From an uncultured Candidatus Saccharibacteria bacterium (GTDB lineage: Bacteria > Patescibacteriota > Doudnabacteria > UBA920): DNA of 64,000 nucleotides. Location of the stretch: the NCBI GenBank assembly GCA_964600695.1, contig CAZRKK010000002.1:5354-69353 (forward strand), read 5' to 3'. Within the stretch, counting starts at the first letter, position 1. The number at the start of each line of letters is the position of its first letter. The position numbers were made by a program, and so were the translations under genes. Below, in pieces: positions 1-64,000 of this stretch. The notes beneath the pieces were generated by a model. That model saw only the letters and a program-made list of their open reading frames with translations. It had not been told where the DNA came from and ran no database searches.

Positions 1-1
1 T

Positions 2-184
2 CGAAGAAACCCAGATTACATAGGTAATATGAATGGTCCAGCGGGGAGTAGTTCAGTCTACGATATCTGTATCGATACAGATGGGAATATGTATTGGAAT
101 GAATGGCTTATTCGTGGGCAGATGTTTAATGATCCAAATTATCCTAATTTCCATCCAGGCTGGTTTTTCCCAGCAAATCAATAA
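2..184 (+). CDS. 3' end of an ORF truncated by the window edge (hypothetical protein)
   Basis: Frame 2 is open from the window edge to TAA at 182-184 (...DICIDTDGNMYWNEWLIRGQMFNDPNYPNFHPGWFFPANQ*). It is absent from the ORF track because no start is visible. No family recognised. Confidence 0.4.
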   Translation, partial: RRNPDYIGNMNGPAGSSSVYDICIDTDGNMYWNEWLIRGQMFNDPNYPNFHPGWFFPANQ

Positions 185-279
185 TGTCCAGATTTACTGA
201 TTTTGTTTGTGGATAACTTTTTTGGGAAATCTTAATAAACCACTATACTTATAGTAAGTAATTAAACTTTAGAAATAAA

Positions 280-564
280 ATGAAAATAGAGAAGCAGTCT
301 TTGTTTATTGGCTTAGCAATTGGAGCTGTTATGGGCGGGGCAATTATTGGTTATTTAGATGCCAATCGCCCAGAGCCGTTGTTTTCTTCGGCTGATGAAA
401 TGGGTAGTATTTGGATTCCATCTTTTGAATCATGCCCACAAGGATATTCACCAACAGGTGCTGTAAGAACGGTTAAGCGTGGTGGCATAGGTGGAAGTAA
501 TTTGACCCTAAAGGAATGCACAAACGAACCTCAAGAAGGTGGTGGACAACCCCTATTGGATTAG
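280..564 (+). CDS. small hypothetical protein with N-terminal hydrophobic helix (membrane-anchored or secreted)
   Basis: 94-aa ORF with N-terminal LFIGLAIGAVMGGAIIGYL helix, followed by a hairpin plus T-run. Confidence 0.5.
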   Translation: MKIEKQSLFIGLAIGAVMGGAIIGYLDANRPEPLFSSADEMGSIWIPSFESCPQGYSPTGAVRTVKRGGIGGSNLTLKECTNEPQEGGGQPLLD

Positions 565-581
565 TCTAAATAGTTAACAAA

Positions 582-617
582 AACTCTCCTCTACACTTTA
601 AGTAAGGGGAGTTTTTG
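582..617 (+). terminator. rho-independent terminator-like hairpin
   Basis: aactctcct (582-590) pairs with aggggagtt (605-613), one G-U pair, followed by tttt. Confidence 0.55.
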
Positions 618-683
618 TATTATTGACTAATTCTTAAATATATCGTAAAATAAACGCATTGAAATTTTAGGAGGAATTTATCA

Positions 684-1406
684 ATGATCAGTAATGAAGT
701 TGTAGATGATTTGGAAGACCGGATCACCAGCGCTGTTGATATCCGAGAAAAGGGTAATCCATTGTTAGCAGCCGGCTTGTTAACCGAAATTATAAATTTT
801 TGTTATGACAATTGTCTTGATGTGATTTGTGCAAGCGCACTTGGTGAAAGAATTGTTTGTAGCAAGCACATGTTTCAAAAAGAAGGATTGCAAATATATC
901 TTAATCAGATGCTGGCTGATATCAAAAAAGGAAAGACTTTGAATATTTCCGAGTCAGATCATGCCGTATTCTACCTCCGTCATGGGGATGTTTGTGCGTC
1001 TCTTGGCGAGCATGCAGAAGCGGAGGGTCTGTACTATCAAGCACATTGTTTAGTTAACAAAGGTGGCAGGGAAGAGGCGGAATATCTTGGTCATTATGCC
1101 GAAGCTTTGGCTACCAACCCAGAAGCAACCGAAGAGAAATTAGAGAAAGCTATGGACTTGCTTCGCAAGGCCTTTTTGATTCTCGAGGATGTTCCAGAAG
1201 AGCAGCTCGATATTAAGTATCGTTTGATCATTCTTTCTGGATTACATGGACGCTTAGCAAAAGTTGCTGTTAAGTCACGGTGTTATATCTTAGCGTTTAG
1301 AGCATTAACTGAGTGTTGGCGAATGTCACGCGAGTTGGCTTATAAGCACAATTACCCAATGCGATTAGAGCAGTTTTGGCTTCGCGCGCGAGGTAGAGGA
1401 GCTTAG
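684..1406 (+). CDS. hypothetical alpha-helical protein, no family recognised
   Basis: 240-aa ORF with GGAGGA 8 nt upstream of the ATG (aggaggaatttatcaATG) and a strong terminator downstream. Confidence 0.55.
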   Translation: MISNEVVDDLEDRITSAVDIREKGNPLLAAGLLTEIINFCYDNCLDVICASALGERIVCSKHMFQKEGLQIYLNQMLADIKKGKTLNISESDHAVFYLRHGDVCASLGEHAEAEGLYYQAHCLVNKGGREEAEYLGHYAEALATNPEATEEKLEKAMDLLRKAFLILEDVPEEQLDIKYRLIILSGLHGRLAKVAVKSRCYILAFRALTECWRMSRELAYKHNYPMRLEQFWLRARGRGA

Positions 1407-1411
1407 TTTTT

Positions 1412-1441
1412 ATCCCGGAACGTTGTTTCCGGGATTTTTTT
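1412..1441 (+). terminator. rho-independent terminator
   Basis: Perfect 9-bp stem atcccggaa (1412-1420) / ttccgggat (1427-1435), then a T7 run. Confidence 0.85.
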
Positions 1442-1516
1442 GTACTAAAATTTTTCCTTTGACGACAGAATATTATTGAGTTAAAATCAGCGTAGTTTGA
1501 ATGGAGGTTAGATAAA

Positions 1517-1966
1517 ATGACTCAACCACAATGGAAAAGCGTAGATTCTATTTCGCGCATGTTAAATTCGGCTTCCGTAGTCACTAATATAGTAAATCAT
1601 GTTGCAGAGGAGCTTGTTCAGATACCTCAAGAAAAACTGGTGGAATTATACAGGTTTAGATCTGCTACCATTCCAATTAAAAACCGTCATTTAGAAATTA
1701 ATTTTTCTCAACTGAGTGATAGGCAGAAAGAGGCTGTGATCGAAGGCGTTGGTGCGTTGGGAAGCGAACTAGGTTTTGAAATTGGTATCGAAGCCTGTGA
1801 ATTAGGCAATCCGAATGATTTGGAGTATTGTTTAATAATCTCAGAACCCATTGATGATGTTATTGATGGAGGTGGCGATGATGATAGTGATAGGCGAGTT
1901 GATCTGCCAATCACATCTTCGCAAGATGAAATCCATGCCCCAAAAGTAATGGCAGCTCATGGTTGA
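1517..1966 (+). CDS. hypothetical acidic protein
   Basis: 149-aa ORF with GGAGG upstream (atggaggttagataaaATG). C-terminus is D/G-rich. No family recognised. Confidence 0.5.
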   Translation: MTQPQWKSVDSISRMLNSASVVTNIVNHVAEELVQIPQEKLVELYRFRSATIPIKNRHLEINFSQLSDRQKEAVIEGVGALGSELGFEIGIEACELGNPNDLEYCLIISEPIDDVIDGGGDDDSDRRVDLPITSSQDEIHAPKVMAAHG

Positions 1967-1996
1967 CGCATAGTTCAATTCAAAAACTGTATATTA

Positions 1997-2027
1997 AAAG
2001 AAGCGTAATCTCGCTTCTTTTTATTTT
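1997..2027 (+). terminator. rho-independent terminator
   Basis: 9-bp stem aaagaagcg (1997-2005) / cgcttcttt (2012-2020) followed by a T-rich run. Confidence 0.8.
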
Positions 2028-2156
2028 TGTAAACAATAATGCGAATGATGCAATACAATTAATTAACTTATGAGAAATATATTAGTCTAGCATTATGGAA
2101 TATATTGGCTAATATGTCAACAATAGGGAAAAACCCAAAATTTCCTCAATAAAAAC

Positions 2157-2185
2157 TTGACACTAACCAGAATATGGGATAAAAT
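2157..2185 (+). promoter_or_regulatory. sigma70-type promoter of the S10 operon
   Basis: TTGACA (2157-2162), 17-nt spacer, TAAAAT (2180-2185), about 95 nt upstream of the rpsJ ATG. Confidence 0.55.
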
Positions 2186-2278
2186 TTTGATTAAGTTCTA
2201 CTAGCAATAAAGCTAGTGGTTTTAATTGCTGTAAAGTCCCTTAAATAAGACAAAAACAGCATATTGTCAATCTATTTT

Positions 2279-2602
2279 ATGGAAAAGGCCGAACACAAGC
2301 CAAAAATTCGCATCAAGATTCGCGCATACGATCACAAGTTAATTGATCAAAGTGCAAAGCAAATCGTTGATACTGCCAAGAGAACTGGTGCCAGCGTTTC
2401 TGGTCCAGTACCTTTGCCTACCGCAAAGCGAAAGTACACAGTGCTTCGTTCTACTTTTGTACATAAAGATAGCCGAGAACAGTTCGAAATGCGTACTCAT
2501 AAGCGTATGATCGATATCCTCGACCCAACCCCTAAAACCATCGATTCTCTCACTAACTTGGCTTTACCAGCTGGAGTAGATGTAGAGATCAAAATGAGTT
2601 AA
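2279..2602 (+). CDS. rpsJ: 30S ribosomal protein S10
   Basis: [22 protein letters not shown]...[24 protein letters not shown] is a canonical S10 sequence. I prefer the ATG at 2279 over the TTG at 2264 in the ORF track. Confidence 0.96.
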
Positions 2603-2806
2603 AGGCGTGCCGCAAAATATAGCGGCCGCTCGGTGTGAATCTGTTCTGAAATTTTAGAGTCCAAACAGCTCAAAACTTCAGATAACTATTCGCCAAATAC
2701 AAGCAAAGCATCCTAGATGATGAATTGTTTATATGTGGTGATTAGCCACATTTTTTTATTTAATAAGACGTGATGTCCACCACTTAAGTGGACCAATCAA
2801 AACCGT
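2603..2806 (+). promoter_or_regulatory. unusually long structured rpsJ-rplC spacer (candidate attenuator or r-protein leader)
   Basis: 204 nt of non-coding sequence inside an otherwise tightly packed operon. Hairpins at 2645-2682, 2733-2751 (followed by T7) and 2775-2793. Confidence 0.45.
2733..2757 (+). terminator. intrinsic terminator-like hairpin between rpsJ and rplC
   Basis: atgtgg (2733-2738) / ccacat (2746-2751), 7-nt loop, then ttttttt. Confidence 0.5.
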
Positions 2807-3478
2807 ATGAAATTTATTGTTGGAAAAAAGTTAAATATGACAACCTACTTCGCAGAAAATGGCGAAGTTATTCCTGCTACCGTAGTCAAAGCCCCAAACA
2901 TGGTGGTTACTCAGATTAAGACTGCAGACAGTAAAGATGGTTATAACGCTATTCAAGTTGGTATTAGCGCAGTTGTAGCTGGAAGTAAGAATTCAAACAA
3001 AGCAAAGACAGGTCACTCTAAAGATCTTGGTAAATTTGGAAAATTTGTTGAATTTCGTGTAGACAACCCTCAAGATTTTACTCTTGGTCAGAAGGTGGAA
3101 GTTTCTCAATTCGAAATTGGTGAAATGGTAGATGTAATTGGTGTGATGAAGGGACGCGGTTTCGCAGGTGCGATGAAGCGTCACGGTTTCCATGGATTCC
3201 CAATGAGTCACGGTCATAACCGTCCTCGTAGTGTAGGATCTATTGGTTCTCGTTACCCACAGCACGTTAACAAAGGCCGTCGTATGGCTGGTCATATGGG
3301 AACTCAACACGTTACTGTAAAAAATCTTCAAGTTGTTGATGTTGATGGTGGAAACGGTTTAATTTTAATCAAAGGTGCGGTTCCAGGAACTCGTAATGGC
3401 ATGGTTCGCATTTCTACAACTGGAGTAAAGAAGCCTTTGTTTGTAGCTGTTGTTGAAGATACTAAGAAAAAGAAATAG
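2807..3478 (+). CDS. rplC: 50S ribosomal protein L3
   Basis: L3-like sequence (GKKLNMT...GFAGAMKRHGFHG...) at the canonical position after S10. Confidence 0.95.
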   Translation: MKFIVGKKLNMTTYFAENGEVIPATVVKAPNMVVTQIKTADSKDGYNAIQVGISAVVAGSKNSNKAKTGHSKDLGKFGKFVEFRVDNPQDFTLGQKVEVSQFEIGEMVDVIGVMKGRGFAGAMKRHGFHGFPMSHGHNRPRSVGSIGSRYPQHVNKGRRMAGHMGTQHVTVKNLQVVDVDGGNGLILIKGAVPGTRNGMVRISTTGVKKPLFVAVVEDTKKKK

Positions 3479-3490
3479 TCTAATATCTAT

Positions 3491-4240
3491 ATGAAGATTC
3501 AAGTTTACAATCAGAACGCCGAAGCCGTAGGTGAAATGGAAGTTAGCGACAGCATCTTTGCTGTTAAGCCATCTTTGCATTTAATGGCCGAAAGTGTCCG
3601 TGCTCAAGCTAACAACGCTCGTAAAGGTTTAGCTAATACCAAAACTCGTGGTGAAGTTAGTGGTGGCGGTAAGAAGCCTTGGAAGCAAAAGGGAACTGGT
3701 CGCGCTCGCGCAGGTTCTACTCGTAGTCCAATTTGGCGTCATGGTGGAGTAACCTTTGGTCCAACTTCTGATCGTAACTGGAGTGTGAAGATCAACAAGA
3801 AAGCCAAGACTAAAGCTTTATTCATGTCTTTGTCCGACAAAGCTCGTGATGGCAAATTTATTATCATCGAAGGTATCAACCTAGAAACTCCAAAGACTAA
3901 AGAATTCATCAAGGTTATGGAAGCTTTCCATTCTAAGCTTACTGTTTTAGGCAACAAGCAGATGATGGTTCTACCAAAGAAAGATGATTCCTTAATCCGT
4001 GCTTCTCGTAACCTTCAAGAAATTAACACAGCTTTTGCAACTAGTTTAAATATCACAGATATCCTAAAAGCAGATTCCATGCTTGTCATGAAAGACAGCT
4101 TGAAAGTTATCGAACGAACTTATTTAAAAGAAGCAGGCAAAGCAGTTAAAGAAGAAAAGGCAGTCAAAGAAGTTAAAGCAGAAGATAAAGAAAAAGCTCC
4201 TGCAAAATCTGAAGCTAAGAAAGAAGTAACTAAAGAATAA
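3491..4240 (+). CDS. rplD: 50S ribosomal protein L4 with K/E/A-rich C-terminal extension
   Basis: SGGGKKPWKQKGTGRARAGSTRSPIWRHGGVTFGP motif. About 45 extra C-terminal residues (KEAGKAVKEEKAVKEVKAEDKEKAPAKSEAKKE). Confidence 0.95.
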   Translation: MKIQVYNQNAEAVGEMEVSDSIFAVKPSLHLMAESVRAQANNARKGLANTKTRGEVSGGGKKPWKQKGTGRARAGSTRSPIWRHGGVTFGPTSDRNWSVKINKKAKTKALFMSLSDKARDGKFIIIEGINLETPKTKEFIKVMEAFHSKLTVLGNKQMMVLPKKDDSLIRASRNLQEINTAFATSLNITDILKADSMLVMKDSLKVIERTYLKEAGKAVKEEKAVKEVKAEDKEKAPAKSEAKKEVTKE

Positions 4241-4263
4241 TTATTCCCCCTAACACTAATTAA

Positions 4264-4692
4264 ATGGCAATTTTTTCTAAAAAAGAGAATACTGACGAAG
4301 TTGTAGTTGATGCTCCTGTAGCAGATCAACCAACATCTTCTAAAGATACAGCTGTAACAGCTGACTCTGAATCCCCAAAAGCAATGGCGGATGTTGTTAA
4401 TAGTGGAATCGGCACTAAGGGTTTAATTGTTCCTCGAATTTCCGAAAAGGCTGGATTTGTAGCTCGCTTTAACCAATACATTTTTACCATTCACGGTAAG
4501 CTTAATAAAATTGAAGTTAAGAATGCTGTGCAAAAAATGTATGGAGTTAAAATCGCTAACATTAATATGATCCAAGTTGCTGGCAAGGGCCGTCGTTTTG
4601 GTACTAAAAAAGGAATGCGCAGCGGTTTTAAAAAGGCAGTAATTACCTTAACCCCAGATAGTAAGAAAATTGATATAGTAGAACCTAACTAA
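4264..4692 (+). CDS. rplW: 50S ribosomal protein L23 with N-terminal extension
   Basis: The L23 core (RISEKA...[26 protein letters not shown]) is preceded by about 45 aa of low-complexity sequence. Confidence 0.92.
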
Positions 4693-4696
4693 ATTT

Positions 4697-5542
4697 ATGG
4701 CAGTTAAAATTTACAAACCAACTACACCAGGCCGTCGTCAGACTAGCGTTATAGACTACGCTAAAGTCCTCAATAAAACCGAGAAAACTCCGAAGTTTTT
4801 GATTATGAGCAAGGCTAAGCAAGCTGGTCGTAATAATTCTGGAAAAATCACAGTTCGTCACCGTGGTGGTGGTGCACTTAAGAAAGTTCGTATCGTAGAT
4901 TTTATTCGTGCGGACCGAAAAGATATTCCTGGAACAGTTAAGACCATCGAATATGATCCAACTCGTACTTCATTTATTTCTCTAATCGATTACAATGATG
5001 GAGTAAAGCGTTTAATCATCACTCCGATTGGTTTAAAAGTTGGCGATAAAGTCATTTACAGCGAAACAGCAGAAATTCATCCTGGTAACCGATTGTCTAT
5101 TTCTAATATCCCAGTTGGTAGCTTAATCCACGATGTAGAATTAGTTCCTGGTCGCGGTGGTAAGCTTGCTCGAAGTGCTGGAAATAGCGTATTGTTACAG
5201 AACATCGAAGCTGGTTATGCCTTTCTAAAATTACCATCAGGTGAAATTCGTAAGGTTCGCGAAACATGTACCGCTAGCATTGGCCAAGTTTCTAATAATG
5301 ATTGGATGAATGTCCGAATCGGTAAAGCTGGTCGTAAGCGTCACATGGGTTGGAGACCTCAAGTCCGTGGTAAAGTTATGAACCCGGTAGATCACCCTCA
5401 TGGTGGTGGAGAAGGTAGTAACTCGATCGGTATGAAATATCCTAAGACTCCTTGGGGTAAGCATGCTCTCGGTGTAAAGACTCGTGATAAGAAAAAAGGC
5501 TCTTCCAAGTTTATTGTGAAGCGTCGAACTAAGAAGCGTTAA
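4697..5542 (+). CDS. rplB: 50S ribosomal protein L2
   Basis: Canonical L2 motifs ([29 protein letters not shown]). Confidence 0.97.
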
Positions 5543-5554
5543 TTAATATAATTT

Positions 5555-5842
5555 ATGTCTAGAAGTTTAAAAAAAGGTCCATTTATAGATCCTCGAGTGA
5601 TGAAGAAAGTTATCGCTGGTAAGCCTGGTGATAAAATCAAGACTTGGGCTCGCGATTGTGCTATCTCTCCAGAGATGGTTGGTTATACTTTTATGGTACA
5701 CAATGGCAAAACTCATCTCGAAGTATTCGTTACAGAGAACATGGTTGGACACAAACTTGGTGAATTTTCACCAACACGTAAATTTATTGGTCACGGTGGT
5801 AAACTTGCTAAAGAGCAAAAAGCCGAAGCTTCATCTAAATAA
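5555..5842 (+). CDS. rpsS: 30S ribosomal protein S19
   Basis: [12 protein letters not shown]...[24 protein letters not shown]. Confidence 0.97.
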
Positions 5843-5870
5843 TAATTTCCCGATATTTTAATCCCATTAT

Positions 5871-6524
5871 ATGGCAGAAAAAACTGTACAAAAGAATAAG
5901 AAGACCCCAGCGGCTAAGCCGTCTGTTAAGGCTGGATCTAAAACAGCAACTGCTGTTGTAGAAGCACCTAAGCAATTGGTACGTGCTCATGCTCGTAATC
6001 TTCGAATTTCCCCACGTAAATTACGCTTAGTTACAAACATGGTTAAGAACATGCGTGTTGGTGATGCTTTGGTACAGTTGCAATTTACCAATAAAAAAGG
6101 TGCACCGATGATCGCGAAGTTATTACAATCTGCTGTTGCTAACGCTGAACATAATTTTTCTTTAAATCGTGATGGGTTAATAATTAAGAGCATTACCTGC
6201 GACATGGGGCCAGTTCTCCAACGTGCCTTTCCGCGTGCCCGTGGTAGTGCTTTTGTAATCCGCCGTAAGATGAGCCATGTCAACGTCATCTTAGAAGAAA
6301 AGGCGATTAAGAAAACTGCTGGCGGCAAAAAGAAGCCAGCGGCAGCAAAAGTACCAAAGACTACTAAAGCAGATAAACCAGTACAAACAGTAGAAGGTTC
6401 AGCTGGCTTACCGGTCGAAAAAGTAACCAAGTTACCTAAAGAACAGAAAGTCAAAGAAGTTCATCACGAGAACGAAGGCAATCTAGTTGACCAAAAGACA
6501 GAACCAGAAAACTTAATAAAATAA
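5871..6524 (+). CDS. rplV: 50S ribosomal protein L22 with long N- and C-terminal extensions
   Basis: The L22 core (RISPRKLRLVTNMVKNMRVGDALVQLQF...) lies inside a 217-aa ORF, roughly twice the usual L22 length. Confidence 0.93.
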   Translation: MAEKTVQKNKKTPAAKPSVKAGSKTATAVVEAPKQLVRAHARNLRISPRKLRLVTNMVKNMRVGDALVQLQFTNKKGAPMIAKLLQSAVANAEHNFSLNRDGLIIKSITCDMGPVLQRAFPRARGSAFVIRRKMSHVNVILEEKAIKKTAGGKKKPAAAKVPKTTKADKPVQTVEGSAGLPVEKVTKLPKEQKVKEVHHENEGNLVDQKTEPENLIK

Positions 6525-6525
6525 T

Positions 6526-7182
6526 ATGGGAAATAAGATCAATCCAACTTCATTTAGACTTAAGATTACCGATACTTGGAAGTCCAAGTGGTACTCTAAA
6601 GGCAATTACGTAGAACAGCTTAAAGAAGATGTTGCTATTCGTGAATATCTCGAAAAGCATTTACGTAAGGCCGGTCTTGCTCGAATCGATATCGAACGTC
6701 TTAACGACGGTACTATCACTATCGTAATTCGTACTACTAAACCAGGTTTAATTATTGGTAAAGGTGGTGCGGGGATCGAAGAACTTAAGAAGCGCGTTAA
6801 GAAGCAACTTAAGATCAAGAGCGAACTCAAAGTTAACATCGAAGAAATTCGTGACGTTAACATGCATGCTCAAGTGATCGCTAACGGCATCGCCGAACAG
6901 ATCGAACGCCGTGTTGCATTCCGTCGTCTAATGAAGCAATCTCTAGAACAAATTATGCAGGCTGGTGCTAAGGGTGTAAAAGTAGCAATTGGTGGCCGTT
7001 TGAATGGAGCAGAAATTGCTCGTTCCGAACATTTGTCTAGTGGTAAGATTCCTCTTCATACACTTCGCGCAGATATTGATTACGCTAAAGCTACTGCTCA
7101 CACTACATATGGAACAATTGGTATTAAAGTGTGGATCTATCGAGGCGATGTGTTCTCCGAGAAAGCTAAAGAGATTAAGTAG
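6526..7182 (+). CDS. rpsC: 30S ribosomal protein S3
   Basis: MGNKINPTSFRL...KH-domain...GRLNGAEIARSE motifs. Confidence 0.97.
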   Translation: MGNKINPTSFRLKITDTWKSKWYSKGNYVEQLKEDVAIREYLEKHLRKAGLARIDIERLNDGTITIVIRTTKPGLIIGKGGAGIEELKKRVKKQLKIKSELKVNIEEIRDVNMHAQVIANGIAEQIERRVAFRRLMKQSLEQIMQAGAKGVKVAIGGRLNGAEIARSEHLSSGKIPLHTLRADIDYAKATAHTTYGTIGIKVWIYRGDVFSEKAKEIK

Positions 7183-7221
7183 TTAAATAAATTAAGTAAC
7201 GTTTAGTTTTATACAAAGATT

Positions 7222-7629
7222 ATGTTAATTCCAAAAAAGGTCAAACACCGCAAACACCATCGCGGTCATAACAAAGGTAAAGCAACTTCTGGTAATTTTA
7301 TTGCTTTTGGAAGCTTCGCTCTTAAGGCTATGGAAGGCAGTTTCGTAACTGCTCGCCAAATCGAAGCCGCTCGTCGAGCTATGACTCGTAGTGTTCAACG
7401 TGGTGGTAAAATCTGGATTCGTATTTTCCCAGACAAGCCAATGACTGATCACGGTAACGAATCTGTAATGGGTAGCGGTAAAGGTGCCGTATCTCACTTC
7501 GTAGCTGTAGTCAAATCTGGTCGCATCCTATTCGAAATGGATGGTGTCCCAGAAGTTGCTGCTCGCGAAGCGATGAGACTCGCTGCACACAAACTGCCTG
7601 TGAAGACTAAATTCCTAATCAAGCAATAA
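7222..7629 (+). CDS. rplP: 50S ribosomal protein L16
   Basis: [15 protein letters not shown]...[12 protein letters not shown]...[11 protein letters not shown]. Confidence 0.97.
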
Positions 7630-7630
7630 G

Positions 7631-7825
7631 ATGAAATATACAGAAATCACCTCACAATCTATAGAGGCGTTACGCAAAGAGCTAACGACTTTACAAGAAA
7701 AACGCGAGAACCTCAAGATGAAAACTAAGCTTGGTCAGGTTAAGAACACCAACCAATTGTCTATGGTTAAAAAAGACATTGCTCGCATTATGACCTTTCT
7801 AAGATCTAGCCAAGGGGCTAAATAG
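7631..7825 (+). CDS. rpmC: 50S ribosomal protein L29
   Basis: 64-aa helical protein ([18 protein letters not shown]) at the L29 position between L16 and S17. Confidence 0.9.
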
Positions 7826-7845
7826 AGCTAACTAATTATATTTAT

Positions 7846-8088
7846 ATGGAAAAGCAAGTTACAAAACAACAAATGTCCGGCACTGTAGTGTCAAATAAGA
7901 TGGATAAAACCGTTGTGGTTAAGGTTGATATTTTAAAACGTCACCCTAAGTATCACAAGAGTTACACAAAATCTTATCGCTACAAAGCACATGACGAAGA
8001 CAACAGTTGCCAGATTGGCGATAAGGTTGTAATCGAAGCTATTCGTCCTATGAGCCGCGACAAGAAGTTTACAGTTTTAAAGAGCTAA
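7846..8088 (+). CDS. rpsQ: 30S ribosomal protein S17
   Basis: [16 protein letters not shown]....HPKY.K...YKAHDE...GD.V.I...RP.S motifs. Confidence 0.95.
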
Positions 8089-8139
8089 GTCGCGGACAGC
8101 TAGTCGCAAATTACTCGTTACTAAATACTTAATAAATTT

Positions 8140-8511
8140 ATGTTACAAATAAGATCTTACATTAAAATCGCAGATAACACTGGCGCTAAAGTCGTCAACT
8201 TGTTCGCAGTGAACGGAAAAAACAAACGTCGCTTTGCACGAGTTGGGGATATTGTCGCTGGTTCAGTTCGCCAAGCTGCTCCTAATGGGCAGGTTAAGAA
8301 AGGTGATAAGATCTATGCAGTTATCGTTCGTACTAAAAAGGAAATTCGTCGTAAAGACGGTTCATACATCCGATTTGATGAGAACGCTGGCGTATTGGTA
8401 GATAAAGAAAAAGGTGAACCACGTGGTACTCGTATCTTTGGTCCAATCCCAAGAGAAGTCCGTGATGCTGGTTTTTCTAAAATCGCTTCATTGGCTCCAG
8501 AGGTTATCTAA
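8140..8511 (+). CDS. rplN: 50S ribosomal protein L14
   Basis: [17 protein letters not shown]...[11 protein letters not shown]; canonical L14. Confidence 0.97.
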
Positions 8512-8534
8512 CGCGACAAGTAATTTATTTATAT

Positions 8535-8858
8535 ATGACACAGATCAAGTTAAAAATTAAGAAAGGCGATACCGTTAAAGTATTGTCCGGTAAAGACAAG
8601 GGTAAGACTGGTAAAGTATTACGTGTTCTTCCAACTATCCAAAAAGTAGTTGTAGAAAACGTTAATATGCACACTAAGTTCGAGCGTAGCCGCCGAGCTG
8701 GTCAGCCAGGTCAGAAGATTGTATTTGCTGGAGTAATGGCTTCCTCTAAGGTTCAATTAATTGACCCTCATTCTGGTAAACCAACTCGGGTTAGCTTCCA
8801 GACCTTAGAAAATGGCACTAAGCAACGAATAGCTAAGCAGAGCGGAAAGGCCATCTAA
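8535..8858 (+). CDS. rplX: 50S ribosomal protein L24
   Basis: KIKKGDTVKVLSGKDKGKTGKVLRV KOW motif at the L24 position. Confidence 0.95.
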   Translation: MTQIKLKIKKGDTVKVLSGKDKGKTGKVLRVLPTIQKVVVENVNMHTKFERSRRAGQPGQKIVFAGVMASSKVQLIDPHSGKPTRVSFQTLENGTKQRIAKQSGKAI

Positions 8859-8862
8859 TTAT

Positions 8863-9402
8863 ATGAACAGATTACAAACACAATATAATAAAGAGATTGT
8901 CCCTGCGCTTAAAGAAAAGTTTGGTTACACAAATGTAATGGCAGTACCAAAGATTAAGCAAGTTAACCTCAACATTGGTGTCGGACGTTTCCTTAAAGAC
9001 AACAAGTTTATGGAATCAATTAAAAAAGATTTCACAAAGTTGGCTGGTCAAGCTCCGGTAGAAACCATGGCTCGTAAGTCTGTCGCTGGATTCAAAGTTC
9101 GTGAAGGCCAACAAGTCGGTCTAACAGTAACTATCCGCGGTAACCGCATGTACGAATTTCTAGATAAGTTGATCAGTGTGGCTATGCCTCGTGTCAAAGA
9201 TTTCCGTGGTGTGTCTCGTAAAGGTTTCGACGGACGTGGTAACTATAACCTTGGACTTAAAGAACATCTCGTATTCCCAGAAATTTCCCAAGAAGCTCTC
9301 GAACACATCTTCGGTCTTCAAGTAACGATAGTAACAAGCGCAGGTAAAGATGAACCTGCATATGAATTATTAAAGCAGATGAAGTTTCCCTTCAAAGATT
9401 AA
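8863..9402 (+). CDS. rplE: 50S ribosomal protein L5
   Basis: L5-like sequence (RLQTQYNKEIVPALKEKFGYTNVMAVPKI...GRGNYNLGLKE). Confidence 0.96.
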   Translation: MNRLQTQYNKEIVPALKEKFGYTNVMAVPKIKQVNLNIGVGRFLKDNKFMESIKKDFTKLAGQAPVETMARKSVAGFKVREGQQVGLTVTIRGNRMYEFLDKLISVAMPRVKDFRGVSRKGFDGRGNYNLGLKEHLVFPEISQEALEHIFGLQVTIVTSAGKDEPAYELLKQMKFPFKD

Positions 9403-9411
9403 TTAATAACA

Positions 9412-9606
9412 ATGGCTAAAAAATCTCTAATCGCAAAAGCTAATAGAAGTTTGATCAAACCGAAGTTTTCTACTCGGGTGATTCGTCGTTGTTTTAAGTG
9501 TGGTCGAAAAGCTGCTTTTATGAGAGATTTCTCTCTATGCCGTATTTGTTTCCGAGAACTAGCCAGCCGTGGAGAAATCCCTGGTGTATCTAAAGCCTCC
9601 TGGTAA
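9412..9606 (+). CDS. rpsN: 30S ribosomal protein S14, short zinc-ribbon (type Z) form
   Basis: 64 aa with CFKC...12 aa...CRIC and C-terminal [11 protein letters not shown]. Confidence 0.95.
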
Positions 9607-9623
9607 GAACTAATTAAACTACT

Positions 9624-10016
9624 ATGTACACAGATCCAATTTCAGACATGTTAACAAGAATCCGAAACGCGCTTGGGGCTTCCAAGCAGGATTTAGTTAT
9701 GCCTTACTCTAAGTTTAAACACAGCTTGGCTCAGGTTCTTTTAGAAGAAGGCTTTATTGCTGGCGTTAATGAACTTCCAGGTCGCATCAAGATGCTTCAA
9801 ATTAATTTAAAATATGATCAAACCGGTAATCCAGTAATCTCAGGTGTTAAGCGTGTTAGCACCCCAGGTCAAAGAATTTATATGCCTGTGACTAAAATTC
9901 CTCGTACTAATGGTGGATTTGGAATCACAATCGTATCAACTTCTAAAGGCTTAGTTACAGATAAGCGCGCACGTAAGGATCGTATTGGTGGAGAAGTAAT
10001 TTGCCAAGTCTGGTAA
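9624..10016 (+). CDS. rpsH: 30S ribosomal protein S8
   Basis: DPISDMLTRIRNA...GGEVICQVW. Confidence 0.97.
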   Translation: MYTDPISDMLTRIRNALGASKQDLVMPYSKFKHSLAQVLLEEGFIAGVNELPGRIKMLQINLKYDQTGNPVISGVKRVSTPGQRIYMPVTKIPRTNGGFGITIVSTSKGLVTDKRARKDRIGGEVICQVW

Positions 10017-10034
10017 TTTTTAAAGAATAAATAT

Positions 10035-10616
10035 ATGAGCAGAATAGGAAAAAAACCAGTAATCTTAACTCAAGGCATCACCGCTGAGCTTAAGGATAAG
10101 CACCTCACTATCAAAGGTAGTAAAGGTACTTTAGAGTTGGATATTCACCCAAAAGTTTTAGTTGAAGTAAAAGATGGGGAAATCACTGTTGATGTTGCCA
10201 AGAAGGAAGACAAGCGCGAAAAAGCTCTTTGGGGCCTGTCTCGAGCTTTGGTACAGAATATGGTAGATGGATTAACAACTGGTTTTTCTAAGCAGTTAGA
10301 TATTGTTGGAGTTGGTTTTAAAGCAGAAATGCGTGGTCAAACTTTAGTTCTGAACTTAGGTTTTTCTCATGCTATTGATTTTGAAATTCCTGCCGGAATC
10401 GAAGTTAAAGTAGAAAAAGATCCTTCTAAAGTAACTATTGCTCAGTATCAAACAACTGTATCTCTTTCTGGAATCGATAAGCATTTAGTTGGTCAAGTTG
10501 CTGCTAATATCCGTGAGCTTAAAAAGCCAGAACCTTACAAAGGTAAAGGGATTCGTTATAGCGATGAAAATATCTTGCGTAAGGCAGGTAAGGTTGTTAA
10601 AGCAGTAGGAAAGTAA
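10035..10616 (+). CDS. rplF: 50S ribosomal protein L6
   Basis: MSRIGKKPV...two-domain L6 pattern...PEPYKGKGIRY. Confidence 0.96.
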   Translation: MSRIGKKPVILTQGITAELKDKHLTIKGSKGTLELDIHPKVLVEVKDGEITVDVAKKEDKREKALWGLSRALVQNMVDGLTTGFSKQLDIVGVGFKAEMRGQTLVLNLGFSHAIDFEIPAGIEVKVEKDPSKVTIAQYQTTVSLSGIDKHLVGQVAANIRELKKPEPYKGKGIRYSDENILRKAGKVVKAVGK

Positions 10617-10638
10617 CCTCTAATAGAGAAATAATTAT

Positions 10639-10992
10639 ATGAACAAACAAGAGCATAAAATTTTAAAGCACAAATTACGTAAGGGTCGTGTTCGAAGCCG
10701 CGTCAGCGGTACCGAAGCGAGACCTCGTTTAAGCGTGTTTCGTTCTAATTCTCAAATCTACGCTCAAGTAATAGATGATATTTCTGGTAAGACTGTAGCT
10801 GCTACTTCTAGCATCAATATCAAATCAGCAGGTAAGAAAGTTGATCAAGCCACAGCTGTTGGTAAAGAAATTGCTGCTAAGGCAATCGCCAAAGGTGTTA
10901 AAGCAGTAGTGTTCGATAGAGGCGGTTATAAGTATCATGGTCGTGTAAAAGCATTAGCAGAAAGCGCTCGTGAAGCTGGGTTACAATTCTAA
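10639..10992 (+). CDS. rplR: 50S ribosomal protein L18
   Basis: [20 protein letters not shown]...[26 protein letters not shown]. Confidence 0.96.
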
Positions 10993-11005
10993 CTAATTTA
11001 AATAT

Positions 11006-11509
11006 ATGGAAAAAAGAACTCGTAGAAACAATTCAAGAGACGGCGGAGAAGCCCGTGAATTCGACCAAAAAGTGGTTGAGATTAAGCGTGTAACCCGTGT
11101 AGTTGCTGGTGGAAAACGTATGCGTTTTCGTGCACTTGTTGTAATTGGTGACCACAAAGGTAAAATCGGTATCGGTTTAAAGAAGGGGATGGATGTAACC
11201 GAAGCTGTAAACAAAGCTGTTAATGCTGCAAAGAAAAGCATGATCGTAGTACCAATTGTTAACGATACAGTTCCTCATCAAGTTAACATTAAGTATAAGT
11301 CTAGTAAGTTGTTAATGATGCCTGCTCGTCCTGGTACTGGTGTAATTGCTGGTGGTGCAGTTCGTAGCGTACTCGACCTTGCTGGTGTTAAGAATGTAAT
11401 CAGTAAAATGATTGGTTCTAACAACAAAACTAATAATGTCCGAGCCGCTTTCGAAGCTTTTAAAATGATGCGTAGTAAAGAAGAAATTTTAAAGAGCCGC
11501 GCAAAATAG
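11006..11509 (+). CDS. rpsE: 30S ribosomal protein S5
   Basis: VVEIKRVTRVVAGGKRMRFRALVVIGD.KG.IG.G.GK...V..A..KA motifs. Confidence 0.96.
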   Translation: MEKRTRRNNSRDGGEAREFDQKVVEIKRVTRVVAGGKRMRFRALVVIGDHKGKIGIGLKKGMDVTEAVNKAVNAAKKSMIVVPIVNDTVPHQVNIKYKSSKLLMMPARPGTGVIAGGAVRSVLDLAGVKNVISKMIGSNNKTNNVRAAFEAFKMMRSKEEILKSRAK

Positions 11510-11536
11510 TTCTCAGTTAAATTTAATTTCAATTAT

Positions 11537-11971
11537 ATGATCAAACTTCATCAATTAAAACGTCATCCAAAAGCTACAAAGCGCCGCAAAGTTGTCGGTC
11601 GTGGTATTGGTAGTGGTCACGGTACTTACTCTACTCGTGGTGCTAAGGGACAAAAGTCTCGTACAGGTCACTCTAAGTCTCCGGCACGTTTTGAAGGTGG
11701 TCGCCAACCATTGATTCGTCAAATTGGTAAACTTCGTGGATTCAAGAGCTTAGCTCCGAATGCATTTGCAGTTAAGTTGGATTTGTTAAACTCATTACCT
11801 GATGGTACAGAGGTTACATTAAATAGCTTAAAGGCACACGGCATCATTGATACTGGTGTTAAGAAGGTAAAGATTCTAAAAGGCGAACTTAAGCGAAAGC
11901 TAGTGGTTGCTGTTCCTGTTTCTGCTACTGCTAAGGCTTCTATTGAAGCTGCAGGCGGTAGTATCAAATAA
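11537..11971 (+). CDS. rplO: 50S ribosomal protein L15
   Basis: LKRHPKATKRRKVVGRGIGSGHGTYSTRGAKGQKSR. It starts 27 nt after rpsE, with no rpmD between them. Confidence 0.96.
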   Translation: MIKLHQLKRHPKATKRRKVVGRGIGSGHGTYSTRGAKGQKSRTGHSKSPARFEGGRQPLIRQIGKLRGFKSLAPNAFAVKLDLLNSLPDGTEVTLNSLKAHGIIDTGVKKVKILKGELKRKLVVAVPVSATAKASIEAAGGSIK

Positions 11972-11981
11972 ACTTATTAAG

Positions 11982-12095
11982 AGCCTATGGCAATTATTAA
12001 TTCCTGTCGCTAAACTGCTACGTCTGCTAAAAATTTCTTCGAAACTTTTGCATACTGGGCAGTGATGCTCCTTGAATCAACAATTGCCATAGGCT
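11982..12095 (+). other. 114-nt element closed by a perfect 14-bp long-range inverted repeat (candidate structured RNA)
   Basis: agcctatggcaatt (11982-11995) is the exact reverse complement of aattgccataggct (12082-12095). An internal hairpin lies within gcatactgggcagtgatgc. Confidence 0.5.
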
Positions 12096-12106
12096 TTAAA
12101 GTTTAA

Positions 12107-12136
12107 TTAGACCTGATTTGAGGATTAAAGTATAAT
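12107..12136 (+). promoter_or_regulatory. possible secY promoter
   Basis: TTAGAC (12107-12112), 18-nt spacer, TATAAT (12131-12136), 6 nt before the secY ATG region. Weak -35. Confidence 0.3.
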
Positions 12137-12142
12137 ACAAAT

Positions 12143-13420
12143 ATGAATAAATTAAGCTTAATTTGGAAAACTAAAGATTTGCGTTGGAAGATCTTCATGG
12201 TCATGATGTTGCTTTTAGTGACTCGTGTTTTGGCTCATGTCCCAATTCCTGGGATTAGCGTCACTGGCTTGAAGGCTTTCTTCGAAAGCAATCAATTTTT
12301 AAACTTATTGAACGTTTTTTCTGGTGGTGGACTAAGTAACTTTTCTATCGCTATGCTTGGTGTTGGACCATACATCACAGCATCTATTATTATGCAGTTG
12401 TTGGTCATGATTGTTCCTTCACTTACAGAACTACAGAAAGAAAGTGGAGAAGCTGGTCGAGTTAAAATCAACCAGTACACTCGTTTTTTGACTTTGCCAT
12501 TAGCAGTTTTGTCTGGTTTCGGAACTATTCGATTATTACAAAGCCAAGGTGGGGCAGAGTTACTTGGAACTTTCTCTCCTTTCCAGTGGTTCCTAACTTT
12601 GTTAACAGTTACCGCTGGTACAATGTTGGTTATGTGGATCGGTGAAATCATTTCCGAATACGGAATTGGTAATGGTGTATCTTTAGTAATTTTCGCCGGT
12701 ATCGTTTCTCAGTTACCTAAGAGCGTTGGTTCGTTGGTTCAGTTATATGATCCAAGCCAATTACCAACCATTATTGGATTTGCTATTGTCGCTTTGATCG
12801 TTATCGCCAGTGTAGTATTTGTGACTGAAGCTCAGCGCAATGTCCCGGTTACGTATGCAAAGCGGGTGAGTGGAGATAAACAAGTTGGTGGAGTTAACTC
12901 ATTCTTACCGTTACGTCTTAACCAAGCAGGTGTTATTCCAATCATCTTCGCAATTTCATTATTGTTGTTCCCAGCGATTATTGCTCAGTTCTTCTTAAAT
13001 GCCAAGACTCCTTTGATTGCTGAATATGCCCAAAAAGCTATTGATTTTACAAATAATCAAGGCGTTTGGTATGGCGTATCTTACTTCCTATTAGTTGTTA
13101 TATTCACTTATTTCTACACTAATATTGTTGTAAATCCAGATGAAGTTTCCGAAAACATGCAACGCAGTGGTGGCTTTGTTCCTGGTATTCGCCCCGGGAA
13201 GCAGACTGCTGATTACTTATACAAAGTTTTGAACCGCATCACTTTGCCTGGATCCTTATTCCTTGGTTTAATCGCTATCCTGCCTTTCATCTTACAAACA
13301 TGGACAGGAACCCGAGCATTAACATTTGGTGGTACTGGATTGCTGATTGTAGTAGCGGTAGTAATTGAAAGTATCAAGCAAGTCGAGGCTCAGCTAACTA
13401 TGCACGACTATCAAAAATAA
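12143..13420 (+). CDS. secY: preprotein translocase subunit SecY
   Basis: 425-aa 10-TM protein with SecY motifs (GISVTGLKAFF, GVGPYITASIIMQLL, NGVSLVIFAGI), after rplO. Confidence 0.96.
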   Translation: MNKLSLIWKTKDLRWKIFMVMMLLLVTRVLAHVPIPGISVTGLKAFFESNQFLNLLNVFSGGGLSNFSIAMLGVGPYITASIIMQLLVMIVPSLTELQKESGEAGRVKINQYTRFLTLPLAVLSGFGTIRLLQSQGGAELLGTFSPFQWFLTLLTVTAGTMLVMWIGEIISEYGIGNGVSLVIFAGIVSQLPKSVGSLVQLYDPSQLPTIIGFAIVALIVIASVVFVTEAQRNVPVTYAKRVSGDKQVGGVNSFLPLRLNQAGVIPIIFAISLLLFPAIIAQFFLNAKTPLIAEYAQKAIDFTNNQGVWYGVSYFLLVVIFTYFYTNIVVNPDEVSENMQRSGGFVPGIRPGKQTADYLYKVLNRITLPGSLFLGLIAILPFILQTWTGTRALTFGGTGLLIVVAVVIESIKQVEAQLTMHDYQK

Positions 13421-13426
13421 ATTATT

Positions 13427-13458
13427 AACTCCCTCTAGTAATTAGGGGGAGTTTTTTT
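13427..13458 (+). terminator. rho-independent terminator after secY
   Basis: aactccctc (13427-13435) pairs with gggggagtt (13445-13453), one G-U pair, followed by a T7 run. Confidence 0.75.
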
Positions 13459-13481
13459 ATTGGTATTTATTAGGAGTTTTG

Positions 13482-13490
13482 TGGTATAAT
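13482..13490 (+). promoter_or_regulatory. extended -10 promoter (TGgTATAAT)
   Basis: Exact TGGTATAAT, ending 9 nt before the ATG at 13500. Confidence 0.55.
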
Positions 13491-13499
13491 ATTCATATT

Positions 13500-13874
13500 A
13501 TGGCAGAAGAAATAAGAAAAATTCCTGGATTCGAATCAGAGCAATCTGCGGAACCAAATAGCAACGAGTCCCCAGAATCAGAACAGACTGAATCTCTAGA
13601 AGCATCGTCTTCGGAAACTCTGAGTGATAATAACTTAGACCAGCAGGATTTGAACGAGACACCAATTGAAGAAGAAGTCGATACATCTAACTTATCGATC
13701 GAATCAGCTTTAGAGCCCAAATCAGGAGTGACTGCTTCTGATTCTATTGCTTCCGAAAGTAACGATGAAGTTCTTTCTGAAAGATTGTTAGCCGACAGTA
13801 AAGAATTAGAGACTGCCACCGAAGCCCGTAAACTTTTAAATGATATCTTAGGCACAACCGAAACTAAAAACTAG
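13500..13874 (+). CDS. acidic S/E/D-rich, probably disordered protein
   Basis: 124 aa from the ATG at 13500. The TTG at 13479 in the ORF track overlaps the promoter. Low-complexity acidic composition, no family recognised. Confidence 0.5.
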   Translation: MAEEIRKIPGFESEQSAEPNSNESPESEQTESLEASSSETLSDNNLDQQDLNETPIEEEVDTSNLSIESALEPKSGVTASDSIASESNDEVLSERLLADSKELETATEARKLLNDILGTTETKN

Positions 13875-13909
13875 GTTTGTAAAATAAAAGCAAAAAATAA
13901 AAATTATCA

Positions 13910-16468
13910 ATGCCTTTTGGATTTGAACTCAATACTGTAATTTATGCATCACTACTACTAGGAATTTTAGTAGTAGTGTTTTTGCTTGTCGCTGCTTATT
14001 ATATTCACAGGCATTGGTATTACAGTCATGTCATTTTACCCCGCACTAAAGAGTGGGTGTTTTTGGAAATTCAAATGCCAAAAGACAACAGCGAGGATAA
14101 AGAAAAATATCAACGCGATGAAGAAAAAAAATTACTAATTGGTATTGCCGAGCAATTATTCACAACTTTATCAGGAATTAGTCACACTAATTGGTTTTGG
14201 CAACCTAAAGAATATATAAGTTTTGAAATTGCGTGTACAGACAAAAAGATTTCCTTTTATATCAATTGTCCGCGTAAGCTTCAGGAGCTAATAGAAAAAC
14301 AAGTTCAAGCTCAGTACCCTCACGCTTTTATCGAGGAGATTAAAGGCTATAATCCCTTTCCAGAAACTGGGGAGATCGAAGCTACCGAGTTAAGATTGAC
14401 CAAGCCTTATATGTATCCTTTTCGTACTTACAAGAGTATGGAAACAGATCCATTGAATGCGTTAACAAACGCTATGTCAAAACTGAGCGATGGTGATGGG
14501 GCGGTTATTCAAATGATTTTGTATCCAGCAGGGGATCACTGGCAGCATCGTCCGCGGCACATGGCTTTAGAAATTCAGCAAGGTAAAAATCCGAACATTG
14601 TTGCCAAGAGTGCGTTTGGAAGATTTGCGCGCGAGGTAGGAAGCACAGCTAAGGATGGTGTCTTAGGTGGAACTCAGTTAAGTAAAGATCAAATGCAACA
14701 ACGTACCGATTTGTCGGGACGTTATTCGGCCATCAACTTAACTCCGATGCAACAAGACATGGTTAAGCGTTTCGAAGAAAAAGCTAGCCGCCCAGGCTTC
14801 TATACCAACATTCGTATTGTCACAGCATCACCAACTCCTGGAACAGCTAAAGTGAATATGCATAATTTAGTGTCTTCATTTTTGCAGTACAACATGCCGC
14901 CGTTTAATGGTTTTAGAGTTAAGCGTCGTGCTAAGAAGCGTATTATTAAAGATTATATTTTTAGAATTTATCGCCGCTACGGACGTAAGTCTATTTTAAA
15001 TACCGAAGAATTAACTAGTATTTGGCATCTTCCGACTCCATTTTTGGAAACACCTAATATTAAATGGTTGTTATCTAAAAAAGCTCCACCACCTATAAAC
15101 TTGCAACCAGAAGGAATATTACTAGGCCGAAATATATATCGTGGGCAGGAGACACCAATTCATATGGCACGTGATGATCGTCGTCGTCACATGTATATTT
15201 TGGGACGTACTGGTGTGGGTAAAACCGAAATCATGAAATACATGTCCGTTCAAGATATCAAGAACGGTGATGGAATTTGTATTATCGATCCTCATGGTGA
15301 TTTTATTGAAGATGTTTTACCTCACATTCCAAAAGAACGAGCCGAAGATGTAATCTTATTTGACCCATTCGATACCGACAGGCCGATGGGTTTGAACATG
15401 CTCGAAGTCACTAGTGAAGGTCAAAAAGATTTTGCTGTTCAAGAAATGATCTCTATCTTTTATAAATTAGTTACAGATCCTGCGATGCTTGGACCTATGT
15501 TCGAGCACAACATGCGTAATGCCATGCTAACCTTAATGGCTGACGAAGAAAATCCTGGAACTATTGTTGAAGTCCCACGTATATTTACGGACACTGAATT
15601 CCAAAAGTATAAAGTCTCTAAATTAAATGATCCTGTGGTAAGAGCATTTTGGGAGAAAGAAATGGCCAAGACTTCCGATTTTCATAAGTCGGAAATGTTA
15701 GGTTACTTAGTTTCTAAAGTAGGCCGCTTTGTAGAAAATTCCATGATGCGAAATATTGTTGGTCAACCAAAGAGTTCTTTTAACTTCCGTGATATCATGG
15801 ATAACAAAAAAATTCTTTTGGTGAATTTAGCAAAGGGTAAAGTAGGGGAGGTGAACGCAAAATTAATTGGCTTAATTTTAGTGAGTAAAATTCAAATGGC
15901 GGCATTGTCCCGTGCAGATATTCCAGAAAGCGAACGCCAAGATTTCTATTTATATGTTGATGAATTCCAAAACTTTATTACCGATGCTTTTTCTTCTATT
16001 TTGAGCGAAGCCCGTAAGTATCGATTGAATTTGATTATTGGTCATCAGTTCTTAGCTCAGTTGGGGCAAGCAGCTGGTGCGCAAGGTGCAGCTAGTAACG
16101 ATTTACGTGATGCTGTGTTTGGTAATGCTGGTAGTATGGTAACTTTCCGTATTGGTGTAGAAGATAGTGAAGTTATGGCAAAGGAGTTTGCACCAACTTT
16201 TAATGAGTTTGATTTATTAAATGTCGATAGATTTAATGCTTTTGTAAAGTTGATGATTAATGGAACAGCCAGCAAACCATTTAACATGGCCACATACCCC
16301 TTAGCTAAACCAACTGAAGATCAAAAGAAGACAGGGGATGCTATTCGACAGTTATCAAGGTTAAAATTTGGTCGTCCACGGGCCGAAGTTGAAGCAGAAA
16401 TCCTAGAAGCCAGCCAAGTTGCTGATATGATGGCGGCTGGTCCAGGGAGTATCGAGAAAACGGTTTAA
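13910..16468 (+). CDS. membrane-anchored P-loop NTPase, TraG/VirD4 (type IV coupling protein)-like, FtsK-HerA superfamily
   Basis: N-terminal TM helix (VIYASLLLGILVVVFLLVAAYYI). Walker A is LGRTGVGKTE and IIDPHGDF follows it. Walker B is FYLYVDEFQNF, then ARKYRLNLIIGHQFLAQL, resembling the TraG-D_C region. Confidence 0.7.
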   Translation: MPFGFELNTVIYASLLLGILVVVFLLVAAYYIHRHWYYSHVILPRTKEWVFLEIQMPKDNSEDKEKYQRDEEKKLLIGIAEQLFTTLSGISHTNWFWQPKEYISFEIACTDKKISFYINCPRKLQELIEKQVQAQYPHAFIEEIKGYNPFPETGEIEATELRLTKPYMYPFRTYKSMETDPLNALTNAMSKLSDGDGAVIQMILYPAGDHWQHRPRHMALEIQQGKNPNIVAKSAFGRFAREVGSTAKDGVLGGTQLSKDQMQQRTDLSGRYSAINLTPMQQDMVKRFEEKASRPGFYTNIRIVTASPTPGTAKVNMHNLVSSFLQYNMPPFNGFRVKRRAKKRIIKDYIFRIYRRYGRKSILNTEELTSIWHLPTPFLETPNIKWLLSKKAPPPINLQPEGILLGRNIYRGQETPIHMARDDRRRHMYILGRTGVGKTEIMKYMSVQDIKNGDGICIIDPHGDFIEDVLPHIPKERAEDVILFDPFDTDRPMGLNMLEVTSEGQKDFAVQEMISIFYKLVTDPAMLGPMFEHNMRNAMLTLMADEENPGTIVEVPRIFTDTEFQKYKVSKLNDPVVRAFWEKEMAKTSDFHKSEMLGYLVSKVGRFVENSMMRNIVGQPKSSFNFRDIMDNKKILLVNLAKGKVGEVNAKLIGLILVSKIQMAALSRADIPESERQDFYLYVDEFQNFITDAFSSILSEARKYRLNLIIGHQFLAQLGQAAGAQGAASNDLRDAVFGNAGSMVTFRIGVEDSEVMAKEFAPTFNEFDLLNVDRFNAFVKLMINGTASKPFNMATYPLAKPTEDQKKTGDAIRQLSRLKFGRPRAEVEAEILEASQVADMMAAGPGSIEKTV

Positions 16469-16509
16469 GTAGCTGTAAGCAGCCATAATTAGTAATAAGT
16501 CAGTGGGTA

Positions 16510-16538
16510 TTGACAAAATCAACTATTTGTGATATTAT
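16510..16538 (+). promoter_or_regulatory. near-consensus sigma70 promoter with extended -10
   Basis: TTGACA (16510-16515), 17-nt spacer, TGaTATTAT (16530-16538). Confidence 0.65.
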
Positions 16539-16593
16539 ATTCGCAGTAGTTTTTTTGTAGTTTAAATCAATTTAGTTGGAGGACTTTGTTAAT

Positions 16594-17064
16594 ATGTATA
16601 AAAACTCGTTGGTCATGAAGATGATCCTAACGTTTGCGGCCTTTAGCGCCGTCGTTGTATTCCTGAACTACGTGGTCGGCATGCCGACTACTAAGCGCAT
16701 GAACTTCGTCTTGATGAGCTATGGTGTTGGTTCGGCCACCATCTTGGCTCTCGCGGCCGTTTTTCCGAGCCGTCTGACATCGGCGCTGTGCCGTCTTGTG
16801 CAGATTGGTTGGGCAGTGGCCATCGTTCTCGGTGGTTTTGCTATGATTATTATCATTGTGGTTGGTTTGGGGCAGTTTAACCTGCCGTTCCTATCGCTAC
16901 AGTGGTATAGCCTGTTCATGGCTTTAGGAATCTTGGGGGCCAGCGTGTTCATGTTTGTCAACGACTCGTATTTTGAAGTCGTTAACGAATATGAAAGCAA
17001 AGCTGGGAAGCCTAAGGTGGTGACACCGCCGGCAAACAGCACTTCGTCGAGCGTTTCGGCATAG
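16594..17064 (+). CDS. 4-TM membrane protein, G+C/CpG-rich coding sequence, no family recognised
   Basis: GGAGGA at 16578-16583, 10 nt before the ATG at 16594, which I prefer over the TTG at 16576. Four hydrophobic helices. Codon usage differs from neighbouring genes. Confidence 0.6.
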   Translation: MYKNSLVMKMILTFAAFSAVVVFLNYVVGMPTTKRMNFVLMSYGVGSATILALAAVFPSRLTSALCRLVQIGWAVAIVLGGFAMIIIIVVGLGQFNLPFLSLQWYSLFMALGILGASVFMFVNDSYFEVVNEYESKAGKPKVVTPPANSTSSSVSA

Positions 17065-17091
17065 AAACTCCGCACAAGGGTTAGAAGTATT

Positions 17092-17128
17092 GGGTAAGAG
17101 CGAAAATATTCGCTTTTACCCTTTTTTT
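17092..17128 (+). terminator. rho-independent terminator
   Basis: 11-bp stem gggtaagagcg (17092-17102) / cgcttttaccc (17111-17121) with one G-U pair, then T7. Confidence 0.8.
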
Positions 17129-17169
17129 ATTGCCTAAAATTGCCATTTTAAAATTTCTGTTATCAGCTA

Positions 17170-17198
17170 TTGACAAAACATCAAAAATAGTGTATACT
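17170..17198 (+). promoter_or_regulatory. near-consensus sigma70 promoter
   Basis: TTGACA (17170-17175), 17-nt spacer, TATACT (17193-17198). It shares the tattgacaaaa context with the promoter at 16510. Confidence 0.65.
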
Positions 17199-17233
17199 GT
17201 TACTTAAACTAAATATTGGTTAGAAAGTGAATT

Positions 17234-17346
17234 ACCTTCAGAAATTCAGATTTATCGAGATATGGTTTTCTGAAGGTCATGCACGTGTATGACTGTTGTA
17301 GCGCTGTAAATAAAAAAACAGCATTGTAACGGTCAATCACATGACC
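17234..17346 (+). ncRNA. structured 5' leader (four consecutive hairpins), candidate cis-regulatory RNA
   Basis: P1 17234-17277 has an 11-bp stem. P2 17276-17293 is a near-palindrome. P3 17295-17330 has a 13-bp stem with G-U pairs that work only on the + strand. P4 is 17331-17346. Confidence 0.4.
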
Positions 17347-17385
17347 AAGTTTTCAAAAACAGCCTAAGGAGGGCTAATCAATACT

Positions 17386-18102
17386 ATGCAGAAATTCATT
17401 ATTTCGTTCGTTTTTGTCGCAATGTCACTTATGGCTGTTTCGTCGGCCTCGGCCCAGAATCCGGACTTGAACGTTCCGGTGCCTTCGGGAAAGACGCAGA
17501 CCACGAAGAGCCCGGACTTGAACGTTCCGGTGCCTAACAAGTCGGTTCAAAGTTCGGCTAACGTCTATAGGACGTACCGCAACACTACGGTCGTTAAGAA
17601 GTATTCCATGAACGGCGTCGACAAAGACGCTCGTGAAGTGAATGTCGCTCAGGACATTCGTATAAAAAAACTGGAAGACGGCAAGGCTAACTCGTCGGAC
17701 GTCGAAGCAGGATTTAAGTCGGTTGACGATCGTTTCGCGGCTAAGGATCAGGTGGATGCACGACAGGACCGAGAGCTCGGATATACTTTCTGGGCTTTCA
17801 TAATCATCCCGGTAGTCTTTCTGGTTCTGGCGTTGTTGTACTTCATGTTTGGAGGCAACAATAATAACGTTCAGGTTAACGGTGGTGGACATGCACCGGC
17901 ATACGTACCTCAGGCCCAGCCTGCAGTACAGCCGATACCATACTACCAGCCTATTCCTGCACAACCCGTTCCTGCGGCACAACCGGTTCCTGCAGCCAAC
18001 CAACAGCCAAGCGTAAATGTTCCGATCAATATTGCGGTCGAGCCGATTCAGATCGATCTCCGACCGTCGTTGCGTGGAACACCGCCGGCACCCGCTCAGT
18101 AG
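17386..18102 (+). CDS. secreted, TM-anchored protein with PDLNVPVP repeats and a P/Q-rich tail; G+C/CpG-rich coding sequence
   Basis: AAGGAGGG lies 9 nt upstream of the ATG. Signal peptide ends ...AVSSASA|Q. TM helix FWAFIIIPVVFLVLALLYFMF. 11 of 16 Ser codons are TCG. Confidence 0.65.
   Translation: MQKFIISFVFVAMSLMAVSSASAQNPDLNVPVPSGKTQTTKSPDLNVPVPNKSVQSSANVYRTYRNTTVVKKYSMNGVDKDAREVNVAQDIRIKKLEDGKANSSDVEAGFKSVDDRFAAKDQVDARQDRELGYTFWAFIIIPVVFLVLALLYFMFGGNNNNVQVNGGGHAPAYVPQAQPAVQPIPYYQPIPAQPVPAAQPVPAANQQPSVNVPINIAVEPIQIDLRPSLRGTPPAPAQ
17461..17535 (+). repeat. 24-nt exact direct repeat, two copies 51 nt apart
   Basis: ccggacttgaacgttccggtgcct occurs at 17461-17484 and 17512-17535, encoding PDLNVPVP twice. 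Confidence 0.9.
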
Positions 18103-18118
18103 TGAGCATCTCTCTTAC

Positions 18119-18149
18119 AGAGAGCAAGGTAAAACTTGCTCTCTTTTTT
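18119..18149 (+). terminator. rho-independent terminator
   Basis: Perfect 10-bp stem agagagcaag (18119-18128) / cttgctctct (18135-18144), then T6. Confidence 0.85.
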
Positions 18150-18167
18150 CATTTTTATAAAAAATAG

Positions 18168-18176
18168 TGGTATAAT
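18168..18176 (+). promoter_or_regulatory. extended -10 promoter (TGgTATAAT)
   Basis: Exact TGGTATAAT, 37 nt upstream of the ATG at 18213. Confidence 0.55.
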
Positions 18177-18212
18177 TAAAACAACTTTAAATTGTTAATT
18201 CGAAACAAAAAT

Positions 18213-21200
18213 ATGGCTAAAGCCGAAATGGCTCGTCAACCAGATCAAGGTCCAGAACCGGCAATTGACTTGTCGAAAACACTCAAAACCAGTGTAGATG
18301 ATGCTAAAAATAGAGCACGACCACGAGGCCGTGATGTTGATTTTGCTATCCAGCAGAATGATATGCGCGAAGCTAATTTAAGACAGGGTCATCCAGACAT
18401 ATCTGATAAAAAAGAGTTTATTCGACGGGAAAAGGCAAAGAACGAGGCGCGTAGTAAGTCTAAATCTGAAAAGGGACCTAAAAAGAATGAAGTAATTCTT
18501 CAACCTATAGCTCCGGCAGAAAAATTAAAAGCTGTAGTTAACCAAGAAAAAGCCGCGCAGAAACAAAAACCAGAGCAAAAGCCGGAAACACAGCCAGAAC
18601 AAAAGATAGCTCAACAAGAACAAAAAGCAGCCCAAGAAACCAGTAAAGTTGTAGAAAGTGTAGTTCAGGAAAGCACTAAAGAGATGTCCGCAGAAGTGGA
18701 CAAGGCACTTGCCGTACATGCAATTAGTCCAGAACATGCTCAGCAAGCCAAAGCAGTTATAAACAATGAACAGGTAAAGCAAGGAGTTTTTTCTAGAGCT
18801 TTTGGTGCTATAAAAGACAAAGCAGTGGGTGTTAAAGAGTGGTTTGCAGATAGTCCTAGGTTAACTTCACTTTTGGTTGGTGCGGGTACTGGTATGGGTG
18901 TTCGTTACGCTGTTAAGGCTGGGTTTATTGCTGCATTTGGAGCAAACTTACCTTGGTTGGTTGCCGCAGGTGCCACTGCAGGTGGTTTACTAGAAGGTGG
19001 GCGTTCATTTTGGCGTGAATCAAAATCCTATCAATCTAAAGAGATTATGGATCGGTTCAGAAGCGCGGATTATCTAGAAAAGGCAGCCATGCTTTCTAAG
19101 CTTGAGGAAGCATACAAAACCCAAAGATTTGATGCGTCTCCAGAAGGTTACCAAGAAATTGGTACAGCTTTGGCTCATGCTCGAACAGAAATGCAACTTG
19201 AATTAGACAAAAAGGATGGCAAGTTTGCTAATCATTCCGATCGAGATAAAATTCAATATATTTTAAATTTATCACAAGGTATTAAGGGTGAAATTCATAA
19301 AGATAATCGTGGTAAGGAAGCCAGAAAGCTTATTCGTGACATCGAAAAGAGCTTAGAGTACAAGCGTGATTTTAAAGGTGTCTTACAGAACAAAAAGATG
19401 GTAGTTGCCAAGGCAGCTCTTAAAGGTGCAGCTTATGGTGGGCTGGGTTCATTAATCGGTGGGGCAGTATCACACTATTTCTTCGAAAGTGGAACAACTC
19501 AAACTGTCAGCCATGTTGTCGAGAACAGACCTACTGTGGCAGATCATTTTACAAAACATTTAGATCATCGAGGTTTAACCGGTGGTGCTCGTGATTCATT
19601 GCATGATTTGATAGAAGAACAAAGAGGTATTGATCCTAATTTTGCCGAAGGAGTCACTGTAGAGCAACTAGTTTATGCAGAAGACACTCTCGCTAAAGAG
19701 GCTATTAAAAATGGCGTTAAGTCTGGCGTTTCGGAGCATACTTGGACTCATGATGAGTTGATGCGAGCCTTAGAAAAATCTGGAGCGGTTGGAGATAGTT
19801 CTACGCTTACTGAAGCAGGAGAAAGGAATATCGGACGATTGATTTCGCATCGACCTCATTTCTTGTCCGAAGCTACCAAAGAGAAAATGCTTGATTTTAC
19901 ACCTAAAGATTTTAATGTAGTTGTTGAGCAAATTACTTCTCAACCAGAAAATATCGTTCTCTCAAACGAAGATTATGCAGCTATTATTGGTGCACTAACC
20001 CTAGTAGCGGCTTCAGAAGTGGCTAGTGCCGCCGACAGAAGAATCGCTAAGAATCGGCTTGAACAAATGCAAGCGAATCCTCCAACTGGCCAGCCAGGGG
20101 ATGGTGTAGAAACAGCTCCAGCTAATAATGTTGTATGGCCTACAGAAGGTGTTCTTACTGCAGAAGAAGCACGTGTGGATAATAGAAAATTCCCTAATGG
20201 CCCACCACCGTCACCATTTGATGGTAATGTAGAAACTACTCCTACACCTAAACCAGAGGGTAGTCCTTTTGATGACGAAAAAAAGCAAAATGCAGAGTCG
20301 ACTACTAATAAAGCAGGTAAGGTTGAGGAAATTGACGAAGATGTTGAAGCTCAAGTGGATGTACAAGATTTGCCTGGTGTAGAAAAAATCAAAGACTCGG
20401 AAGTTACTCCCGATGCAATTAATCGAAAACTGAAGAGTGCAAAAGTTAATGCAGAAGTAGTACCATGGCCTTTAGAAAAGATTACCAACAAACAGAAAGG
20501 ACAAATTAACAGATTAACTGATTTATATATTTCTTCGGCACGCAAGTTAAACGCCTTAAATATTACAAATAAGGTTGTCTTGAATTTTTATCCAACAGGT
20601 TCAAGAGAGTTAGATTTTACAGATTCTGAATTTACCGCTGGTATTCCTCTTAGTGATAAAACTTATAATAAAAAGAGCTTCGAGAGCTTAGTAGATAGGA
20701 TGATTGAAACTAAGATTTCCGAAAAGTTTGCTGAAATACAAAATAACTATGCATTTCAAACAGAGATGCCTGTCATAGGAAATTCAGAGGATGATCAAGC
20801 TGTTGAACAGTATAAAGCTTTAGATAAATTCCAGCGAAACATGGAAGCAATCGACGCAAAAGAATTAAAACGACTAACTTCTGGACTTAAGAAAGTTACA
20901 ATTGGTGACTATTCATTTATAGGTACTGATGAGGTGGTTCTACCAATGTTTATTAGAGACAACAGGGGTTATCATTATAAATCTTTCAAGCCTAACCAAT
21001 TAAAGGGTATGTTGAAAGAGTATTCCAAAGATCGGTTTGCGTTAAAGCCGATGGATTTAAAAGAGCAGAATGATAAATATCCAAATATTGGAGCAGATAA
21101 AAACTTTTACGATAATATCGAGGAAGCTGAGAGGATAAAAGCAGAAGAATTAGTATACAGTGTTATTGAAAATGAATTCAAAGATGGTTTTCCACCAAAC

Positions 21201-21806
21201 GTAAAGGTATTGTTTTCGGATAGATTCCAGTCAAAGCCAGGTGTCTTATACCTCGACATGTCAAAGTTTGACCAAGCATATATTAGTCGTCAGCTTCACC
21301 AAGGATTGCGTCGTTCTGCGCCAGATCGTTTACAGCGCACTCCTGGTCCTGTTAAAGAGCGTTTAAAGCGGGTTTCTCCTGATTATGGGAATAAAAAGTC
21401 TGACCAAGACAAAGCCATTGAAGCAGCTGTTGATAGAATAATTCGACCCGAAGATTGGGAGAAAAAAGAAACTGGGCCAGCTAATTTAAACCATATTGAA
21501 GAACAGAACGGAGAAGATGAGCTCTATAGTTTACTTGGAGACATAGATAAGAAATATCCAGGGTCTATCTCCGAAAGCATGCAAAAAAAGATCTCTAGTT
21601 ACTTAAAAGACAATAATTTATCAGCAGAGGATTTACTAACCGCCGATAAATTACCTAAAATTACGAGTGTTCTTCCTAAAAAACTTGAGCAGTACATAGC
21701 CGAAGAGTCGTTTGCTAAACTAGAAAAACTGGCAATGGCCGACGAGGATTATACTGACGAAGGCATTAGATTAAAAAATCAGTTAGAAGAATTCATCAAA
21801 AAATAA
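18213..21806 (+). CDS. giant (~1197 aa) multi-TM protein, no family recognised
   Basis: I prefer the ATG at 18213 over the TTG at 18192. The protein has a K/Q/E-rich N-terminal region, G/A-rich hydrophobic segments (e.g. SLLVGAGTGMGV...LPWLVAAGATAGGLL), a P-rich linker and a ~500-aa C-terminal region. Confidence 0.6.
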   Translation: MAKAEMARQPDQGPEPAIDLSKTLKTSVDDAKNRARPRGRDVDFAIQQNDMREANLRQGHPDISDKKEFIRREKAKNEARSKSKSEKGPKKNEVILQPIAPAEKLKAVVNQEKAAQKQKPEQKPETQPEQKIAQQEQKAAQETSKVVESVVQESTKEMSAEVDKALAVHAISPEHAQQAKAVINNEQVKQGVFSRAFGAIKDKAVGVKEWFADSPRLTSLLVGAGTGMGVRYAVKAGFIAAFGANLPWLVAAGATAGGLLEGGRSFWRESKSYQSKEIMDRFRSADYLEKAAMLSKLEEAYKTQRFDASPEGYQEIGTALAHARTEMQLELDKKDGKFANHSDRDKIQYILNLSQGIKGEIHKDNRGKEARKLIRDIEKSLEYKRDFKGVLQNKKMVVAKAALKGAAYGGLGSLIGGAVSHYFFESGTTQTVSHVVENRPTVADHFTKHLDHRGLTGGARDSLHDLIEEQRGIDPNFAEGVTVEQLVYAEDTLAKEAIKNGVKSGVSEHTWTHDELMRALEKSGAVGDSSTLTEAGERNIGRLISHRPHFLSEATKEKMLDFTPKDFNVVVEQITSQPENIVLSNEDYAAIIGALTLVAASEVASAADRRIAKNRLEQMQANPPTGQPGDGVETAPANNVVWPTEGVLTAEEARVDNRKFPNGPPPSPFDGNVETTPTPKPEGSPFDDEKKQNAESTTNKAGKVEEIDEDVEAQVDVQDLPGVEKIKDSEVTPDAINRKLKSAKVNAEVVPWPLEKITNKQKGQINRLTDLYISSARKLNALNITNKVVLNFYPTGSRELDFTDSEFTAGIPLSDKTYNKKSFESLVDRMIETKISEKFAEIQNNYAFQTEMPVIGNSEDDQAVEQYKALDKFQRNMEAIDAKELKRLTSGLKKVTIGDYSFIGTDEVVLPMFIRDNRGYHYKSFKPNQLKGMLKEYSKDRFALKPMDLKEQNDKYPNIGADKNFYDNIEEAERIKAEELVYSVIENEFKDGFPPNVKVLFSDRFQSKPGVLYLDMSKFDQAYISRQLHQGLRRSAPDRLQRTPGPVKERLKRVSPDYGNKKSDQDKAIEAAVDRIIRPEDWEKKETGPANLNHIEEQNGEDELYSLLGDIDKKYPGSISESMQKKISSYLKDNNLSAEDLLTADKLPKITSVLPKKLEQYIAEESFAKLEKLAMADEDYTDEGIRLKNQLEEFIKK

Positions 21807-21809
21807 GCC

Positions 21810-22124
21810 ATGATTAAAGATACAATAGACAAGGTTCTTAAAGAGTTAAACGTCAACAATCTATCTGATGATGATAAGTTTGCGGTGATGGAGCAACTTA
21901 CAGAGCACTTTAACAAAATCATTCTAGACACAGTACTAGCTAATCTTAATGACGAGCAACTCCTCGAGTTTAAGAATATGGTTGATCTGGAGGATTTAGA
22001 TAAAATGGAAGAAGGAATTGCTCTTATTGTAGCCAAAATTCCCGCAATAAACTTTAAAATCGAAGAAGCCATTAATAATGAAATCGCTCATATTAAAGAA
22101 TCCAAAGCGATAATCGATCGATAG
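21810..22124 (+). CDS. small acidic helical protein, hypothetical
   Basis: 104-aa ORF starting 3 nt after the giant gene's stop, so probably co-transcribed. Confidence 0.5.
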   Translation: MIKDTIDKVLKELNVNNLSDDDKFAVMEQLTEHFNKIILDTVLANLNDEQLLEFKNMVDLEDLDKMEEGIALIVAKIPAINFKIEEAINNEIAHIKESKAIIDR

Positions 22125-22148
22125 TTACTTTCTTTTTAAACATAGTTG

Positions 22149-22157
22149 TGGTATAGT
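22149..22157 (+). promoter_or_regulatory. extended -10-like promoter (TGgTATAGT)
   Basis: TGGTATAGT, 78 nt upstream of the ATG at 22235. Confidence 0.4.
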
Positions 22158-22234
22158 TCTGGTAACTGTCTAGGACTGAATTTATTGCGGAAACAGAAAT
22201 CAAAATTTAAAAATCAAAGAAAACCAAAAACAAA

Positions 22235-22882
22235 ATGGATAAATCAGCAAATTTTGCTTTGATCGTGCAAATGATCGAAGCTGCAGAAAAGAATATTCAA
22301 TCGGCTAAGCATTTATTGCGAGAAATGGCCGGTGGAACTGTATCTAAATCTTCCACTAACTTTTTAGAAAAGGCTAGTGGTCTTGATGTTAGTCAAGGTG
22401 GTAAAGTTGTCGAGGGTGTGTTTGATGGACAAAACATGATTGGTCCGGATAGCAAACAGTACCCAGTTCCAGCTAATTATGCATCCAAATCCAAATTAGT
22501 TGAAGGTGATGTGCTTAAATTAACAATCGCAGATGACGGCTCGTTTATTTATAAGCAGATTGGGCCAGTTGAGCGTCGCAAGTTGATTGGTGTGTTAATG
22601 CAGGACGAAAATGGTGATTATAAAGTTATCGCAGATGGCAAAACTTTTCGGGTTTTATTGGCTTCACTTACTTATTTTAAAGCTCAGGGTGGTGACGAAG
22701 TAACTATTGTTGTCCCTAGTGAAGGTGATACTCAATGGGCTGCAGTAGAAAATGTGATCAAGCATTTAGGTGGTGACGGAAGTTCCGACGGGGAATTTAG
22801 TGCATCCGCTGGGCTGCAAGACCAAAAAGATGAAGACATGGAAGCTGAGGGTTTAGCCTCTGGCGAGACAGAAGAATTTTAA
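22235..22882 (+). CDS. hypothetical protein with acidic C-terminal tail
   Basis: 215-aa ORF, no family recognised. Confidence 0.5.
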   Translation: MDKSANFALIVQMIEAAEKNIQSAKHLLREMAGGTVSKSSTNFLEKASGLDVSQGGKVVEGVFDGQNMIGPDSKQYPVPANYASKSKLVEGDVLKLTIADDGSFIYKQIGPVERRKLIGVLMQDENGDYKVIADGKTFRVLLASLTYFKAQGGDEVTIVVPSEGDTQWAAVENVIKHLGGDGSSDGEFSASAGLQDQKDEDMEAEGLASGETEEF

Positions 22883-22909
22883 TTTTTAATCTTAATTAGG
22901 ATTAGTTTT

Positions 22910-23578
22910 ATGGAAGGTCAGTTGCTTACATTCAATCAAAAACTAACTCAATTGCTGGCAAATAAACCAGTTATTTTGCAAATTCTAAAATTTGCTGCTA
23001 TAGGTGCTCTTAACACAGCTTTAGATTTTATTATTCTCAATTATGTTACTAAAGCTTTTGGTGTGGAATCAGGACTTAATTTAGGCCTTTTAAATGTCAT
23101 TAGTTTTGGAGCAGCAATGATTCAGAGCTACTTATGGAATCGGGCATGGACCTTTGCAGCATCTAATTCTTCTCCTTTATCTAATCTATTTCGGTTGATA
23201 GTTGTTGGTGGTTTGGGGTTTGTTAGCTTTTTATTGGTGGTTATAGGTGGAATTTACAGCGTAGTCGATACCTATTACTTATTCATTTTAATAGTATTTT
23301 TAATTGCAGAAATCTTGATTTGGTATGGTTTTAACCTTAATTTAGGTAGTGATTCCAGTGTTGGTGTCGGTCATCAGTTTGGAATATTCATGATTGTTAG
23401 TTTAATTGGGTTATTGATAAATAGCGGAATTGTAGTAATTGCTTCTATGGCTCTAGCCCCGACATTATCTAATTTAATTAATGTGGATTCTGTAAAGAAT
23501 GTAGCTAAGATCCTGGCAACCATGGTTTCTTTGATCTGGAATTTTGTAGGTTATAAGCTATTTGTGTTCAAGAAATAA
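22910..23578 (+). CDS. GtrA-like membrane protein (polysaccharide synthesis/translocation family)
   Basis: LKFAAIGALNTALDFIILNYV near the N-terminus and WNFVGYKLFVFKK at the C-terminus are typical GtrA-family ends. Contains an extra internal TM segment. Confidence 0.65.
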   Translation: MEGQLLTFNQKLTQLLANKPVILQILKFAAIGALNTALDFIILNYVTKAFGVESGLNLGLLNVISFGAAMIQSYLWNRAWTFAASNSSPLSNLFRLIVVGGLGFVSFLLVVIGGIYSVVDTYYLFILIVFLIAEILIWYGFNLNLGSDSSVGVGHQFGIFMIVSLIGLLINSGIVVIASMALAPTLSNLINVDSVKNVAKILATMVSLIWNFVGYKLFVFKK

Positions 23579-23612
23579 TTTTTAAAAAAGTAGCATAATT
23601 AAGCTAAATTTT

Positions 23613-23635
23613 ACTGGCGTATAGCCAGTTTTTTT
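23613..23635 (+). terminator. rho-independent terminator
   Basis: actggc (23613-23618) / gccagt (23624-23629), followed by T7. Confidence 0.6.
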
Positions 23636-23636
23636 A

Positions 23637-23645
23637 TGGTATAAT
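23637..23645 (+). promoter_or_regulatory. extended -10 promoter (TGgTATAAT) for dnaX
   Basis: Exact TGGTATAAT, 78 nt upstream of the dnaX ATG. Confidence 0.55.
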
Positions 23646-23722
23646 ATAAGGAGCAAAGACAGTGATTTACTCAGCAAAACACTAGCAAATCTGGTATCAA
23701 AATAAATTAGAAACAAATTTAA

Positions 23723-25273
23723 ATGGCAGTATTTTACCAAACATATCGACCACAAAATTTTTTGGAAGTCATTGGCCAAGAGGCGATTGTTAAAACCCTT
23801 CAACAAGCTGTTGCAAGCGGGAAGATTGGTCATGCTTATTTGTTTACCGGCAGTCGTGGTATAGGAAAAACTACACTAGCAAGGATACTGGCTAAGGCCG
23901 CTAACTGTAATACTCTTAAAGATGGTAACCCTTGTGGGATTTGTGATATTTGTTTAAATATCGCCAATGGTTCCTTCTTGGATGTAATAGAAATTGACGC
24001 TGCATCTCATACTGGTGTAGATAACATCCGCGAACTCATCGAACATATTAGATTTCAACCTTCACAGGGTAGAACTAAAGTTTTTGTAATAGACGAAGTA
24101 CATATGCTTTCCAAAGCAGCCTTTAATGCTTTACTCAAAACTTTAGAAGAACCACCATCACATGTCTTGTTCATTTTAGCTACTACTGACATAGAAAAAG
24201 TTCCGGATACGATTATTTCTCGAACTCAGCGATTTGATTTTAGAAAGATTACTACCGATCAAATTAAAAAAGCTTTGCAACAAATTGTTAAGGTAGAAAA
24301 ATTATCTTTGCCAGAAGAGGCTATTGATGTCATTGTCGAAAATAGTGAAGGTGGTTTACGAGATGCTTTATCTCAATTATCATTAGCTGCTCATTTAGAT
24401 AGCTCTGCAAAGGCAGAAGACATTCATTTGTTGTTGGGAACAACATCACGGTCATCAGTTTTGGAGTTGTTGAATTTAATTTCCGAAGGTAAGACTTATG
24501 AGTTAAACGCTTTTTTTAACAAATTAACTCAAGCTAATTTTGATGCTGTTTCTTTTGCCAGAAAGACTTTAGTTATTTTACAGGAGCATTTAGAGGCAAA
24601 TCTTTCTGCTTCGAGTGACGGTAAAAATGGCGCTAATGATTTGATTGCAAGTCTTAGCCTTGCTCAGTTACTTTACATTATTCGATTGTTTATGCGAGCT
24701 TACAAAGAGATTGATAAAGCCTTAACTCCAGAACTTCCCTTGCTAATGGCTAGTATCGAAGCGGCGTTATTTATTAAACCTAACTCGACAATTTCTGTGG
24801 AAAAAGGCCGAAGTGAGCAAAGTAGCTCCGCGGCTACAGCATCGATAATTTCTACAAGTGAATTAGTGGATATACCAATTCAAAAGCAACCAGTTTTTGC
24901 TACAGAAAATATCGAGCCCGAGCAGGATAGTGATTTAAATTTAACAGCTGAACAGGTTAAAGAGTGGTGGCCTGGTCTTGTAGCAGAAGTGAAGGCAGTG
25001 AACAGCCCTTTGTCTACTTTGTTAAAAAATTCTCCTATCCATGAGGTTTCCGGTAATCGAGTCAGTGTAATGGTTAGATACCTTTTCCATAAAGAACATT
25101 TAGAAAATGCCAAGATTCGCGTGATGATTTCCAATTATCTAGGCGAAAAAGCTGGTGGAAACGTAGAATTTAGAGTAGTGATCCAAAAAGATTCGGTTGG
25201 AGAACAAATCGTTGATACGGCCTCTGCTGTATCTGATGCAATAAAAATATTCGGTGGCGAATTGGTGGAGTAA
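23723..25273 (+). CDS. dnaX: DNA polymerase III subunit gamma/tau
   Basis: YRPQNFLEVIGQE...GHAYLFTGSRGIGKTTLARILAKAANC...C..C..C zinc module...FVIDEVHMLS...SRTQRFDF. Confidence 0.93.
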   Translation: MAVFYQTYRPQNFLEVIGQEAIVKTLQQAVASGKIGHAYLFTGSRGIGKTTLARILAKAANCNTLKDGNPCGICDICLNIANGSFLDVIEIDAASHTGVDNIRELIEHIRFQPSQGRTKVFVIDEVHMLSKAAFNALLKTLEEPPSHVLFILATTDIEKVPDTIISRTQRFDFRKITTDQIKKALQQIVKVEKLSLPEEAIDVIVENSEGGLRDALSQLSLAAHLDSSAKAEDIHLLLGTTSRSSVLELLNLISEGKTYELNAFFNKLTQANFDAVSFARKTLVILQEHLEANLSASSDGKNGANDLIASLSLAQLLYIIRLFMRAYKEIDKALTPELPLLMASIEAALFIKPNSTISVEKGRSEQSSSAATASIISTSELVDIPIQKQPVFATENIEPEQDSDLNLTAEQVKEWWPGLVAEVKAVNSPLSTLLKNSPIHEVSGNRVSVMVRYLFHKEHLENAKIRVMISNYLGEKAGGNVEFRVVIQKDSVGEQIVDTASAVSDAIKIFGGELVE

Positions 25274-25360
25274 ATATTCTTCAAAATTCCAAGGCTCATA
25301 AGCAACTTAGATCAATCATAAAAATAAAGTTAAAATCTAAATTAAAATAAAAATATTAAA

Positions 25361-26995
25361 ATGTTTACTAACCCAGAACAAAAAAATAAAAAGATTACCT
25401 TTGCAGTAATAGCGATGGCGGTCGTTGCTTTGGCCGTGGTAACAATATGGCAACCAGGAGAGTTAAGCTTCACGGATAAAACAGATTACAATGCTGAGAC
25501 ACAAAGAGCTCAGGCTGAATTAGCACAATACAAAGCCTTTTTAGCGGAACTTGAACCAAATTACGAAGCTAGTCAACAGTTATTAAAAAAGATTGCTAGT
25601 GCAGATGTAGTTCGTGCAGAAGTTGAGCAGACTTTACAGACAAAGCAGAAAATTGTTATTCCACAAATCGCCAACTCCGAATTAAATATCAGCGATCGTA
25701 AGGATAAAGACTTTGTTTTAAATTATTTGAACACAGTTAGTTCCATGGTGGCTAATTACAAAAATGCAGTTCAACCCGGAACTAATGATTTATTTGTTGA
25801 TAATGCCAACTCTGCTAGTTTGGCTAGGGCTAAGTCGGAAACCGATAGATTTTTAGCAAATTTACGCGGTGTGTCTGTGCCTGCTAGTTTAGTTGAATTA
25901 CACAAAGCTAATATTGTTTCTTTTCAAAAGTACGGACAAATTTTTAATGATGCAGCAAGTTATAGCGAGGGAAGTAACATCGATCCATGGCCAAGTTTCT
26001 ACCAGAGTTACGCTGTGATCGATAATAGATTAGCTGTAGTAAGTAACGAATTAACAAAAGTTGGAAATCAGTTTGCTTTAGCCGAAGAGTTAGAGCGCGC
26101 AACAGGGCCACCATTTATTAAAGTAGCTCAAGCTCAATTAGGTGGTGTGGTAGTAGTTTCTACAGATTTAAAGCGTGATATTTTGGAAGGCATTAAAGAA
26201 GGTTTGGCTAAGTCTTTTGCAAACTTTTCCATGAAGATGCTAGATAAATTAGTCTCTCATATCGAAAAAAGTTTTGCTATTGCTAGTCAACTATATTATT
26301 CCAATGAGCTTGGTAGGTTCTATTCTGTTGAGTATATGAAGAAATTTGTTTCTGATCCACTGGACCAAAGTATTATCCAAAAGTTTTTACCCGAATACTT
26401 TTGTATCGCGCCAAACAAAAAAGATTTGAATAAAATCTTTGTAGCCAAGGCAGCCGAAAATGTGGGTAATGATATAACCATTAATCCGAATGATCCAGAC
26501 TTTGTAGAAAAACTAGCACGGTTGGGAAGTGATGAAAAAAATTATCCACAATGGTGGGAAGGTTACTATCAAGGTTTGGCAGCACAAACAAAGGCAGAGG
26601 CCGAAAGTGCTTCTACTAAAGAAGTTTTGAGCCCTGGAGTAAAAACCGGGAGAGACATAATTACTAACCAAGTTAACAAAACAGTTTCGGCAATTTTCAG
26701 TGTACAAGAAGCGGCAATTTCTGGAGCAATTAACTTAGGAACCAATAACACAGGTAGCCCTGTGAGTCAGTTAGTTTCTGGTGTGGTAGAAGGCTTGGTT
26801 AATAAATTTGTGTTTACCCCAATAAGTGGTGGAGCTTCTAGTGGCGGTGGGATTGGCGTTATCCAAGAAAAAAATGTTTGTCTACAAACTCAAGAGATTA
26901 AGCCTTTGATTCCATTACCTTCATCGGAATACGAAACACCTACAGGAACAACTACAGCTCCAGTTACATCACCACCGTTTGTACCACGTAATTAA
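25361..26995 (+). CDS. membrane-anchored or secreted hypothetical protein
   Basis: 544 aa with N-terminal TM helix (ITFAVIAMAVVALAVVTIW) and a G/S/T/P-rich C-terminus. No family recognised. Confidence 0.55.
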   Translation: MFTNPEQKNKKITFAVIAMAVVALAVVTIWQPGELSFTDKTDYNAETQRAQAELAQYKAFLAELEPNYEASQQLLKKIASADVVRAEVEQTLQTKQKIVIPQIANSELNISDRKDKDFVLNYLNTVSSMVANYKNAVQPGTNDLFVDNANSASLARAKSETDRFLANLRGVSVPASLVELHKANIVSFQKYGQIFNDAASYSEGSNIDPWPSFYQSYAVIDNRLAVVSNELTKVGNQFALAEELERATGPPFIKVAQAQLGGVVVVSTDLKRDILEGIKEGLAKSFANFSMKMLDKLVSHIEKSFAIASQLYYSNELGRFYSVEYMKKFVSDPLDQSIIQKFLPEYFCIAPNKKDLNKIFVAKAAENVGNDITINPNDPDFVEKLARLGSDEKNYPQWWEGYYQGLAAQTKAEAESASTKEVLSPGVKTGRDIITNQVNKTVSAIFSVQEAAISGAINLGTNNTGSPVSQLVSGVVEGLVNKFVFTPISGGASSGGGIGVIQEKNVCLQTQEIKPLIPLPSSEYETPTGTTTAPVTSPPFVPRN

Positions 26996-27017
26996 GGAAT
27001 TAATTTTTAGTTTAACC

Positions 27018-28238
27018 ATGAATGATTTAGAAACTCAACAATCAAATAATAATTCAGAAATCACCGGCCAAAAACTTGGTATCGTTGTGTTGGCTCTGGT
27101 GTTTGGTATTGTCGGAGGGTTATACGGATCATTAGATTTAGCTCGTCGACCATTTTTCCAAAAGATATTTGGTGGAAATAATTCAACCAATTCTGGATAC
27201 ACTCAAAATTTAGTTTTAAACGAACAATCAGCTACAACCGATGTTGTAAAAAAGGCTGGTCCAGCAGTGGTCTCGATAGTAGTTTCCAAAGATATTAGTC
27301 AATCACAGCAATTTAGGTTTGACCCATTTAACTTTTTTGGGCAGATGCCTAACCAAAATTTACCTAAAACACCAAATGTTCAAGAAGTGGGTGCTGGGAG
27401 TGGGTTTTTTGTTAGCAGTGATGGGATGATTATGACTAATAAGCATGTGGTCAGTGATACATCGGCAAAGTATTCTGTAATTACTAACGATGGAAAATCT
27501 TATGATGCCACGGTATTATCTTTAGACCCAACAAATGATATCGCCATTATAAAAATTGATATTAAAGACGCACCATTTTTGGAGTTAGCAGATTCTAGTC
27601 AATTGCAGTTAGGTCAACATGTTATAGCAATCGGAAATTCTTTAGGTCAATATCAAAACACTGTAACTACTGGAATTATCTCCGGTATTGGTAGAAGTAT
27701 TACCGCAGGTGGAGCAGGGGAATTGGAACAGCTAGATGGTGTTATCCAAACTGATGCTGCGATAAACTCTGGTAATTCTGGTGGGCCTTTACTTGATCTT
27801 GCTGGAAGAGTTGTGGGTATCAACACCGCTGTTGACCAACAGGGCCAATCTATTGGTTTTGCTTTACCTGCTAATGATGTAAAAATTGCTCTAGAGAGTT
27901 ATAAGAAAGACGGCAAGATTACTCGACCATATTTGGGAGTTAGATATTTTATGATCACTGATGCCATTGCGAAGACAGAAAAGTTACCTAAAGATTATGG
28001 TGCATTTATAGTCGGTGGTAATAATGCAGACGCCGCTGTTGTACCTGGTAGTCCAGCCGATCAAGCAGGTCTTAAAGAGAATGATATTATTTTAGAAATT
28101 GAAGGAAATAAGTTAACAGATAATTATTCATTATCTAGAGCAATGAAGAAGTATCGACCTAACGATCAGGTGAGTATAAAAATTTTTAGAGATGGTGAAG
28201 AAAAAAATGTAACAGTAACATTAGGCGAAACTAAATGA
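27018..28238 (+). CDS. htrA: HtrA/DegP-family serine protease with PDZ domain
   Basis: Catalytic His (TNKHVV), Asp (NDIAIIKI) and Ser (GNSGGPLLD), with a C-terminal PDZ-like region. I prefer the ATG at 27018 over the TTG at 26979. Confidence 0.88.
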   Translation: MNDLETQQSNNNSEITGQKLGIVVLALVFGIVGGLYGSLDLARRPFFQKIFGGNNSTNSGYTQNLVLNEQSATTDVVKKAGPAVVSIVVSKDISQSQQFRFDPFNFFGQMPNQNLPKTPNVQEVGAGSGFFVSSDGMIMTNKHVVSDTSAKYSVITNDGKSYDATVLSLDPTNDIAIIKIDIKDAPFLELADSSQLQLGQHVIAIGNSLGQYQNTVTTGIISGIGRSITAGGAGELEQLDGVIQTDAAINSGNSGGPLLDLAGRVVGINTAVDQQGQSIGFALPANDVKIALESYKKDGKITRPYLGVRYFMITDAIAKTEKLPKDYGAFIVGGNNADAAVVPGSPADQAGLKENDIILEIEGNKLTDNYSLSRAMKKYRPNDQVSIKIFRDGEEKNVTVTLGETK

Positions 28239-28639
28239 AGATATTAGGAATGGATTATGGTACTAAACGAATTGGCTTAGCTATTTCGGACGAGACTCAT
28301 ACTTTGGCTAGGGAATATGCCATTTGGCCAGCAGTAGAAGTTGATGATGAGTTCTGGAAAAAACTTGCTGAGCTTATAGAAGCCGAAGATATAGAAAAAA
28401 TTGTTCTAGGGATGCCACTGAATATGTCTGGTGAGTCAACTCAAAAATCTGAAGAGGTCCAAAAGTTTAATCAAGTTTTACAAGAGCAAGTAAGTGTACC
28501 AGTGGAATTAGTTGATGAAAGACTCTCGAGTGTGATGGCCGAAAACTTATCTGGGCAAATGTCCGGCCAGCACCATCAAATAGATAGCTTAGCCGCTCAA
28601 ATCTTCTTACAAAATTATTTAAACCAAAATAAAAAATAA
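28235..28639 (+). CDS. ruvX: YqgF/RuvX putative pre-16S rRNA nuclease (Holliday junction resolvase-like)
   Basis: MKILGMDYGTKRIGLAISDE N-terminus. ATGA start/stop overlap with htrA. Confidence 0.88.
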   Translation: MKILGMDYGTKRIGLAISDETHTLAREYAIWPAVEVDDEFWKKLAELIEAEDIEKIVLGMPLNMSGESTQKSEEVQKFNQVLQEQVSVPVELVDERLSSVMAENLSGQMSGQHHQIDSLAAQIFLQNYLNQNKK

Positions 28640-28641
28640 CA

Positions 28642-29664
28642 ATGTCACAATTTAGACGCAATCCAATCAATAAACAGTGGGTATTAATTGCCCCAGGTCG
28701 CGGCAAACGACCTGAGGATTTTCGAACATACAGTGTAAGTTATGGGCTTCCAGAGCTTGACCCGACTTGTATTTTTTGTCCAGGAAATGAAGGAAAAAAC
28801 CCAGACTTGTCAACTGATTCTAGTCGAATTCCAAATAATAAGGATTGGCAATTGCGTGTGATTCCTAATAAGTTCCGGTCGTTGGAGCAGACTAAAGTTT
28901 ATAGTAATAAGGATTTTTATGAATCTCGCTCTGGTTATGGTGATCACGAAGTAATTATTACTCGTAAACATAATGAACCACCGGCTTTGCAATCCGCAGT
29001 GCTTGTTCAACAAAGTTTGAAGTTATTCCAGGATCGGATTAAAGAAATTCAAAAAGACCCAGAGATAAATTATGTTCAAATATTCCACAATCATGGTCGT
29101 GATGCTGGGGCTTCGTTGGTTCATCCTCATTACCAAATTTTAGCGACTCCAATGGTGCCTCCTCATGTACATGAGGAACTTCGTGGTTGTTACCATCATT
29201 ATCAAGAGACTGGTAAGTGTTTGTATTGCGAGATAGTCAAAGAAGAGCTTAAGCATAAAGATCGAATCGTTTATGAAGATGATTATTTTGTAGTCATGTC
29301 TGCTTATGCATCTCGTAGTCCGTTTGAGACTTGGATTTTGCCAAAACGTCATCATTCCAGATTCGAAACAACTTCTGATGTGGAATTACTTCACTTAGCT
29401 CATGTCTTAAAAAAAGTACTCGGTACATTATATGTGAAGCTTGCTGACCCCCCTTTGAATTATTATATTCATACTATGCCTCGCTCGAGTGATAAGCATT
29501 TAGTGCACGAAGAGAAAAGTTACCACTGGCATTTAACAGTATTCCCACGTTTAACTATTTGGGCAGGCTTTGAATATGGAACAGGGATTCCTGTAAACCC
29601 AATGCCTCCAGAAGAGACAGCTAAGTTTTTAAGAGGGGATGCAAATCTTGGGAGGTCTAACTAA
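28642..29664 (+). CDS. galT: galactose-1-phosphate uridylyltransferase-like HIT-family nucleotidyltransferase
   Basis: R.NP....WVLIAP.R..RP, CIFCPGNE and the HPHYQI histidine-triad-type motif. Confidence 0.75.
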   Translation: MSQFRRNPINKQWVLIAPGRGKRPEDFRTYSVSYGLPELDPTCIFCPGNEGKNPDLSTDSSRIPNNKDWQLRVIPNKFRSLEQTKVYSNKDFYESRSGYGDHEVIITRKHNEPPALQSAVLVQQSLKLFQDRIKEIQKDPEINYVQIFHNHGRDAGASLVHPHYQILATPMVPPHVHEELRGCYHHYQETGKCLYCEIVKEELKHKDRIVYEDDYFVVMSAYASRSPFETWILPKRHHSRFETTSDVELLHLAHVLKKVLGTLYVKLADPPLNYYIHTMPRSSDKHLVHEEKSYHWHLTVFPRLTIWAGFEYGTGIPVNPMPPEETAKFLRGDANLGRSN

Positions 29665-30347
29665 TGTCAAAAATAATTATTGCTAACTGGAAGCTGAATC
29701 CTATGACTGCTCGCGAGGCTACAGATTTAGCAAGAAAAATTGATGTAGTTTCTAAATATGAAGTTGTGTTATGTCCACCAACTCCATTTTTGGGAGTGAT
29801 TGAATATATGCACAAAGGAGCTCAAGATGTCAGCTCTCAAATTAAAGGACCCTACACTGGTCAAATTTCGAGTGCCAACCTAGCAAGCCTTGGAGTGACT
29901 TATTGCATAGTTGGTCATAGTGAAAGAAGAGCTTTAGGCGAAACCGACACACAAATCAACGAAAAAATTCATGCTTTGCTAGATTATAAAATTACTCCAA
30001 TTTTGTGTGTTGGCTATGGCACAGCAGTGAATCAGGACGAACTAGAAGTTACAGATGTATTAGCTTCTCAACTCCGACAAGATTTAGATGAAGTTGATGT
30101 TAAAAAAGTTATTGTCGCTTACGAACCAGTATGGGCAATCGGTTCTGGAAGGCCAGCTACACCAGATCACGCCGAGCAAATTGCTTTGTATATCAGTACA
30201 AAGTTTGGAGTACGGTCTGTGATATATGGTGGTAGTGTAAATAGTACTAATAGCGCTAACTTTTTAAGTCAGCATAATGTTGGCGGTCTATTGGTTGGTG
30301 GAGCTTCATTGCTTGCCGACGATTTTAATAAAATTATTCAGTCATAA
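29664..30347 (+). CDS. tpiA: triosephosphate isomerase
   Basis: IIANWKLN, VGHSERR, AYEPVWAIGSG, IYGGSV motifs. Confidence 0.92.
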   Translation: MSKIIIANWKLNPMTAREATDLARKIDVVSKYEVVLCPPTPFLGVIEYMHKGAQDVSSQIKGPYTGQISSANLASLGVTYCIVGHSERRALGETDTQINEKIHALLDYKITPILCVGYGTAVNQDELEVTDVLASQLRQDLDEVDVKKVIVAYEPVWAIGSGRPATPDHAEQIALYISTKFGVRSVIYGGSVNSTNSANFLSQHNVGGLLVGGASLLADDFNKIIQS

Positions 30348-30370
30348 CGCGGCTCAGCCGCAATACAAAA

Positions 30371-30841
30371 ATGATTTACATTGGAGCCGATCACGGCGGA
30401 TACAAATTAAAGGAACATATTAAAAAGTTTTTAGTTAAAGAGTGGAACCGAGAGTCTGGTGGCCAACAGCTCGAACTAAAGGATCTTGGAGCAAGCAAGT
30501 TTAAAGATGGGGATGATTACCCTGATTATGCTGCCAGAGTAGCTAAGCAGGTTTCCGCAAATCCTTTAGCTAATTTAGGAATCTTGATTTGTCGCAGTGG
30601 GCAAGGTGTATGCATAGTGGCTAATAAGTTTAAAGGGGTTCGAGCAGTATTAGTATGGAACGAACTCGAAGCCAAAATGAGTAGAAATGACGATATGAGC
30701 AACGTGTTATGTTTGCCAAGTGATTATATAGATACAAAGATGGCAGAAAAGATTGTTAAGGCGTGGCTCGAGACGCCATTTTCGACGGAGCAGAGGCATA
30801 TGCGACGTGTGAAGAAGATCAGTGCTTTAGAAAATAATTAG
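30371..30841 (+). CDS. rpiB: ribose-5-phosphate isomerase B
   Basis: IYIGADHGGYKLKEHI and ICRSGQGVCIVANK (RpiB/LacAB family). Confidence 0.87.
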   Translation: MIYIGADHGGYKLKEHIKKFLVKEWNRESGGQQLELKDLGASKFKDGDDYPDYAARVAKQVSANPLANLGILICRSGQGVCIVANKFKGVRAVLVWNELEAKMSRNDDMSNVLCLPSDYIDTKMAEKIVKAWLETPFSTEQRHMRRVKKISALENN

Positions 30842-30850
30842 AAAACATAA

Positions 30851-31489
30851 ATGCTTATTCCGGCAATATTAGAAAATAATAAAAAGAAATATTTAGAAAA
30901 TCTAAAAGCAGTTTTAGCATTGAAGAATATCAAGTCTATACAAATAGATTTTGCCGATGGGGAATTTGTGGCCACTAAAACTTTACCAATCGCCGAGATA
31001 GAACTTCCTGCAAGGTCTAAAATTTTGTTCGAAGCACATTTGATGGTTAAAGAACCCAAGGATTTTGTTTTGTATCAAAAGGCTGGGTTTAAAAAAATCA
31101 TCGTTCATTACGAAGCTTTTAAAAGTGAACTTGATTTAGAAGCAGCTATAGAAGAAATAAAAAAGTTAAAAATGATTCCTGCAATAGCCATTTCTCCAAC
31201 TAGTGAAATTTCTGTAATTCGTTATCATACTGATACAATCAAGGACTTCACTTTGTTGGCTGTGGTTCCGGGTAGGCAAGGACAAAAAATGTTACCAGAA
31301 ACTTTTGATCGACTTCGAGAATTAAGAGATCATGCCCCAGGTGCAAATATCGAGATAGATGGCGGAGTTGATGGTAAAAATATTGCTTCTTTAATAGACG
31401 CCGGCGCAACAGATTGCGTAGCAGGTTCAAGTTTACTAAGAGGTGATATTAAAGAGAATTATAAAGTGCTTATGGAGGCTTTAAAATAA
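30851..31489 (+). CDS. rpe: ribulose-phosphate 3-epimerase (divergent)
   Basis: 212 aa with IDFADGEFV, HLMV, VHYEA, VVPGRQGQK and IEIDGGV, aligned with the Rpe barrel pattern. Confidence 0.72.
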   Translation: MLIPAILENNKKKYLENLKAVLALKNIKSIQIDFADGEFVATKTLPIAEIELPARSKILFEAHLMVKEPKDFVLYQKAGFKKIIVHYEAFKSELDLEAAIEEIKKLKMIPAIAISPTSEISVIRYHTDTIKDFTLLAVVPGRQGQKMLPETFDRLRELRDHAPGANIEIDGGVDGKNIASLIDAGATDCVAGSSLLRGDIKENYKVLMEALK

Positions 31490-32340
31490 TGTCAAAACTT
31501 TCATCAACAGATTTACAACTAACTGCTAATAAAATTCGAGAAGATATTATCAGTATGTTAGTGGAGGCGGGGAGTGGTCACAGCGCCGGACCTTTAGGTA
31601 TGGCTGATGTTTTCACTGCTTTGTATTTTGAAGTCATGAATATTAATCCTCATGACCCTAATTGGGAAGAACGTGATTGGTTAATTTTATCGTGTGGCCA
31701 TATTTGTCCAGTGTTGTACGCAACAATGTCTGAACGTGGCTATTTCCCAGCGTCAGAATTAAAATCGCTTCGCAAGCTTGGTACTCGTTTGCAAGGACAT
31801 CCTCATAACTTATCTTTACCTGGCATAGAAACAACTAGCGGACCCTTAGCACAGGGTGCTTCTCAGGCTGTGGGAGTAGCTTTAGCAATGCGGATGAGTG
31901 GTAAAAAGAATCGTGTTTATTTAGTGATGTCGGATGGTGAGCAAAATGAAGGTCAGATTTGGGAAGCTGTTATGTTGGCTGGCAAAGAAAAACTTCATAA
32001 TCTTACTGCCATTATAGACCGCAATAATATTCAAATTGATGGTTATACAGAAGATGTTATGCCTTTGGACAATTTGAAAGCAAAGTACGAAGCCTTTAAT
32101 TGGCACGTTATAGAAGTTGATGGACACAATATTCAGGCAGTGATTAATGCCTATCGTGAAGCAGAGGCGGTGTATGAAAAACCAACAGTCATTATTGCGC
32201 ATACCATTCCAGGGAAGGGCGTGGACTTTATGGAGGGTAAGTTTGAATGGCATGGTAAACCACCAAAAGCTGACGAAGCCAAATTAGCTCTGCAAGAGCT
32301 ACGTACATTGCAAGGAAAAATTAAAAGTGAACATGAATAA
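31489..32340 (+). CDS. tkt: transketolase, N-terminal (TPP-binding) subunit
   Basis: GSGHSAGPLGMADV, GHP and SDGEQNEGQIWEA motifs. 283 aa, the split-type subunit. Confidence 0.9.
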   Translation: MSKLSSTDLQLTANKIREDIISMLVEAGSGHSAGPLGMADVFTALYFEVMNINPHDPNWEERDWLILSCGHICPVLYATMSERGYFPASELKSLRKLGTRLQGHPHNLSLPGIETTSGPLAQGASQAVGVALAMRMSGKKNRVYLVMSDGEQNEGQIWEAVMLAGKEKLHNLTAIIDRNNIQIDGYTEDVMPLDNLKAKYEAFNWHVIEVDGHNIQAVINAYREAEAVYEKPTVIIAHTIPGKGVDFMEGKFEWHGKPPKADEAKLALQELRTLQGKIKSEHE

Positions 32341-32367
32341 TTTTATTAATATAATTAACCAAAAATC

Positions 32368-34125
32368 ATGACAATTCTAATAGGGCTTATTGTAATAATA
32401 TTTTTAATTACTTTAAGCAGAAGAGTTTCTAAAATTGAAGATGCTCTTAAAATCAATCCTGCATTAGGTCGGGCTGTACAACAGCCAGTACCACAGCCAC
32501 AAACCGCACAACCATTACAAGTTGCTCAAACAGCAAAGGTTGCCCAAAAAGCTAGTGCTACTCAACCGGTTGTTGTTGAAACTAATCATCTTGATTCAAA
32601 ATCTTTTGTTAATGCCTTGCCAAAAATTGGGGTCATTGCTCTAGTATTTGGTTTAGCATTTTTCCTAAAATATGCGATTGATCAAGGATGGATTAGTGAA
32701 TCTTTGCGTTTGGGTTTGGGTGCAGTGGTTGGTGGATTGTTATTGGTTCTATTTTATTTATGGAAAGAAAAATATGCTAAGTATGCCTTAGTCTTGGCTG
32801 GTGGAGGATTAGCTATTTGGTATTTAACAATTTTTGCAGCAGTAGAAATGTATGCCATGTTGAGCATGAATGGTGGATTAATCATTTTGTCGATAGTTAC
32901 TATAATCGGTTTATTGCTGGCATATAAAACAAAGTCTCCGAGTTTATCAGCTTTGGCTTGGGGAGGCGCATTTTTATCTCCAATCATATTGTCGTTTAAT
33001 TCCAGTTCTTATAGTTTAATGTTGATTTATATCAGCATCGTCGTGTTGGGATTACTAACATCTATTGTTTATACGAAGTCTTACAAATTATTTGCACTTA
33101 TAATTGCTGGAACTGCCGTTAACTTATTATTCGGGTTGTTCGCAGGATTGTTCACAGAAGAATATTATATTAGAACTCTAATCTTTTTAATAATCCATCT
33201 ATGTGCTAATACGTTTGTAATTACTAATCTTATTCGATCCGATAAAGCAGAGAATAAAGAAATAAATCAAACAGAGTTCGGGCTTTTATTAGTTTTGATA
33301 TTTGCAATTTTTGTGTTGCCAACAGCGTTGATTGCATACTTTAAGTTTAATGATTACTCTACACTTATCATGACTGCTTTGGCTGTTTGGACTTTCCTAA
33401 TTTATGCATTTATTGATCGATTAGAGCTCACTAAGCTTAATTATTTGTTGTCTGGGTTTGGCACATCTCTTTTAGTAATTAGTGTGATTTGGCAGTTTGG
33501 TGATAATTCTCAAGTAGTTATGTTTTATATTCTGGGTTTGGTGGGGATTATCGTTGGTTATATTCAAAAACGAGCGGAACTTCGAGCGTGGGGAGTTTCT
33601 ACAGTTATGGTTGGTCTAGTCTCAGCTTGTTTGGTTAGTTATGGTTCTGTTCCACAGTTGATTGTCACTCAAAAATTTGGTCTCGAAATGCTCGGGTTGG
33701 TAGCATTGGGTGTCGCATATATTTTCTTTAAGGAAGATCAACTCTCAGAATTCGAACATGATATTCATTTAGCAATTCAGTATCTCATAGCTGGATTTGC
33801 ATGGTTCTTTATTTCTTGGGACTTGTATAACTACTATTCTGCTTTCGACCAAGTTAATCAAAGAAATCTATCCTTAAGTTTGTGGTGGTTGGTTTATGCA
33901 ACACTCTTACTTGGAGCTTCTGTTACTCACGTTCTTAAACCTTTAAGAAAAGTAGGTTTGTTGCTATTTGGTTTAGTAATTATCAAAGTGTTTCTTTATG
34001 ACGTGCAGAGTCTAGATATGGTTTATAGAATAATTTCATTTATCAGTTTAGGTGTAATTCTGTTGGTGGTCTCATTTATCTATCAACACAACAAAGAAAA
34101 AATTATCAAATATATTGAATCTTAA
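32368..34125 (+). CDS. large polytopic membrane protein (DUF2339-like architecture)
   Basis: 585 aa: N-terminal TM helix, a P/Q-rich linker (QQPVPQPQTAQPLQVAQTAKVAQ), then more than 15 hydrophobic helices. Sits between the two transketolase subunit genes. Confidence 0.6.
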   Translation: MTILIGLIVIIFLITLSRRVSKIEDALKINPALGRAVQQPVPQPQTAQPLQVAQTAKVAQKASATQPVVVETNHLDSKSFVNALPKIGVIALVFGLAFFLKYAIDQGWISESLRLGLGAVVGGLLLVLFYLWKEKYAKYALVLAGGGLAIWYLTIFAAVEMYAMLSMNGGLIILSIVTIIGLLLAYKTKSPSLSALAWGGAFLSPIILSFNSSSYSLMLIYISIVVLGLLTSIVYTKSYKLFALIIAGTAVNLLFGLFAGLFTEEYYIRTLIFLIIHLCANTFVITNLIRSDKAENKEINQTEFGLLLVLIFAIFVLPTALIAYFKFNDYSTLIMTALAVWTFLIYAFIDRLELTKLNYLLSGFGTSLLVISVIWQFGDNSQVVMFYILGLVGIIVGYIQKRAELRAWGVSTVMVGLVSACLVSYGSVPQLIVTQKFGLEMLGLVALGVAYIFFKEDQLSEFEHDIHLAIQYLIAGFAWFFISWDLYNYYSAFDQVNQRNLSLSLWWLVYATLLLGASVTHVLKPLRKVGLLLFGLVIIKVFLYDVQSLDMVYRIISFISLGVILLVVSFIYQHNKEKIIKYIES

Positions 34126-35135
34126 TGTTTAACCCAACGCAAAAACTTAATCCCAAACTTAGCGTGATGAGCGCAAGCGATCTGGACAACCTAATAGAGC
34201 AAAAACCGACTCGGGATGGTTTTGGCGAAGCTTTGTTGCGTCTAGGTGAGCAAGACGAACGAATTGTTGTTCTAACCGGCGACTTAAAAGAAAGTACGCG
34301 CGTGCAAGCTTTTGCAGATAAATTTCCTGATAGATTTGTAGAATGTGGGGTTGCAGAACAAAATATGATGGGTGTGGCGGCAGGACTAGCGCTTGCAGGA
34401 AAAATCCCTTTTGCTGCTAGTTACGCTACTTTTAGCCCTGGACGTAATTGGGATCAATTTCGAGTCTCGGTTTGTTATAGCAAGGCTAATGTGAAGGTAA
34501 TAGGTGCTCATACAGGGGTTTCTGTGGGCCCTGACGGTGCAACTCATCAAGCTCTAGAAGATATAGCTATTACCCGTGTGCTTCCAAATTTAACTGTACT
34601 GCAACCAATCGACGCCATCGAAGCCTCAAAAGCAGTGATCGCGATGAGTGATATAGATGGGCCAGTGTATATTCGATTAACTAGAGAAAAAAGTCCTGTT
34701 ATTACAACGCCGGATTCTCCATTCGAAATTGGGAAAGCAAATATATTAAGAGATGGTACGGATGTAGCGATAATAGGGTGTGGCCCAATACTGTATAATG
34801 CTATTAAGGCCGCAGTAGAGTTAGAGAAACAAAATATTAGTGTTTTGATAATCAACAACCATACTATCAAGCCAATCGATAAAAATACTATTCTGTGGGC
34901 AGCTAAGTTAACTAAGGCGGTTGTGACAGTAGAAGAGCACCAAATAGATGGTGGCTTGGGAAGCGCAGTGGCAGAAGTCTTAGCCAGAAATTACCCTGTG
35001 CCTGTCGAGATGGTGGGGATGCCAAATACTTTTGGTGAAAGTGGAACCCCAGAAGAATTATTCGAAAAATATGGCATGGGTGTACAGTCTATAGTTAAGT
35101 CAATAAAGAAAGCGATATCTAGAAAACAAAGTTAA
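34125..35135 (+). CDS. tkt: transketolase, C-terminal (pyrimidine-binding) subunit
   Basis: TRDGFGEAL, ECGVAEQNMMGVAAGLA and GATHQALEDIA motifs. TAATG overlap with the upstream membrane gene. Confidence 0.9.
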   Translation: MFNPTQKLNPKLSVMSASDLDNLIEQKPTRDGFGEALLRLGEQDERIVVLTGDLKESTRVQAFADKFPDRFVECGVAEQNMMGVAAGLALAGKIPFAASYATFSPGRNWDQFRVSVCYSKANVKVIGAHTGVSVGPDGATHQALEDIAITRVLPNLTVLQPIDAIEASKAVIAMSDIDGPVYIRLTREKSPVITTPDSPFEIGKANILRDGTDVAIIGCGPILYNAIKAAVELEKQNISVLIINNHTIKPIDKNTILWAAKLTKAVVTVEEHQIDGGLGSAVAEVLARNYPVPVEMVGMPNTFGESGTPEELFEKYGMGVQSIVKSIKKAISRKQS

Positions 35136-35155
35136 AGAAATTATTAAAATAAATT

Positions 35156-36181
35156 ATGCCGAAAACCAAATTTGATTTAATCGCCATTGGTGATCCTACA
35201 ATAGATACTTTTTTGTTGGTCGATGATATTGAAGTAAAAAAAATTAACGGACAACTAAAAGCTATTATAAGCTGGGGTGATAAACTGCCAGTGCAAAAAT
35301 TTTATCGTACAGTTGCTGGGAATGCTGCTAATAATGCTGTTGGAAGTAGTCGATTGGGTCTTAAAACGGCTTTCTATACAGTTCTCGCTCATGATGCAGG
35401 TGGAAGAGAGATTATTCACAAAATGCAAAAAGAAAAAGTTGTTACAGATTATATTGTCATCGATGACAAGCACCCAACTAACGCATCTACAGTACTAAGC
35501 CATAACGGCGAACGGACTATCTTTGTATATCATGAGCATCGAAAATATGTTTTGCCAAAATTGGCACCAGCAAAATGGGTTTACTTAACAAGCTTGGGTG
35601 ATGGCTTCGAAAAAATTTATAAAGATTTGGCTAAGTATTTAGATAAGAATAAAGTCGAGCTAGCTTTTAATCCGGGAACATTTCAACTTCGTAAAGGCCC
35701 TAAGTTTAATAAATTAATGCTCGAAAGAACTTCTGTATTGTCATTAAATAAAGAGGAAGCGCAAAGCTGGGTAGGGAATAGTGAAGATATCGAAGTCTTG
35801 GCGAAAAAATTACAGAAACTTGGGCCAAAGTGTGTAGTAATTACAGATGGTCGTAAAGGTGCTTATAGTTATAGTAACGAAGGTTATTTTTATATCACAG
35901 AATTTCCTGGACCACGCATAGATGCAACAGGGGCAGGTGATAGTTTTACCACTGCGTATGTCGCAGCTTTGGCAAGTGGGCAATCTCATAAGGAGGCCTT
36001 ACGGTGGGGTCCTGTGAATGCTGCTAGTGTCGTTAATAAAATTGGTCCACAGGAAGGCCTGCTCACTAAGAAGGAACTAGCAGGAAAACTTTCTAGAAGT
36101 AAAAGTTATCAGGCCACAGAAATGAAAGACGAAAAAATTAAATCTAAGATTGCTGCTATGGTAGGAAAGATGAAGGATTAA
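35156..36181 (+). CDS. PfkB-family carbohydrate kinase
   Basis: Ribokinase-like fold signature DATGAGDSF near the C-terminus, plus GG dipeptide region. Substrate cannot be assigned from sequence alone. Confidence 0.8.
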   Translation: MPKTKFDLIAIGDPTIDTFLLVDDIEVKKINGQLKAIISWGDKLPVQKFYRTVAGNAANNAVGSSRLGLKTAFYTVLAHDAGGREIIHKMQKEKVVTDYIVIDDKHPTNASTVLSHNGERTIFVYHEHRKYVLPKLAPAKWVYLTSLGDGFEKIYKDLAKYLDKNKVELAFNPGTFQLRKGPKFNKLMLERTSVLSLNKEEAQSWVGNSEDIEVLAKKLQKLGPKCVVITDGRKGAYSYSNEGYFYITEFPGPRIDATGAGDSFTTAYVAALASGQSHKEALRWGPVNAASVVNKIGPQEGLLTKKELAGKLSRSKSYQATEMKDEKIKSKIAAMVGKMKD

Positions 36182-36182
36182 A

Positions 36183-37049
36183 ATGTTAGTTCATATCAAA
36201 GAACTTTTCAACTCAGAAGTTAGGGGAAAGTTTGCTTACCCAGCCTTCAATACTATGAATCTCGAAATAACTCGAGGTATTATTGAAGCTGCCGAGGAAT
36301 TAAATACTCCAATTATTATAGAGACAAGTGAAGGAGCCATTAAGTATGCTGGGCTTGAGCCTATGTTCGAAATAATTGCTAGCCTTGCAATTAAAGCCAA
36401 GATTCCAGTAGCTTTGCATATGGATCATGGTAAAGATATGGAACAGTTGCAGAGAGGTATTGAACTCGGATATTCTTCAGTGATGATTGATCATTCTTCT
36501 TTACCTATTAATGAGAATATAAAGAACACCAAAGCAATGGTTGAATTTGCACATAAGGAAGGCGCTTGGGTTCAGGGTGAAGTGGGCCGTATCCGTGGAA
36601 GTGAAGACTGGGTGTCTGTATCTGAGAGTGAAAGTTTGCTGACTGAGCCCCAAGAAGCTTTAAAATTTTGGCAGGACACCAATGTTGATAGTTTAGCTTG
36701 TTCTTTTGGTACAATTCACGGTATTATTAAGATGAGTGGAAAGGCTGAAGCTAATGTAGACATCGACCGCATTAAACAGGTGTCTGAACTAGTTCCAGTT
36801 CCTTTAGTGTTACATGGTGCAAGCGGTGTACCTGATGATGTGATCGCCAATGCAATTAAAGCCGGCATCAGTATTATTAATATTGATACGGAGTTAAGGA
36901 TAGGGTTCACTAAAAATTTAAGACAGGCGTTATTAGAGCATCCTGATGAAGTTGACCCAAGAAAATATTTAACACCGGCAATTGAAGGTGTTAAGGATGC
37001 AGCAAAAAAGAAGTTATTAGCATTTAAAACAATTAATCAACTTAATTAA
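36183..37049 (+). CDS. fba: class II fructose-bisphosphate aldolase
   Basis: YPAFNT.N.E, HMDHG, LVLHGASG motifs. Confidence 0.9.
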   Translation: MLVHIKELFNSEVRGKFAYPAFNTMNLEITRGIIEAAEELNTPIIIETSEGAIKYAGLEPMFEIIASLAIKAKIPVALHMDHGKDMEQLQRGIELGYSSVMIDHSSLPINENIKNTKAMVEFAHKEGAWVQGEVGRIRGSEDWVSVSESESLLTEPQEALKFWQDTNVDSLACSFGTIHGIIKMSGKAEANVDIDRIKQVSELVPVPLVLHGASGVPDDVIANAIKAGISIINIDTELRIGFTKNLRQALLEHPDEVDPRKYLTPAIEGVKDAAKKKLLAFKTINQLN

Positions 37050-37050
37050 T

Positions 37051-37284
37051 ATGGGAATGGCTGGTTCCGGTTTATCGGACAAAAATGTAAGGTTACGTTT
37101 TTTAATCTATATTTTCATGGGGGTAATTGCTCTCGGTTCTGTGATGTATTGGAAAGTTAAACTTTTTGAGAATTCAGAATATGTAGAACTGACTTTCGGT
37201 ACTCATAAAGAAAAAGATCCATCACTCTTACAATCAGAAAATTATCAAATCGAAACATTCGAGACTTCACCAAGTGTAAAGTAG
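37051..37284 (+). CDS. small single-TM protein, hypothetical
   Basis: 77-aa ORF with an FLIYIFMGVIALGSVMYW helix, starting 1 nt after the fba stop. Confidence 0.4.
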   Translation: MGMAGSGLSDKNVRLRFLIYIFMGVIALGSVMYWKVKLFENSEYVELTFGTHKEKDPSLLQSENYQIETFETSPSVK

Positions 37285-37334
37285 TTATACGTAGCAACGC
37301 AAATAGACCGTAGTATTGAAATAAAAATAATAAA

Positions 37335-38366
37335 ATGCAAAATAAAATTAAAATTGGTATCAATGGATTTGGTCGTATAGGGCGACAGGCTTTTAAAATT
37401 GCTTTAGATAAACCAGAAATCGAGATTGTGGCGATAAATGATTTAACTAGCCCAGCAAGTTTGGCTCATCTTTTAAAATACGATAGTAACTATGGGAAGT
37501 TTGATCATACTATAGAGTCAAACGAAACTCATTTAATTGTAAATGGTAAAAGTTATTTAGTGACTGCAGAAAAAGATCCCGCTAACTTGCCTTGGGGCAA
37601 GCTTGGTGTAGATGTAGTTATCGAAAGTACAGGTAGATTTACAAGTGGAGAAAAGGCTAGTGGTCATTTAGCTGCGGGCGCGAAGAGGGTAATTATTTCT
37701 GCTCCAGCTAAAGATGAAGGTATTACTAAGACATATGTTTTAGGGGTAAACGAAGATGCTTATACCGACGAGGCTATCATTAGCAATGCCTCTTGCACCA
37801 CAAACTGTATTGCTCCTGTAGCGGCTGTTATGCATGCAAAGTTTGGAATCGAGAAAGCTATGATGACTACCATTCATAGTTACACAGCCGAACAAAACTT
37901 AGTAGATGGTCCTCCTCCAGGAGGGCACTCCGAAGATTTTCGTAGAGCACGAGCAGCAGCGGTAAATATTGTACCAACTACCACTGGGGCAGCTATTTCT
38001 GCCACAGAAACAATTCCAGAATTAAAAGGTTTGTTTGATGGTATGGCTATTCGCGTGCCTACTCCTGTTGGAAGTTTAACCGATTTTACCATGTTGTTAA
38101 AAAAAGATGTTACGGTCGAGGAAGTTAATCAAGCGTTTATAGATGCAACTACTCATCCTTTATACAAAGGCGTGTTAGTAGTAACAGATGAACAATTGGT
38201 TTCTTCTGATATCGTTGGTAACCCTGCTTCGGCTATTGTAGATTTATCTTTAACTAAAGTTACTGCCGGTAATTTTGTAAAAGTAATTGCTTGGTATGAT
38301 AATGAATTTGGTTATTCCAATAGACTTGTCGAACAAGTAATTTTAGTTGGCCAGAGTATTAAGTAG
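37335..38366 (+). CDS. gap: glyceraldehyde-3-phosphate dehydrogenase
   Basis: INGFGRIGR and SNASCTTNC catalytic motif, WYDNEFGYS. Confidence 0.96.
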   Translation: MQNKIKIGINGFGRIGRQAFKIALDKPEIEIVAINDLTSPASLAHLLKYDSNYGKFDHTIESNETHLIVNGKSYLVTAEKDPANLPWGKLGVDVVIESTGRFTSGEKASGHLAAGAKRVIISAPAKDEGITKTYVLGVNEDAYTDEAIISNASCTTNCIAPVAAVMHAKFGIEKAMMTTIHSYTAEQNLVDGPPPGGHSEDFRRARAAAVNIVPTTTGAAISATETIPELKGLFDGMAIRVPTPVGSLTDFTMLLKKDVTVEEVNQAFIDATTHPLYKGVLVVTDEQLVSSDIVGNPASAIVDLSLTKVTAGNFVKVIAWYDNEFGYSNRLVEQVILVGQSIK

Positions 38367-38375
38367 GTAAAGTGT

Positions 38376-38403
38376 AAAAAAAAAGAGCAGAAATTTCTGC
38401 TCT
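38376..38403 (-). terminator. rho-independent terminator oriented for the minus strand
   Basis: agagcag (38384-38390) / ctgctct (38397-38403). The A-run at 38376-38383 becomes the U-tract on the minus strand. There is no T-run on the plus-strand side. Confidence 0.7.
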
Positions 38404-38422
38404 GGATGAGGTGTAATTTGTT

Positions 38423-38509
38423 TTAGTTAGGGAGAAAGCTTATCCCTACGGCAAGAATTACAATCCCAAATAAGTAAGCGATGATTAAAATTTTAATATC
38501 TTTTCTCAT
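38423..38509 (-). CDS. 28-aa hydrophobic micro-protein (MRKDIKILIIAYLFGIVILAVGISFLPN)
   Basis: Not in the ORF track (too short). On the minus strand GGAGGA lies 3 nt before the ATG (ctggaggacaaATG), and the correctly oriented terminator starts 20 nt after the stop. Confidence 0.45.
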   Translation of the reverse strand: MRKDIKILIIAYLFGIVILAVGISFLPN

Positions 38510-38574
38510 TTGTCCTCCAGTCGATCGATGTAATAATTGATGTAGCACTAGTATTAAATCATAAATTATCAATT

Positions 38575-39822
38575 TTGTCAATAGAAAGCTTAACAAATAT
38601 TCTTAAAAAAGATGCAAAATCTCTCAAAAATAAGAGAGTTTTGTTAAGATTAGATTTAAACGAAGAGATATCCACAACTGGTAAGTTGCTAGATAATTTT
38701 AGGATTCAGTCGGCAATACCTACAATAAAAATTTTGCGTTCTGCTGGTGCAAAAATCATTATCGTCTCTCATTTGGGTCGGCCAGAAGGGAAGTGGGGTA
38801 CTAGCTTGTCCTTAAAACCAATCGCTAATTGTTTAGCAGAGATGTTGGATTATAAGTACGTAGAGACTGATGGTAAGTTACCGACATATTCAATTCCACA
38901 TCTCGTACTTTTTAAAAATGATATTACCAAGCCTGAGTCTTTAGAATTTCTAAATGATCAGTCAGCTCAGGATATTGTGATGTTAGAAAATATTCGCTTT
39001 TACGAAGGCGAAGATCTAAACTCAGATATTTTTTCGGAACAACTTTCTAAGACAGCTGATTTATTTGTTAATGATGCGTTTAGTGTTTGTCATAGAGCAG
39101 CTGCTTCTGTAGTTGGGGTTACTAAATACCTACCTAGTAGTGCAGGGCCCTTACTAGAAAAAGAAATTAAAGCACTAGAGTTCATGCTTTCTAATAAAGT
39201 TGCAAAACCATTTGTTCTTATGATGGGCGGAATTAAGATTGCCGACAAAGAACAAACTTTGCGTAACCTTGGTAAGCGAGCCGACAAGATTTTACTTGCC
39301 GGTGGTTTGGCTAATTTGTTTTTAAAAGCTCAGGGTTATGATGTTGGTGTTGATGTTGCAGATAAAAAAAGCCTGGCTTTAGCCAAAGAGTTATTACTAA
39401 ATTTTAAATCAAAACTAGTATTACCTTCTGATGTTGCAGTTAAAACTATCAAAGCCCCAAATCAGGCACAAGCTAAACAGTTATCAGAAATTGTGGCTAC
39501 AGATAAACTTTATGATATTGGTCCGCAATCAATTTTGGCTTTTAGCAAGATATTAAAAACTGCTGGAACAATTTGTTGGAATGGCCCACTAGGGTATTTT
39601 GAGGATAAGTCTTTTCGGGCGGGGACAATGGCTATCTCCAATGTTATAGGTGGTTTAGGTAAACGCAAAGCTTACGTATTGGTAGGTGGTGGTGAAACCG
39701 TTGCCTCTGTTAGGTTGGCTGGCCAGTTAGAACACATTGACCATGTGTCTACAGGTGGTGGTGCTATGCTAGAATTTTTAGCCGGTGCTAAACTTCCTGG
39801 AATTGAAGCCTTAAGAAAATAA
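38575..39822 (+). CDS. pgk: phosphoglycerate kinase
   Basis: RLDLN, VSHLGRP, FYEGE, GGGD/GGGAMLEFL-type motifs. Apparent TTG start. Confidence 0.93.
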   Translation: MSIESLTNILKKDAKSLKNKRVLLRLDLNEEISTTGKLLDNFRIQSAIPTIKILRSAGAKIIIVSHLGRPEGKWGTSLSLKPIANCLAEMLDYKYVETDGKLPTYSIPHLVLFKNDITKPESLEFLNDQSAQDIVMLENIRFYEGEDLNSDIFSEQLSKTADLFVNDAFSVCHRAAASVVGVTKYLPSSAGPLLEKEIKALEFMLSNKVAKPFVLMMGGIKIADKEQTLRNLGKRADKILLAGGLANLFLKAQGYDVGVDVADKKSLALAKELLLNFKSKLVLPSDVAVKTIKAPNQAQAKQLSEIVATDKLYDIGPQSILAFSKILKTAGTICWNGPLGYFEDKSFRAGTMAISNVIGGLGKRKAYVLVGGGETVASVRLAGQLEHIDHVSTGGGAMLEFLAGAKLPGIEALRK

Positions 39823-39833
39823 TTTTTCTCTAT

Positions 39834-41087
39834 ATGATTTCCAAAATTAGCAAAATTACTGCTCGCCAAATTTTAGATAGCAGAGGCAATCCAACCTTAG
39901 AGGTTAGTGTGTATGCCGGTAAATCTTTTGCTGTGGCGTCTGTACCAAGTGGAGCCTCGACAGGAAGTCACGAGGCAGTAGAATTACGCGATGGCGGCAA
40001 AGCTTGGCGCGGTTTAGGGGTGCAAAAAGCAGTAAAAAACGTCGAGAAAATCATCACTCCCTTATTAAAAAATATTTCGGTTTTTGACCAAATGGAAATT
40101 GATAGACTAATGTTGGCTAAAGATAATACACCCGACAAGCGACGCTTAGGAGCCAATGCAATATTAGGAGTATCGTTGGCGGTATCACGCTTAGCTGCGC
40201 AATTAAAAAATCAAACTTTATATAATTATTTAGCTAAGACCTATCAGTTTAAAAAACCTTCCTCTCTACCAACACCTTTACTAAATGTTTTAAATGGAGG
40301 ACTTCATGCTGATTCTGGCACAGACGTGCAGGAGTTCTTCTTTATTCCAAAGCGGGGAAAATTTGCCCAAAAGTTAGAAATTGGTAGCCAAGCTATATCT
40401 GCATTAAAACAACTAATAAAAAAGAAAAAACTTTCTGTTGGTTTAGGTGACGAAGGTGGATTTGCTCCTAAGGTTCATTCTAACGAGAAGGCTTTACGTT
40501 TATTACTGGCTGCTGTGCATAAAGCTAAGTTTCGTTTAGGGAAAGATATCGCCTTAGGTATCGATGCTGCTGCCAGTGAATTTTTTGATGCCGAGAGAGA
40601 AGTCTATAATTTTAGTTCTGATAACAAACATTACAAACCTGCAAGTGTTTATAAGTTATATGCAAGTTGGGTAAAACGATTTGGTTTAGAAATAATCGAA
40701 GACGGATGCGCCGAGGATGATTTTGCGGGTTGGCAAAAGTTAACTTCAGCTTTAGGGGATAATATAACTCTGGTAGGTGATGATTTGTTTGTAACAAACC
40801 CTGCACGACTACAGGCTGGAATAATTTCTGGAATAGCTAACAGTGTACTAATTAAACCAAACCAAATTGGATCGGTGTCGGAAACAATGGCAACGATTAA
40901 GTTGGCCAAAAAGTTTAATTATAAAGTTGTCATTTCACATCGAAGCGGGGAAACGGCCGATGATTTTATTGCCGATTTAGCAGTTGCGGTTGGCGCGGAT
41001 TATATCAAGGCAGGTAGCTTAGCTCGAGGGGAGCGTTTAGCAAAGTATAATCGATTATTAAAAATTGCCGACGAACTTAAGCAGTAG
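39834..41087 (+). CDS. eno: enolase
   Basis: ITARQILDSRGNPTLEV, SHRSGETAD, IKAGSLARGERLAKYN. Confidence 0.96.
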   Translation: MISKISKITARQILDSRGNPTLEVSVYAGKSFAVASVPSGASTGSHEAVELRDGGKAWRGLGVQKAVKNVEKIITPLLKNISVFDQMEIDRLMLAKDNTPDKRRLGANAILGVSLAVSRLAAQLKNQTLYNYLAKTYQFKKPSSLPTPLLNVLNGGLHADSGTDVQEFFFIPKRGKFAQKLEIGSQAISALKQLIKKKKLSVGLGDEGGFAPKVHSNEKALRLLLAAVHKAKFRLGKDIALGIDAAASEFFDAEREVYNFSSDNKHYKPASVYKLYASWVKRFGLEIIEDGCAEDDFAGWQKLTSALGDNITLVGDDLFVTNPARLQAGIISGIANSVLIKPNQIGSVSETMATIKLAKKFNYKVVISHRSGETADDFIADLAVAVGADYIKAGSLARGERLAKYNRLLKIADELKQ

Positions 41088-41115
41088 AGCTTAGTTACGG
41101 GAACTTAATTTATAA

Positions 41116-42735
41116 ATGAAAAGAGTTTACAAAAAAATTGTCTTGGTGGTCTTAGATGGATTTGGTGTGGCTACATACAGTCACGGTAATGCCATTGCTT
41201 TGGCTAATCCAGAGGCGATGAACGATCTCATTGCTCACTATCCATCGTTAACTTTATTGGCTTCTGGTCCAGTGGTTGGTTTGCCGTGGGGTGAAGTAGG
41301 TAACTCTGAAGTTGGTCATTTGAATATGGGAGCTGGTAGGGTTGTTGGCCAAGATTTGCCGCGTATTAATGCGGCAATTTCGGACCATTCATTTTTAAGC
41401 AACCCAGTCTTTTTAGAAGCAATTGAGCATGCTCGAAAAAATAACTCAAAACTACATTTAGTTGGGTTGGTGAGTGACGGTGGTGTTCACAGTAGTTGTG
41501 AGCATTTATACGCGCTATTGGGTGTGGCAGCCGAGCAACAGTTTAATGAGGTTTATATCCATATGTTTACTGATGGACGTGATACAGGGCCAAAAGTCGC
41601 CTTAGAAAGCATTGCTAAACTCAAAGACACAATTGCGAAATTAGGTGTAGGGAAAATTGCTACAATCGCTGGGCGATTTTATGGCATGGACCGTGGTAAG
41701 CATTGGGATCAAACTGAAGCTATGTATAGAGCAATGGTTAAAGGCGCAGGTGCTGCTGCGGACTCTGCAGAAGATGCAATTTTAAATAACTATAATCAAA
41801 ATATTTTTGATGAAATGATTCCACCTACGGTAATTGTTTCTAGGGGTGAAGATGGAAGTATTAAACCTACTGGTGTTGTTTCTAGTAATGATGCAATAAT
41901 ATTTTTTAATTTTCGATCTGATCGAGCTATTCAGTTAACTAAAGCATTTGTGGTCCCACAGGATATGGATATCGAAAAAAAGCACCCTCCTTTGGATAAT
42001 TTATATTTTGCCACTATGACTGAGTATCTTAGTAACTTGCCGGTTCATGTGGCTTTTGCTCAACAGAATCTAAAAAATAATTTGGCCGAAGCTTTATCTA
42101 CCAGAGGAATTCGTCAGTATCACATTGCGGAAAGCGAAAAATTTGCTCACGTCACTTCATTCTTCAATGGGGGAGTAAGTGAGCCGTTTGCGGGTGAGGA
42201 GCGTACTATTGTGCAAAGCCCTATCAATGATAAGAATTATGTGGATCGACCTCAGATGTCGGGAATCGAAGTTGCAGACAAGTTAGTTCATAAGATTATG
42301 GAAGAAGACTTTCAATTCTATTTAGCTAACTTTGCAAACTCAGATATGGTTGGTCATACAGGGAATATTACTGCTGGGATTAAGGCTGTGCAGTATCTAG
42401 ATCGTTTCTTAGAACAAATTCGTAAGGCTGTGCTAAGTGTTGATGGTTTATTAATCATTAGTGCCGACCATGGTAACATCGAAGAAATGATCGACCGTAA
42501 GACTGGTGATATAAACACAGAGCATAGTACTAGCCCAGTTCCATTTATTGCCATGGCTAAAGACTTAGCTTTTCCTGTAGCTAAGAATCGTAACTATTTA
42601 TCATTATCCAGTATGATGCCTTCTGGGGTAGTTTCTGATATTGCGCCAACCATCCTAGAATTTTTTGGTATTCCTAAGCCAGCAGAGATGACTTCTGTAA
42701 GTTTAGTGGATCAAATCGAGGCCCAGCTAAAATAG
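41116..42735 (+). CDS. gpmI: 2,3-bisphosphoglycerate-independent phosphoglycerate mutase
   Basis: VLVVLDGFG, NSEVGHLNMGAGR, SDGGVHS, ADHGN motifs. Confidence 0.94.
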   Translation: MKRVYKKIVLVVLDGFGVATYSHGNAIALANPEAMNDLIAHYPSLTLLASGPVVGLPWGEVGNSEVGHLNMGAGRVVGQDLPRINAAISDHSFLSNPVFLEAIEHARKNNSKLHLVGLVSDGGVHSSCEHLYALLGVAAEQQFNEVYIHMFTDGRDTGPKVALESIAKLKDTIAKLGVGKIATIAGRFYGMDRGKHWDQTEAMYRAMVKGAGAAADSAEDAILNNYNQNIFDEMIPPTVIVSRGEDGSIKPTGVVSSNDAIIFFNFRSDRAIQLTKAFVVPQDMDIEKKHPPLDNLYFATMTEYLSNLPVHVAFAQQNLKNNLAEALSTRGIRQYHIAESEKFAHVTSFFNGGVSEPFAGEERTIVQSPINDKNYVDRPQMSGIEVADKLVHKIMEEDFQFYLANFANSDMVGHTGNITAGIKAVQYLDRFLEQIRKAVLSVDGLLIISADHGNIEEMIDRKTGDINTEHSTSPVPFIAMAKDLAFPVAKNRNYLSLSSMMPSGVVSDIAPTILEFFGIPKPAEMTSVSLVDQIEAQLK

Positions 42736-42771
42736 TGTTGTCGAGTTGGGAGGTTGTGTTATGATGCCTAT

Positions 42772-44667
42772 ATGGCAAAATACTGGCAATTAAAACAACC
42801 TGTTCCACCGGCAATTTTGGAACAATTTCCAGAAATTTCTACACTGCAAGTGCAGTTGCTTTATAATTTGGGCTTATCCGATCCAGATCGTGTGGATTGG
42901 TTTTTAAATCCTGATTATCATAATCTATACGACCCATTTTTATTCGGACAAATGCAGACTGCAGTCGACAGGACTTGGGAGGCTATAGAAAAAGGCGAAA
43001 AAATCCTAATTTATGGAGATTATGACGCCGACGCTGTGACTGCCAATGCCGTTCTTCAACAAACTTTTCGATATTTAGGTATAAATGATGTAGAAAGTTA
43101 TATCCCAGACCGTTTTTCTGAAGGATATGGGCTTAACTTAGAGGCTTTTCAAAAAATTAAGGACATGGGGGTAAAGTTAGTAATTACGGTTGATTGTGGG
43201 ACAAACTCTGTTGAAGAAGCCAAATTTTGCAAAGCTAATGGCATTGATTTAATTATCACCGATCATCACGAAATTACTGGGGATATCCCGGACAGTTTTG
43301 CTTTGGTTAATCCAAAAAACCCAGAAGAACTTTATCCAGATAAACAGGTAACTGGTGTGGGGGTGGCCTATAAATTTGCTAAGGCTCTATTAAGTAATCA
43401 TGAAAAAGTTATTGCTCAAAAGAAAATTGAACCAGACCAACATAATCCGGAATGGGATAAATGGTTATTAGATTTAGTTGCTATTGGTACCGTTGCAGAT
43501 TGTCATTCTTTACTTGGAGAAAATAGAATCTTAGTAAAGTTTGGATTAAAGGTTTTACAAAAGACTCGCTGGTTAGGCCTTCGTTTATTAATAGAGAATG
43601 CAGGCTTAGATTTTCGTAAGAAAACTCCCGACTCAATCACAATTGGTTTTAATATTGCACCGCGTATCAATGCCGCAGGACGTTTAGAACATGCCGACAT
43701 TGCGTTAAAATTACTTACCACTACCGATTATGCAGAGGGTATTGATCTTGCCAATCGTATCGAAGAAATTAACCGTCGACGTCAAGATATTACCGCGCGG
43801 ATAGTTTCTGAGGCAAAAGAAAAAGCGGCATTAATATCTGATCGAAAAATTTTAGTGTTAGCCGATGAGGCTTGGCCAAAAGGAGTTGTAGGGATTGTTG
43901 CCGGAAAATTAGCCGACCATTATAAGAAACCAGTTATTGTAATGCAAAAGGGCGAAACTGAATCTACAGGATCCGCTCGCACAGCTCGCGGGTTTGATAT
44001 TGTTTCGGCTCTTATTGCTTGTCGAGAAAAGATTAAAAAATTTGGTGGTCACAAGGAGGCCGCTGGTCTGACAGTGGAGAACGATAAGATGGATGAGTTT
44101 TACATGGAGCTGCTTAAATATACAGAACTTCATTGGCCAGAAGAATTACCTCCAGCTATTTTAGAACTAGATGCTGAATTATCAGAAACAGATTTATCTT
44201 TTGATCGATATGCTGAAATCGAAGCCTTAGAACCCTATGGAGCAGGAAACCCTAAACCAAAGTTTATTTTGGCAGAAAGCACTGTAATTTCTCATCGATT
44301 GGTTGGGGCTACTAGTCAGCATTTGCAGTTACAAGTATTATGCGGCGAAACTTTACTAGAAACTATTGGTTTTAGTATGGCGTACGCGGCAATTGGTTTA
44401 GAAGCTGGGAAGGAAGTCTCTCTTGCTGGAGAGCTAATGGTCGACAGTTGGAATGGAACAAAAAAGTTAAAAATGCGCCTAATTGATGTTAAACTTAAAG
44501 AGGCTCTGGAAGAGGCAGAAGCCATTGCAGTGCCGGACGTAGAAGTAGTCTCGGGCGTAGAAGTAGCCTCGGAAGCAGTTGAAGCGCCGATCGCCGTAGC
44601 GCCGGCAGCGTCAGAGTCAAATTTAGAAACAATAACCTTAAAACAAAATGAAGAAATTACAGCTTAG
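42772..44667 (+). CDS. recJ: single-stranded-DNA-specific exonuclease RecJ
   Basis: DHH-family motifs (YGDYDADAVT, TVDCG, ITDHHE). I prefer the ATG at 42772 over the TTG at 42754. The C-terminal tail is A/V/E-rich and CpG-rich. Confidence 0.9.
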   Translation: MAKYWQLKQPVPPAILEQFPEISTLQVQLLYNLGLSDPDRVDWFLNPDYHNLYDPFLFGQMQTAVDRTWEAIEKGEKILIYGDYDADAVTANAVLQQTFRYLGINDVESYIPDRFSEGYGLNLEAFQKIKDMGVKLVITVDCGTNSVEEAKFCKANGIDLIITDHHEITGDIPDSFALVNPKNPEELYPDKQVTGVGVAYKFAKALLSNHEKVIAQKKIEPDQHNPEWDKWLLDLVAIGTVADCHSLLGENRILVKFGLKVLQKTRWLGLRLLIENAGLDFRKKTPDSITIGFNIAPRINAAGRLEHADIALKLLTTTDYAEGIDLANRIEEINRRRQDITARIVSEAKEKAALISDRKILVLADEAWPKGVVGIVAGKLADHYKKPVIVMQKGETESTGSARTARGFDIVSALIACREKIKKFGGHKEAAGLTVENDKMDEFYMELLKYTELHWPEELPPAILELDAELSETDLSFDRYAEIEALEPYGAGNPKPKFILAESTVISHRLVGATSQHLQLQVLCGETLLETIGFSMAYAAIGLEAGKEVSLAGELMVDSWNGTKKLKMRLIDVKLKEALEEAEAIAVPDVEVVSGVEVASEAVEAPIAVAPAASESNLETITLKQNEEITA

Positions 44668-45058
44668 TACAGATGGTGGAGCAAGGGGTAACCCTGGTCC
44701 GGCAGGTGCTGGTTTAGTTATAAAAGATGAGAATGGCAATATACTTCTTGAGCACGGTCAGTACTTAGGAGAGACTACTAATAATGTAGCCGAGTATTCT
44801 GCGCTAATAGAGGCTCTGAAGTTTGCAAAAACACTAGGCGGCACCGACTTGGAAATTTTTATGGATTCCGAGTTGATTGTTAAGCAAATGTTGGGTCAGT
44901 ATAAAATAAAACAGCCTCATCTGCAGGAATTGGCTGTTAAGGTTAAAGCTTTGCTAGCGGAATTTGATAGCTATACTTTTAAACATATTTTGCGTGAGTA
45001 TAACAAGGAAGCCGATCGAATGGTTAATCAAGCTATCGATCAAGCATTGGGGCTCTGA
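44648..45058 (+). CDS. rnhA: RNase HI-family ribonuclease H
   Basis: TDGGARGNPGPAGAG...NNVAEYSALIEAL...DSELIVKQM pattern. 20-nt overlap with recJ. Confidence 0.8.
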   Translation: MKKLQLSTDGGARGNPGPAGAGLVIKDENGNILLEHGQYLGETTNNVAEYSALIEALKFAKTLGGTDLEIFMDSELIVKQMLGQYKIKQPHLQELAVKVKALLAEFDSYTFKHILREYNKEADRMVNQAIDQALGL

Positions 45059-45061
45059 GTT

Positions 45062-46360
45062 TTAATTAACAATAATTGAATACAATTTTTGGCCAGCTAG
45101 AACAACTAGCTGGTTTTCATTTCCAGAAAGTTGCATCATTGAAGGGGTGTTGTTTTCGAGTAGGGAGTATCTGTTCTGTCCATTGCGGTTGTCTATTTCT
45201 ACTGCTGTAACGTCTTTTGTAGTCGACACAAAGCCGTAACCCAACTCCGGTACAACTACTGCTTGAGTTAATGTTTGGCTGTTGCGATAGAATAATTCGG
45301 TTTTGCTAGAAATAAAATTATAGAAATAAATTTCTGTAGGAGTGGTAAATGTGAGTTCCTGCCGTGTTGAATTAAAATTAACTAATTGAACCTGGTTGTT
45401 TAGTAATTCTGGTTGGCTGTTGATTCTAAATAAAGAAGAATCTACTAACAGAAACAATTCTTTATGGTCTGTTAAGAATAATTGAGTGGACTTTCCCTTT
45501 AATATTTCTCCAGAGAATAGAACACCTTGCTTGGTTAAGGTTTTGCCATCCCAGTAGTAAGTTTGTAAACTGTCTGTTCCAGACTTTGCAGCATAGATAA
45601 TATTATCGCTAAGAGTAAACCCTCTCACATCATCTAGAATAACTTTGGCTGTTCCCTTGGTTTTTAAATTATACGAATAAATGGAGTTATCTTTTAAGGC
45701 AACAATAATATTTTCGGAAATTATATTAATATTGGAGCTATCTTTAAATTGAGTTGGCAAGTCGATTAGTTTTAAATTGCCAACATCTAGTAAGGATAAT
45801 TTTCCAGAGCTAGAAGTTGTTATAACAAAATTGTTAGATTGCGTCTCTTTAAACTTAATAATTTCTTCTGGTAAGGCATTGCTTTGATTAACAACTTTTT
45901 TCTGGCTTAAGTCGTAGAGTGTTATGGTTTTATCAGCACTGCTAAATAAAACTTGGTTGTTAATTACCAAAGCACTGCTTACGATCTTGTCAGTAAAGTT
46001 AATAGGGGTCGAATCTGGTAACAAAATGATTGCCTCGTCGAGACTACCCGCATAGGTTACTTTACCAGCTTCAATAAATAAACTTTTGGACCAGCTTCGA
46101 TAACCGTCTTTTTTTATTTCAATTTGATAGGTACCCTGTTTAACAAAACGCATTGTAGCTGGGGTGGTATCGGATTTCTTTCCATTTAAGTATACTTGAG
46201 CGCTGCTAGGGTCTGTCTGCACATCTAAGATACCAGTGCCATTAGTAGAGTCACTAAAGTTGAGTCCTTTACCGCTCACATAAATTACAATCAGTGGAGC
46301 TAAAGCAAAGAACACTATACAGATAAATAAGAGAATTAAATAACGAGTAATTTTGTCCAT
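45062..46360 (-). CDS. membrane-anchored PEGA-domain protein with repeat-rich (beta-propeller-like) ectodomain
   Basis: N-terminal TM helix, then a PEGA-type module (VQTDPSSAQVYLNGKKSDTTPATMRFVKQGTYQIEIKKDGYRSWS). Confidence 0.7.
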   Translation of the reverse strand: MDKITRYLILLFICIVFFALAPLIVIYVSGKGLNFSDSTNGTGILDVQTDPSSAQVYLNGKKSDTTPATMRFVKQGTYQIEIKKDGYRSWSKSLFIEAGKVTYAGSLDEAIILLPDSTPINFTDKIVSSALVINNQVLFSSADKTITLYDLSQKKVVNQSNALPEEIIKFKETQSNNFVITTSSSGKLSLLDVGNLKLIDLPTQFKDSSNINIISENIIVALKDNSIYSYNLKTKGTAKVILDDVRGFTLSDNIIYAAKSGTDSLQTYYWDGKTLTKQGVLFSGEILKGKSTQLFLTDHKELFLLVDSSLFRINSQPELLNNQVQLVNFNSTRQELTFTTPTEIYFYNFISSKTELFYRNSQTLTQAVVVPELGYGFVSTTKDVTAVEIDNRNGQNRYSLLENNTPSMMQLSGNENQLVVLAGQKLYSIIVN

Positions 46361-46462
46361 TTGTCTATTAATTATACCAAATTTAGCTTAGTTAATAAAT
46401 CAATTTAGTCACTAGTTTTACTGATTGATGATTTTGGTCGAAACAGCTAGAATATAAGGACT

Positions 46463-47785
46463 ATGTCGGATCAAAAACAAACCCACGGCTCTTCTGATAA
46501 TGACAAGTTTATCATTACCGGAGGACAAAAATTAGAAGGAAATATCTCGGTTCGAGGTGCAAAAAACGCTGCTTTAAAGGCTTTAGCAGTGAGTTTAATT
46601 TTAGACGAACCTTCAAAGATTTTAAATGTTCCAGAAATCGAAGATATTAGTCGGTTGGTAGAAATTATGGAAGATCTTGGAGTAGAAATTAATAAACTCG
46701 ATCAAGGCACAGCCCTTGAACGTGGTTACGAAATAAAAAATCCTCGTATTCAGAAAAATAGTATTGCTCCTCATCTGCATCAGAAGACTCGGTCATCAAT
46801 GATGTTAGCTGCACCAATTTTGCTTCAGCACGGCGAAGTAACTTTTGCTTATCCAGGTGGTTGTGTTATTGGGAATCGACCCATAGATTTTTTCTTACAA
46901 GGTTTTAAGGAATTTGGAATCGAAGTTGAAGATCATGATAATGGTTATACTTTGCGAACTGGTGGTAAATTGCATCCAGCTAAAATTGTTTTTTCTCGTA
47001 TAAGTGTCACAGGAACAGAAGCCATGATGATGGTTGCTTGCAAAGTTGCTGGTCGTAGTGAAATTATAAACGCCGCCATGGAACCAGAAGTAGTTGCATT
47101 AGCAGAATTTTTGAATTCATGTGGTGCAAAAATTTCTGGAATTGGTTCGCCTCATTTAGTAATCGAAGGAGTGGAAAAATTAAGAGGGGGAGTTTACACC
47201 ACTATTTCAGATCGAATTGAAGCTGGTACTTTTGCAATTATGGCAGCAGCAACGAATTCTAATCTTACAGTGATGGGGATTGTCCCAGAGCATTTAGAGG
47301 TCTTATGGCAGTTCTTTAACCAGATTGGTGTTAACTATGAGCTAGGCGAAAATAGTGTTACGATAAAGCCATCAGGACAGTCGCTAAAAGCTGTAGCAAA
47401 AGATATAATTACGCATGAATATCCGGGTTTTCCGACAGACCTTCAGGCTCCAATGACAATTCTGATGACTCAAGCTCACGGTTCGTCCCTAATTTTTGAG
47501 ACCATTTATGAAGGCCGATTATTCTATATCGACAAGTTAAACTCGATGGGAGCAAATATATTTATGGCTGATCCACATCGGGTAATGGTAAATGGTCCAA
47601 CAAAATTAGTCGGTAAAAAAATTGCTTCACCAGATATTCGAGCAGGTATGGCGATGGTTATCGCTGGGTTAATAGCAGAAGGCGAGACAGAAATAGACAA
47701 TATTTATCAGATTGACCGAGGTTACGAACGAATCGAAGAACGTTTACAAGCTATCGGTGCAAAAATTAAAAGGGTGCAAGATTAA
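46463..47785 (+). CDS. murA: UDP-N-acetylglucosamine 1-carboxyvinyltransferase
   Basis: ITGGQKLEGNISVRGAKNAALKAL and overall MurA-like sequence including the GC.IGNRPID loop. Confidence 0.94.
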   Translation: MSDQKQTHGSSDNDKFIITGGQKLEGNISVRGAKNAALKALAVSLILDEPSKILNVPEIEDISRLVEIMEDLGVEINKLDQGTALERGYEIKNPRIQKNSIAPHLHQKTRSSMMLAAPILLQHGEVTFAYPGGCVIGNRPIDFFLQGFKEFGIEVEDHDNGYTLRTGGKLHPAKIVFSRISVTGTEAMMMVACKVAGRSEIINAAMEPEVVALAEFLNSCGAKISGIGSPHLVIEGVEKLRGGVYTTISDRIEAGTFAIMAAATNSNLTVMGIVPEHLEVLWQFFNQIGVNYELGENSVTIKPSGQSLKAVAKDIITHEYPGFPTDLQAPMTILMTQAHGSSLIFETIYEGRLFYIDKLNSMGANIFMADPHRVMVNGPTKLVGKKIASPDIRAGMAMVIAGLIAEGETEIDNIYQIDRGYERIEERLQAIGAKIKRVQD

Positions 47786-47811
47786 GGTTACACAGCATTA
47801 AGTTTAAGTTT

Positions 47812-48819
47812 ATGTTTCAAAGTAAAATTGGTATCGATTTGGGAACTGCAAATGTATTAGTTCATGTTCCTAAGCGAGGTATTATCATAAATGAACCAAC
47901 AGTAGTTGCTATCTCTGTGGATGACAATCGCGTTTTAGCGGTTGGTCAAGAAGCTAAAGAGATGTTGGGTCGCACTCCCGAAACTATTATTGCTAATCGG
48001 CCGATGCGAGATGGAGTAATTGCAGACTACAGAGTTACAGAGGCTATGCTTCGTTATTTTATTAACAAAGCTTTAGGTAAGGTTCGCTTTTTTCGTCCAG
48101 AAGTAATGATTAGTGTTCCTGGTGGGATCACTTCAACAGAAAGACGTGCGGTTATCGATGCGGCTCGTAGTGCTGGTGCAAAAACTGCCTTTGTAATTAA
48201 AGAAACCGTTGCGGCGGCGATTGGGGCAGGTATTCCTATTTCTTCGGCAAGCGGAAATTTGATTATTGATATGGGTGGTGGCACAACCGATGTGGCAGTA
48301 CTGTCGCTTGGTGGAATTGTAAATTCAACTTCAGTGCGTGTTGCAGGAAATAAAATTGACGCAGCCATCATTGAATACATTCGCAAGAAACATAGTTTAG
48401 CTGTAGGGGAGAGAACTGCCGAAGAAATAAAGATTAATATTGGCAGTGCTTTAGCTTTACCAGAAGAAGAAGTCATGGAAATTAAAGGCCGCGACAACAT
48501 TAGTGGTCTTCCAAAAACTGTAACAATTTCTACTAACGAAGTAGTAGAAGCTATTCAAGAAGAAATTAAAGAAATTGTGAAAGCTGTTAAAACTGTATTA
48601 CAAGATACTCCACCAGAACTAGCCAGTGATATTATTGATAAAGGCATGATTATGACCGGTGGTACTGCGATGCTTCGAAACCTGGATCAGTATATTTCTA
48701 AAGCTGTGGGAGTGCCGTGTTATGTAGCCGAAGAACCTTTGTTGTGTGTGGCTAAGGGCACAGCTATTGCGCTTGAACATCTAGACAGTTACAAGAAGAG
48801 TATTTTGAGTATAAAATAA
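47812..48819 (+). CDS. mreB: rod-shape-determining protein MreB
   Basis: IGIDLGTANVLV, DMGGGTTDVAVLSLGG, GGTAMLRNLD. Confidence 0.95.
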   Translation: MFQSKIGIDLGTANVLVHVPKRGIIINEPTVVAISVDDNRVLAVGQEAKEMLGRTPETIIANRPMRDGVIADYRVTEAMLRYFINKALGKVRFFRPEVMISVPGGITSTERRAVIDAARSAGAKTAFVIKETVAAAIGAGIPISSASGNLIIDMGGGTTDVAVLSLGGIVNSTSVRVAGNKIDAAIIEYIRKKHSLAVGERTAEEIKINIGSALALPEEEVMEIKGRDNISGLPKTVTISTNEVVEAIQEEIKEIVKAVKTVLQDTPPELASDIIDKGMIMTGGTAMLRNLDQYISKAVGVPCYVAEEPLLCVAKGTAIALEHLDSYKKSILSIK

Positions 48820-48830
48820 TTTCAAAAATA

Positions 48831-48852
48831 AAAACGGTTGCGGCCGTTTTTT
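48831..48852 (+). terminator. rho-independent terminator (first of two in tandem)
   Basis: aaaacgg (48831-48837) / ccgtttt (48844-48850) with T-run. Confidence 0.7.
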
Positions 48853-48863
48853 AGGTAAAAAAG

Positions 48864-48894
48864 AGACGACCGAATTCGGTCGTCTTTATTTTCA
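48864..48894 (+). terminator. rho-independent terminator (second of two in tandem)
   Basis: Perfect 22-nt palindrome agacgaccgaattcggtcgtct (48864-48885), followed by tttatttt. Confidence 0.8.
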
Positions 48895-48961
48895 GGTAAA
48901 CAGAATGTTCTTTAGAAATTTTTTACACTTATTAAAAAGTATAGGAATATAACCCTAAGTA

Positions 48962-48970
48962 TGGTATAAT
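48962..48970 (+). promoter_or_regulatory. extended -10 promoter (TGgTATAAT)
   Basis: Exact TGGTATAAT, 93 nt upstream of the ATG at 49063. Confidence 0.55.
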
Positions 48971-49062
48971 TTATTTAAAGAAAGCTCTGTGAGTTGAAGC
49001 TCTGTCTTAGATATAGACTCAGGCTCAGCAAGCAAACACAGAAGAAATAAATACAAAAAATT

Positions 49063-49632
49063 ATGACTAATGCAAAACGTAAGGCGTTATATTTGTTTTT
49101 GACATCACTGTTAGGGATTTTATTATTACTGATGTTCCATAGATCTCTATTTGTAATCTATGATATCCTCGGTGGATTTTTCCCAACAAACCCATTTTTT
49201 AATGTTCGTTCGGAAGTGGTATTCACTTTAGATTTCTTCACTATGATAATAGCTATGTTTTTGGGTGGATGGTACGGAGTGTGGCTTGGTTTAGATTGGT
49301 ATAAGATGATTTATGAAGAACGTGAAAGCCGAGAATGGTTCCATGGTTTCTTACCTCATCATTGGAGAGGTTATCATGCTCGCAAGCACAAAACACAAAA
49401 AAATTCTGAACCAGAGTTCGAAAAGTTAGATGCAATGTCTAGCCCAAAACGTATTGTGGTAAAAGGACCTGTGGCTGCTTCTCGCCGAGTAGAAAGCTTT
49501 GCCTCTTTTAAAACTGCGCCAGCAGACACCGCTTGGAGCTTTGACGATGTAGCTGCTCCTTCGGAAACTGCTAAGCCAAAACGCAAAGCCGTTGCTAAAA
49601 AACGAGTTGTCAAAAAGAAGGTTGCTAAATAG
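49063..49632 (+). CDS. membrane protein with basic K/R-rich C-terminal tail, hypothetical
   Basis: 189 aa with two N-terminal TM helices and a C-terminal AKPKRKAVAKKRVVKKKVAK. Confidence 0.5.
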   Translation: MTNAKRKALYLFLTSLLGILLLLMFHRSLFVIYDILGGFFPTNPFFNVRSEVVFTLDFFTMIIAMFLGGWYGVWLGLDWYKMIYEERESREWFHGFLPHHWRGYHARKHKTQKNSEPEFEKLDAMSSPKRIVVKGPVAASRRVESFASFKTAPADTAWSFDDVAAPSETAKPKRKAVAKKRVVKKKVAK

Positions 49633-49650
49633 TATATCTAAAATATTCGT

Positions 49651-50025
49651 ATGAAGTTAGATCAGTTAATACTCAAGACAATCATTGTTCAAGTTTTATT
49701 AATGATCACAAAGGTCATATTTTTTAGGTTTCTAAATACAGACTTGTTGCCAATATTGATTTTGTATTATTTAATTCTGGCCGCGATTTCGATTGCAATA
49801 GTCAGAAGGATGGGTGTTTTAAATTATTTTGAAGGTATTCTAGTTACCATAATTTGGTTAGTCTTGAATATTTTAATTGATTTACTAATTACTCAAGCTA
49901 TAATCGATAATGGTGTATTCTCCAATGGTCATTTCTGGATATCTTATTTAGTTTTACCTTTAGCTGTTTTAATTTTCCATAAGAAGGCCCATGTTGAAAC
50001 TAGAAAAGCCTTAAGAAATAGCTAG
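49651..50025 (+). CDS. small 4-TM membrane protein, hypothetical
   Basis: 124-aa hydrophobic ORF with a terminator downstream. Confidence 0.5.
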   Translation: MKLDQLILKTIIVQVLLMITKVIFFRFLNTDLLPILILYYLILAAISIAIVRRMGVLNYFEGILVTIIWLVLNILIDLLITQAIIDNGVFSNGHFWISYLVLPLAVLIFHKKAHVETRKALRNS

Positions 50026-50048
50026 GACCAACGAACGTAGTTAAAACT

Positions 50049-50073
50049 TCACCTTTAAATAAGGTGATTTTTA
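50049..50073 (+). terminator. rho-independent terminator
   Basis: tcacctt (50049-50055) / aaggtga (50061-50067), followed by ttttt. Confidence 0.75.
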
Positions 50074-50114
50074 TTTAAATTGACTTTAGGTGAACGATTG
50101 TATACCATAACAAT

Positions 50115-51431
50115 ATGCAACCAATCATCGCTCATATTGATATGAATTCGTATTTCGCCACAGTGGAACAGCAGGATAACCCTGCTTGGCGTGGTCATCC
50201 TGTGGCAGTGTGTGAGCACTTGGGTGGAATTATTATTGCCGCCAGTGTAGAAGCCAAAAGATGGGGGATTAAAACCGGTACTCCTGTATGGAAAGCTCGC
50301 CGCATTTATCCAAAAATTATTTTAACTAAAACTAGCCCAGAGAGGTATAGATTTTATACGGCAAGGTTTTTAAAAGTATTTGAAGATTATACAGATAGAG
50401 TCGAAAAATATAGTATTGATGAAGCTTTTTTAGATTTAACTAAGTCTTGTAATATCCGTGGTTACAAAGATGGGATTTTACAAAAGTTGGACCCATGGCA
50501 AGAAGCCGCGCGAGTGATTAATGAAATTAAAACTCGCATGAAGACCGAAGTCGGAGATTGGATTACTTGCAGTGCCGGTGTCTCTTATTCAAAGTTAGTT
50601 GCTAAAATTGCTTCGGATTTGCAAAAGCCAGACGGCTTAGTAATTGTTCGTTCCGAGGACAAAGCCGCTCTGTATGATCGCCTTGCCTTAACAGATATTC
50701 CAGGTATTGGATCTCGCATGGAGATTCGTTTAAATAAGTTGGGTGTTAAAACTTTGTCGGAGTTGCGCGATTTTCCACTAACAAAGTTAGTAAGCTATTT
50801 TGGAATTCAAGGTTATCATTTACATAGCATGGGTCAATTAGAGGGGAGTTGGAAAGAAGAATTTGCAGATAACGATGACCAACCAGAAACTGCTTCCATG
50901 AAGTCTATTGGTCATATGTATACTATTCCGCAAGAGTTCCGTAAACAAAAAATTATGAAGCCGGTGTTGTATAAGTTATCAGAGATGGTTGGGGCTCGAT
51001 TGCGGGTTAATGGTTTAGCCGGTGGTGTTGTACATGTTCACGTGCACGACCCAGAGCGGTTGTGTGCCAATCGTGGTGGTAAAATTGGTTATTCCGTGCA
51101 AGATGGCCGCGATATATATTTAGAATGCCTAGCATTGTTAAAGCAAACCGGTATTAGTATGGAGGAGTTAGAAAGTAAGAGTTACTTAGTTGGTGTAACT
51201 GTGGCAGGTTTACAGCCCGTTATAGAGCAACCAAGCTTATTTAAAACTAAGCGCCATACCGGTAAATTAATGGAAGCACTCGATATTATAAACCAAAAAT
51301 ATGAAGATTTTACCATCGCTCGCGTACCAGCGTTCTTAGCCCGCGACATTATCCGTGACTCAATTGGTTTTGGCCGAATGAAAGAATTTAAAACCACTTT
51401 TATGCGAGGTGGGCAAGGCGGTTTTAAATAA
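50115..51431 (+). CDS. dinB: Y-family DNA polymerase IV
   Basis: IAHIDMNSYFATVEQ, SIDEAFLDLT, SAGVSYSKLVAKIASDLQKPDG. Confidence 0.9.
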   Translation: MQPIIAHIDMNSYFATVEQQDNPAWRGHPVAVCEHLGGIIIAASVEAKRWGIKTGTPVWKARRIYPKIILTKTSPERYRFYTARFLKVFEDYTDRVEKYSIDEAFLDLTKSCNIRGYKDGILQKLDPWQEAARVINEIKTRMKTEVGDWITCSAGVSYSKLVAKIASDLQKPDGLVIVRSEDKAALYDRLALTDIPGIGSRMEIRLNKLGVKTLSELRDFPLTKLVSYFGIQGYHLHSMGQLEGSWKEEFADNDDQPETASMKSIGHMYTIPQEFRKQKIMKPVLYKLSEMVGARLRVNGLAGGVVHVHVHDPERLCANRGGKIGYSVQDGRDIYLECLALLKQTGISMEELESKSYLVGVTVAGLQPVIEQPSLFKTKRHTGKLMEALDIINQKYEDFTIARVPAFLARDIIRDSIGFGRMKEFKTTFMRGGQGGFK

Positions 51432-51434
51432 AAT

Positions 51435-51465
51435 AAAAAACGCTTCATTCAAGGAACAAAGCGTT
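51435..51465 (-). terminator. hairpin terminator, U-tract on the minus strand
   Basis: aacgctt (51439-51445) / aagcgtt (51459-51465). The preceding A-run gives a U-tract for the minus-strand gene ending at 51473. Confidence 0.55.
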
Positions 51466-51472
51466 GGGAATT

Positions 51473-52006
51473 TTAACTACTTGCTGTAACTGCATGAGTT
51501 TCTTTAACTGCAAAAAAGTTTTCAGCCCACTTTTTTATACGGCTCTTTTGCGGTGGCAATGGGGTGCAGGCTAGTAAGATCCAAAATAAAGTATAGGCAA
51601 TATGTTCGACTAATCTTGCTGCACTGACGGGGGTAATAATCCTTGTTAGATATTCATAAATTACAGAATAAGCAAAGTATAATGTCATTCCGTAAAGGAA
51701 AATCCTAACAAATTTATGAAATGAATCGATGCGGTTAGGGTTACAGGTGTTGCTTACTGGTTTTATAGTTTCATCGACTTTATCCGCCCACCATACCAGA
51801 ATTAAAGGGAATAAGAAGATAAATATCGTAAAAATTCCTGTCGAAAGGTCTAAGCCTTTGATCATTATCTTATCTACTGCAACGACACAGGATGCAACTG
51901 CATAAACTAAGATTGCCGCATATTTAATTAACTTTAGACTGATTCCAAAGTTTCTTTGTAATCGATGGCAGGTTTTTTCGACTTTATCACAAATCCAGTC
52001 ATCCAT
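51473..52006 (-). CDS. multi-TM membrane protein, hypothetical
   Basis: 177-aa ORF with AAGGAGGAAT upstream on the minus strand (plus-strand attcctcctt at 52011-52020). Confidence 0.55.
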   Translation of the reverse strand: MDDWICDKVEKTCHRLQRNFGISLKLIKYAAILVYAVASCVVAVDKIMIKGLDLSTGIFTIFIFLFPLILVWWADKVDETIKPVSNTCNPNRIDSFHKFVRIFLYGMTLYFAYSVIYEYLTRIITPVSAARLVEHIAYTLFWILLACTPLPPQKSRIKKWAENFFAVKETHAVTASS

Positions 52007-52066
52007 ATTAATTCCTCCTTTTGAAAAATAAGATTACCTCAAAATTTGGGTTTTGTCAATGGTTTG

Positions 52067-52075
52067 TGGTATAAT
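52067..52075 (+). promoter_or_regulatory. extended -10 promoter (TGgTATAAT)
   Basis: Exact TGGTATAAT, 107 nt upstream of the ATG at 52182. A leader hairpin gaaggtg/caccttc lies at 52107-52129. Confidence 0.5.
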
Positions 52076-52181
52076 TAGCTTACAAAATATAGTAAATGAA
52101 AGTGTGGAAGGTGATTTTTTCGCACCTTCTTCCTAGCATTCTGAAATCAAAATTCAAACTAAAAATAGATAACAAAACAAA

Positions 52182-52505
52182 ATGGTTGCGATTCAATTTT
52201 ATAGAAAGTTTATAACCGAATTTGTTCGAGAACAGATGATTGTTCTCGGTCCAAATTTAGCTGTCGACACAGCGAACCGTGCCGAAGGTATAACGATTAA
52301 TAATCGTGGACAGGTTGTAGAAATCGTAGGTGATGGGAGCCAGGTTTTGTATTTGGTCGTGCAGGAGTATTTAAAACTTTCACCACAGCTAACTAACCAT
52401 TCAATCCATTCATTATTCGTTAAATATCCAGACATTGCAGAAGAATATCCAGAACATTTTACAAAAGTTAGCTTAATTTGTCCGTTAATGATTCCTGAAG
52501 CATGA
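52182..52505 (+). CDS. hypothetical protein, first gene of the histidine kinase operon
   Basis: 107-aa ORF overlapping the kinase start by 4 nt (ATGA). Confidence 0.5.
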   Translation: MVAIQFYRKFITEFVREQMIVLGPNLAVDTANRAEGITINNRGQVVEIVGDGSQVLYLVVQEYLKLSPQLTNHSIHSLFVKYPDIAEEYPEHFTKVSLICPLMIPEA

Positions 52506-54169
52506 TCATAGAATTATTATTACTTGCTGATTTTGCGGTTTTAGGAGTAGTCTTAGCTATCTATTTAAGACGTATTTATCGTGAGCGAAATAAGTTGGTT
52601 GGAGAAGCTAGCCGAACTTTAGAGCTACAGCAGAGAATGTATCAGATTCAGGTGCTTCAGGAGATCAGCGAAAGAATCGGTTACTCATTAGAAGGTAGTA
52701 AGATAATTGAAATCATTACCAACAGTATCGGGAACTTGCTCGAATATGAAACAGTATCATTCATGCTGTACAGCAAGAGTGATTCTGTAGTATTTAAGTG
52801 CCATGTTCATAAAGAAGTTAATCATCGGTTCATTCTTCAGGTCAAAGACCATATGATGGCCGCCACTAACGCTTTGTGTCGTCCTAAAAATCTAAATATA
52901 AAATTGGATGAAAGAATCGGCGGGGCAATTTTAGATGATCAACTTCAAGTTGATGTTAAATCATTTGTAAACATTCCTGTAATTATCGGAACGGAATTAC
53001 TTGGTTTGATAAATATTTCGTCATCTAAACCTGGTTTGTTCGGTTGGCAGCAAGCAGCAGTTTTGTTTACGATTACAAACCAAGCAGCGGTTGCAGTGTC
53101 TCAACTGCAAACCATGTTGGAAAGCGAAAAGGGAAAACTCACAGGGGTAATTTCTGCTATGACAGACGGGGTTTTGATGCTCGATTTAAATAATCAACTT
53201 CAGATTTATAATCCCGCAGTTGTGGATTTACTCGATTTGCCGGTGGGTAGAAAAATTACCATGTTTGATATAGTCGATAGCTTAGCCGGAAAAGTAGATT
53301 TGCGAACTAAAATTGACGAGTCATTAGTTAAGGGAATCCCTATTGAAATAAAAGAATTGTTTGTTCATGATAAAGCTTTAGAGATTACTATCACACCAGT
53401 GCGGGATCATTCCGGGGAGCATCGAGGAGTAGCTGTAATTTTGCATGATGTCACTTCTGATAAAGCTTTAGATAAACTCAGGCAGGAATTTACCGCCATG
53501 ATGGTCCATGAATTACGAGCTCCTCTTACAGCGGTTAGATGGTCAAGCGAAGCGTTGCTTAAAAACTTATCTGGTGCACAACAACAGTTGGAAGCAGTAA
53601 AAGTAAAGGACAGTGTTACCAATATTGATATTGCAGCAACCAACATGCTAGAGCTGGTAAATGATTTGTTAGATGTTGCAAAGATTGAAGCTGGGAAGTT
53701 TGATTTAAATATTCAGGAGTATGATTTGTCGGATGTTATCAATCAAGAGATTCAAACTTTTACACCTCAAGCAGAAGGCAAACACTTAGCTTTGAATTTT
53801 ATTACACCTGGGGTAACGAAAGTAAAGTTTGATAAAGTTCGCATCGGACAAGTATTAGGTAACTTGTTGAGTAATGCTATCAAATATACTGACAGTGGGC
53901 AGATAGATGTAAATTTAACCGTAGATTCTTCTAAAGATGAAGTCGTGATTGCGATAAAAGATACAGGTTTGGGTGTAAGTAGAGAAGATCTCTCTGTATT
54001 GTTTTCTAAATTTAAACAACTGAAAACCTTTGACCGCTCACGCAAAGGCACAGGATTAGGCTTGGTAGTTTCGAGGGGAATTATTGAAGCTCATAAAGGT
54101 AGAATTTGGGCAGAGAGTGCTGGTGAGAACTTAGGGTCCACTTTTTCGTTCAGCTTGCCGATGAAGTAA
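52502..54169 (+). CDS. sensor histidine kinase (TM, GAF-like, PAS-like, HisKA, HATPase_c)
   Basis: H-box MVHELRAPLT, N-box LSNAIKYT, G-boxes DTGLGV and GTGLGL. N-terminal TM helix. Confidence 0.9.
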   Translation: MIIELLLLADFAVLGVVLAIYLRRIYRERNKLVGEASRTLELQQRMYQIQVLQEISERIGYSLEGSKIIEIITNSIGNLLEYETVSFMLYSKSDSVVFKCHVHKEVNHRFILQVKDHMMAATNALCRPKNLNIKLDERIGGAILDDQLQVDVKSFVNIPVIIGTELLGLINISSSKPGLFGWQQAAVLFTITNQAAVAVSQLQTMLESEKGKLTGVISAMTDGVLMLDLNNQLQIYNPAVVDLLDLPVGRKITMFDIVDSLAGKVDLRTKIDESLVKGIPIEIKELFVHDKALEITITPVRDHSGEHRGVAVILHDVTSDKALDKLRQEFTAMMVHELRAPLTAVRWSSEALLKNLSGAQQQLEAVKVKDSVTNIDIAATNMLELVNDLLDVAKIEAGKFDLNIQEYDLSDVINQEIQTFTPQAEGKHLALNFITPGVTKVKFDKVRIGQVLGNLLSNAIKYTDSGQIDVNLTVDSSKDEVVIAIKDTGLGVSREDLSVLFSKFKQLKTFDRSRKGTGLGLVVSRGIIEAHKGRIWAESAGENLGSTFSFSLPMK

Positions 54170-54239
54170 TTAGTATTTCTGTGGATAACTTTTTTTTGCT
54201 CAGAGAGGTATAATATATTTATATTAGTAACTTAAAAAA

Positions 54240-54614
54240 ATGCTGAAAATTGTTTGTGCGGAAGATGACAAAATGATAGCAACTTCTTTGACAGAAGGCT
54301 TTAAAACCGGGGGTTTCGAAGTAACTCCAGCTTATGACGGAGAAGAAGCTTTAGCCAAGATTAAACAAGTTAAGCCTGATGTGGTGCTTTTAGATATTAT
54401 GATGCCAAAGCTTGACGGTATAGGTGTAGTTTGGGAAATGAAGGCAGATTCAGAAATAGCCGACATCCCAGTTGTAATGCTTACTAACTTAAGTGATCCT
54501 GCTACTGTTAGTAAAATTTTAGAAGCCGGTGTTACTGATTATCTTTTGAAGAGTGAACAGACTATAGATCAGATTGTAGAGAAGGTTCATGAAGTAATGA
54601 ACCGCGGGAAATAA
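54240..54614 (+). CDS. single-domain (CheY-like) response regulator
   Basis: Receiver-domain pattern with DD...VLLDIMMPKLDG...K and no output domain (124 aa). Confidence 0.88.
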   Translation: MLKIVCAEDDKMIATSLTEGFKTGGFEVTPAYDGEEALAKIKQVKPDVVLLDIMMPKLDGIGVVWEMKADSEIADIPVVMLTNLSDPATVSKILEAGVTDYLLKSEQTIDQIVEKVHEVMNRGK

Positions 54615-54625
54615 ATATTATCTAA

Positions 54626-55249
54626 ATGGATGTAATAGCCCATACACTGTGGACAAACGCAGTTTTTCATTTTAAGTATAAGAATCAACGCAGAATGCGG
54701 TATCTTGCCGCTTTTTTTGGTGTTGCTCCGGACTTAGTAGGCTTTACGCCACTCTTTATTTACTTAATTATTTCCGGACGAGTCTTTAATGGAGAAAGAC
54801 TTTCGTTTTTGTATCAAACTCATTGGACTTTCCGATTTGCAGAGGAGGCTTATAACTACACTCATAGCTTAGTTATTTTCGGAATTTGTTTTTTATCAGT
54901 TTTAATACTAGGTAATTTATACAAACATTTAAAGCGTGGTTCTTTGCAAAGCTTTTCTTGGCGGAAGGCATGGTTTTTTTGGCCAATGTTAGGCTGGGCT
55001 TTGCATATCTTGATTGACATACCAACTCATCCAGATTTTTACTCTACGCCTTTCTTGTACCCAATTTCTAGTTTTGAGAATCATCATGGTATGCCCTGGA
55101 GTCATCCAGTATTTATGGTAGTAAATTACACTTTGCTGGCAATGGCTTACGCAGCAATTTCTGTTTACCATCGCCGTCGCCGCAATGCAAAAATCTTAAG
55201 TAAAAGTTTAAATAAAGATGGCAAAAAAAATCACTCGAACAATAAATAA
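54626..55249 (+). CDS. membrane protein, possibly YdjM/DUF457-like metal-dependent hydrolase
   Basis: MDVIAHTLW start, conserved-looking His/Asp positions (APDL, YTHSL, HILIDIPTHPD), hydrophobic helices. Weak call. Confidence 0.4.
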   Translation: MDVIAHTLWTNAVFHFKYKNQRRMRYLAAFFGVAPDLVGFTPLFIYLIISGRVFNGERLSFLYQTHWTFRFAEEAYNYTHSLVIFGICFLSVLILGNLYKHLKRGSLQSFSWRKAWFFWPMLGWALHILIDIPTHPDFYSTPFLYPISSFENHHGMPWSHPVFMVVNYTLLAMAYAAISVYHRRRRNAKILSKSLNKDGKKNHSNNK

Positions 55250-55745
55250 TCGACCAATAAATAACCAGCCCACAAATAATCACCTGTATGTAATTGCTCA
55301 TAACATTCGGTCTTTGCATAATGTGGGATCGATTTTTCGTACAGCAGATAGTTTTGGGGTAGATAAAGTCTATCTAACTGGTTACACTGGAGCACCAGTT
55401 GATAAAAATGCAGACAAAATTTCGAAAGTTGCACTTGGGGCAGAAAAGTTTGTGCCGTGGGAGCAATCTAAATCTTTGTTAAGAGTGGTAAAAAAGCTTA
55501 AATTAGCCGGAGTCAGGATTATAGCTTTAGAGAATAATGTAAAGTTTAAGACCACTGCTTTAAATAAATATAAACCGCAGTTTCCGTCGGCTTTGATCTT
55601 AGGTGAAGAAACCAAAGGTCATACTAAAAAAACCTTAGAATTAGTTGATGATATTGTGGAAATTCCCATGCATGGCCAAAAAGAAAGCTTGAATGTCTCT
55701 GTGGCTTGTGGTGTTGCATTGTATGGTTTGCGGTCAAACGATTAG
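55218..55745 (+). CDS. SpoU/TrmH-family RNA 2'-O-methyltransferase
   Basis: HNVGSIFRTADSFG, LGEETKG, IPMHGQKESLNVSVACGVALY. 32-nt overlap with the upstream gene. Confidence 0.85.
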   Translation: MAKKITRTINNRPINNQPTNNHLYVIAHNIRSLHNVGSIFRTADSFGVDKVYLTGYTGAPVDKNADKISKVALGAEKFVPWEQSKSLLRVVKKLKLAGVRIIALENNVKFKTTALNKYKPQFPSALILGEETKGHTKKTLELVDDIVEIPMHGQKESLNVSVACGVALYGLRSND

Positions 55746-55756
55746 TAAAATAAAAA

Positions 55757-55792
55757 ATACCGAACCCAAATAAAAATAGGTTTCGGTATTTT
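55757..55792. terminator. bidirectional hairpin terminator shared by convergent genes
   Basis: ataccgaa (55757-55764) / ttcggtat (55782-55789), flanked by an A-run and a T-run. Confidence 0.65.
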
Positions 55793-55795
55793 AAT

Positions 55796-56602
55796 TTAGC
55801 TACGAGCTAAATTAATAGTATCTGTGGCAGCTTTTAGATAGTTTTTACATCTGTTTAAGCTTAGCTCACCGGTTTCTGGATCGTGCAGATTTCCTTCCGC
55901 ATCAAAGCTGAATGGCTTGTATGATCGATTCCATTTAAGGAAGGGAAGTAATTCTGGGAAGTTATTTGCCGACAATCCTCCTGCGAACCCAAGTCCAAAC
56001 AGTGTCGGTAAATGCAGTTCGTCGAAGGCGGAGATGTATTCGTTTGCTTCATCTGTGTTCAACAATTTTCCTTGACCAGCCGATTTATCAAATAGTAAGT
56101 AATTGGTTATCCCAGCATATTGCCGTAGTCTTTTGGCCAATGATGTAGGGGTTTTAAATCTGTTGATTACTTTGCTATTCAACTGAATGACGATCTTTAA
56201 GTCTGGATTTGAATCTCTGATCTCAAATAAGTCTTCTGGATCTGGGAGATTCATATTGAGTTGAAAACCATCCAGTCTAACATTGGCCTCGCGACAAATT
56301 TGAATGTAGTTATAGATTAGAACGTACATATCACTCGCGTGGTTGGCATTGTCAGGGACATGAAGATGGATTAAATTCAAACATCTCTCGTCATCAATAA
56401 AGATTTTCGGTAGGTCTATTGTTTTAGGATGCCGGGGTGGTTTTTTATCTTCACCTCGGCCATCTTTGTCAAAATAATGGCCGCCGTGGGCTAGGCCTCC
56501 TACCATTAGTTTATAACCTGGTGGTAATGATAAATCCATGAGCACGGATTCAACTTGTTCTCGTTTCATAAACCCTGTAATCCCGATATAAGGTGTTTCC
56601 AT
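55796..56602 (-). CDS. TIM-barrel protein resembling phosphoribosylanthranilate isomerase (TrpF-like)
   Basis: IGITGF...DGFQLN...LLFDKSAGQGKLLN...GFAGGLSANN...FDAEGNL matches the order of PRAI motifs (GIT, QLHG, LDs..GGtG, LAGGL, DvsSG). GGAGG upstream on the minus strand. Confidence 0.4.
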   Translation of the reverse strand: METPYIGITGFMKREQVESVLMDLSLPPGYKLMVGGLAHGGHYFDKDGRGEDKKPPRHPKTIDLPKIFIDDERCLNLIHLHVPDNANHASDMYVLIYNYIQICREANVRLDGFQLNMNLPDPEDLFEIRDSNPDLKIVIQLNSKVINRFKTPTSLAKRLRQYAGITNYLLFDKSAGQGKLLNTDEANEYISAFDELHLPTLFGLGFAGGLSANNFPELLPFLKWNRSYKPFSFDAEGNLHDPETGELSLNRCKNYLKAATDTINLARS

Positions 56603-56651
56603 AATTCCTCCGTATTAACTTGGTAGAATAACAGCTGTGCAGGGAAGAGTC

Positions 56652-56676
56652 AAAAAAAAGAGGCACGGCCTCTTTT
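56652..56676. terminator. hairpin terminator flanked by A- and T-runs
   Basis: agaggc (56659-56664) / gcctct (56668-56673), A8 upstream and T4 downstream. It terminates the minus-strand 75-aa gene. Confidence 0.7.
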
Positions 56677-56684
56677 AATTAGAC

Positions 56685-56912
56685 TTAATTGAAGAATGAT
56701 AAAACTTTGTCCAACATTGTTCTAAGCTTTTTCTTGAGATTATTTCTCAGCTTCATTTCCTCCGGAATATGATAGTACTTACTATTTTTAACTGCTCGAT
56801 CAAACGCAACCTTGAAGGGGATCCCTTCTTCTTTTGCTTTGTCGAAGATAGAGCGGGTATCGGCAGCTTTTCTAAGTGGTTCTTGCGAAAAAATATTCCC
56901 TAGATCTGACAT
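56685..56912 (-). CDS. small hypothetical protein (75 aa)
   Basis: I prefer the second ATG (MSDLGNIF...) because AAGGAGGA precedes it by 7 nt and the predicted transcription start lies at about 56931. Confidence 0.5.
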   Translation of the reverse strand: MSDLGNIFSQEPLRKAADTRSIFDKAKEEGIPFKVAFDRAVKNSKYYHIPEEMKLRNNLKKKLRTMLDKVLSFFN

Positions 56913-56937
56913 TATATCTCCTCCTTTTCTCATTAGT

Positions 56938-56946
56938 ATTATACCA
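56938..56946 (-). promoter_or_regulatory. extended -10 promoter (TGgTATAAT) on the minus strand
   Basis: Plus-strand attatacca is the reverse complement of tggtataat. Confidence 0.5.
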
Positions 56947-57077
56947 AAACCTACTTAACTTAACAAAAGATAACTAGTATTTTGCTGTACTGTGGATAGC
57001 TGGGAAACATCCTTGCGAAACATTTAAATCTCCTTTAAATACAAGGAGTTTTTTAATTTTTTATGTTTGTGGAACCT

Positions 57078-57106
57078 TTGCTAGATGGGGGAATGTGGGT
57101 TATAAT
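57078..57106 (+). promoter_or_regulatory. candidate Pmra promoter of the dcw cluster
   Basis: TTGCTA (57078-57083), 17-nt spacer, TATAAT (57101-57106). Confidence 0.5.
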
Positions 57107-57160
57107 GAATTCAAGTGGTGAGGAGTGGGGACAAGTGGGGACAAGTGGGTGGATAAGTGG
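57095..57160 (+). promoter_or_regulatory. array of GTGG(G) direct repeats with 10-nt phasing, candidate MraZ operator
   Basis: GTGG(G) starts at 57095, 57115, 57125, 57135, 57145 and 57157. Four consecutive boxes are exactly 10 nt apart (agtggggaca agtggggaca agtgggtgga). Confidence 0.6.
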
Positions 57161-57289
57161 ATAACTCAAAACCATGAATTGCGAATTTCCTAACAAATAT
57201 TAAAATTTGGCTACTAGAATGTGAGTTGGTGTTTACTGCTAAGGAATCACAAACTAACGTTCTACTAGCTCAAGCTGGTAACGTACATT

Positions 57290-57721
57290 ATGTTCATTGG
57301 AGAATACAACGCATCAATCGATGATAAAGCTCGGGTAATTATCCCGGCTAAGTTTCGATCTGATTTAAAAAATAAAGTTGTAGTTACTCGTGGTTTAGAT
57401 AATTCGTTGGTTCTGTATACATTAGACGAATGGAAGAAGCTTGCAGAAAAATTGGCTAGTCTCCCAATTTCTACTGCCAACACACGTGCTTTTTCTCGTC
57501 TAATGCTTGCAGGAGCAATGGACTGCGAAATCGATAAGCAGGGCCGAATCATCTTGCCGGGGTACTTAAAACAGTATGCCAAGATCAACAAAAAAATGGT
57601 CTTCGCTGGTCTTTATTCCCGCATTGAATTGTGGAGTGAAGAACTCTGGACTAAGTACAAGACACAAACAGAAAAACAAAGTAATCAAATTGCAGAACAG
57701 TTAGGTGACTTAGGGGTATAA
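57290..57721 (+). CDS. mraZ: transcriptional regulator MraZ
   Basis: MFIGEYNASIDDKARVIIPAKFR and a second SpoVT/AbrB-like half with DKQGRIILP. Confidence 0.93.
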   Translation: MFIGEYNASIDDKARVIIPAKFRSDLKNKVVVTRGLDNSLVLYTLDEWKKLAEKLASLPISTANTRAFSRLMLAGAMDCEIDKQGRIILPGYLKQYAKINKKMVFAGLYSRIELWSEELWTKYKTQTEKQSNQIAEQLGDLGV

Positions 57722-57723
57722 AC

Positions 57724-58698
57724 ATGACACCTAAGAAATACACCCATATCCCAGTTCTTTTAAATGAAGTACTCGAGCTATTAGATCCTAAACAAAATAA
57801 AAATTATGTGGATTCAACTTTGGGCGGCGGCGGTTACACAGAGAAGTTACTTGAAGCTAATGCCCCGAATGGCAAAGTACTATCGATTGACCTTGACCAA
57901 GCGGCGCTAGACAATGCTAAAGAAAGATTTTCTAAAGCAGGGGATAGGCTGACATTGGTTCATGGAAACTTTAGAGATTTTGATAAGTTGATCAATCATC
58001 ACGAATTTAGCGGGATTGCAGGAATAGTAGCCGACATAGGATTATCTAGCTATCAGTTAGATGAATCCGAGCGGGGGATATCTTTCCAAAAGAAAGAATT
58101 ACTCGATATGCGGTTTGATAGTTCTAGTGATCAACCAGATGCTAGATTTTTACTTCACCATCGTTCTGTAGAAGAGTTAACCAAAATATTCCGAGATTAT
58201 AGCGAAGAAAAGCATAGCTACAAGATTGCTCAGAATATAGCAAAAGCCTTGGATAAAGCTCGAAGCGAGCATGGAAATACTAACGAAGTTCTAAAGTATA
58301 CAACTGACTTAGTAGAAATTATTCAAGATTCGCTCCCAAAGCCAGAAAAACATCGATGGACAGATACCGCTCGCAGAATTTTTCAGGCCTTAAGGATAGA
58401 AGTTAATCATGAGCTGGTTAACCTCGAGACATTTCTCCCCAAAGCTTTCGCTTTATTAGAACCAGAGGGTAGGCTGGCAGTAGTAACCTTTCATTCCTTA
58501 GAAGATAGAATAGTAAAAAAGTATTTTAAAGAATTAGCCACTGGATGTATTTGTCCGCCAGAATTTCCAATTTGCAAATGTGGATTAACTCCTCAAGGAA
58601 AAATATTAACCAAAAAAGCAGTTACAGCAACCGAGGAAGAACTAGAGCATAATCCACGGGCTAAATCTGCCAAGCTCCGAGTAGTCCAAAAATTGTAA
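57724..58698 (+). CDS. rsmH: 16S rRNA (cytosine1402-N4)-methyltransferase
   Basis: HIPVLLNEVLELL, DSTLGGGGY, DLGLSSYQLD, SLEDRIVK. Confidence 0.94.
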   Translation: MTPKKYTHIPVLLNEVLELLDPKQNKNYVDSTLGGGGYTEKLLEANAPNGKVLSIDLDQAALDNAKERFSKAGDRLTLVHGNFRDFDKLINHHEFSGIAGIVADIGLSSYQLDESERGISFQKKELLDMRFDSSSDQPDARFLLHHRSVEELTKIFRDYSEEKHSYKIAQNIAKALDKARSEHGNTNEVLKYTTDLVEIIQDSLPKPEKHRWTDTARRIFQALRIEVNHELVNLETFLPKAFALLEPEGRLAVVTFHSLEDRIVKKYFKELATGCICPPEFPICKCGLTPQGKILTKKAVTATEEELEHNPRAKSAKLRVVQKL

Positions 58699-58739
58699 AC
58701 AAAAATCTAAAACCTAAATAAAAATTTAAATCAAAACAA

Positions 58740-59159
58740 ATGTTCAAATCCGCAGCCTTATCTTTTATAGCCCCCCGCGTTAGTTCAAAAATAAAAACTC
58801 AAACCACACCTACTGTTAAAGCCGCAACCATTACTTGGGCAGGTACACGTACTAAGTCCAAATCTGTGGATGTTTTGTCTGGTAATGTAGTTCCTTTAAC
58901 CGCGGTCTTGTTAGTTGTTGCTATTGGTGGAATGATGGCTCTGCATTTATTTTGGATCAACACTTATTCATCTAAAGGTGCTCAATTGAAAAAAGTTCAG
59001 ACTTCCATAGCCGAACAGACAGAAATTCAAAAGAAATTACTAGTTAAGCAATCCTTATTAAACTCTACTGTAAGTTTGAGTGATTTAGAAAATACCGGTT
59101 TGGTTCCTGTAACCGAAGCGGAAAATTTAGTTAGTAATACTTTTGCACAGGCCAAATAA
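58740..59159 (+). CDS. FtsL-like single-TM, coiled-coil division protein (by position and architecture)
   Basis: 139 aa with one TM helix (LTAVLLVVAIGGMMALHLFWI) followed by a helical region. It occupies the ftsL slot between rsmH and ftsI. Confidence 0.45.
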   Translation: MFKSAALSFIAPRVSSKIKTQTTPTVKAATITWAGTRTKSKSVDVLSGNVVPLTAVLLVVAIGGMMALHLFWINTYSSKGAQLKKVQTSIAEQTEIQKKLLVKQSLLNSTVSLSDLENTGLVPVTEAENLVSNTFAQAK

Positions 59160-59186
59160 TAGGCCATATCACTAAAATAATTTATC

Positions 59187-60917
59187 ATGGTTGCAGCGCA
59201 AGCTTCATTTGAAAAAGTTTTTAAAAAGAGAATAGTCTTCCTGGCTGTTTTTTTCATTTTCTGCTTGTTACTGATAATTGCGCGATTAGCTTACATGCAA
59301 CTTTTCCGCCAATCATACTACAAGGCGATGGCGAATAATCAGCATTTAGGTGAACAGACCATTTTACCAACTAGGGGTGAGATTTTAATACAAGACAGTT
59401 TCACTGGCCAACCATACACAGTCGCGACATCAGACGAAAAAATTCTAGTGTATGGCAATCCGAGTGAGATTACAGACATGGGAGCGGTTCTCGATAAGCT
59501 TTCGCAGATTTTAAAAATTGATCGAGCTGTATTAGAAGAAAAATTAAAAGATTCTGAAAAACACTACATTGTTCTAAAGAAAGATTTGAGCGAAGAGGAA
59601 GAACAGCAGATTAAAGATGCCAAGCTTGCAGGTGTAAATTTTGATAAAGAAACTTCACGCTTATATCCAGAAAGTACGATGTTGGCCCAATTGTTAGGAT
59701 TCGTAGGTTATAAGGGTGATCAGAAACAAGGTGTTTATGGCTTAGAGTCCGCCTACGATAAAGAATTGGCTGGATCGGCTGGGACTTTGTTGCAAGAAAA
59801 AGATAATAGCGGCAGTTGGATTTTTGGAGGGAAGAGAGATCGGATCCCTGCTAAAGATGGGGATTCACTCCTTTTGACAATTGATAAATCTATTCAGTTA
59901 AAGGTGGAGGCTGTTCTTAAAGAGACTGTCGAAAAACATGGAGCAGATAGTGGAAGTGTGGTAGTTATGGATCCTAAGACAGGCGCGATTCTGGGAATGG
60001 CTACATATCCAACCTTTGATCTAAACACTTTTTCTAAGGTCAGTGACCCAGAGATTTATAACAATCAAGTTGCTTTGGGAGCTTATGAGCCAGGTTCAAT
60101 TTTTAAACCATTAACAATGGCTGCTGGAGTTAATGAAGGGTTGGTTTCGGCTAGTACCACTTTCGTTGATACTGGTGAGGTTAATGTTGATGGCTACACA
60201 ATTAAAAACTCTGACGAAAAAGCCCATGGTACTCAGACAATGAGTCAGGTTTTGGAGGAGTCATTGAACACAGGTACTGTGTTTGTTCAAGATAAAGTTG
60301 GAAACAAAAAGTTTTTAGAATATATTAACAATTTTGGATTTGGAAAGAAGACTGGCTTTGAAACTCCAGAAAGCGCTGGAGACTTAGGAAATTTAAAAGG
60401 TAATATCCAAGTCAACTATGATACCGCTAGTTTTGGACAGGGGATTAGTGTAACTCCACTGCAGTTAGTTCAAGCTTTTTCTAGTTTAGCTAATGGCGGT
60501 GTTATGACTAAGCCTTATGTTGTTAAGCAAATTATCAGAGAGAATGGAAAAGTGGAAGACGTTGCAAAGACCGAAAAGAAACAAGTTATTTCTGCTAAAG
60601 CGGCTAGTGAAGTTGCGGCAATGATGGTCAATGTGGTAGAAAAAGGCCATGGTAAAAAAGCCGCCGTATCTGGGTATTATGTAGCAGGAAAAACTGGAAC
60701 AGCTCAAGTGCCATTGAAGAATGGAAAAGGTTATGACCCAAATAATAATATTGGTTCCTTTATTGGATTTGCTCCTGTAGAAGATCCTAAATTTGTAATG
60801 TTAGTTAGGGTCAATCATCCGCGCAGTGTTAAATTCGCAGAGAGTACAGCCGCACCAGCGTGGGGTTCTATCGGTGCATTTTTACTCCAGTATTTTAAAG
60901 TGCCACCAACTCGTTAA
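59187..60917 (+). CDS. ftsI: class B penicillin-binding protein (FtsI/PBP2-type transpeptidase)
   Basis: N-terminal TM helix, PBP dimerisation region, SIFKP (SxxK) and KTGTAQ (KTG) motifs. Confidence 0.85.
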   Translation: MVAAQASFEKVFKKRIVFLAVFFIFCLLLIIARLAYMQLFRQSYYKAMANNQHLGEQTILPTRGEILIQDSFTGQPYTVATSDEKILVYGNPSEITDMGAVLDKLSQILKIDRAVLEEKLKDSEKHYIVLKKDLSEEEEQQIKDAKLAGVNFDKETSRLYPESTMLAQLLGFVGYKGDQKQGVYGLESAYDKELAGSAGTLLQEKDNSGSWIFGGKRDRIPAKDGDSLLLTIDKSIQLKVEAVLKETVEKHGADSGSVVVMDPKTGAILGMATYPTFDLNTFSKVSDPEIYNNQVALGAYEPGSIFKPLTMAAGVNEGLVSASTTFVDTGEVNVDGYTIKNSDEKAHGTQTMSQVLEESLNTGTVFVQDKVGNKKFLEYINNFGFGKKTGFETPESAGDLGNLKGNIQVNYDTASFGQGISVTPLQLVQAFSSLANGGVMTKPYVVKQIIRENGKVEDVAKTEKKQVISAKAASEVAAMMVNVVEKGHGKKAAVSGYYVAGKTGTAQVPLKNGKGYDPNNNIGSFIGFAPVEDPKFVMLVRVNHPRSVKFAESTAAPAWGSIGAFLLQYFKVPPTR

Positions 60918-60936
60918 AGTTAAGCATTCTTCCTAT

Positions 60937-60964
60937 TTGACAATATTGCTAGATTCGATACAGT
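60937..60964 (+). promoter_or_regulatory. possible promoter for the small basic protein gene
   Basis: TTGACA (60937-60942), 16-nt spacer, TACAGT (60959-60964). The -10 is weak. Confidence 0.35.
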
Positions 60965-61001
60965 ATAGGCGTCAGACTATTCTAAAATAAGGAGGTTGAT
61001 T

Positions 61002-61319
61002 ATGAATAGTACCGAAATTGCTAGGGTCAAAAGGCGTTTTGATAAGAAGAGAGTAAGACATCACAAACCTTTGTTGATGGTAACCAGGGAAGATTTGAGG
61101 TCTGTGAGGATCATTGGTAACGAAGTTATTCATCTAACTGATTTACCCGAAGGTGTTTACGAGGTTAGGGTTATAGCCAATCCAGATCGTTCTAAGCGTC
61201 GCAGAGGAACGAGTTGGGTGGTTACTCTCAGAAATAAACGGCTAATCGGAGCCGCAAAAAGCTACTTTAAGAGTTTAGTTCGAGATGGGGTAATCGAATT
61301 TTATGTCGAGAAGCGGTGA
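61002..61319 (+). CDS. small basic protein (105 aa), hypothetical
   Basis: AAGGAGG (60989-60995) lies 6 nt before the ATG at 61002. The protein is R/K-rich, uses AGG/AGA Arg codons and has its own terminator. Confidence 0.55.
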   Translation: MNSTEIARVKRRFDKKRVRHHKPLLMVTREDLRSVRIIGNEVIHLTDLPEGVYEVRVIANPDRSKRRRGTSWVVTLRNKRLIGAAKSYFKSLVRDGVIEFYVEKR

Positions 61320-61350
61320 GCATGAAGGAATTATAAACTTCATGCTTTTT
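61320..61350 (+). terminator. rho-independent terminator
   Basis: 8-bp stem gcatgaag (61320-61327) / cttcatgc (61338-61345), then ttttt. Confidence 0.8.
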
Positions 61351-61394
61351 CTATTTCCACAAGTTGAGTTTTTAAGCTAAAATGGAGTAAAGAG

Positions 61395-63521
61395 ATGAAC
61401 TTCAAAAATATTTTTTACTGGGTCAGAAAATCAACTTTGCTGTTAGTTGTAACAGTGATTTTTGGATTTGGTTCGGTGTTCTTAGTTATCGGCTTAGCCT
61501 CTGGTGCCTACCTGATTGCTGTGAATTCATCTTTGCCAAACTATCAAGAAATCGAAAATCGTAACGTACCAGAATCAAGTAAATTATATTCACGTGACGG
61601 AACTTTATTGTATGAGTTTTACGGTGAGTACAAACGTTCTAAAGTTTCTTTGGATAAAATTTCCCCAACACTAAAAAATGCTACCATCGCTATAGAAGAT
61701 AAAGATTTTTACAATCATGGAGCTATTTCTTTACCATCGATTGCCAGAGCCATGCTTGCGAACTCTAAGTCCGGTGCTGTTTCTCAAGGGGGAAGCACTA
61801 TCACTCAACAGTTTGCTAAGAATGCTTTATTAGATAGGCAAAAACTATACAGTCGCAAAGTCCGCGAAGTTTTACTTGCCTATAAAATTGAATCACATTT
61901 TAGTAAAGATGCTATTTTAGAATTATATTTAAATGAAATTCCTTACGGGCGTAATAGCTATGGCGCCGAAGCTGCAAGTAAAACTTATTTTGGAAAATCT
62001 GCCACCGAGTTAAGCTTAGCCGAAAGTGCTTACTTAGCTGCATTACCTCAAGCTCCAAGTTTCTATAGTCCAACCGGTGCGAACACAGAAGCATTGGATA
62101 ATCGTAAGGATTTGGTTTTACAAAAAATGTTTGAGCAGGGCTATATCTCCGAACAAGATATGTATCAAGCTAAAACAGCTCAAGTGGCTTTCTTGCCAGC
62201 AACTAATAAAATGATTGCCCCATATTATGTGTCTTGGGTTCGTAACTATTTAGTAGATAAGTATGGAACAGAATTCTTAAAAGAAGGTGGTCTAAAAGTA
62301 TATAGTTCCTTAGATTTAAATTTACAAAAATTAGCCGAACAAGTTGTTAAAGAAGGAGCAGAAATCAACAAAACTAAATATCGAGCTTACAATGCTGCTA
62401 TCGTTGCCGTTGATCCTGTCACTAACAAGGTCGTGGCTATGGCCGGTGGAAAAGATTATTTTGGTGAAGCCGAACCTAGTGGTTGTAAAGTAGGGAAGAA
62501 TTGTAAATTTGAACCTAATGTTAACGTTGCATCGAGTATGCGTCAGCCGGGGAGTAGTTTTAAGCCTTACGCTTATTTAACTGCTTTCAAACCAGAATTT
62601 GGTTACACACCACTATCAAAAGTTTTGGATGTACCAACATCTTTTGGAACAGCTGGTGGACGACCATATATTCCACGAAACTATGATGGTTCTTCTCATG
62701 GTTTGATTACAATTCGAAAAGCATTGGCTGGGAGTTTGAATGTTCCTGCTGTTCGTACGTTGGCTGCTGTGGGAGTAGAAAATGTTGTGGCTACCGCAAA
62801 AAGTCTAGGCATCACATCACCCTTAAAGAATTGTGGATTGTCTTTGGTTTTGGGTGGATGCGAGGTTCAACTAGTTGATCATGTCACAGCATTCTCTGTG
62901 TTAGCTAATGGTGGAAAAGGGGATCTTAGTAGTCCATTTATCAGAATCGAAGACAAACACGGCAAAACTTTAGAGTCATCAAGTGGTAATCCAGAGCAGA
63001 TTGTAAATCCAGAAGCAGTATATGAATTAATAAGTATTATGACGGATGATCTATCACGTCAATATGTTTTTGGAAAGAAAAACCCTTTAACTTTACCAGA
63101 TCGAGTTGTTGCGGCTAAGACTGGAACTACTCAAAATTGGAAAGATGGATGGACATTAGGTTTTACTCCTCAATTAGCAGTTGGTGTTTGGACTGGTAAC
63201 AACGATAGTTCCTTAATGCGCGCTGGGGCTGATGGGGTATTTACTGCAGCACCTATTTGGCATAAATTTATGGAAGCTGCTATGGCTGGTCAGCCTGTGA
63301 AGGATTTTGAAGTTCCTGCTGGAGTTATTCAAGTAGCGTATGATATTTATTCTAATAAACCAGTTTCGAAGGATTCAAAAAATGTACGCATGGAGCCAGT
63401 GCCTTGGTACGCTTTACCAAAGGATATTCAAATTTCTGCTGCTCCAAAGAATTTACAGAAATCTTTAATAGGCCCAATTGGTCAAGTTGCAGGTGCAGTT
63501 ACTACCGAGCCTTCTCAGTAA
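61395..63521 (+). CDS. class A bifunctional penicillin-binding protein (PBP1A-type glycosyltransferase/transpeptidase)
   Basis: GT51 motifs EDKDFYNHGAI, GGSTITQQ, RKVREVLLAYKIE. Transpeptidase motifs SSFKP and KTGTTQ. Confidence 0.92.
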   Translation: MNFKNIFYWVRKSTLLLVVTVIFGFGSVFLVIGLASGAYLIAVNSSLPNYQEIENRNVPESSKLYSRDGTLLYEFYGEYKRSKVSLDKISPTLKNATIAIEDKDFYNHGAISLPSIARAMLANSKSGAVSQGGSTITQQFAKNALLDRQKLYSRKVREVLLAYKIESHFSKDAILELYLNEIPYGRNSYGAEAASKTYFGKSATELSLAESAYLAALPQAPSFYSPTGANTEALDNRKDLVLQKMFEQGYISEQDMYQAKTAQVAFLPATNKMIAPYYVSWVRNYLVDKYGTEFLKEGGLKVYSSLDLNLQKLAEQVVKEGAEINKTKYRAYNAAIVAVDPVTNKVVAMAGGKDYFGEAEPSGCKVGKNCKFEPNVNVASSMRQPGSSFKPYAYLTAFKPEFGYTPLSKVLDVPTSFGTAGGRPYIPRNYDGSSHGLITIRKALAGSLNVPAVRTLAAVGVENVVATAKSLGITSPLKNCGLSLVLGGCEVQLVDHVTAFSVLANGGKGDLSSPFIRIEDKHGKTLESSSGNPEQIVNPEAVYELISIMTDDLSRQYVFGKKNPLTLPDRVVAAKTGTTQNWKDGWTLGFTPQLAVGVWTGNNDSSLMRAGADGVFTAAPIWHKFMEAAMAGQPVKDFEVPAGVIQVAYDIYSNKPVSKDSKNVRMEPVPWYALPKDIQISAAPKNLQKSLIGPIGQVAGAVTTEPSQ

Positions 63522-63528
63522 ATTTTTT

Positions 63529-63557
63529 AAAAACCACCGTATTGAGCGGTGGTTTTT
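63529..63557. terminator. bidirectional rho-independent terminator
   Basis: aaaaaccaccg (63529-63539) / cggtggttttt (63547-63557), between convergent genes. Confidence 0.8.
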
Positions 63558-63560
63558 TGT

Positions 63561-64000
63561 TTAAACTGATTTACGATATAGATAAACTGCCAAAGGCACA
63601 AAGACTACCAGAATTGCATCAATCCAAATAATTGAGTACCAGATATCCGGTGTAGATGGTAAGCCTAATGTTAGGTTGCGCACAGCATTTACGGTTACTG
63701 TGATAGGGCTGATTTTAGCAAAAGTTTGTAGCCAGTTTGGCATCGAGCTAATTGGCACAAAAATAGAACTTGCAAAAACTAAAGGAAACACCCAAATGAA
63801 TCCTGCTACTTGGGCAGTTTCAACATTTTTTACTAATAAGCCAATTGTGGCCGAGATCCAAGAAAAAGCGAATCCAAAAGCTAAAGTTAAACCAATTGCT
63901 GCTAAGGCTGCGCCAATTCCTTGGTTAAATCGATAGCCAATTAATAGTCCCACACCAACCATTAAGAACATGGTAAATAGATTGCGAGCCGTGTCAGATA
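63561..64000 (-). CDS. ABC-2-type transporter permease, C-terminal part (N-terminus beyond the window)
   Basis: Hydrophobic ABC-2-like sequence (...FIWVFPLVFASSIFVPISSMPNWLQTFAKISPITVTVNAVR...). The minus-strand frame stays open upstream of the Met at 63971 to the window edge. Confidence 0.65.
   Translation of the reverse strand, partial: SDTARNLFTMFLMVGVGLLIGYRFNQGIGAALAAIGLTLAFGFAFSWISATIGLLVKNVETAQVAGFIWVFPLVFASSIFVPISSMPNWLQTFAKISPITVTVNAVRNLTLGLPSTPDIWYSIIWIDAILVVFVPLAVYLYRKSV

Follow-up and report, generated by a model that had tools for sequence, protein, structure and literature searches.

The stretch of DNA analysed here (the window, 64,000 nt, from an uncultured Candidatus Saccharibacteria bacterium) carries a gene for a very large protein of 1197 aa, hereafter the giant, followed almost immediately by a gene for a small acidic protein (Table 1). 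The giant had been described as a single open reading frame, and its translation contains no internal stops. TTG 18192 opens the longest possible ORF; homologues begin at or just past ATG 18213. The GC content of the gene (39.5%) is close to that of the window (38.6%). A promoter element, TGGTATAAT, had been read from the sequence and is present where described, immediately past the terminator-like hairpin of the upstream gene; it is absent from the list produced by a two-hexamer scan because its -35 is weak. The junction with the small gene is likewise as first reported, with TAA at 21804-21806, the trinucleotide gcc, and ATG at 21810. Further downstream, the 215-aa and GtrA-family genes may be co-transcribed with this pair, or they may be started from TGGTATAGT at 22149-22157.

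Table 1. Features of the locus, with positions counted from the first nucleotide of the window; regulatory and topological assignments are predictions.
Feature	Position	Strand	Remarks
852-aa ATPase, N-terminal TM segment and VirD4/TraD/TrwB-like P-loop domain	13910-16468	+	neighbour; not assigned to the module
162-aa protein, 4-5 TM segments	16576-17064	+	syntenic neighbour in Saccharibacteria; own promoter-like and terminator-like sites
238-aa protein, signal peptide, one TM segment and P/Q-rich tail	17386-18102	+	syntenic neighbour in Saccharibacteria
Terminator-like hairpin and T-run, end of the 238-aa gene	18119-18144	+	10-pair stem, 5 G-C pairs, TTTTT tail
Extended -10 promoter-like element TGGTATAAT (TGnTATAAT)	18168-18176	+	weak -35 only; function predicted
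Giant gene, 1197 aa	18213-21806	+	stop-free translation
N-terminal K/Q/E/A-rich region, aa 1-194	18213-18794	+	from composition; poorly conserved; predicted cytoplasmic
H1, putative Gly-zipper-like hydrophobic hairpin or re-entrant segment, aa 217-262	18861-18998	+	conserved R231, K235, P247; basic flanks on both sides
Basic helical domain A, aa 263-395	18999-19397	+	block mean pLDDT mostly 70-89; predicted cytoplasmic
H2, putative TM helix, in to out (K..AALKGAAYGGLGSLIGGA), aa 396-425	19398-19487	+	from flank charges and conservation
Conserved ~125-aa alpha/beta domain, aa 441-565	19533-19907	+	motif G.G.T..AR..H..../E.LVYAED.L/H.LS..T..M; predicted extracytoplasmic
H3, putative TM helix, out to in, aa 585-610	19965-20042	+	KD 1.75; then basic cluster DRRIAKNR
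Acidic proline-rich linker, aa 613-735	20049-20417	+	poorly conserved; disordered in the model
C-terminal folded alpha/beta region, aa 736-1197	20418-21803	+	closer relatives only; predicted cytoplasmic
Partner, 104 aa, acidic, probable divergent DUF5663-family protein	21810-22124	+	starts 3 nt past the giant's stop
215-aa acidic protein (22235-22882) and GtrA-family protein (22910-23578)	22235-23578	+	
Terminator-like site past the GtrA-family gene	23613-23629		

An ORF of this size might have arisen as a fusion artefact of several genes, as the initial annotation allowed. This was excluded by more than 50 full-length relatives with the same architecture and by a dN/dS of ~0.09 (0.094 overall, and 0.01-0.14 in every region, against the 88% identical homologue at locus L007). 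The giant gene is real and under purifying selection.

Searches of Pfam, NCBIfam, PHROGs and PDB sequences with the giant were all empty, in agreement with its earlier description as a protein with no recognisable domains. Twelve close homologues were found, and an exhaustive profile search of 1.84 billion representatives recovered a small family of 67 clusters, in which every named member belongs to the Patescibacteria. This group accounts for a substantial part of bacterial diversity, and about half of its genes lack a functional assignment. The giant represents an undescribed family of large, predicted membrane-spanning proteins confined to these ultra-small Patescibacteria/CPR bacteria. 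The novelty of the family lies in its having no known match by sequence, profile or fold, and we make no claim of a new mechanism.

Conservation is concentrated in the N-terminal half, in a hairpin, a basic helical domain, a TM helix, an acidic loop containing the ~125-aa domain, and a second TM helix (both helices putative). In relatives ~40% identical overall, H1, domain A, H2, the ~125-aa domain and H3 are 38-72% identical, vs 15-33% for the N-terminus, linker and C-terminal end (12-32% for aa 1-194). Distant relatives cover profile positions ~50-660 only; beyond position ~800 the exhaustive search gave matches to P0014, P0015, P0017 and P0034 alone. The N-terminus, the linker and the C-terminal half thus diverge fast.

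The domain layout sketched by the initial annotation was largely borne out. The N-terminus is K/Q/E-rich (aa 1-210: K 13.8%, Q 10%, E 10.5%, A 13.3%), and block mean pLDDT there is mostly under 50 over aa 1-130, with helices at aa 129-213 (block means ~50-73). Three G/A-rich hydrophobic segments, H1 to H3, follow, with Kyte-Doolittle 19-residue peaks of 1.44, 1.15 and 1.75 that are borderline for TM helices. In H1, for which the family median of the maximum KD is 1.49, residues G223, G227, K235, A240-A244, P247, G253 and G257 are invariant among homologues. A hydrophobic segment lies 20-110 aa past the ~125-aa domain in 68% of 47 homologues, usually with K/R next to it, and past this recurrent H3 the remaining C-terminus of these homologues contains no further hydrophobic segment. 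The linker is indeed proline-rich (12.5% over aa 625-720, with a net charge of -13), and pLDDT stays below 50 across aa 567-718. Beyond it, the model folds aa 720-1077 and 1100-1197 into alpha/beta structure with three helix/beta-meander/helix modules, and 10-residue block means there are ~60-96, mostly above 85. A match of this region to a known family had been raised as a possibility; no credible fold match was found, and sequence and fold searches gave no functional match for either the C-terminal region or the ~125-aa ectodomain. The C-terminal modules were considered as a zincin-like metalloprotease and rejected, as HExxH is absent. LysM was also rejected for the ectodomain, which has no Pfam LysM match and no fold match. 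Its first four modelled elements are beta-alpha-alpha-beta and its G-x-G-x-T-x-x-A-R loosely resembles the LysM G-D-T-L-x-x-I-A, but it is ~3x larger, and hhalign gave a probability of 27% over 28 columns against approximate LysM sequences.

The charges that flank the hydrophobic segments point to a membrane protein. Across 32 homologues, H2 has on average 4.5 K+R in the 15-aa flank on its N side vs 0.66 on its C side (N > C in 32/32), and H3 shows the opposite bias, with 4.2 on the C side vs 1.75 on the N side (C > N in 87.5%); p-values for these biases overstate independence because the sequences are related. H1 is basic on both sides (3.7 and 4.5 K+R per 15 aa), the H1-H2 region has a family net charge of ~+6 (positive in 97% of the 32), and the H2-H3 loop has a net charge of -13 and is negative in every homologue. 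Such positive-inside flanks, present family-wide, support membrane insertion and fit a resident polytopic membrane protein with segments of borderline hydrophobicity. Hence, the giant most likely resides in the membrane or envelope; ~1000 aa of it, including both termini, would probably lie inside the cell and the conserved domain outside, and the predicted exposed loop measures ~160 aa in the window protein, against a family median of ~236 aa between the two helices.

A different reading of the same segments would leave the whole protein in the cytoplasm, soluble or peripheral, with the G/A-rich stretches forming amphipathic or Gly-zipper helices packed internally or on the inner membrane face, for example in a cytoskeleton-like organiser. 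In most members hydrophobicity falls under the usual TM threshold (23-38% exceed KD 1.5-1.6 for any one segment), and H1-H3, which are Gly/Ala-rich and weakly hydrophobic (KD 1.1-1.75), contain the conserved charged residues R231, K235 and E602 and are modelled by AlphaFold with low confidence. The helical, K/E-rich composition of the giant and the cytoplasmic prediction for its partner would also suit a soluble protein. However, if the protein did not cross the membrane, it would be difficult to account for the asymmetric flank charges and for an H2-H3 loop that is acidic in every homologue. Moreover, the ~125-aa domain also occurs in stand-alone copies behind a strongly hydrophobic N-terminal TM anchor and a low-complexity stalk, although the orientation of these proteins is itself a prediction. 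We therefore consider an entirely cytoplasmic giant unlikely.

The suggestion that the giant is an envelope scaffold or adhesin fared differently in its two parts, in that an envelope location agrees with the flank charges while an adhesin role does not agree with the absence of a signal peptide or with termini predicted to be cytoplasmic. Episymbionts require adhesins, and a giant whose variable C-terminal half was displayed to bind the host would explain its large size and the variation of its C-terminal end between strains (aa 1061-1197 are 69-72% identical vs ~80-100% elsewhere). Against this, a signal peptide or N-terminal hydrophobic segment is absent in all 48 family members checked, there is no cell-wall anchor or adhesin-type beta-repeat domain, Pfam adhesin, repeat and anchor domains are missing from the window protein and 41 relatives, and the model is helical or alpha/beta. 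Adhesins are commonly most variable where they are exposed. In the giant the N- and C-terminal regions, which diverge fast, are predicted to lie in the cytoplasm, the C-terminus being placed inside because a basic cluster comes after H3, and the exposed loop would hold one of the best-conserved parts. Diversifying selection is undetected at the level of regions, since dN/dS is 0.07-0.14 even in the variable ones. With most of the protein probably inside the cell, a surface adhesin is very improbable.

The small downstream gene encodes, as first described, an acidic protein (net charge -11; -10 to -14 in ten copies), with no TM segment or signal peptide predicted. Wherever a locus has enough flank, it adjoins a gene of the giant family (15 Saccharibacteria-type and 7 other loci), with the gene order reversed in L012/L023 and L014, and an independent search from the partner found a giant adjacent in 6/6 loci with enough flank. 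The window partner is 43% identical to a copy whose paired giant is only ~19% identical (alignment A7). The 104-aa gene is a true partner of the giant, and the pairing is strict. Its family assignment is transitive, because homologous copies match PF18908 (DUF5663) and the window copy does not: five of ten homologues, which are 25-65% identical (A7), match with a best E of 1.8e-6, and the window protein gives no match even at E up to 10. Weak precomputed DUF5663 matches are recorded on its orthologues, and it resembles DUF5663 proteins in size (~100-145 aa), all-helical structure and acidity. No paper in the literature searched names DUF5663. The partner was also considered as a WXG100 or type VII small substrate and rejected, since the window copy lacks W-x-G, A7 shows no conserved W and Pfam WXG100 does not match.

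Upstream lies the 852-aa ATPase, on whose orthologues DUF8128 is recorded. The initial annotation had linked it to the giant, a connection that was not upheld: two genes and two terminator-like sites lie between them, and adjacency is seen in the Saccharibacteria block only. This block also keeps housekeeping genes in order, DnaX, RuvX and TIM among them. No such ATPase occurs within 8-10 kb of the pair in L012, L014, L019, L020, L022 or L023, and outside Saccharibacteria the neighbours include the housekeeping genes RecG, ArgRS, Hsp20 and PrsW. Nevertheless, the giant might be a structural part of a machine whose core is the DUF8128/VirD4-like ATPase and which also includes the 162-aa multi-TM and 238-aa signal-peptide proteins, such as an exapted T4CP or FtsK-like translocation apparatus. 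Saccharibacteria loci with giants only ~19-27% identical retain the order ATPase, multi-TM protein, signal-peptide protein, giant, partner, and orphan T4CP homologues are widespread in Patescibacteria, where exaptation has been suggested (PMC12102498). Synteny is weak evidence here, because the block also keeps unrelated housekeeping genes ordered. Furthermore, these genes have separate promoter-like and terminator-like signals, the ATPase is absent near the pair in other classes, and in Ca. S. epibionticum neither T4CP-like gene adjoins the DUF5663 locus. A machine of this kind appears decidedly unlikely.

Type III, IV and VI secretion chaperones keep their substrates soluble before export. 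By analogy, the giant could be an exported effector or translocator, perhaps leaving via the VirD4-like ATPase and inserting its Gly-zipper segments into a host membrane, with the acidic protein keeping it soluble. A small acidic helical protein encoded tight beside its putative client is what such a pair would look like, though secretion chaperones are not alone in this; the only moderately hydrophobic segments, the lack of a signal peptide and the T4CP-like ATPase upstream in Saccharibacteria loci would also fit. Additionally, PMC10633639 (Table S2) lists a DUF5663 protein with similarity to the trigger-factor C-terminal and LTXXQ (Spy/CpxP-like) chaperone folds. However, such consistent positive-inside flanks are the hallmark of a protein inserted into the membrane of the cell that makes it, the giant evolves most slowly in its hydrophobic core, the pair lies amid housekeeping genes in six non-Saccharibacteria loci that have no such ATPase within 8-10 kb, and the scanned window ORFs include no VirB4 or other T4SS gene. 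Export with a dedicated chaperone is, on balance, improbable.

We tentatively favour, with somewhat less than even confidence, a Patescibacteria-specific polytopic cytoplasmic-membrane protein that forms a two-gene module with its DUF5663-type partner. Membrane insertion, orientation, partner binding and the role of the module are all predictions. The N-terminal ~215 aa would be cytoplasmic, H1 would form a hairpin that enters the membrane and returns to the cytoplasmic side, and domain A would remain inside. H2 would then span the membrane outward, so placing the acidic loop with the conserved domain outside, and H3 would span back, leaving the linker and the ~460-aa folded C-terminal region in the cytoplasm. 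The ectodomain could touch a conserved envelope component, a contact that would be coupled via the membrane core to a large, lineage-variable cytoplasmic platform. The acidic partner may bind this platform, and the most plausible place would be the basic helical domain next to the membrane, making domain A a candidate docking site. The giant could thus act with its cytoplasmic partner as a lineage-specific trans-membrane scaffold or transducer, a proposal we hold just short of even belief. What had been an anonymous giant hypothetical now has a family profile, a domain map and a testable membrane topology, as well as a new ~125-aa ectodomain also found alone on a membrane stalk and, as its obligate partner, a small protein of a core family enriched in Patescibacteria.

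Many canonical envelope and division factors are missing from Patescibacteria. Ca. Southlakia epibionticum encodes a hypothetical protein of 767 aa, SEML1_0161, upstream of two DUF5663 genes, and SEML1_0161 and the DUF5663 gene SEML1_0162 are called essential by Tn-seq (PMC10633639, Tables S1/S2). The same study marked DUF5663 as a Patescibacteria-enriched core family, and families of this kind were strongly over-represented among its essential genes (PMC10633639). It is conceivable, if rather doubtful, that the giant and its DUF5663 partner form an essential trans-membrane module of Patescibacteria, an organiser or transducer linking the envelope or host-contact face to the cytoplasm, with SEML1_0161/SEML1_0162 as a candidate counterpart. 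If the two pairs are the same module, its function would be open to genetics in a cultivated strain and would bear on envelope organisation or host sensing by minimal cells.

Several known systems resemble parts of this arrangement. The VirD4/TraD/TrwB T4SS and the MPF-FATA-like T4SS of Patescibacteria share the TrwB/TraD-like P-loop domain of the 852-aa neighbour, but the giant has no Pfam or NCBIfam match to a VirB or Prg component and its adjacency to a coupling-protein-like ATPase is limited to Saccharibacteria-type loci. T3SS translocators with class II chaperones, T6SS TM-domain effectors with Eag proteins, and VirE2 with VirE1 show the same small acidic cytoplasmic protein beside a large, moderately hydrophobic protein with no signal peptide. 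In contrast to these pairs, the partner matches no chaperone family by sequence or fold, a secretion apparatus is not consistently found near the giant, and the flank charges suit a protein that resides in the membrane. The envelope organisers RodZ, EzrA and RsgI-type anti-sigma factors have no homology to the giant, in which HTH, anti-sigma and spectrin-like domains were not detected; their layout is nonetheless analogous to the one predicted here, in that a mostly cytoplasmic protein is anchored in the membrane, exposes a small conserved domain on the extracytoplasmic side and has a soluble partner in the cytoplasm.

The giant is encoded, as the initial annotation had it, by a single ORF without interruption, and its stop codon is followed after 3 nt by its acidic partner (junction TAA-gcc-ATG). 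The gene had also been credited with a promoter of its own; TGGTATAAT is present and constitutes an extended -10 element, but there is no good -35. The GC content of the gene matches that of the window. Comparison with an 88%-identical homologue on locus L007 gave a dN/dS of 0.094 overall and 0.01-0.14 across all regions, a codon-level pattern from which the gene is judged to evolve under purifying selection. Given this selection and an architecture common to full-length homologues, a fusion, frameshift or assembly artefact was ruled out.

Features in the region of the giant gene (window coordinates)
Feature	Position	Strand	Remarks
Terminator-like hairpin with T-run	13427-13453	+	
131-aa ORF	13479-13874	+	Directly upstream of ATPase; net charge -24, S/E-rich; TTG start uncertain
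852-aa ATPase	13910-16468	+	N-terminal transmembrane segment; TrwB/TraD/VirD4-like P-loop domain
Terminator-like hairpin with T-run	17092-17121	+	
Terminator-like hairpin with T-run	18119-18144	+	
TGGTATAAT	18168-18176		Extended -10; 3′ of hairpin at 18119-18144
Giant gene	18213-21806	+	1197 aa
Last 137 codons of giant	21393-21803	+	aa 1061-1197
Partner gene	21810-22124	+	104 aa; net charge -11
TGGTATAGT	22149-22157	+	Second extended -10-like element, between partner and 215-aa genes
215-aa protein	22235-22882	+	Acidic; no Pfam family
Terminator-like hairpin with T-run	23613-23629	+	
544-aa protein	25361-26995	+	N-terminally anchored; no Pfam family

A first search returned 12 homologues (97% to 26% identical), every one of 1130-1440 aa, which when aligned had the whole architecture in common. 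An exhaustive search with a HMMER profile, covering 1.84 billion cluster representatives, extended the family to 67 clusters at E up to 1e-3, of which 45 lie at E up to 1e-10, with members mostly 550-2260 aa long and named sources given as Candidatus Saccharibacteria, Doudnabacteria, Parcubacteria or 'Patescibacteria group'. In distant members the match is confined to profile positions ~50-660, which marks the N-terminal half as the core of the family; only the nearest relatives have the C-terminal half in common. The absence of recognisable domains in the giant was upheld by sequence searches of Pfam, NCBIfam, PHROGs and the PDB, which gave nothing for the partner either; the giant's segments and 41 relatives likewise lacked matches in these libraries, apart from one SHOCT and one GvpG match in Pfam, each in a single relative. 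No credible fold was found either: Foldseek against the PDB yielded one match (E 8e-4, but TM-score 0.09-0.21), and the C-terminal region, for which membership of a known family had been considered, had no credible counterpart. Hence the giant is without a known counterpart by sequence, profile or fold, the partner is placed only in a DUF family, and no description of the pair was found in the literature searched. In one short protein, P0013 (275 aa, on a 1478-bp contig), the reading frame runs from a close giant-homologue fragment into a UDP-glucose dehydrogenase C-terminal domain (PF03720), which most likely reflects chimeric assembly of short reads instead of a real architecture.

The anatomy described initially was recovered in full. 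K, Q, E and A are abundant over the first ~200 residues; three G/A-rich hydrophobic segments follow (H1, aa 217-262; H2, aa 396-425; H3, aa 585-610), then an acidic, proline-rich linker (aa ~613-735) and the C-terminal half. Among relatives ~40% identical overall, H1, the helical domain after it, H2 and the domain at aa 441-565 retain 38-72% identity, against 15-33% for N-terminus, linker and final 137 aa. H1 and H2 are Gly-zipper-like across the family (G.G.G.A.R.A.R...AGA.AGG..EG.K and K...AAL+GA..GALGGAIGGA), and the ~125-aa domain between H2 and H3 carries the motif F..G.G.T(H).AR.AIHDYL.N ... EQLVYAEDYL ... PG...I.G..I.EAL.KA ... H.LS..T..M ... NNF (alignment A5). An H3-like hydrophobic G/A-rich segment lies 20-110 aa beyond this domain in 68% of 47 homologues, typically with a K/R cluster directly after it and with no comparable hydrophobic segment elsewhere in the C-terminus. 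An earlier AlphaFold model of the core from 10 sequences was too poor for use (pLDDT 49.6). In the full-length AlphaFold2 model (53 sequences, mean pLDDT 68, confidence judged by 10-residue block means), pLDDT was mostly 70-89 at aa 260-400, 87-97 at aa 441-565, about 60-95 and mostly above 85 at aa 720-1077, and 77-96 at aa 1100-1197; the N-terminus, hydrophobic segments and linker were of low confidence.

Variability of the C-terminus between strains, which the initial annotation had raised, is seen in the low identity of the last 137 aa, but dN/dS against the L007 homologue detected no diversifying selection at the level of regions. In that comparison, dS was 2.06 and dN 0.196 in the last 137 codons, against a dS of mostly ~0.3-0.6 outside them (H2 and H3, both short, reach ~1.05), a contrast suggesting that the 3′ end may be recombined or mosaic between strains. 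The C-terminal half of the family also carries lineage-specific insertions: the first C-terminal helix/beta-meander module is duplicated in P0007 and P0009, and P0010 (L006, 10001-14323) has four copies of an 'F-x-N-W-T-D-S-D-F..LL' motif. The giant's three C-terminal helix/beta-meander/helix modules showed no sequence repeats among them (z below 1.1). A degenerate zincin protease was considered for this region and rejected, there being no conserved catalytic motif.

Across 32 homologues, the flanks of the hydrophobic segments obey the positive-inside rule. Counting K+R in 15-aa flanks, H2 has 4.5 on its N side vs 0.66 on its C side (N > C in 32/32), H3 has 1.75 vs 4.2 (C > N in 87.5%), and H1 is basic on both sides (3.7 and 4.5), although these are 32 related sequences and the statistics overstate independence. 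Net charge is about -13 in the H2-H3 loop (negative in all 32) and about +6 in the H1-H2 domain (positive in 97%). An N-terminal hydrophobic segment was found in no family member examined. Moreover, in other Patescibacteria the same ~125-aa domain occurs in small proteins (P0075-P0080, 190-228 aa) behind a strongly hydrophobic N-terminal anchor and a low-complexity stalk, which suggests that the domain may work outside the membrane. From these three lines we infer, as the simplest topology, an inside N-terminus, H1 as a hairpin or re-entrant segment, H2 leading outward and H3 back in. The acidic loop bearing the conserved domain (~160 aa in the giant; median H2-to-H3 distance ~236 aa across the family) would then lie outside, and the linker and C-terminal ~590 aa inside. 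The Kyte-Doolittle peaks of H1, H2 and H3 are only 1.44, 1.15 and 1.75, a borderline hydrophobicity, and conserved charged residues lie inside the segments; set against the flank charges, a peripheral or soluble cytoplasmic protein is unlikely. An adhesin, one of the roles first proposed, is highly improbable, its hallmarks being found neither in the giant nor in its relatives. A LysM-like ectodomain failed both profile and fold tests.

The partner is homologous across all loci examined (~104 aa, alignment A7) and is better conserved than the giant: the copy adjoining P0026 keeps 43% identity, against only ~19% for the P0026 giant itself. In Saccharibacteria-type loci the partner gene immediately follows the giant gene, and in L012/L023 and L014 it immediately precedes it. 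Starting from the partner, a search of metagenome contigs found eight loci, and a giant-family gene adjoins in 6/6 with enough flank, the other two contigs being shorter than 1.5 kb. Five of ten copies match Pfam DUF5663 (that of the window does not), and no meaningful match was found in the PDB. The true partner of the giant is this small gene. The stand-alone ectodomain proteins at L024 (6001-6582) and L025 (4924-5610) sit among housekeeping genes with no DUF5663 adjoining; therefore the partner tracks the remainder of the giant, not the ectodomain. All ten copies have a net charge of -10 to -14 and no hydrophobic segments. An exported translocator or effector, with the small protein as its chaperone, has a low probability beside the inferred resident topology. 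The W-x-G motif of WXG100-type substrates is absent from the partner.

The giant had also been linked to the neighbouring ATPase, whose orthologues share its DUF8128. The block (ATPase, 162-aa multi-TM protein, 238-aa SP-TM protein, giant, partner, 215-aa protein, GtrA, DnaX) keeps its order in many Saccharibacteria loci, some with giants only 19-27% identical. However, the link is weak: housekeeping genes within the block keep order too; block genes have separate promoter-like and terminator-like sites; six other loci have the pair without a VirD4-like ATPase within 8-10 kb (neighbours there include RecG, ArgRS, Hsp20, PrsW and an M15 peptidase); and the scanned window ORFs include neither VirB4 nor any further T4SS gene. 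The literature agrees, VirD4-like homologues in Patescibacteria being very common, mostly far from virB4 and perhaps exapted (PMC12102498). A subunit of an ATPase-centred machine is accordingly a distinctly unlikely role. Strong terminator-like hairpins divide the region into separate units: SecY; the 131-aa ORF plus ATPase; the 162-aa gene; the 238-aa gene; and a last unit running from the giant to GtrA. Such sites are ~2.5 times commoner here than in shuffled sequence. Genes downstream of TGGTATAGT may have a promoter of their own. The ATPase matches phrog_5156, a phage family of undescribed function, over nearly its full length (E 2.8e-94). By phmmer, the 131-aa ORF has a homologue in one other genome's locus only (L006/L009), similar-sized unannotated ORFs occupying its position in other loci, and the 215-aa and 544-aa proteins are far better conserved than the giant across Saccharibacteria loci (E mostly 1e-90 to 1e-287).

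We tentatively favour a polytopic protein resident in the membrane that would act as a trans-membrane scaffold or transducer alongside an acidic DUF5663 partner. Its small, acidic, conserved ectodomain would touch a conserved envelope component, and its large cytoplasmic parts would build a cytoplasmic platform with the partner, perhaps docked on the basic helical domain (aa 263-395). Uncharacterised families are common in Patescibacteria, and novelty alone would not surprise a specialist; what adds interest is that the two-gene module is strict, the topology open to test and the ectodomain new, and that a tractable strain may hold an essential counterpart.

In Ca. Southlakia epibionticum ML1, SEML1_0161, a 767-aa hypothetical protein without a Pfam domain, is encoded directly upstream of the DUF5663 genes SEML1_0162 and SEML1_0163, both flagged as a Patescibacteria-enriched core family (PMC10633639, Tables S1/S2). 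By Tn-seq, SEML1_0161 and SEML1_0162 are essential (GD/ES/ES) and SEML1_0163 is NE/GD/GD (PMC10633639). For SEML1_0163, the trigger-factor C-terminal domain is among the structure-based matches, as is the LTXXQ (Spy/CpxP-like) family (PMC10633639). Of the strain's T4CP-like genes, SEML1_0142 (essential) and SEML1_0293 (non-essential), neither is near this locus (PMC10633639); SEML1_0142 is built similarly to the window's ATPase, with a small ORF before it. By its gene context only, SEML1_0161 is a possible candidate member of the giant family.

Follow-up and report, generated by a model that had tools for sequence, protein, structure and literature searches.

Gene organization of the split transketolase locus

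The window, i.e. the whole 64-kb stretch of DNA that was analysed, carries on its + strand a co-directional central-carbon array with the order HtrA-RuvX-GalT-TIM-RpiB-Rpe-TktN-DUF2339-TktC-PfkB-FBA-77aa-GAPDH-PGK-enolase (26979..41087; ORFs and Pfam matches). Within this array, the ribulose-phosphate 3-epimerase gene rpe (30851..31489, + strand; PF00834 at 1.4e-30) ends in a stop codon that overlaps the start of tktN by 1 nt. The tktN gene (31489-32340, + strand) encodes the 283-aa TPP-binding (PP-domain) subunit of a split transketolase (PF00456 at 1.7e-60, profile positions 5-273 of 334), and tktC (34125-35135, + strand) its 336-aa subunit composed of the Pyr and C-terminal domains (PF02779 at 6.4e-42, PF02780 at 2.3e-32). 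Between them lies a gene for a 585-aa polytopic membrane protein of the DUF2339/Arc3A family (32368-34125, + strand), while a PfkB-family sugar kinase gene is the downstream neighbour of tktC (35156..36181, + strand; PF00294 at 1.2e-39). The three ORFs tktN, membrane-protein gene and tktC fall exactly where the original prediction had placed them.

The two subunits display the layout of split transketolases, with the PP domain alone on one chain, the Pyr and TK C-terminal domains on the other and the roughly 70-aa linker absent, and the NF004559 transketolase profile is divided between TktN and TktC at about position 286/315. Among PDB entries, both are closest to the split transketolase of Carboxydothermus (6yak N chain, E 7.7e-81, for TktN; 6yaj/6yak C chain, E 1.2e-96, for TktC). 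TktN is 65-88% identical to its relatives, and the conservation of both subunits at 64-88% across the lineage suggests that the window's TktN and TktC would form an active heterotetramer. The start of tktC at M1 is backed by an N-terminal M-x-N...KLNPK motif, conserved in 16 relatives.

A membrane protein without soluble domain

The DUF2339 label, initially proposed subject to a profile search, was borne out by a match to PF10101 at E 3.7e-58, with a score of 198.3 bits against a Pfam gathering cut-off of 33.6. This match consists of two stretches, the best of which aligns residues 82-478 with positions 3-391 of the 659-position profile, and no other Pfam or NCBIfam domain was found in the protein. 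Its topology, derived from an AF2 model (pLDDT 77.8, pTM 0.66) and hydropathy, comprises 19 predicted TM helices, in line with the more than 15 that had been announced: a single TM helix at the N-terminus is followed, after a disordered linker (residues 30-76), by 18 more, with the N-terminus out, the linker cytoplasmic and the C-terminus in. The loops between helices are all of 13 residues or less, the linker being the only other non-helical stretch, and neither the model nor hydropathy revealed any soluble domain. Comparison of the model with solved structures (MFS, APC/LeuT, ABC, RND and others) returned no match to an enzyme or transporter fold. An alignment of 17 homologues contains 55 invariant columns, and a conserved juxtamembrane segment with invariant R19 and E24 precedes the predicted cytoplasmic linker. 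The number of TM modules differs within the clade, relatives of the 19-TM form varying by one or two tandem modules, and the GC3 of the gene (0.276) lies inside the operon's range.

Conserved order and loss of either partner among relatives

Uniqueness of the arrangement to this genome, named beforehand as the outcome that would speak against the original prediction, was not what the comparison revealed, as the same order recurs in about 30 related loci. TktN-DUF2339-TktC was found in the same array in L001, L003, L004, L007-L012, L014-L021, L023-L025, L033 and L089, and also in the metagenome loci L093-L102, L109 and L123. These loci, labelled Candidatus Doudnabacteria or Patescibacteria, match the window in the order from HtrA to enolase, with DUF2339 identities down to 28%.

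The association is nevertheless not obligate, since at the locus, which is the scope of this comparison, each partner is kept without the other. The transketolase genes stand alone in L088, whose operon proteins are the closest to the window's and whose TktN and TktC genes overlap, and in L090-L092, where they are separated by a 181-nt gap. Conversely, L022, L026 and L078 carry Rpe-DUF2339-PfkB, without tkt genes in the stretch examined; this context is the same locus after deletion and not an independent association. In a derived sub-lineage (L005/L013 and L086/L094), the DUF2339 gene directly follows that of 6-phosphogluconate dehydrogenase (6PGD), with glucose-6-phosphate dehydrogenase (G6PD) upstream in the same array in L005/L013, and L005/L086 also count among the loci with DUF2339 only. 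Because the partner has been lost in both directions, DUF2339 looks like a tolerated passenger and not like a working partner.

The surroundings point the same way. HtrA, RuvX and the 77-aa TM protein are as syntenic in the array as DUF2339, and with HtrA and RuvX so equally placed, conserved position alone is no proof of a functional link. In the relatives, the array is moreover a general insertion hotspot in which unrelated genes have been gained at various junctions, including small TM proteins, pilin-like genes, a 284-aa membrane protein, secreted proteins and a putative PIN-like toxin-antitoxin pair, called by sequence and not by Pfam.

We thus consider it likely that the window's gene is an old, tolerated insertion of an Arc3A-family membrane-homeostasis gene, co-expressed with central metabolism and not a partner of transketolase. 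The neutral insertion with a preserved operon that had been offered as one of two readings fits these observations: the insertion is ancient and lineage-conserved, lost in L088/L090 and retained without tkt genes in L022/L026/L078.

Junctions and expression

The position of the gene might alternatively reflect expression logic only, DUF2339 being sited for constitutive, high expression from the promoter of a housekeeping operon in a genome with few promoters, a reading that we regard as quite possible while short of probable. The organization of the window is favourable to it: of its 64 listed ORFs with 120 aa or more, 58 are on the + strand and 6 on the - strand, and from 26500 to 38600, in the array up to GAPDH, the scan flagged no + strand site resembling a terminator. 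Overlaps by 1 or 4 nt are frequent as well, at 4 of the 14 operon junctions (HtrA/RuvX, GalT/TIM, Rpe/TktN and DUF2339/TktC), as are, in the same array of relatives, insertions of other membrane or secreted genes. As a variant, DUF2339 may set the TktN:TktC ratio, or may bring tktC translation to the membrane through its own co-translational insertion.

The junctions themselves are less favourable. The stop of the membrane-protein gene does overlap the start of tktC, as first noted, through a TAATG at 34123-34127 (+ strand), a junction type associated with termination-reinitiation coupling; this overlap is nothing special in an operon where overlapping junctions are common. Nor is it conserved: the 1-nt overlap is shared with L003 and L089, and L012, L017, L023 and L024 have overlaps of 4 or 11 nt, but the remaining relatives have DUF2339-tktC gaps of 5-822 nt, with ORFs intercalated in six loci (L001, L007, L009, L014, L015, L025). 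On the other side, the AT-rich 27-nt spacer between tktN and DUF2339 (32341..32367, + strand) shows no clear Shine-Dalgarno sequence. A match of sigma-70 type, TGAACA-16-TATAAT at 32328-32355, ends 12 nt before the DUF2339 ATG and would also argue against dependence on the operon's promoter; promoter-like matches in the region are, however, at chance level (45 found vs 43.9 expected), so that this motif is no evidence of a promoter.

Divergence and possible exchange of DUF2339 alleles

The evolutionary rate of DUF2339 is three to four times that of the neighbouring enzymes, as illustrated by the window and L089 (44% identity vs 81% for the flanking enzymes) or by L003 and L009 (63% vs 92%). 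The operon tree, (L090,(L089,(L088,WIN))) with WIN for the window, is supported by 98-100% of bootstraps and its deepest branches carry DUF2339, which implies either that the gene was inserted in an ancestor and has been lost at least twice since, or that it was lost and later regained.

These alternations open a further explanation, in which DUF2339 is an exchangeable cassette of fast-evolving envelope or defence alleles that are swapped, lost and re-acquired, with tktN and tktC as homology arms. We hold this for rather unlikely as the explanation of the locus, despite several suggestive signals. The DUF2339 and operon phylogenies conflict, L001/L007 belonging to the window's clade in every DUF2339 bootstrap (100%) and in no operon bootstrap (0%), and grouping with the window in the DUF2339 tree (75% bootstrap) and with L033 in the operon tree (92%). 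Among distant pairs, the one formed by the window and L001 is also the strongest outlier on the positive side when DUF2339 identity is plotted against operon identity. In addition, over its last ~70 residues, on the DUF2339 side, the window's TktN resembles L090, L001 and L007, with which it shares a C-terminal indel state, more than it does its nearest relatives L088 and L089, and DUF2339 presence alternates among very close relatives (present in the window and L089, absent from L088 and L090). Against these signals, the trees are neighbour-joining only, the sister grouping that matters most has a moderate 75%, and fast divergence can mislead a tree by itself; homoplasy could account for the TktN indel, the tktC side showed no sign of a mosaic, and no recent foreign origin is visible in GC3. 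Cassette exchange by homologous recombination is in any case compatible with the passenger explanation, which it would tentatively refine by accounting for the persistence of the gene at this site.

Weak case for a link with pentose-phosphate metabolism

A functional coupling appears improbable to us. DUF2339 would here anchor or organise transketolase or other pentose-phosphate enzymes, or import a sugar, pentose or nucleoside, and selection would keep it inside pentose-phosphate genes. Such a role would agree with a position that the ~30 loci of a deep lineage have kept although the sequence changes fast, with the persistence of the gene between rpe and pfkB after loss of tkt genes, and with the second pentose-phosphate neighbourhood beside 6PGD and G6PD. 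It would also agree with the tight tktC stop/start overlap of the window, L003 and L089, and a binding site for a partner is conceivable in the R19/E24 juxtamembrane segment with its predicted disordered linker.

Other observations speak against it. The close relatives L088 and L090 keep intact and highly conserved tktN/tktC without DUF2339, and no feature of the Tkt termini specific to DUF2339-carrying genomes was found. The membrane protein, whose evolution outpaces that of the enzymes three- to fourfold and whose tree conflicts with theirs, exposes no inter-helix loop above 13 residues, has no transporter-like fold and tolerates changes in TM module number within the clade. Distant family members pair with DUF3999 and not with sugar genes, other proteins of the array are equally syntenic amid many unrelated insertions, and the Rpe-PfkB context is a remnant of the original locus. 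The second reading originally offered, in which transketolase is tethered or channelled at the membrane, accordingly finds no support, the protein being fast-evolving, incongruent and devoid of soluble domain, and the Tkt termini showing nothing specific to DUF2339-carrying genomes. A broader version, with the Doudnabacteria DUF2339 protein as a pentose-phosphate membrane platform or uptake device working with transketolase or 6PGD-type enzymes, would explain the three gene contexts and is, in our view, very improbable. An interaction of DUF2339 with pentose-phosphate enzymes would, if true, add a novel type of membrane-associated central metabolism, but the evidence argues against it.

Probable history and expression of DUF2339

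In the passenger explanation, which we favour, DUF2339 would have been inserted between tktN and tktC in the ancestor of a Doudnabacteria-type lineage of ultrasmall Patescibacteria, and since carried along within a very long, co-directional and tightly packed central-carbon array. A single mRNA probably carries all three genes; on it, translation of DUF2339 would start after the 27-nt spacer and ribosomes terminating at its TAATG stop could reinitiate on tktC. TktN and TktC would then assemble in the cytoplasm as the usual alpha2-beta2 enzyme, as the Carboxydothermus subunits do, while DUF2339, predicted to be a series of TM helical hairpins that leaves hardly any surface outside the membrane, would act within the membrane. 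If this reading is right, conserved gene order in packed CPR arrays, even with a stop/start overlap, need not mean functional partnership.

Comparison with Arc3A and known split transketolases

The family's one characterised member is Arc3A (PA5114) of P. aeruginosa (Ting et al., eLife 2022, PMC8926400), the main defence factor of this bacterium against the Tle3 phospholipase, which prevents lysophospholipid accumulation (PMC8926400). Arc3A homologues, defined by a match to PF10101, occur in most bacterial phyla with a variable number of TM segments, need no species-specific partner, and divergent ones complement the P. aeruginosa mutant (PMC8926400). A neighbouring Arc3B gene (DUF3999, PF13163) is typical but is reported only in Gram-negative phyla (PMC8926400), so that we do not regard it as a strict requirement. 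We found no DUF3999 match anywhere in the window, nor in any tkt-context locus; it stands beside distant DUF2339 genes (L006, L027, L029, L037, L043, L075 and others), some of them in other CPR.

By analogy with what has been proposed for Arc3A, the most likely role of the window's protein would be the handling of lysophospholipids or phospholipase damage in the membrane. This lipid role, extrapolated from one proteobacterial homologue of about 35 TM helices whose Arc3B partner is absent in this clade, seems plausible in a lipid-scavenging CPR cell. CPR bacteria, thought unable to make their own membrane lipids, are reported to be enriched in lysolipids (PMC7242380), and their lipid dependence lends interest to such a role. 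A widespread and otherwise unannotated Doudnabacteria membrane protein would in this way receive a likely role through the Arc3A family, and its short 19-TM form, with relatives differing by one or two modules, could serve as a minimal model of the Arc3A type.

The likeness to Arc3A lies in the shared Pfam family (198 bits) and in dense TM helices without recognisable catalytic or soluble domain. In contrast, the window's protein has 585 aa and 19 TM helices vs about 35, a Pro/Gln/Ala-rich linker after an N-terminal TM helix and no adjacent Arc3B/DUF3999 gene, and it is encoded in a central-carbon operon and not in a stress-induced defence cluster. Protection from phospholipase toxins is known only for proteobacterial Arc3A members. 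A closed Gracilibacteria genome (PMC6851277) offers a parallel within the CPR, with a TM-rich protein of unknown function that carries DUF2339 only; that protein is larger (990 aa, 32 TM), and no transketolase or pentose-phosphate link is reported for it.

With regard to transketolase, the genes of the split enzyme may be adjacent, as in Sulfolobus, or dispersed, as in M. jannaschii (James et al. 2020, PMC7661550); the adjacency initially taken as the norm thus exists without being universal. Separately expressed subunits reconstitute an active enzyme, and no conserved gene between split tkt genes is described in that study (PMC7661550). The window's enzyme resembles the split transketolase of Carboxydothermus hydrogenoformans (6yak/6yaj) in its division into a PP chain and a Pyr/C-terminal chain, which in C. 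hydrogenoformans assemble after separate synthesis (PMC7661550), and differs in that its two genes are parted by a 1.76-kb membrane-protein gene.

Results

Identity of the three genes and organisation of the array

The locus consists of three consecutive forward-strand open reading frames, lying exactly at the coordinates of the original prediction: tktN (31489-32340, 283 aa), a membrane-protein gene (32368-34125, 585 aa) and tktC (34125-35135, 336 aa). Pfam assigned Transketolase_N (PF00456, 1.7e-60) to the first product, and Transket_pyr (6.4e-42) and Transketolase_C (2.3e-32) to the third. The NCBIfam transketolase profile NF004559 was matched over positions 15-286 by the TktN protein and 315-625 by the TktC protein, and the best solved relatives were the two chains of the split enzyme from Carboxydothermus (6yak, E 7.7e-81; 6yaj, E 1.2e-96). 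Split transketolase subunits lie on either side of a membrane gene, as first proposed, and the split enzyme itself is ordinary. The DUF2339 label of the intervening gene was upheld by HMM search (PF10101, E 3.7e-58; 198 bits, gathering score 33.6), and the reported TAATG overlap between its stop and the tktC start is present in the sequence (tcTTAATG, 34120-34127). A tktC start at Met15 is unlikely, since 16 relatives share a conserved N-terminal M-x-N...KLNPK segment.

The three genes are embedded in a forward-strand array ordered HtrA-RuvX-GalT-TIM-RpiB-Rpe-TktN-DUF2339-TktC-PfkB-FBA-(77-aa TM protein)-GAPDH-PGK-enolase, in a window of extreme strand bias (58 of the 64 listed ORFs of at least 120 aa on the forward strand). 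Overlaps of 1 or 4 nt occur at 4 of the 14 array junctions, with another TAATG at Rpe/TktN; the DUF2339/TktC overlap is therefore the normal style of this genome and not special. The GC dip over DUF2339 was rejected as a sign of foreign origin, being confined to codon positions 1 and 2, with a GC3 (0.276) within the operon range (0.244-0.401). A promoter and terminator scan of the array region gave counts equal to chance, and no Rfam family reached its gathering score anywhere in the 64-kb window.

The 77-aa ORF between FBA and GAPDH (37051-37284, forward strand) has one predicted TM helix and no Pfam match, and recurs at this position in most related loci (29-55% identity); it thus represents a second membrane-protein gene embedded in the glycolytic array. 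The largest intergenic gap of the array (208 nt, 38367-38574) separates GAPDH from PGK, whose start codon is TTG. This gap, with a palindromic hairpin (AGAGCAGAAATTTCTGCTCT, 38384-38403) just past the GAPDH stop, possibly marks a transcript boundary inside the array.

Conservation of the gene order and insertions in relatives

Surveying related loci (L-numbers) with one genome per species, and mapping the operon proteins of the window on them by tblastn, we found that the tktN-DUF2339-tktC arrangement recurs across many loci and is not unique to this genome. Homologues covering the membrane protein over its full length extended down to about 26-30% identity. The TktN-DUF2339-TktC order within the same array was found in L001, L003 and L004 (53%, 42% and 36% DUF2339 identity, respectively), as well as in L007, L009-L012, L014, L016-L021, L023, L025 and L033, and the incomplete contigs L008, L015 and L024 were consistent with it. 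A scan of JGI metagenomes added L093, L095, L096, L098-L102, L109 and L123, with no new context. By record titles and source names, the linked TktC proteins were labelled Candidatus Doudnabacteria or Patescibacteria, several of the related MAGs carrying the generic label 'uncultured Candidatus Saccharibacteria'. An exact-match look-up of the window protein gave no record and a cluster look-up no names, and the taxonomic reading accordingly follows the titles of related loci. More distant DUF2339 genes, from Planctomycetota, Acidobacteriota, deltaproteobacteria and other CPR such as Moraniibacteria, have DUF3999 downstream in place of tktC. In five of the conserved loci (L001, L004, L007, L023 and L025) the array is otherwise retained but has no class II fructose-bisphosphate aldolase gene (36183-37049 in the window) between pfkB and the small TM gene.

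The array is, more generally, a hotspot for insertions. Small two-TM proteins are inserted between DUF2339 and TktC in L001, L007 and L009; a PIN-like toxin-antitoxin pair (L019:1916-2634) and a small Cys-rich protein separate TktN from DUF2339 in L019; fragments resembling 23S-rRNA-intervening-sequence proteins occur in L011 and L016 (these and the toxin-antitoxin pair being recognised by sequence only); and secreted proteins are inserted in L015 and L023. A conserved 284-aa polytopic membrane protein lies between Rpe and TktN (L011:5565-6419, L012:5510-6361 and L016:5494-6351), and type IV pilin-like genes with a GFTLIELLVV motif were found at L010:10735-11238 and L020:5171-5731. The 1.0-1.6-kb rpe-tktN gaps of some loci hold unrelated membrane, pilin-like and other genes, and neither 6PGD nor transaldolase. 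Because of such unrelated insertions, the DUF2339-to-TktC distance varies approximately from -11 to +822 nt, start codons being taken as the most upstream candidates.

Losses and alternative contexts of DUF2339

A TktC search, in which the closest TktC proteins without a matching DUF2339 hit were looked up, revealed related loci devoid of the membrane gene. L088 (GCA_964453405.1), whose TktC and GAPDH are 81% and 93% identical to those of the window, has the same array with no DUF2339, its TktN and TktC overlapping directly (…GAACATGAATAATG…). In L090-L092, TktN and TktC are separated by 181 nt, and 23 contigs carry that TktC; in L089, which comes from a complete genome of 943 kb (CP064996.1), the order is TktN-DUF2339-TktC and the overlap 1 nt. 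No DUF2339 deletion scar was detectable in the L090 TktN-TktC gap or at the L088 junction, nor any DUF2339 remnant in the 181-nt spacer of L090. This spacer holds a long inverted repeat (L090:6822-6910; GGTTCAGGCGATTATTATT ... AATAATAATCGCCTGAAC) with arms of about 19 nt.

Neighbour joining on a concatenation of seven operon proteins (1939 columns) placed the window (WIN) as (L090,(L089,(L088,WIN))), with bootstraps of 98-100%. Lineages bearing DUF2339 surround this clade in the tree, and the gene is also present on the deepest branches (L014 and L018). The insertion is therefore ancestral, and was followed either by two or more losses or by a single loss and a regain.

The converse also occurs: in L022, L026 and L078 the locus reads Rpe-DUF2339-PfkB and contains no tkt gene. 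In L005/L013 and L086/L094, DUF2339 follows 6-phosphogluconate dehydrogenase (6PGD), L005/L013 also having G6PD upstream, and precedes a CPR-C4 protease homologue. Both groups nest inside the tkt-embedded clade of the DUF2339 tree, and these contexts are therefore derived states. Beside 6PGD, the gene that comes immediately after DUF2339 (L005:7770-8459; L086:4608-5213) was considered in its 229-aa form as a TktC remnant and rejected: its weak PF02780 match (E 5.7e-4) is below the cut-off and spurious, it has no similarity to the window TktC, and it is a homologue of CPR-C4, a vasohibin-like CPR cysteine protease (PDB 7ob6/7pjo; 7ob6, E 4.1e-56). At this locus, the association of transketolase with DUF2339 is thus not obligatory in either direction.

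Pace and history of DUF2339 evolution

Sequence divergence is far more rapid in DUF2339 than in its neighbours, with identities of 44% versus 81% for the operon proteins between WIN and L089, 63% versus 92% between L003 and L009, and 39% versus 78% between L010 and L003. The DUF2339 and operon trees are also incongruent. Of the DUF2339 bootstraps, 75% pair L001/L007 with the window and 100% place them within its clade; the operon tree groups them with L033 (92%) and never (0%) in the window's clade. In addition, the last ~70 residues of the window TktN (32130-32340) are closer to L090, L001 and L007 than to its nearest relatives L088 and L089. This segment shows two indel states, patchily distributed over the operon tree, the short one in the window, L090, L001, L007 and L017 and the long one in L088 and L089. 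Such patchiness suggests recombination at the locus, with a putative breakpoint next to DUF2339; the tktC side showed no mosaic.

Architecture of the DUF2339 protein

An AlphaFold2 model built from 17 homologues (pLDDT 77.8, pTM 0.66), combined with hydropathy and the positive-inside rule, predicted one N-terminal TM helix, a linker and 18 further TM helices, in line with the more than 15 helices first proposed. The linker (residues 30-76) is disordered, Pro/Gln/Ala-rich and, like the C-terminus, predicted to be cytoplasmic; the 18 helices are joined by loops of 1-13 residues and, apart from the linker, the modelled extramembrane surface is almost nil. Foldseek returned no PDB match to this model at E <= 0.001.

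The DUF2339 proteins of this clade grow via tandem duplication of a ~130-aa four-TM-helix module (motifs KFGL..., LWW..Y. and KVFLYD-like), present once in the window protein (32368-34125) at about residues 430-550. The forms compared differ only in tandem module number, with two copies in the 722-aa (L023:7989-10157) and three in the ~845-aa members (L026:7956-10493).

Discussion

The reading best supported by our results is that an Arc3A-family membrane gene was inserted long ago, and tolerated, between two genes that need no adjacency. This corresponds to the neutral alternative of the original prediction, the ancestral insertion having been lost from the locus in L088 and L090, and kept there without tkt genes in L022, L026 and L078. 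DUF2339 probably shares a transcript with the array and, judging from the overlap, would be translationally coupled to tktC in this genome. As a refinement of the insertion reading, the conserved tkt genes might act as homology arms for swapping alleles of a fast-evolving envelope gene, a possibility that has some support and that we consider less likely than not. The other alternative first proposed, a direct functional link between DUF2339 and transketolase, is unsupported and very unlikely: the 6PGD neighbourhood of DUF2339 and its retention between rpe and pfkB are residual hints of it, but each partner persists at the locus without the other (tkt in L088 and L090-L092, DUF2339 in L022, L026 and L078), and genomes with and without DUF2339 could not be told apart by any feature of the TktN C-terminus or TktC N-terminus. 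The conserved tktN-DUF2339-tktC order, which appears undescribed within the literature searched, behaves like a neutral gene-order feature, and its main value is a caution on inferring function from synteny in CPR genomes.

It also offers a starting point for work on Arc3A biology in lipid-scavenging bacteria. Our literature search on DUF2339 function found one functional study, on Pseudomonas aeruginosa Arc3A (PA5114), a DUF2339 protein of about 35 TM segments that is the most critical factor for surviving the Tle3 phospholipase and prevents lysophospholipid accumulation; the authors propose that it may sequester lysophospholipids or interfere with the phospholipase (PMC8926400). Its homologues are defined by PF10101, divergent ones complementing the mutant, and its partner Arc3B belongs to PF13163 (DUF3999) (PMC8926400). 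As CPR bacteria are thought to lack membrane-lipid synthesis of their own, and lysolipid enrichment has been reported for them (PMC7242380), a lipid-handling role is plausible for the window DUF2339, which constitutes a new, short and Arc3B-less subfamily within this known family.

What the first reader, a model, noticed from the sequence alone, without database searches (positions are those of the whole stretch)
38367..38574. Convergent 28-aa hydrophobic micro-ORF with its own SD and terminator splits the glycolytic cluster between gap and pgk
Seen:
- On the minus strand, 38509-38423 encodes MRKDIKILIIAYLFGIVILAVGISFLPN, a basic N-terminus followed by a single TM-length hydrophobic stretch.
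- It is preceded by GGAGGA (ctggaggacaaATG).
- It is followed after 20 nt by a hairpin (38384-38403) whose U-tract exists only on the minus strand. The plus strand has A9 before the stem and no T-run after it.
- This is the only minus-strand signal in about 20 kb of plus-strand operon, and it is too short for the ORF track.

Established: this size and shape is typical of type I toxins and small membrane regulatory peptides.

Inference: a small membrane peptide gene whose transcription converges on gap and could modulate read-through into pgk. I did not find a convincing promoter.
Basis: partly seen in the sequence, partly recalled or inferred. Interest (0 to 1): 0.5.

Follow-up and report, generated by a model that had tools for sequence, protein, structure and literature searches.

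The report
Conserved unannotated micro-membrane-protein gene between gap and pgk
The 28-codon reverse-strand ORF between two glycolysis genes is a real gene for a tiny membrane peptide, kept under selection across one group of uncultured small-genome bacteria, but what the peptide does and whether it affects the glycolysis genes is still unknown.

Summary
The ORF at 38509-38423 (-) encodes MRKDIKILIIAYLFGIVILAVGISFLPN. It has a GGAGGA Shine-Dalgarno site and a minus-strand-only intrinsic terminator (38384-38403 plus a T-run).

It is a genuine coding gene. Homologous 28-41 aa single-TM ORFs sit at the same place and in the same orientation in 11 further lineages (PGK down to about 65% identity). 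Each has a GGAGG site, a start codon and a terminator. Selection is purifying: omega is 0.04 for window vs L091, and 13 of 18 changes fall at codon position 3. The terminator stem shows compensatory changes.

Its -35 hexamer is the reverse complement of nucleotides 2-7 of pgk (TTG TCA A).

A sister clade carries a two-gene version (TM peptide plus a 72-78 aa Cys-containing protein). One nested lineage has lost the cassette, and one strain has ATG->ATA, so the gene is dispensable.

There is no match in Pfam, NCBIfam or Rfam. The type I toxin features are mostly not met. Any effect on gap-to-pgk read-through is plausible from the geometry but untested.

Verdict: a new family of a known kind (small membrane proteins), of moderate interest.

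The parts
38576..38581 (-). -35 hexamer TTGACA of the micro-gene promoter. It is the reverse complement of pgk nucleotides 2-7 (pgk begins TTG TCA A at 38575).
   Evidence: Read directly. It is identical in 12 of 12 cassette-bearing lineages. The lineage that lost the cassette (L095) has TTGGCA (pgk TTG CCA). Conservation here is confounded with the coding of the PGK N-terminus.
38553..38561 (-). Extended -10 element TGaTTTAAT (TG at 38561-38560, hexamer at 38558-38553), exactly 17 nt from the -35.
   Evidence: The spacer is 17 nt in all 12 lineages, TATG(A/G) is invariant, and the hexamer is TTTAAT, TTTTAT, TATATT, TTTGAT or TTCAAT. The same TTGACAAAAT...TGnTATTAT design occurs at 16510-16538(+) upstream of another SD-led gene. 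The stricter pattern gives 2 exact matches against 0.30 expected. The looser one-mismatch pattern gives 4 against 2.35 expected and is not enriched. Position 2 of the hexamer is T rather than the consensus A in most lineages.
38510..38546 (-). Predicted short 5' UTR (about 36 nt, TSS inferred near 38546) containing the Shine-Dalgarno GGAGGA at 38518-38513.
   Evidence: GGAGG precedes the start codon in all lineages. Only about 8 of 68 genes in the window have GGAGG. The UTR tolerates indels: a 12-nt deletion in L005. The TSS is inferred, not mapped.
38423..38509 (-). Micro-ORF of 28 codons plus TAA: MRKDIKILIIAYLFGIVILAVGISFLPN. It has a basic N-terminus, one TM-length hydrophobic span and almost no C-terminal tail.
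   Evidence: Orthologues are listed. dN/dS is 0.04 (window vs L091) and 0.12 (L180 vs L184), with a third-position excess at p about 1e-3. The hydrophobicity maximum is 2.05-2.91 in all members.
38375..38403 (-). Intrinsic terminator for the minus strand: an 8-bp stem-loop at 38403-38384 followed by a T-run at 38383-38376, ending 9 nt from the gap stop codon.
   Evidence: Across 6 lineages 100% of stem cells are paired and 2 of 6 core pairs show compensatory A:U<->G:C changes. The sister clade has stems of different sequence but again a stem plus T-run. No T-run follows the stem on the + strand in any lineage.
37335..38366 (+). gap (glyceraldehyde-3-phosphate dehydrogenase), the convergent upstream neighbour. 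It has no + strand terminator of its own.
   Evidence: Pfam PF00044 and PF02800. Terminator scan.
38575..39822 (+). pgk (phosphoglycerate kinase), the divergent neighbour. It has a TTG start and no SD. Its first codons overlap the micro-gene -35.
   Evidence: Pfam PF00162. TTG at 38575 is the first canonical start in frame. The N-terminus LSIxSL is conserved.

Best explanation
The spacer holds a complete, independently expressed micro-gene on the minus strand.

Its parts, in order:
- a sigma-70-type promoter: -35 TTGACA overlapping the pgk start codon, a 17-nt spacer ending in TGn, and -10 TTTAAT
- a short 5' UTR with a strong GGAGGA ribosome-binding site
- a 28-codon ORF
- an intrinsic terminator that ends just short of the gap stop codon

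The predicted mRNA of about 170 nt is translated into a single-pass membrane peptide. By the positive-inside rule, the basic N-terminus stays in the cytoplasm and the C-terminus barely emerges on the far side. The peptide most likely acts inside the membrane as a small accessory or modulator of another membrane component, as characterised bacterial small membrane proteins do, rather than as a toxin.

In a sister clade the orthologous peptide gene is followed in the same transcription unit by a 72-78 aa Cys-containing soluble protein. The peptide may therefore originally have been half of a two-protein module.

The transcription unit lies wholly antisense inside the gap-to-pgk read-through path, and its promoter sits on the pgk start. 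Its transcription and operon read-through should therefore antagonise each other through polymerase collision, promoter occlusion, or sense-antisense pairing over about 170 nt.

Shown: the gene anatomy, its conservation, purifying selection, terminator covariation, the conserved promoter motif, and dispensability (one loss, one start-codon mutant).

Inferred: the TSS, membrane insertion and topology, the accessory function, and any effect on pgk expression.
For: - Anatomy at the stated coordinates.
- Orthologous ORFs of 28-41 aa occur in the same position and orientation, each with GGAGG, a start codon and a stem plus T-run. They are found in L091, L093/94, L096, L097/98, L099, L186, L187, L180-183, L184 and L185, although the DNA is too diverged to align outside the signals.
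- Purifying selection: window vs L091 has 13 synonymous and 5 non-synonymous changes, omega 0.04, binomial p = 8.5e-4 for the third-position excess. L180 vs L184 gives omega 0.12.
- Terminator: all cells paired, with compensatory changes.
- The promoter TTGACA-17-(TGn)TxTxAT is present in 12 of 12 lineages, while no + strand promoter-like site is conserved before pgk. A near-identical promoter lies at 16510-16538 ahead of another SD-led gene.
- A profile of the family hits only these spacer ORFs among 29,633 stop-to-stop frames of 20-120 codons in the 180 sequences then held (179 loci plus the window). The repeat with an 11-member profile, frames of up to 150 codons and all loci gave the same result.
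- The hydrophobic span scores 2.05-2.91, with net positive charge at the N-terminus in every member.
- The SD is rare in this genome (about 8 of 68 genes) but universal in this family.
Against: - There are no expression data of any kind. The TSS, the transcript and translation are all inferred.
- The -10 hexamer lacks the consensus A at position 2 in most lineages. Conservation of the -35 cannot be separated from conservation of the PGK N-terminus.
- One same-species contig (L005) has ATG->ATA at the start codon, plus 3 conservative replacements against 2 synonymous changes.
- L095, which is nested in the clade, has lost the whole cassette, leaving gap and pgk 6 nt apart. The gene is therefore dispensable, and a regulatory role for pgk cannot be obligatory.
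- The function of the peptide is a guess by analogy.
- The family was not found elsewhere, but peptides under 40 aa could not be searched in the large protein database.
Confidence: 0.62

Rival explanations
1. Type I toxin-antitoxin-like module. The peptide is a membrane-damaging toxin. The fully complementary gap-pgk read-through mRNA, or an unrecognised antisense RNA, acts as the antitoxin by blocking translation or triggering degradation of the micro-mRNA.
For: - The peptide is small, hydrophobic and single-TM, with a strong SD.
- Any + strand read-through from gap is perfectly antisense to the whole micro-mRNA, because gap has no + strand terminator.
- In the window, the minimum-free-energy fold pairs the SD with a CCUC in the 3' UTR, which resembles the fold-back inhibition seen in hok/AapA1-type mRNAs.
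- Loss in L095 and the start-codon mutation in L005 are compatible with a dispensable, selfish module.
Against: - The criteria compiled by Fozo et al. 2010 (PMC2887945) are a polar or aromatic C-terminal tail, loci distant from flanking genes, tandem copies, and a structured dedicated sRNA. None of these is met.
- The C-terminus is just LP(N/D). The gene lies 65 nt and 56 nt from its neighbours. There is a single copy per locus, and the profile finds no paralogues.
- The predicted 5' UTR is only about 20-36 nt, and its sequence and length vary.
- The CCUC anti-SD is absent in L091, L093, L097 and L099.
- The gene is inherited vertically at a fixed site under strong purifying selection.
- No + strand promoter for an sRNA is conserved.
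Confidence: 0.15
2. The unit is primarily a regulatory antisense transcription unit. Its job is to insulate or attenuate gap-to-pgk read-through by collision or RNA duplex formation, uncoupling upper and lower glycolytic gene expression. The peptide itself is secondary.
For: - The unit is nested exactly between the gap stop and the pgk start in every lineage.
- Its promoter overlaps the pgk start codon, and its terminator abuts the gap stop.
- No conserved + strand promoter precedes pgk.
- Antisense promoters are known to repress by collision (PMC4731013, PMC10349824).
Against: - An omega of 0.04-0.12 and a universally kept SD, start and stop show that selection acts on the peptide sequence, not only on transcription.
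- L095 manages with a 6-nt gap-pgk junction.
- In the sister clade the unit carries a second protein gene.
Confidence: 0.15
3. A chance ORF, or a decaying remnant of a larger gene, next to a hairpin that serves the + strand, for example as a 3' stabiliser of gap mRNA.
For: - The ORF is very short.
- L005 has lost the ATG.
- Gene callers did not annotate it in most assemblies.
- There are no database homologues.
Against: - The reading frame, SD, start, stop and TM character are conserved across 12 lineages, with synonymous sites close to saturation between the window and L091 (pS 0.70, dS about 2).
- The U-tract is on the minus strand in all lineages.
- The combination of features is unique within the window.
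Confidence: 0.03

Closest known systems
Bacterial small single-TM membrane proteins (for example E. coli YohP, 27 aa; also KdpF, AcrZ and CydX-type accessory peptides). YohP is described in PMC7549839; the others are from general knowledge.
   Same: A length of 27-50 aa. Essentially one transmembrane helix with a short basic N-terminus. Own ribosome-binding site. Usually missed by annotation. Detected by conservation plus RBS logic.
   Different: No sequence similarity to any Pfam or NCBIfam small-protein family: the best E-values are 0.01-0.2, far below the cut-offs. The family is restricted to one clade of uncultured small-genome bacteria. It is nested antisense inside a glycolytic operon. 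Its partner and function are unknown.
Type I toxins (Fst/Ldr, TisB, DinQ, Ibs, Hok; PMC2887945, PMC3567139)
   Same: A small hydrophobic peptide whose mRNA is fully overlapped by a potential antisense transcript.
   Different: No dedicated sRNA gene, no polar or aromatic C-terminal tail, no tandem repeats, no long structured 5' UTR. The locus is tightly packed and inherited vertically.
Excludon-type or cis-antisense transcriptional interference (PMC4731013, PMC10349824)
   Same: A convergent promoter firing into an operon's read-through path. A promoter placed over the neighbouring gene's 5' end.
   Different: In this case the antisense transcript is short, terminated and protein-coding. No expression data show interference.
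Internal uncoupling of gapA from pgk in the Bacillus subtilis cggR-gapA-pgk-tpi-pgm-eno operon (own knowledge: mRNA processing and an internal promoter upstream of pgk)
   Same: The gap/pgk boundary is a point at which expression of the glycolytic operon is divided.
   Different: B. subtilis uses + strand processing and an internal promoter. There is no antisense micro-gene there, and here no + strand promoter is conserved.

Membership tests
Protein-coding small ORF (real gene) | The reading frame, start and stop are conserved in diverged relatives | tested here: met
   12 lineages keep an intact 28-41 codon ORF at the same site. The exceptions are L005 (ATG->ATA) and L095 (cassette deleted).
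Protein-coding small ORF (real gene) | Purifying selection (dN/dS well below 1, excess of third-position changes) | tested here: met
   Omega is 0.04 (window vs L091) and 0.12 (L180 vs L184), with position-3 excess at p = 8.5e-4 and 1.5e-3. L096 vs L097 gives omega 0.34 at saturation.
Protein-coding small ORF (real gene) | Direct evidence of translation (Ribo-seq, mass spectrometry, tagging) | not testable with these tools
   No expression data are accessible.
Small single-pass membrane protein | One hydrophobic span of about 19-23 residues, with flanking charge following the positive-inside rule | tested here: met
   The Kyte-Doolittle 19-residue maximum is 2.05-2.91 in all 9 sequence types. 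The K/R residues are concentrated at the N-terminus.
Small single-pass membrane protein | Membrane localisation shown experimentally | not testable with these tools
   The organism is uncultured.
Type I toxin-antitoxin | Small (<70 aa) protein with a TM region | tested here: met
Type I toxin-antitoxin | [quoted passage not shown] 2010, PMC2887945) | tested here: not met
   In the window's own subclade the peptides end LPN, LPD or CLDL directly after the TM span. Some relatives end in aromatic residues (YAYNQ, YAWEL, WWVLYG), so the result is mixed across the family.
Type I toxin-antitoxin | A dedicated antisense or divergent sRNA antitoxin with its own promoter and structure | tested here: not met
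   No conserved + strand promoter exists in or near the unit. There is no Rfam match. Only operon read-through could serve as the antisense RNA, and that is untested.
Type I toxin-antitoxin | Locus set apart from flanking genes, often in tandem or multiple copies | tested here: not met
   The gene lies 65 nt from pgk and 56 nt from gap. It is single-copy, and the profile finds no paralogue in the window or in any locus.
Type I toxin-antitoxin | Toxicity on overexpression | not testable with these tools
   This requires an experiment.
Rho-independent (intrinsic) terminator | A GC-containing stem-loop immediately followed by a U-tract on the transcribed strand | tested here: met
   An 8-bp stem, a 4-nt loop and T8-9 on the minus strand. 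The fold is -11.6 kcal/mol, z = -4.9. Covariation is shown. The feature is present in all lineages.
Sigma-70-type promoter with extended -10 | -35 TTGACA, a 16-18 nt spacer, TGn, and a -10 resembling TATAAT | tested here: inconclusive
   The -35 is a perfect match, the spacer is 17 nt and TGn is present in 12 of 12 lineages. The hexamer matches 4-5 of 6 positions but usually has T rather than A at position 2. The TSS is not mapped.
Excludon / transcriptional interference unit | Demonstrated reciprocal effect of antisense transcription on the overlapped operon | not testable with these tools
   Only the geometry is shown.

The most novel reading that the evidence does not exclude
The micro-gene is a conserved bifunctional switch inside the glycolytic operon of a group of Patescibacteria-like bacteria. 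Its promoter, whose -35 is written in the antisense of the pgk TTG start codon, competes with gap-to-pgk read-through. Firing of the micro-gene would then lower expression of the lower-glycolysis genes (pgk-eno-pgm) while at the same time producing a membrane peptide that adjusts a membrane function such as substrate uptake. This would couple carbon flux and membrane state through one 170-nt antisense unit.
Probability: 0.12. Interest if true: 0.75.

Novelty: new member of a known kind. Interest (0 to 1): 0.45.

Why it matters
It adds an unannotated, selection-supported small membrane protein family to a group of uncultured, reduced-genome bacteria whose small proteome is essentially unexplored. 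It also shows that sequence alone (SD, TM span, terminator) can pick out such genes in a genome where SD sites are rare.

The architecture is unusually compact. The promoter lies over the neighbour's start codon, the terminator lies against the other neighbour's stop codon, and the unit sits antisense inside a core metabolic operon. That makes it a clean natural test case for transcriptional interference.

If the peptide or its transcription affects pgk-eno-pgm expression, it would be a new way of partitioning a glycolytic operon. If not, it is simply one more orphan small membrane protein.

Tried and rejected
1. Pfam and NCBIfam scans of five family members at E <= 10 gave only sub-threshold noise (Dexa_ind, OAD_gamma, Sec61beta, YniD, CcoS). 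Pfam also found nothing for the 41-aa form, the 72/78-aa partner or orf77.
2. The search for homologous proteins refuses queries under 40 aa, so the 5.8-billion-protein database could not be searched with the peptide.
3. The 57-aa stop-to-stop extension searched against 1.84 billion representatives returned 0 hits.
4. Rfam at gathering threshold over the whole window returned 0 hits. At E <= 10 over 38250-38700 it returned only chance-level hits.
5. Gap-based scans of genome contigs and metagenome contigs returned mostly distant relatives (<= 74% Gap identity) without the cassette. The informative relatives came instead from PGK homologues and exact-protein contig look-ups.
6. RNAalifold on nine terminators failed because MAFFT misaligned the sister-clade stems. 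This was replaced by a six-sequence alignment with explicit pair counting.
7. A 5'-3' SD-sequestering fold (CCUC in the 3' UTR) appears in the window's minimum-free-energy structure, but it is not conserved in relatives and was rejected as a family feature.
8. + strand promoters for pgk were considered: TTGTCC-16-AATAAT at 38510-38537, and a TTGATG-17-CATAAA motif that would give a near-leaderless pgk. The first is destroyed by the L005 deletion, and neither is conserved.
9. The AlphaFold2 model of the sister-clade 78-aa partner protein had a mean pLDDT of 40 and was unusable, so no fold search was run.
10. A tblastn search for that partner protein in the window found nothing significant.

Full report
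**1. The observation**

- On the minus strand, ATG at 38509 opens a 28-codon frame ending in TAA at 38425-38423. It encodes MRKDIKILIIAYLFGIVILAVGISFLPN.
- GGAGGA (38518-38513) sits 3 nt before the ATG.
- Nineteen nucleotides after the stop there is an 8-bp stem-loop (38403-38384, AGAGCAGAAATTTCTGCTCT) followed by T8-9. This was the top hit of the terminator scan.
- The hairpin folds at -11.6 kcal/mol, with no shuffle folding as well (z = -4.9).
- On the + strand the same stem is preceded by A9 and followed by TGGATGAGG, so it can terminate only minus-strand transcription.

The flanking genes are gap (37335-38366) and pgk (38575-39822, TTG start). They belong to a + strand run: transketolase C-half, pfkB, fba, a 77-aa ORF, gap, pgk, eno, iPGM, recJ.

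Within the window the combination is unique. Of 443 ATG ORFs of 20-60 codons, four have GGAGG 3-10 nt upstream. Only this one is also intergenic, TM-like and followed by a terminator. GGAGG is itself rare here, preceding only about 8 of 68 genes.

**2. Source and relatives**

The Gap protein is encoded identically on 20 public contigs. The longest is GCA_044227685.1 JBGAWI010000004.1. The nearest named genomes are MAGs labelled Candidatus Doudnabacteria or Saccharibacteria at 73-74% Gap identity. One relative is a complete 943-kb genome (CP064996.1). The organism is therefore an uncultured, small-genome bacterium of the Patescibacteria type.

PGK homologues fall into a near-identical group (97-99%) and then a series at 74-64% identity. 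I fetched their contigs.

**3. The ORF is a conserved gene**

In every fetched lineage but one, the gap-pgk spacer (186-232 nt) carries a minus-strand ORF. Each has a GGAGG site, an ATG or GTG start, a single hydrophobic span, and a stem plus T-run that abuts the gap stop.

| Locus | PGK identity | Peptide |
|---|---|---|
| L091 | 97% | MRKDIKVLIIAYLFGVAILSVGISFLPD |
| L093 | 74% | MKPEVKILIIYNLVGIIIILIGLVKCLDL |
| L099 | about 69% | MGKKFWIVFIVLYLIMISVMLAGFIYAYNQ |
| L096 | about 68% | MVKFLQKINVEIRPKHVIAATYFVGIALVLYVLIFQLP |
| L186 | about 68% | MVKFLKAINIELKLKHVLGATYIIGIMIVLYSVFFELPW |
| L097 | about 66% | MSKLLEKLNREVKPWQMFVVLYSLGAMVMLYSFFFALP |
| L187 | about 67% | MKKVLMAINCRLKPWQAFVLLYLIGGILLAASLFYAWEL |

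- A profile built from the family finds only these spacer ORFs among all short frames of the window and all loci fetched. The first run covered 29,633 frames of 20-120 codons in 180 sequences. The repeat with the 11-member profile covered frames up to 150 codons in all loci.
- Substitution patterns show coding constraint. Window vs L091 has 13 synonymous and 5 non-synonymous differences. Synonymous sites are close to saturation (pS 0.70), omega is 0.04, and 13 of 18 changes are at codon position 3 (p = 8.5e-4). L180 vs L184 gives omega 0.12.
- The terminator stem stays fully paired in six lineages, with compensatory A:U<->G:C changes at two of six core pairs.

**4. The missing promoter**

Aligning the minus strand upstream of the ORFs shows the same design in 12 of 12 lineages: TTGACA, a 17-nt spacer ending TATG(A/G), and a hexamer T(T/A)T(A/T/G/C)(A/T)T.

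- In the window it reads TTGACA (38581-38576), AAATTGATAATTTATGA, TTTAAT (38558-38553).
- The -35 is the reverse complement of pgk nucleotides 2-7. All cassette-bearing lineages start pgk with TTG TCA AT.
- The same promoter design (TTGACAAAAT...TGTGATATTAT) occurs at 16510-16538(+), upstream of another gene that also has GGAGGA. Only the stricter pattern is enriched (2 matches against 0.30 expected). The looser one-mismatch pattern is not (4 against 2.35).

Two caveats apply. The hexamer usually has T instead of the consensus A at position 2. Conservation of the -35 is confounded with the PGK N-terminus.

No + strand promoter-like site is conserved ahead of pgk. The window's TTGTCC-16-AATAAT is removed by a 12-nt deletion in L005.

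**5. Evolution**

- A sister clade (L180-L185, PGK 65-67%) has a 430-473 nt spacer with the same promoter and a terminator. It holds two minus-strand genes. The first is a 34-41 aa TM peptide (MKTNRPNQWTGLAGANLVNKILVFTIIGTMIAVCTWWVLYG), which aligns with the family. The second is a 72-78 aa Cys/His-containing protein with a CPxC motif.
- That second protein has only two clusters in the 5.8-billion-protein database and no Pfam match. Its AF2 model was unusable.
- In an NJ tree of Gap+PGK, the cassette-bearing lineages form one clade. L095, which has gap and pgk 6 nt apart and pgk beginning TTG CCA, is nested inside it, so it lost the cassette secondarily.
- The outgroups (L100, L102, L011, L012) lack the cassette. 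L011 and L012 instead have a PD-(D/E)XK (PF13366) gene, or its remnant, at the same junction.
- One same-species contig (L005) has ATG->ATA at the start codon, while the SD, frame and stop are intact.
- The gene is thus old, vertically inherited and constrained, but not essential.

**6. What it is not**

- There is no Pfam, NCBIfam or Rfam match, and no hit for the extended ORF in 1.84 billion representative proteins.
- Measured against the type I toxin criteria of Fozo et al. 2010 (PMC2887945), only size and the TM span are met.
  - The window's subclade has no polar or aromatic tail.
  - The locus is squeezed between its neighbours.
  - It is single-copy.
  - The predicted 5' UTR is short (about 20-36 nt) and variable.
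  - No dedicated antisense promoter is conserved.
  - The SD:CCUC fold-back seen in the window is absent in most relatives.

**7. Mechanism**

Shown:
- a complete promoter-SD-ORF-terminator unit
- purifying selection on the peptide
- TM character in every member
- nesting antisense between the gap stop and the pgk start
- no + strand terminator after gap

Inferred:
- An mRNA of about 170 nt (about 38546 to about 38376) is translated into an N-in single-pass peptide. The peptide acts in the membrane as an accessory or modulator, by analogy with characterised small membrane proteins such as YohP (PMC7549839).
- Transcription of this unit and gap-to-pgk read-through antagonise each other by collision, promoter occlusion or RNA pairing. 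Antisense promoters are known to do this (PMC4731013, PMC10349824).

The interference idea is geometrically attractive but has no data behind it. L095 shows that the operon works without the unit.

**8. Verdict**

A promoter is now identified. The toxin analogy is weak, and the regulatory effect on pgk remains open. This is a new family of a known kind, of moderate interest.

Noticed in passing
window 1-64000 (start-codon upstream regions): Most genes, including ribosomal-protein and glycolytic genes, have no Shine-Dalgarno sequence. GGAGG precedes only about 8 of 68 ORFs. Apart from two enzyme genes inside the operon (29664, which looks like tpiA, and 31489, the transketolase N-terminal half), these are Pfam-less orphan genes (684, 1517, 16594, 17386, 51473(-), 55796(-)) and the micro-ORF. 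SD use may mark lineage-specific or promoter-proximal genes in this organism.
   Followed up: partly
window 37051-37284 (+): A 77-aa ORF lies between fba and gap. It has one hydrophobic span (MGMAGSGLSDKNVRLRFLIYIFMGVIALGSVMYWK...) and no Pfam match. It is present as a 56-79 aa gene at the same place in all relatives examined, so it is a second small membrane protein embedded in the glycolytic cluster.
   Followed up: partly
window 38575 (+); L095 3001; L011/L012: pgk starts with TTG and has no SD in the whole cassette clade (TTG TCA AT; TTG CCA in L095). Two outgroups read here, L011 and L012, use ATG. The rare start codon coincides with the antisense -35 TTGACA of the micro-gene.
   Followed up: partly
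L011 5030-5440 and L012 5009-5173: In the nearest outgroup genomes the same gap-pgk junction holds a + strand PD-(D/E)XK_3 (PF13366) gene (L011) or a truncated remnant of it (L012). The junction has therefore been invaded independently by different small genes.
   Followed up: partly
L180 2577-2813 (-), L185 2622-2840 (-): The sister-clade cassette carries a second gene for a 72-78 aa basic, Cys/His-containing protein (CPxC...H...C). It has no Pfam family and only two clusters in 5.8 billion proteins. The AF2 model had pLDDT 40.
   Followed up: partly
window 13910-18102: A VirD4/TrwB-like type IV coupling protein gene (13910-16468) is followed by a consensus promoter (16510-16538). Next comes a GC-richer stretch (0.447 against about 0.38) with Pfam-less ORFs and long overlapping ORFs on both strands (16576-17064, 17386-18102). 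The 17386 product has a signal-peptide-like N-terminus and PDLNVPVP repeats.
   Followed up: no
L005 vs window (36183-42366): Divergence between two same-species contigs is mosaic: fba 4.6% (38 of 40 changes at codon position 3), gap 1.4%, eno 0.2%, spacer about 7%. This suggests recombination among strains.
   Followed up: no
L095 4281-4982; L096/L180/L184/L187 after eno: Gene content around the cluster varies among relatives. L095 has an extra 233-aa gene (weak DIT1_PvcA hit) between pgk and eno. Several lineages have a 70-aa DUF1653 gene between eno and iPGM that the window lacks.
   Followed up: no
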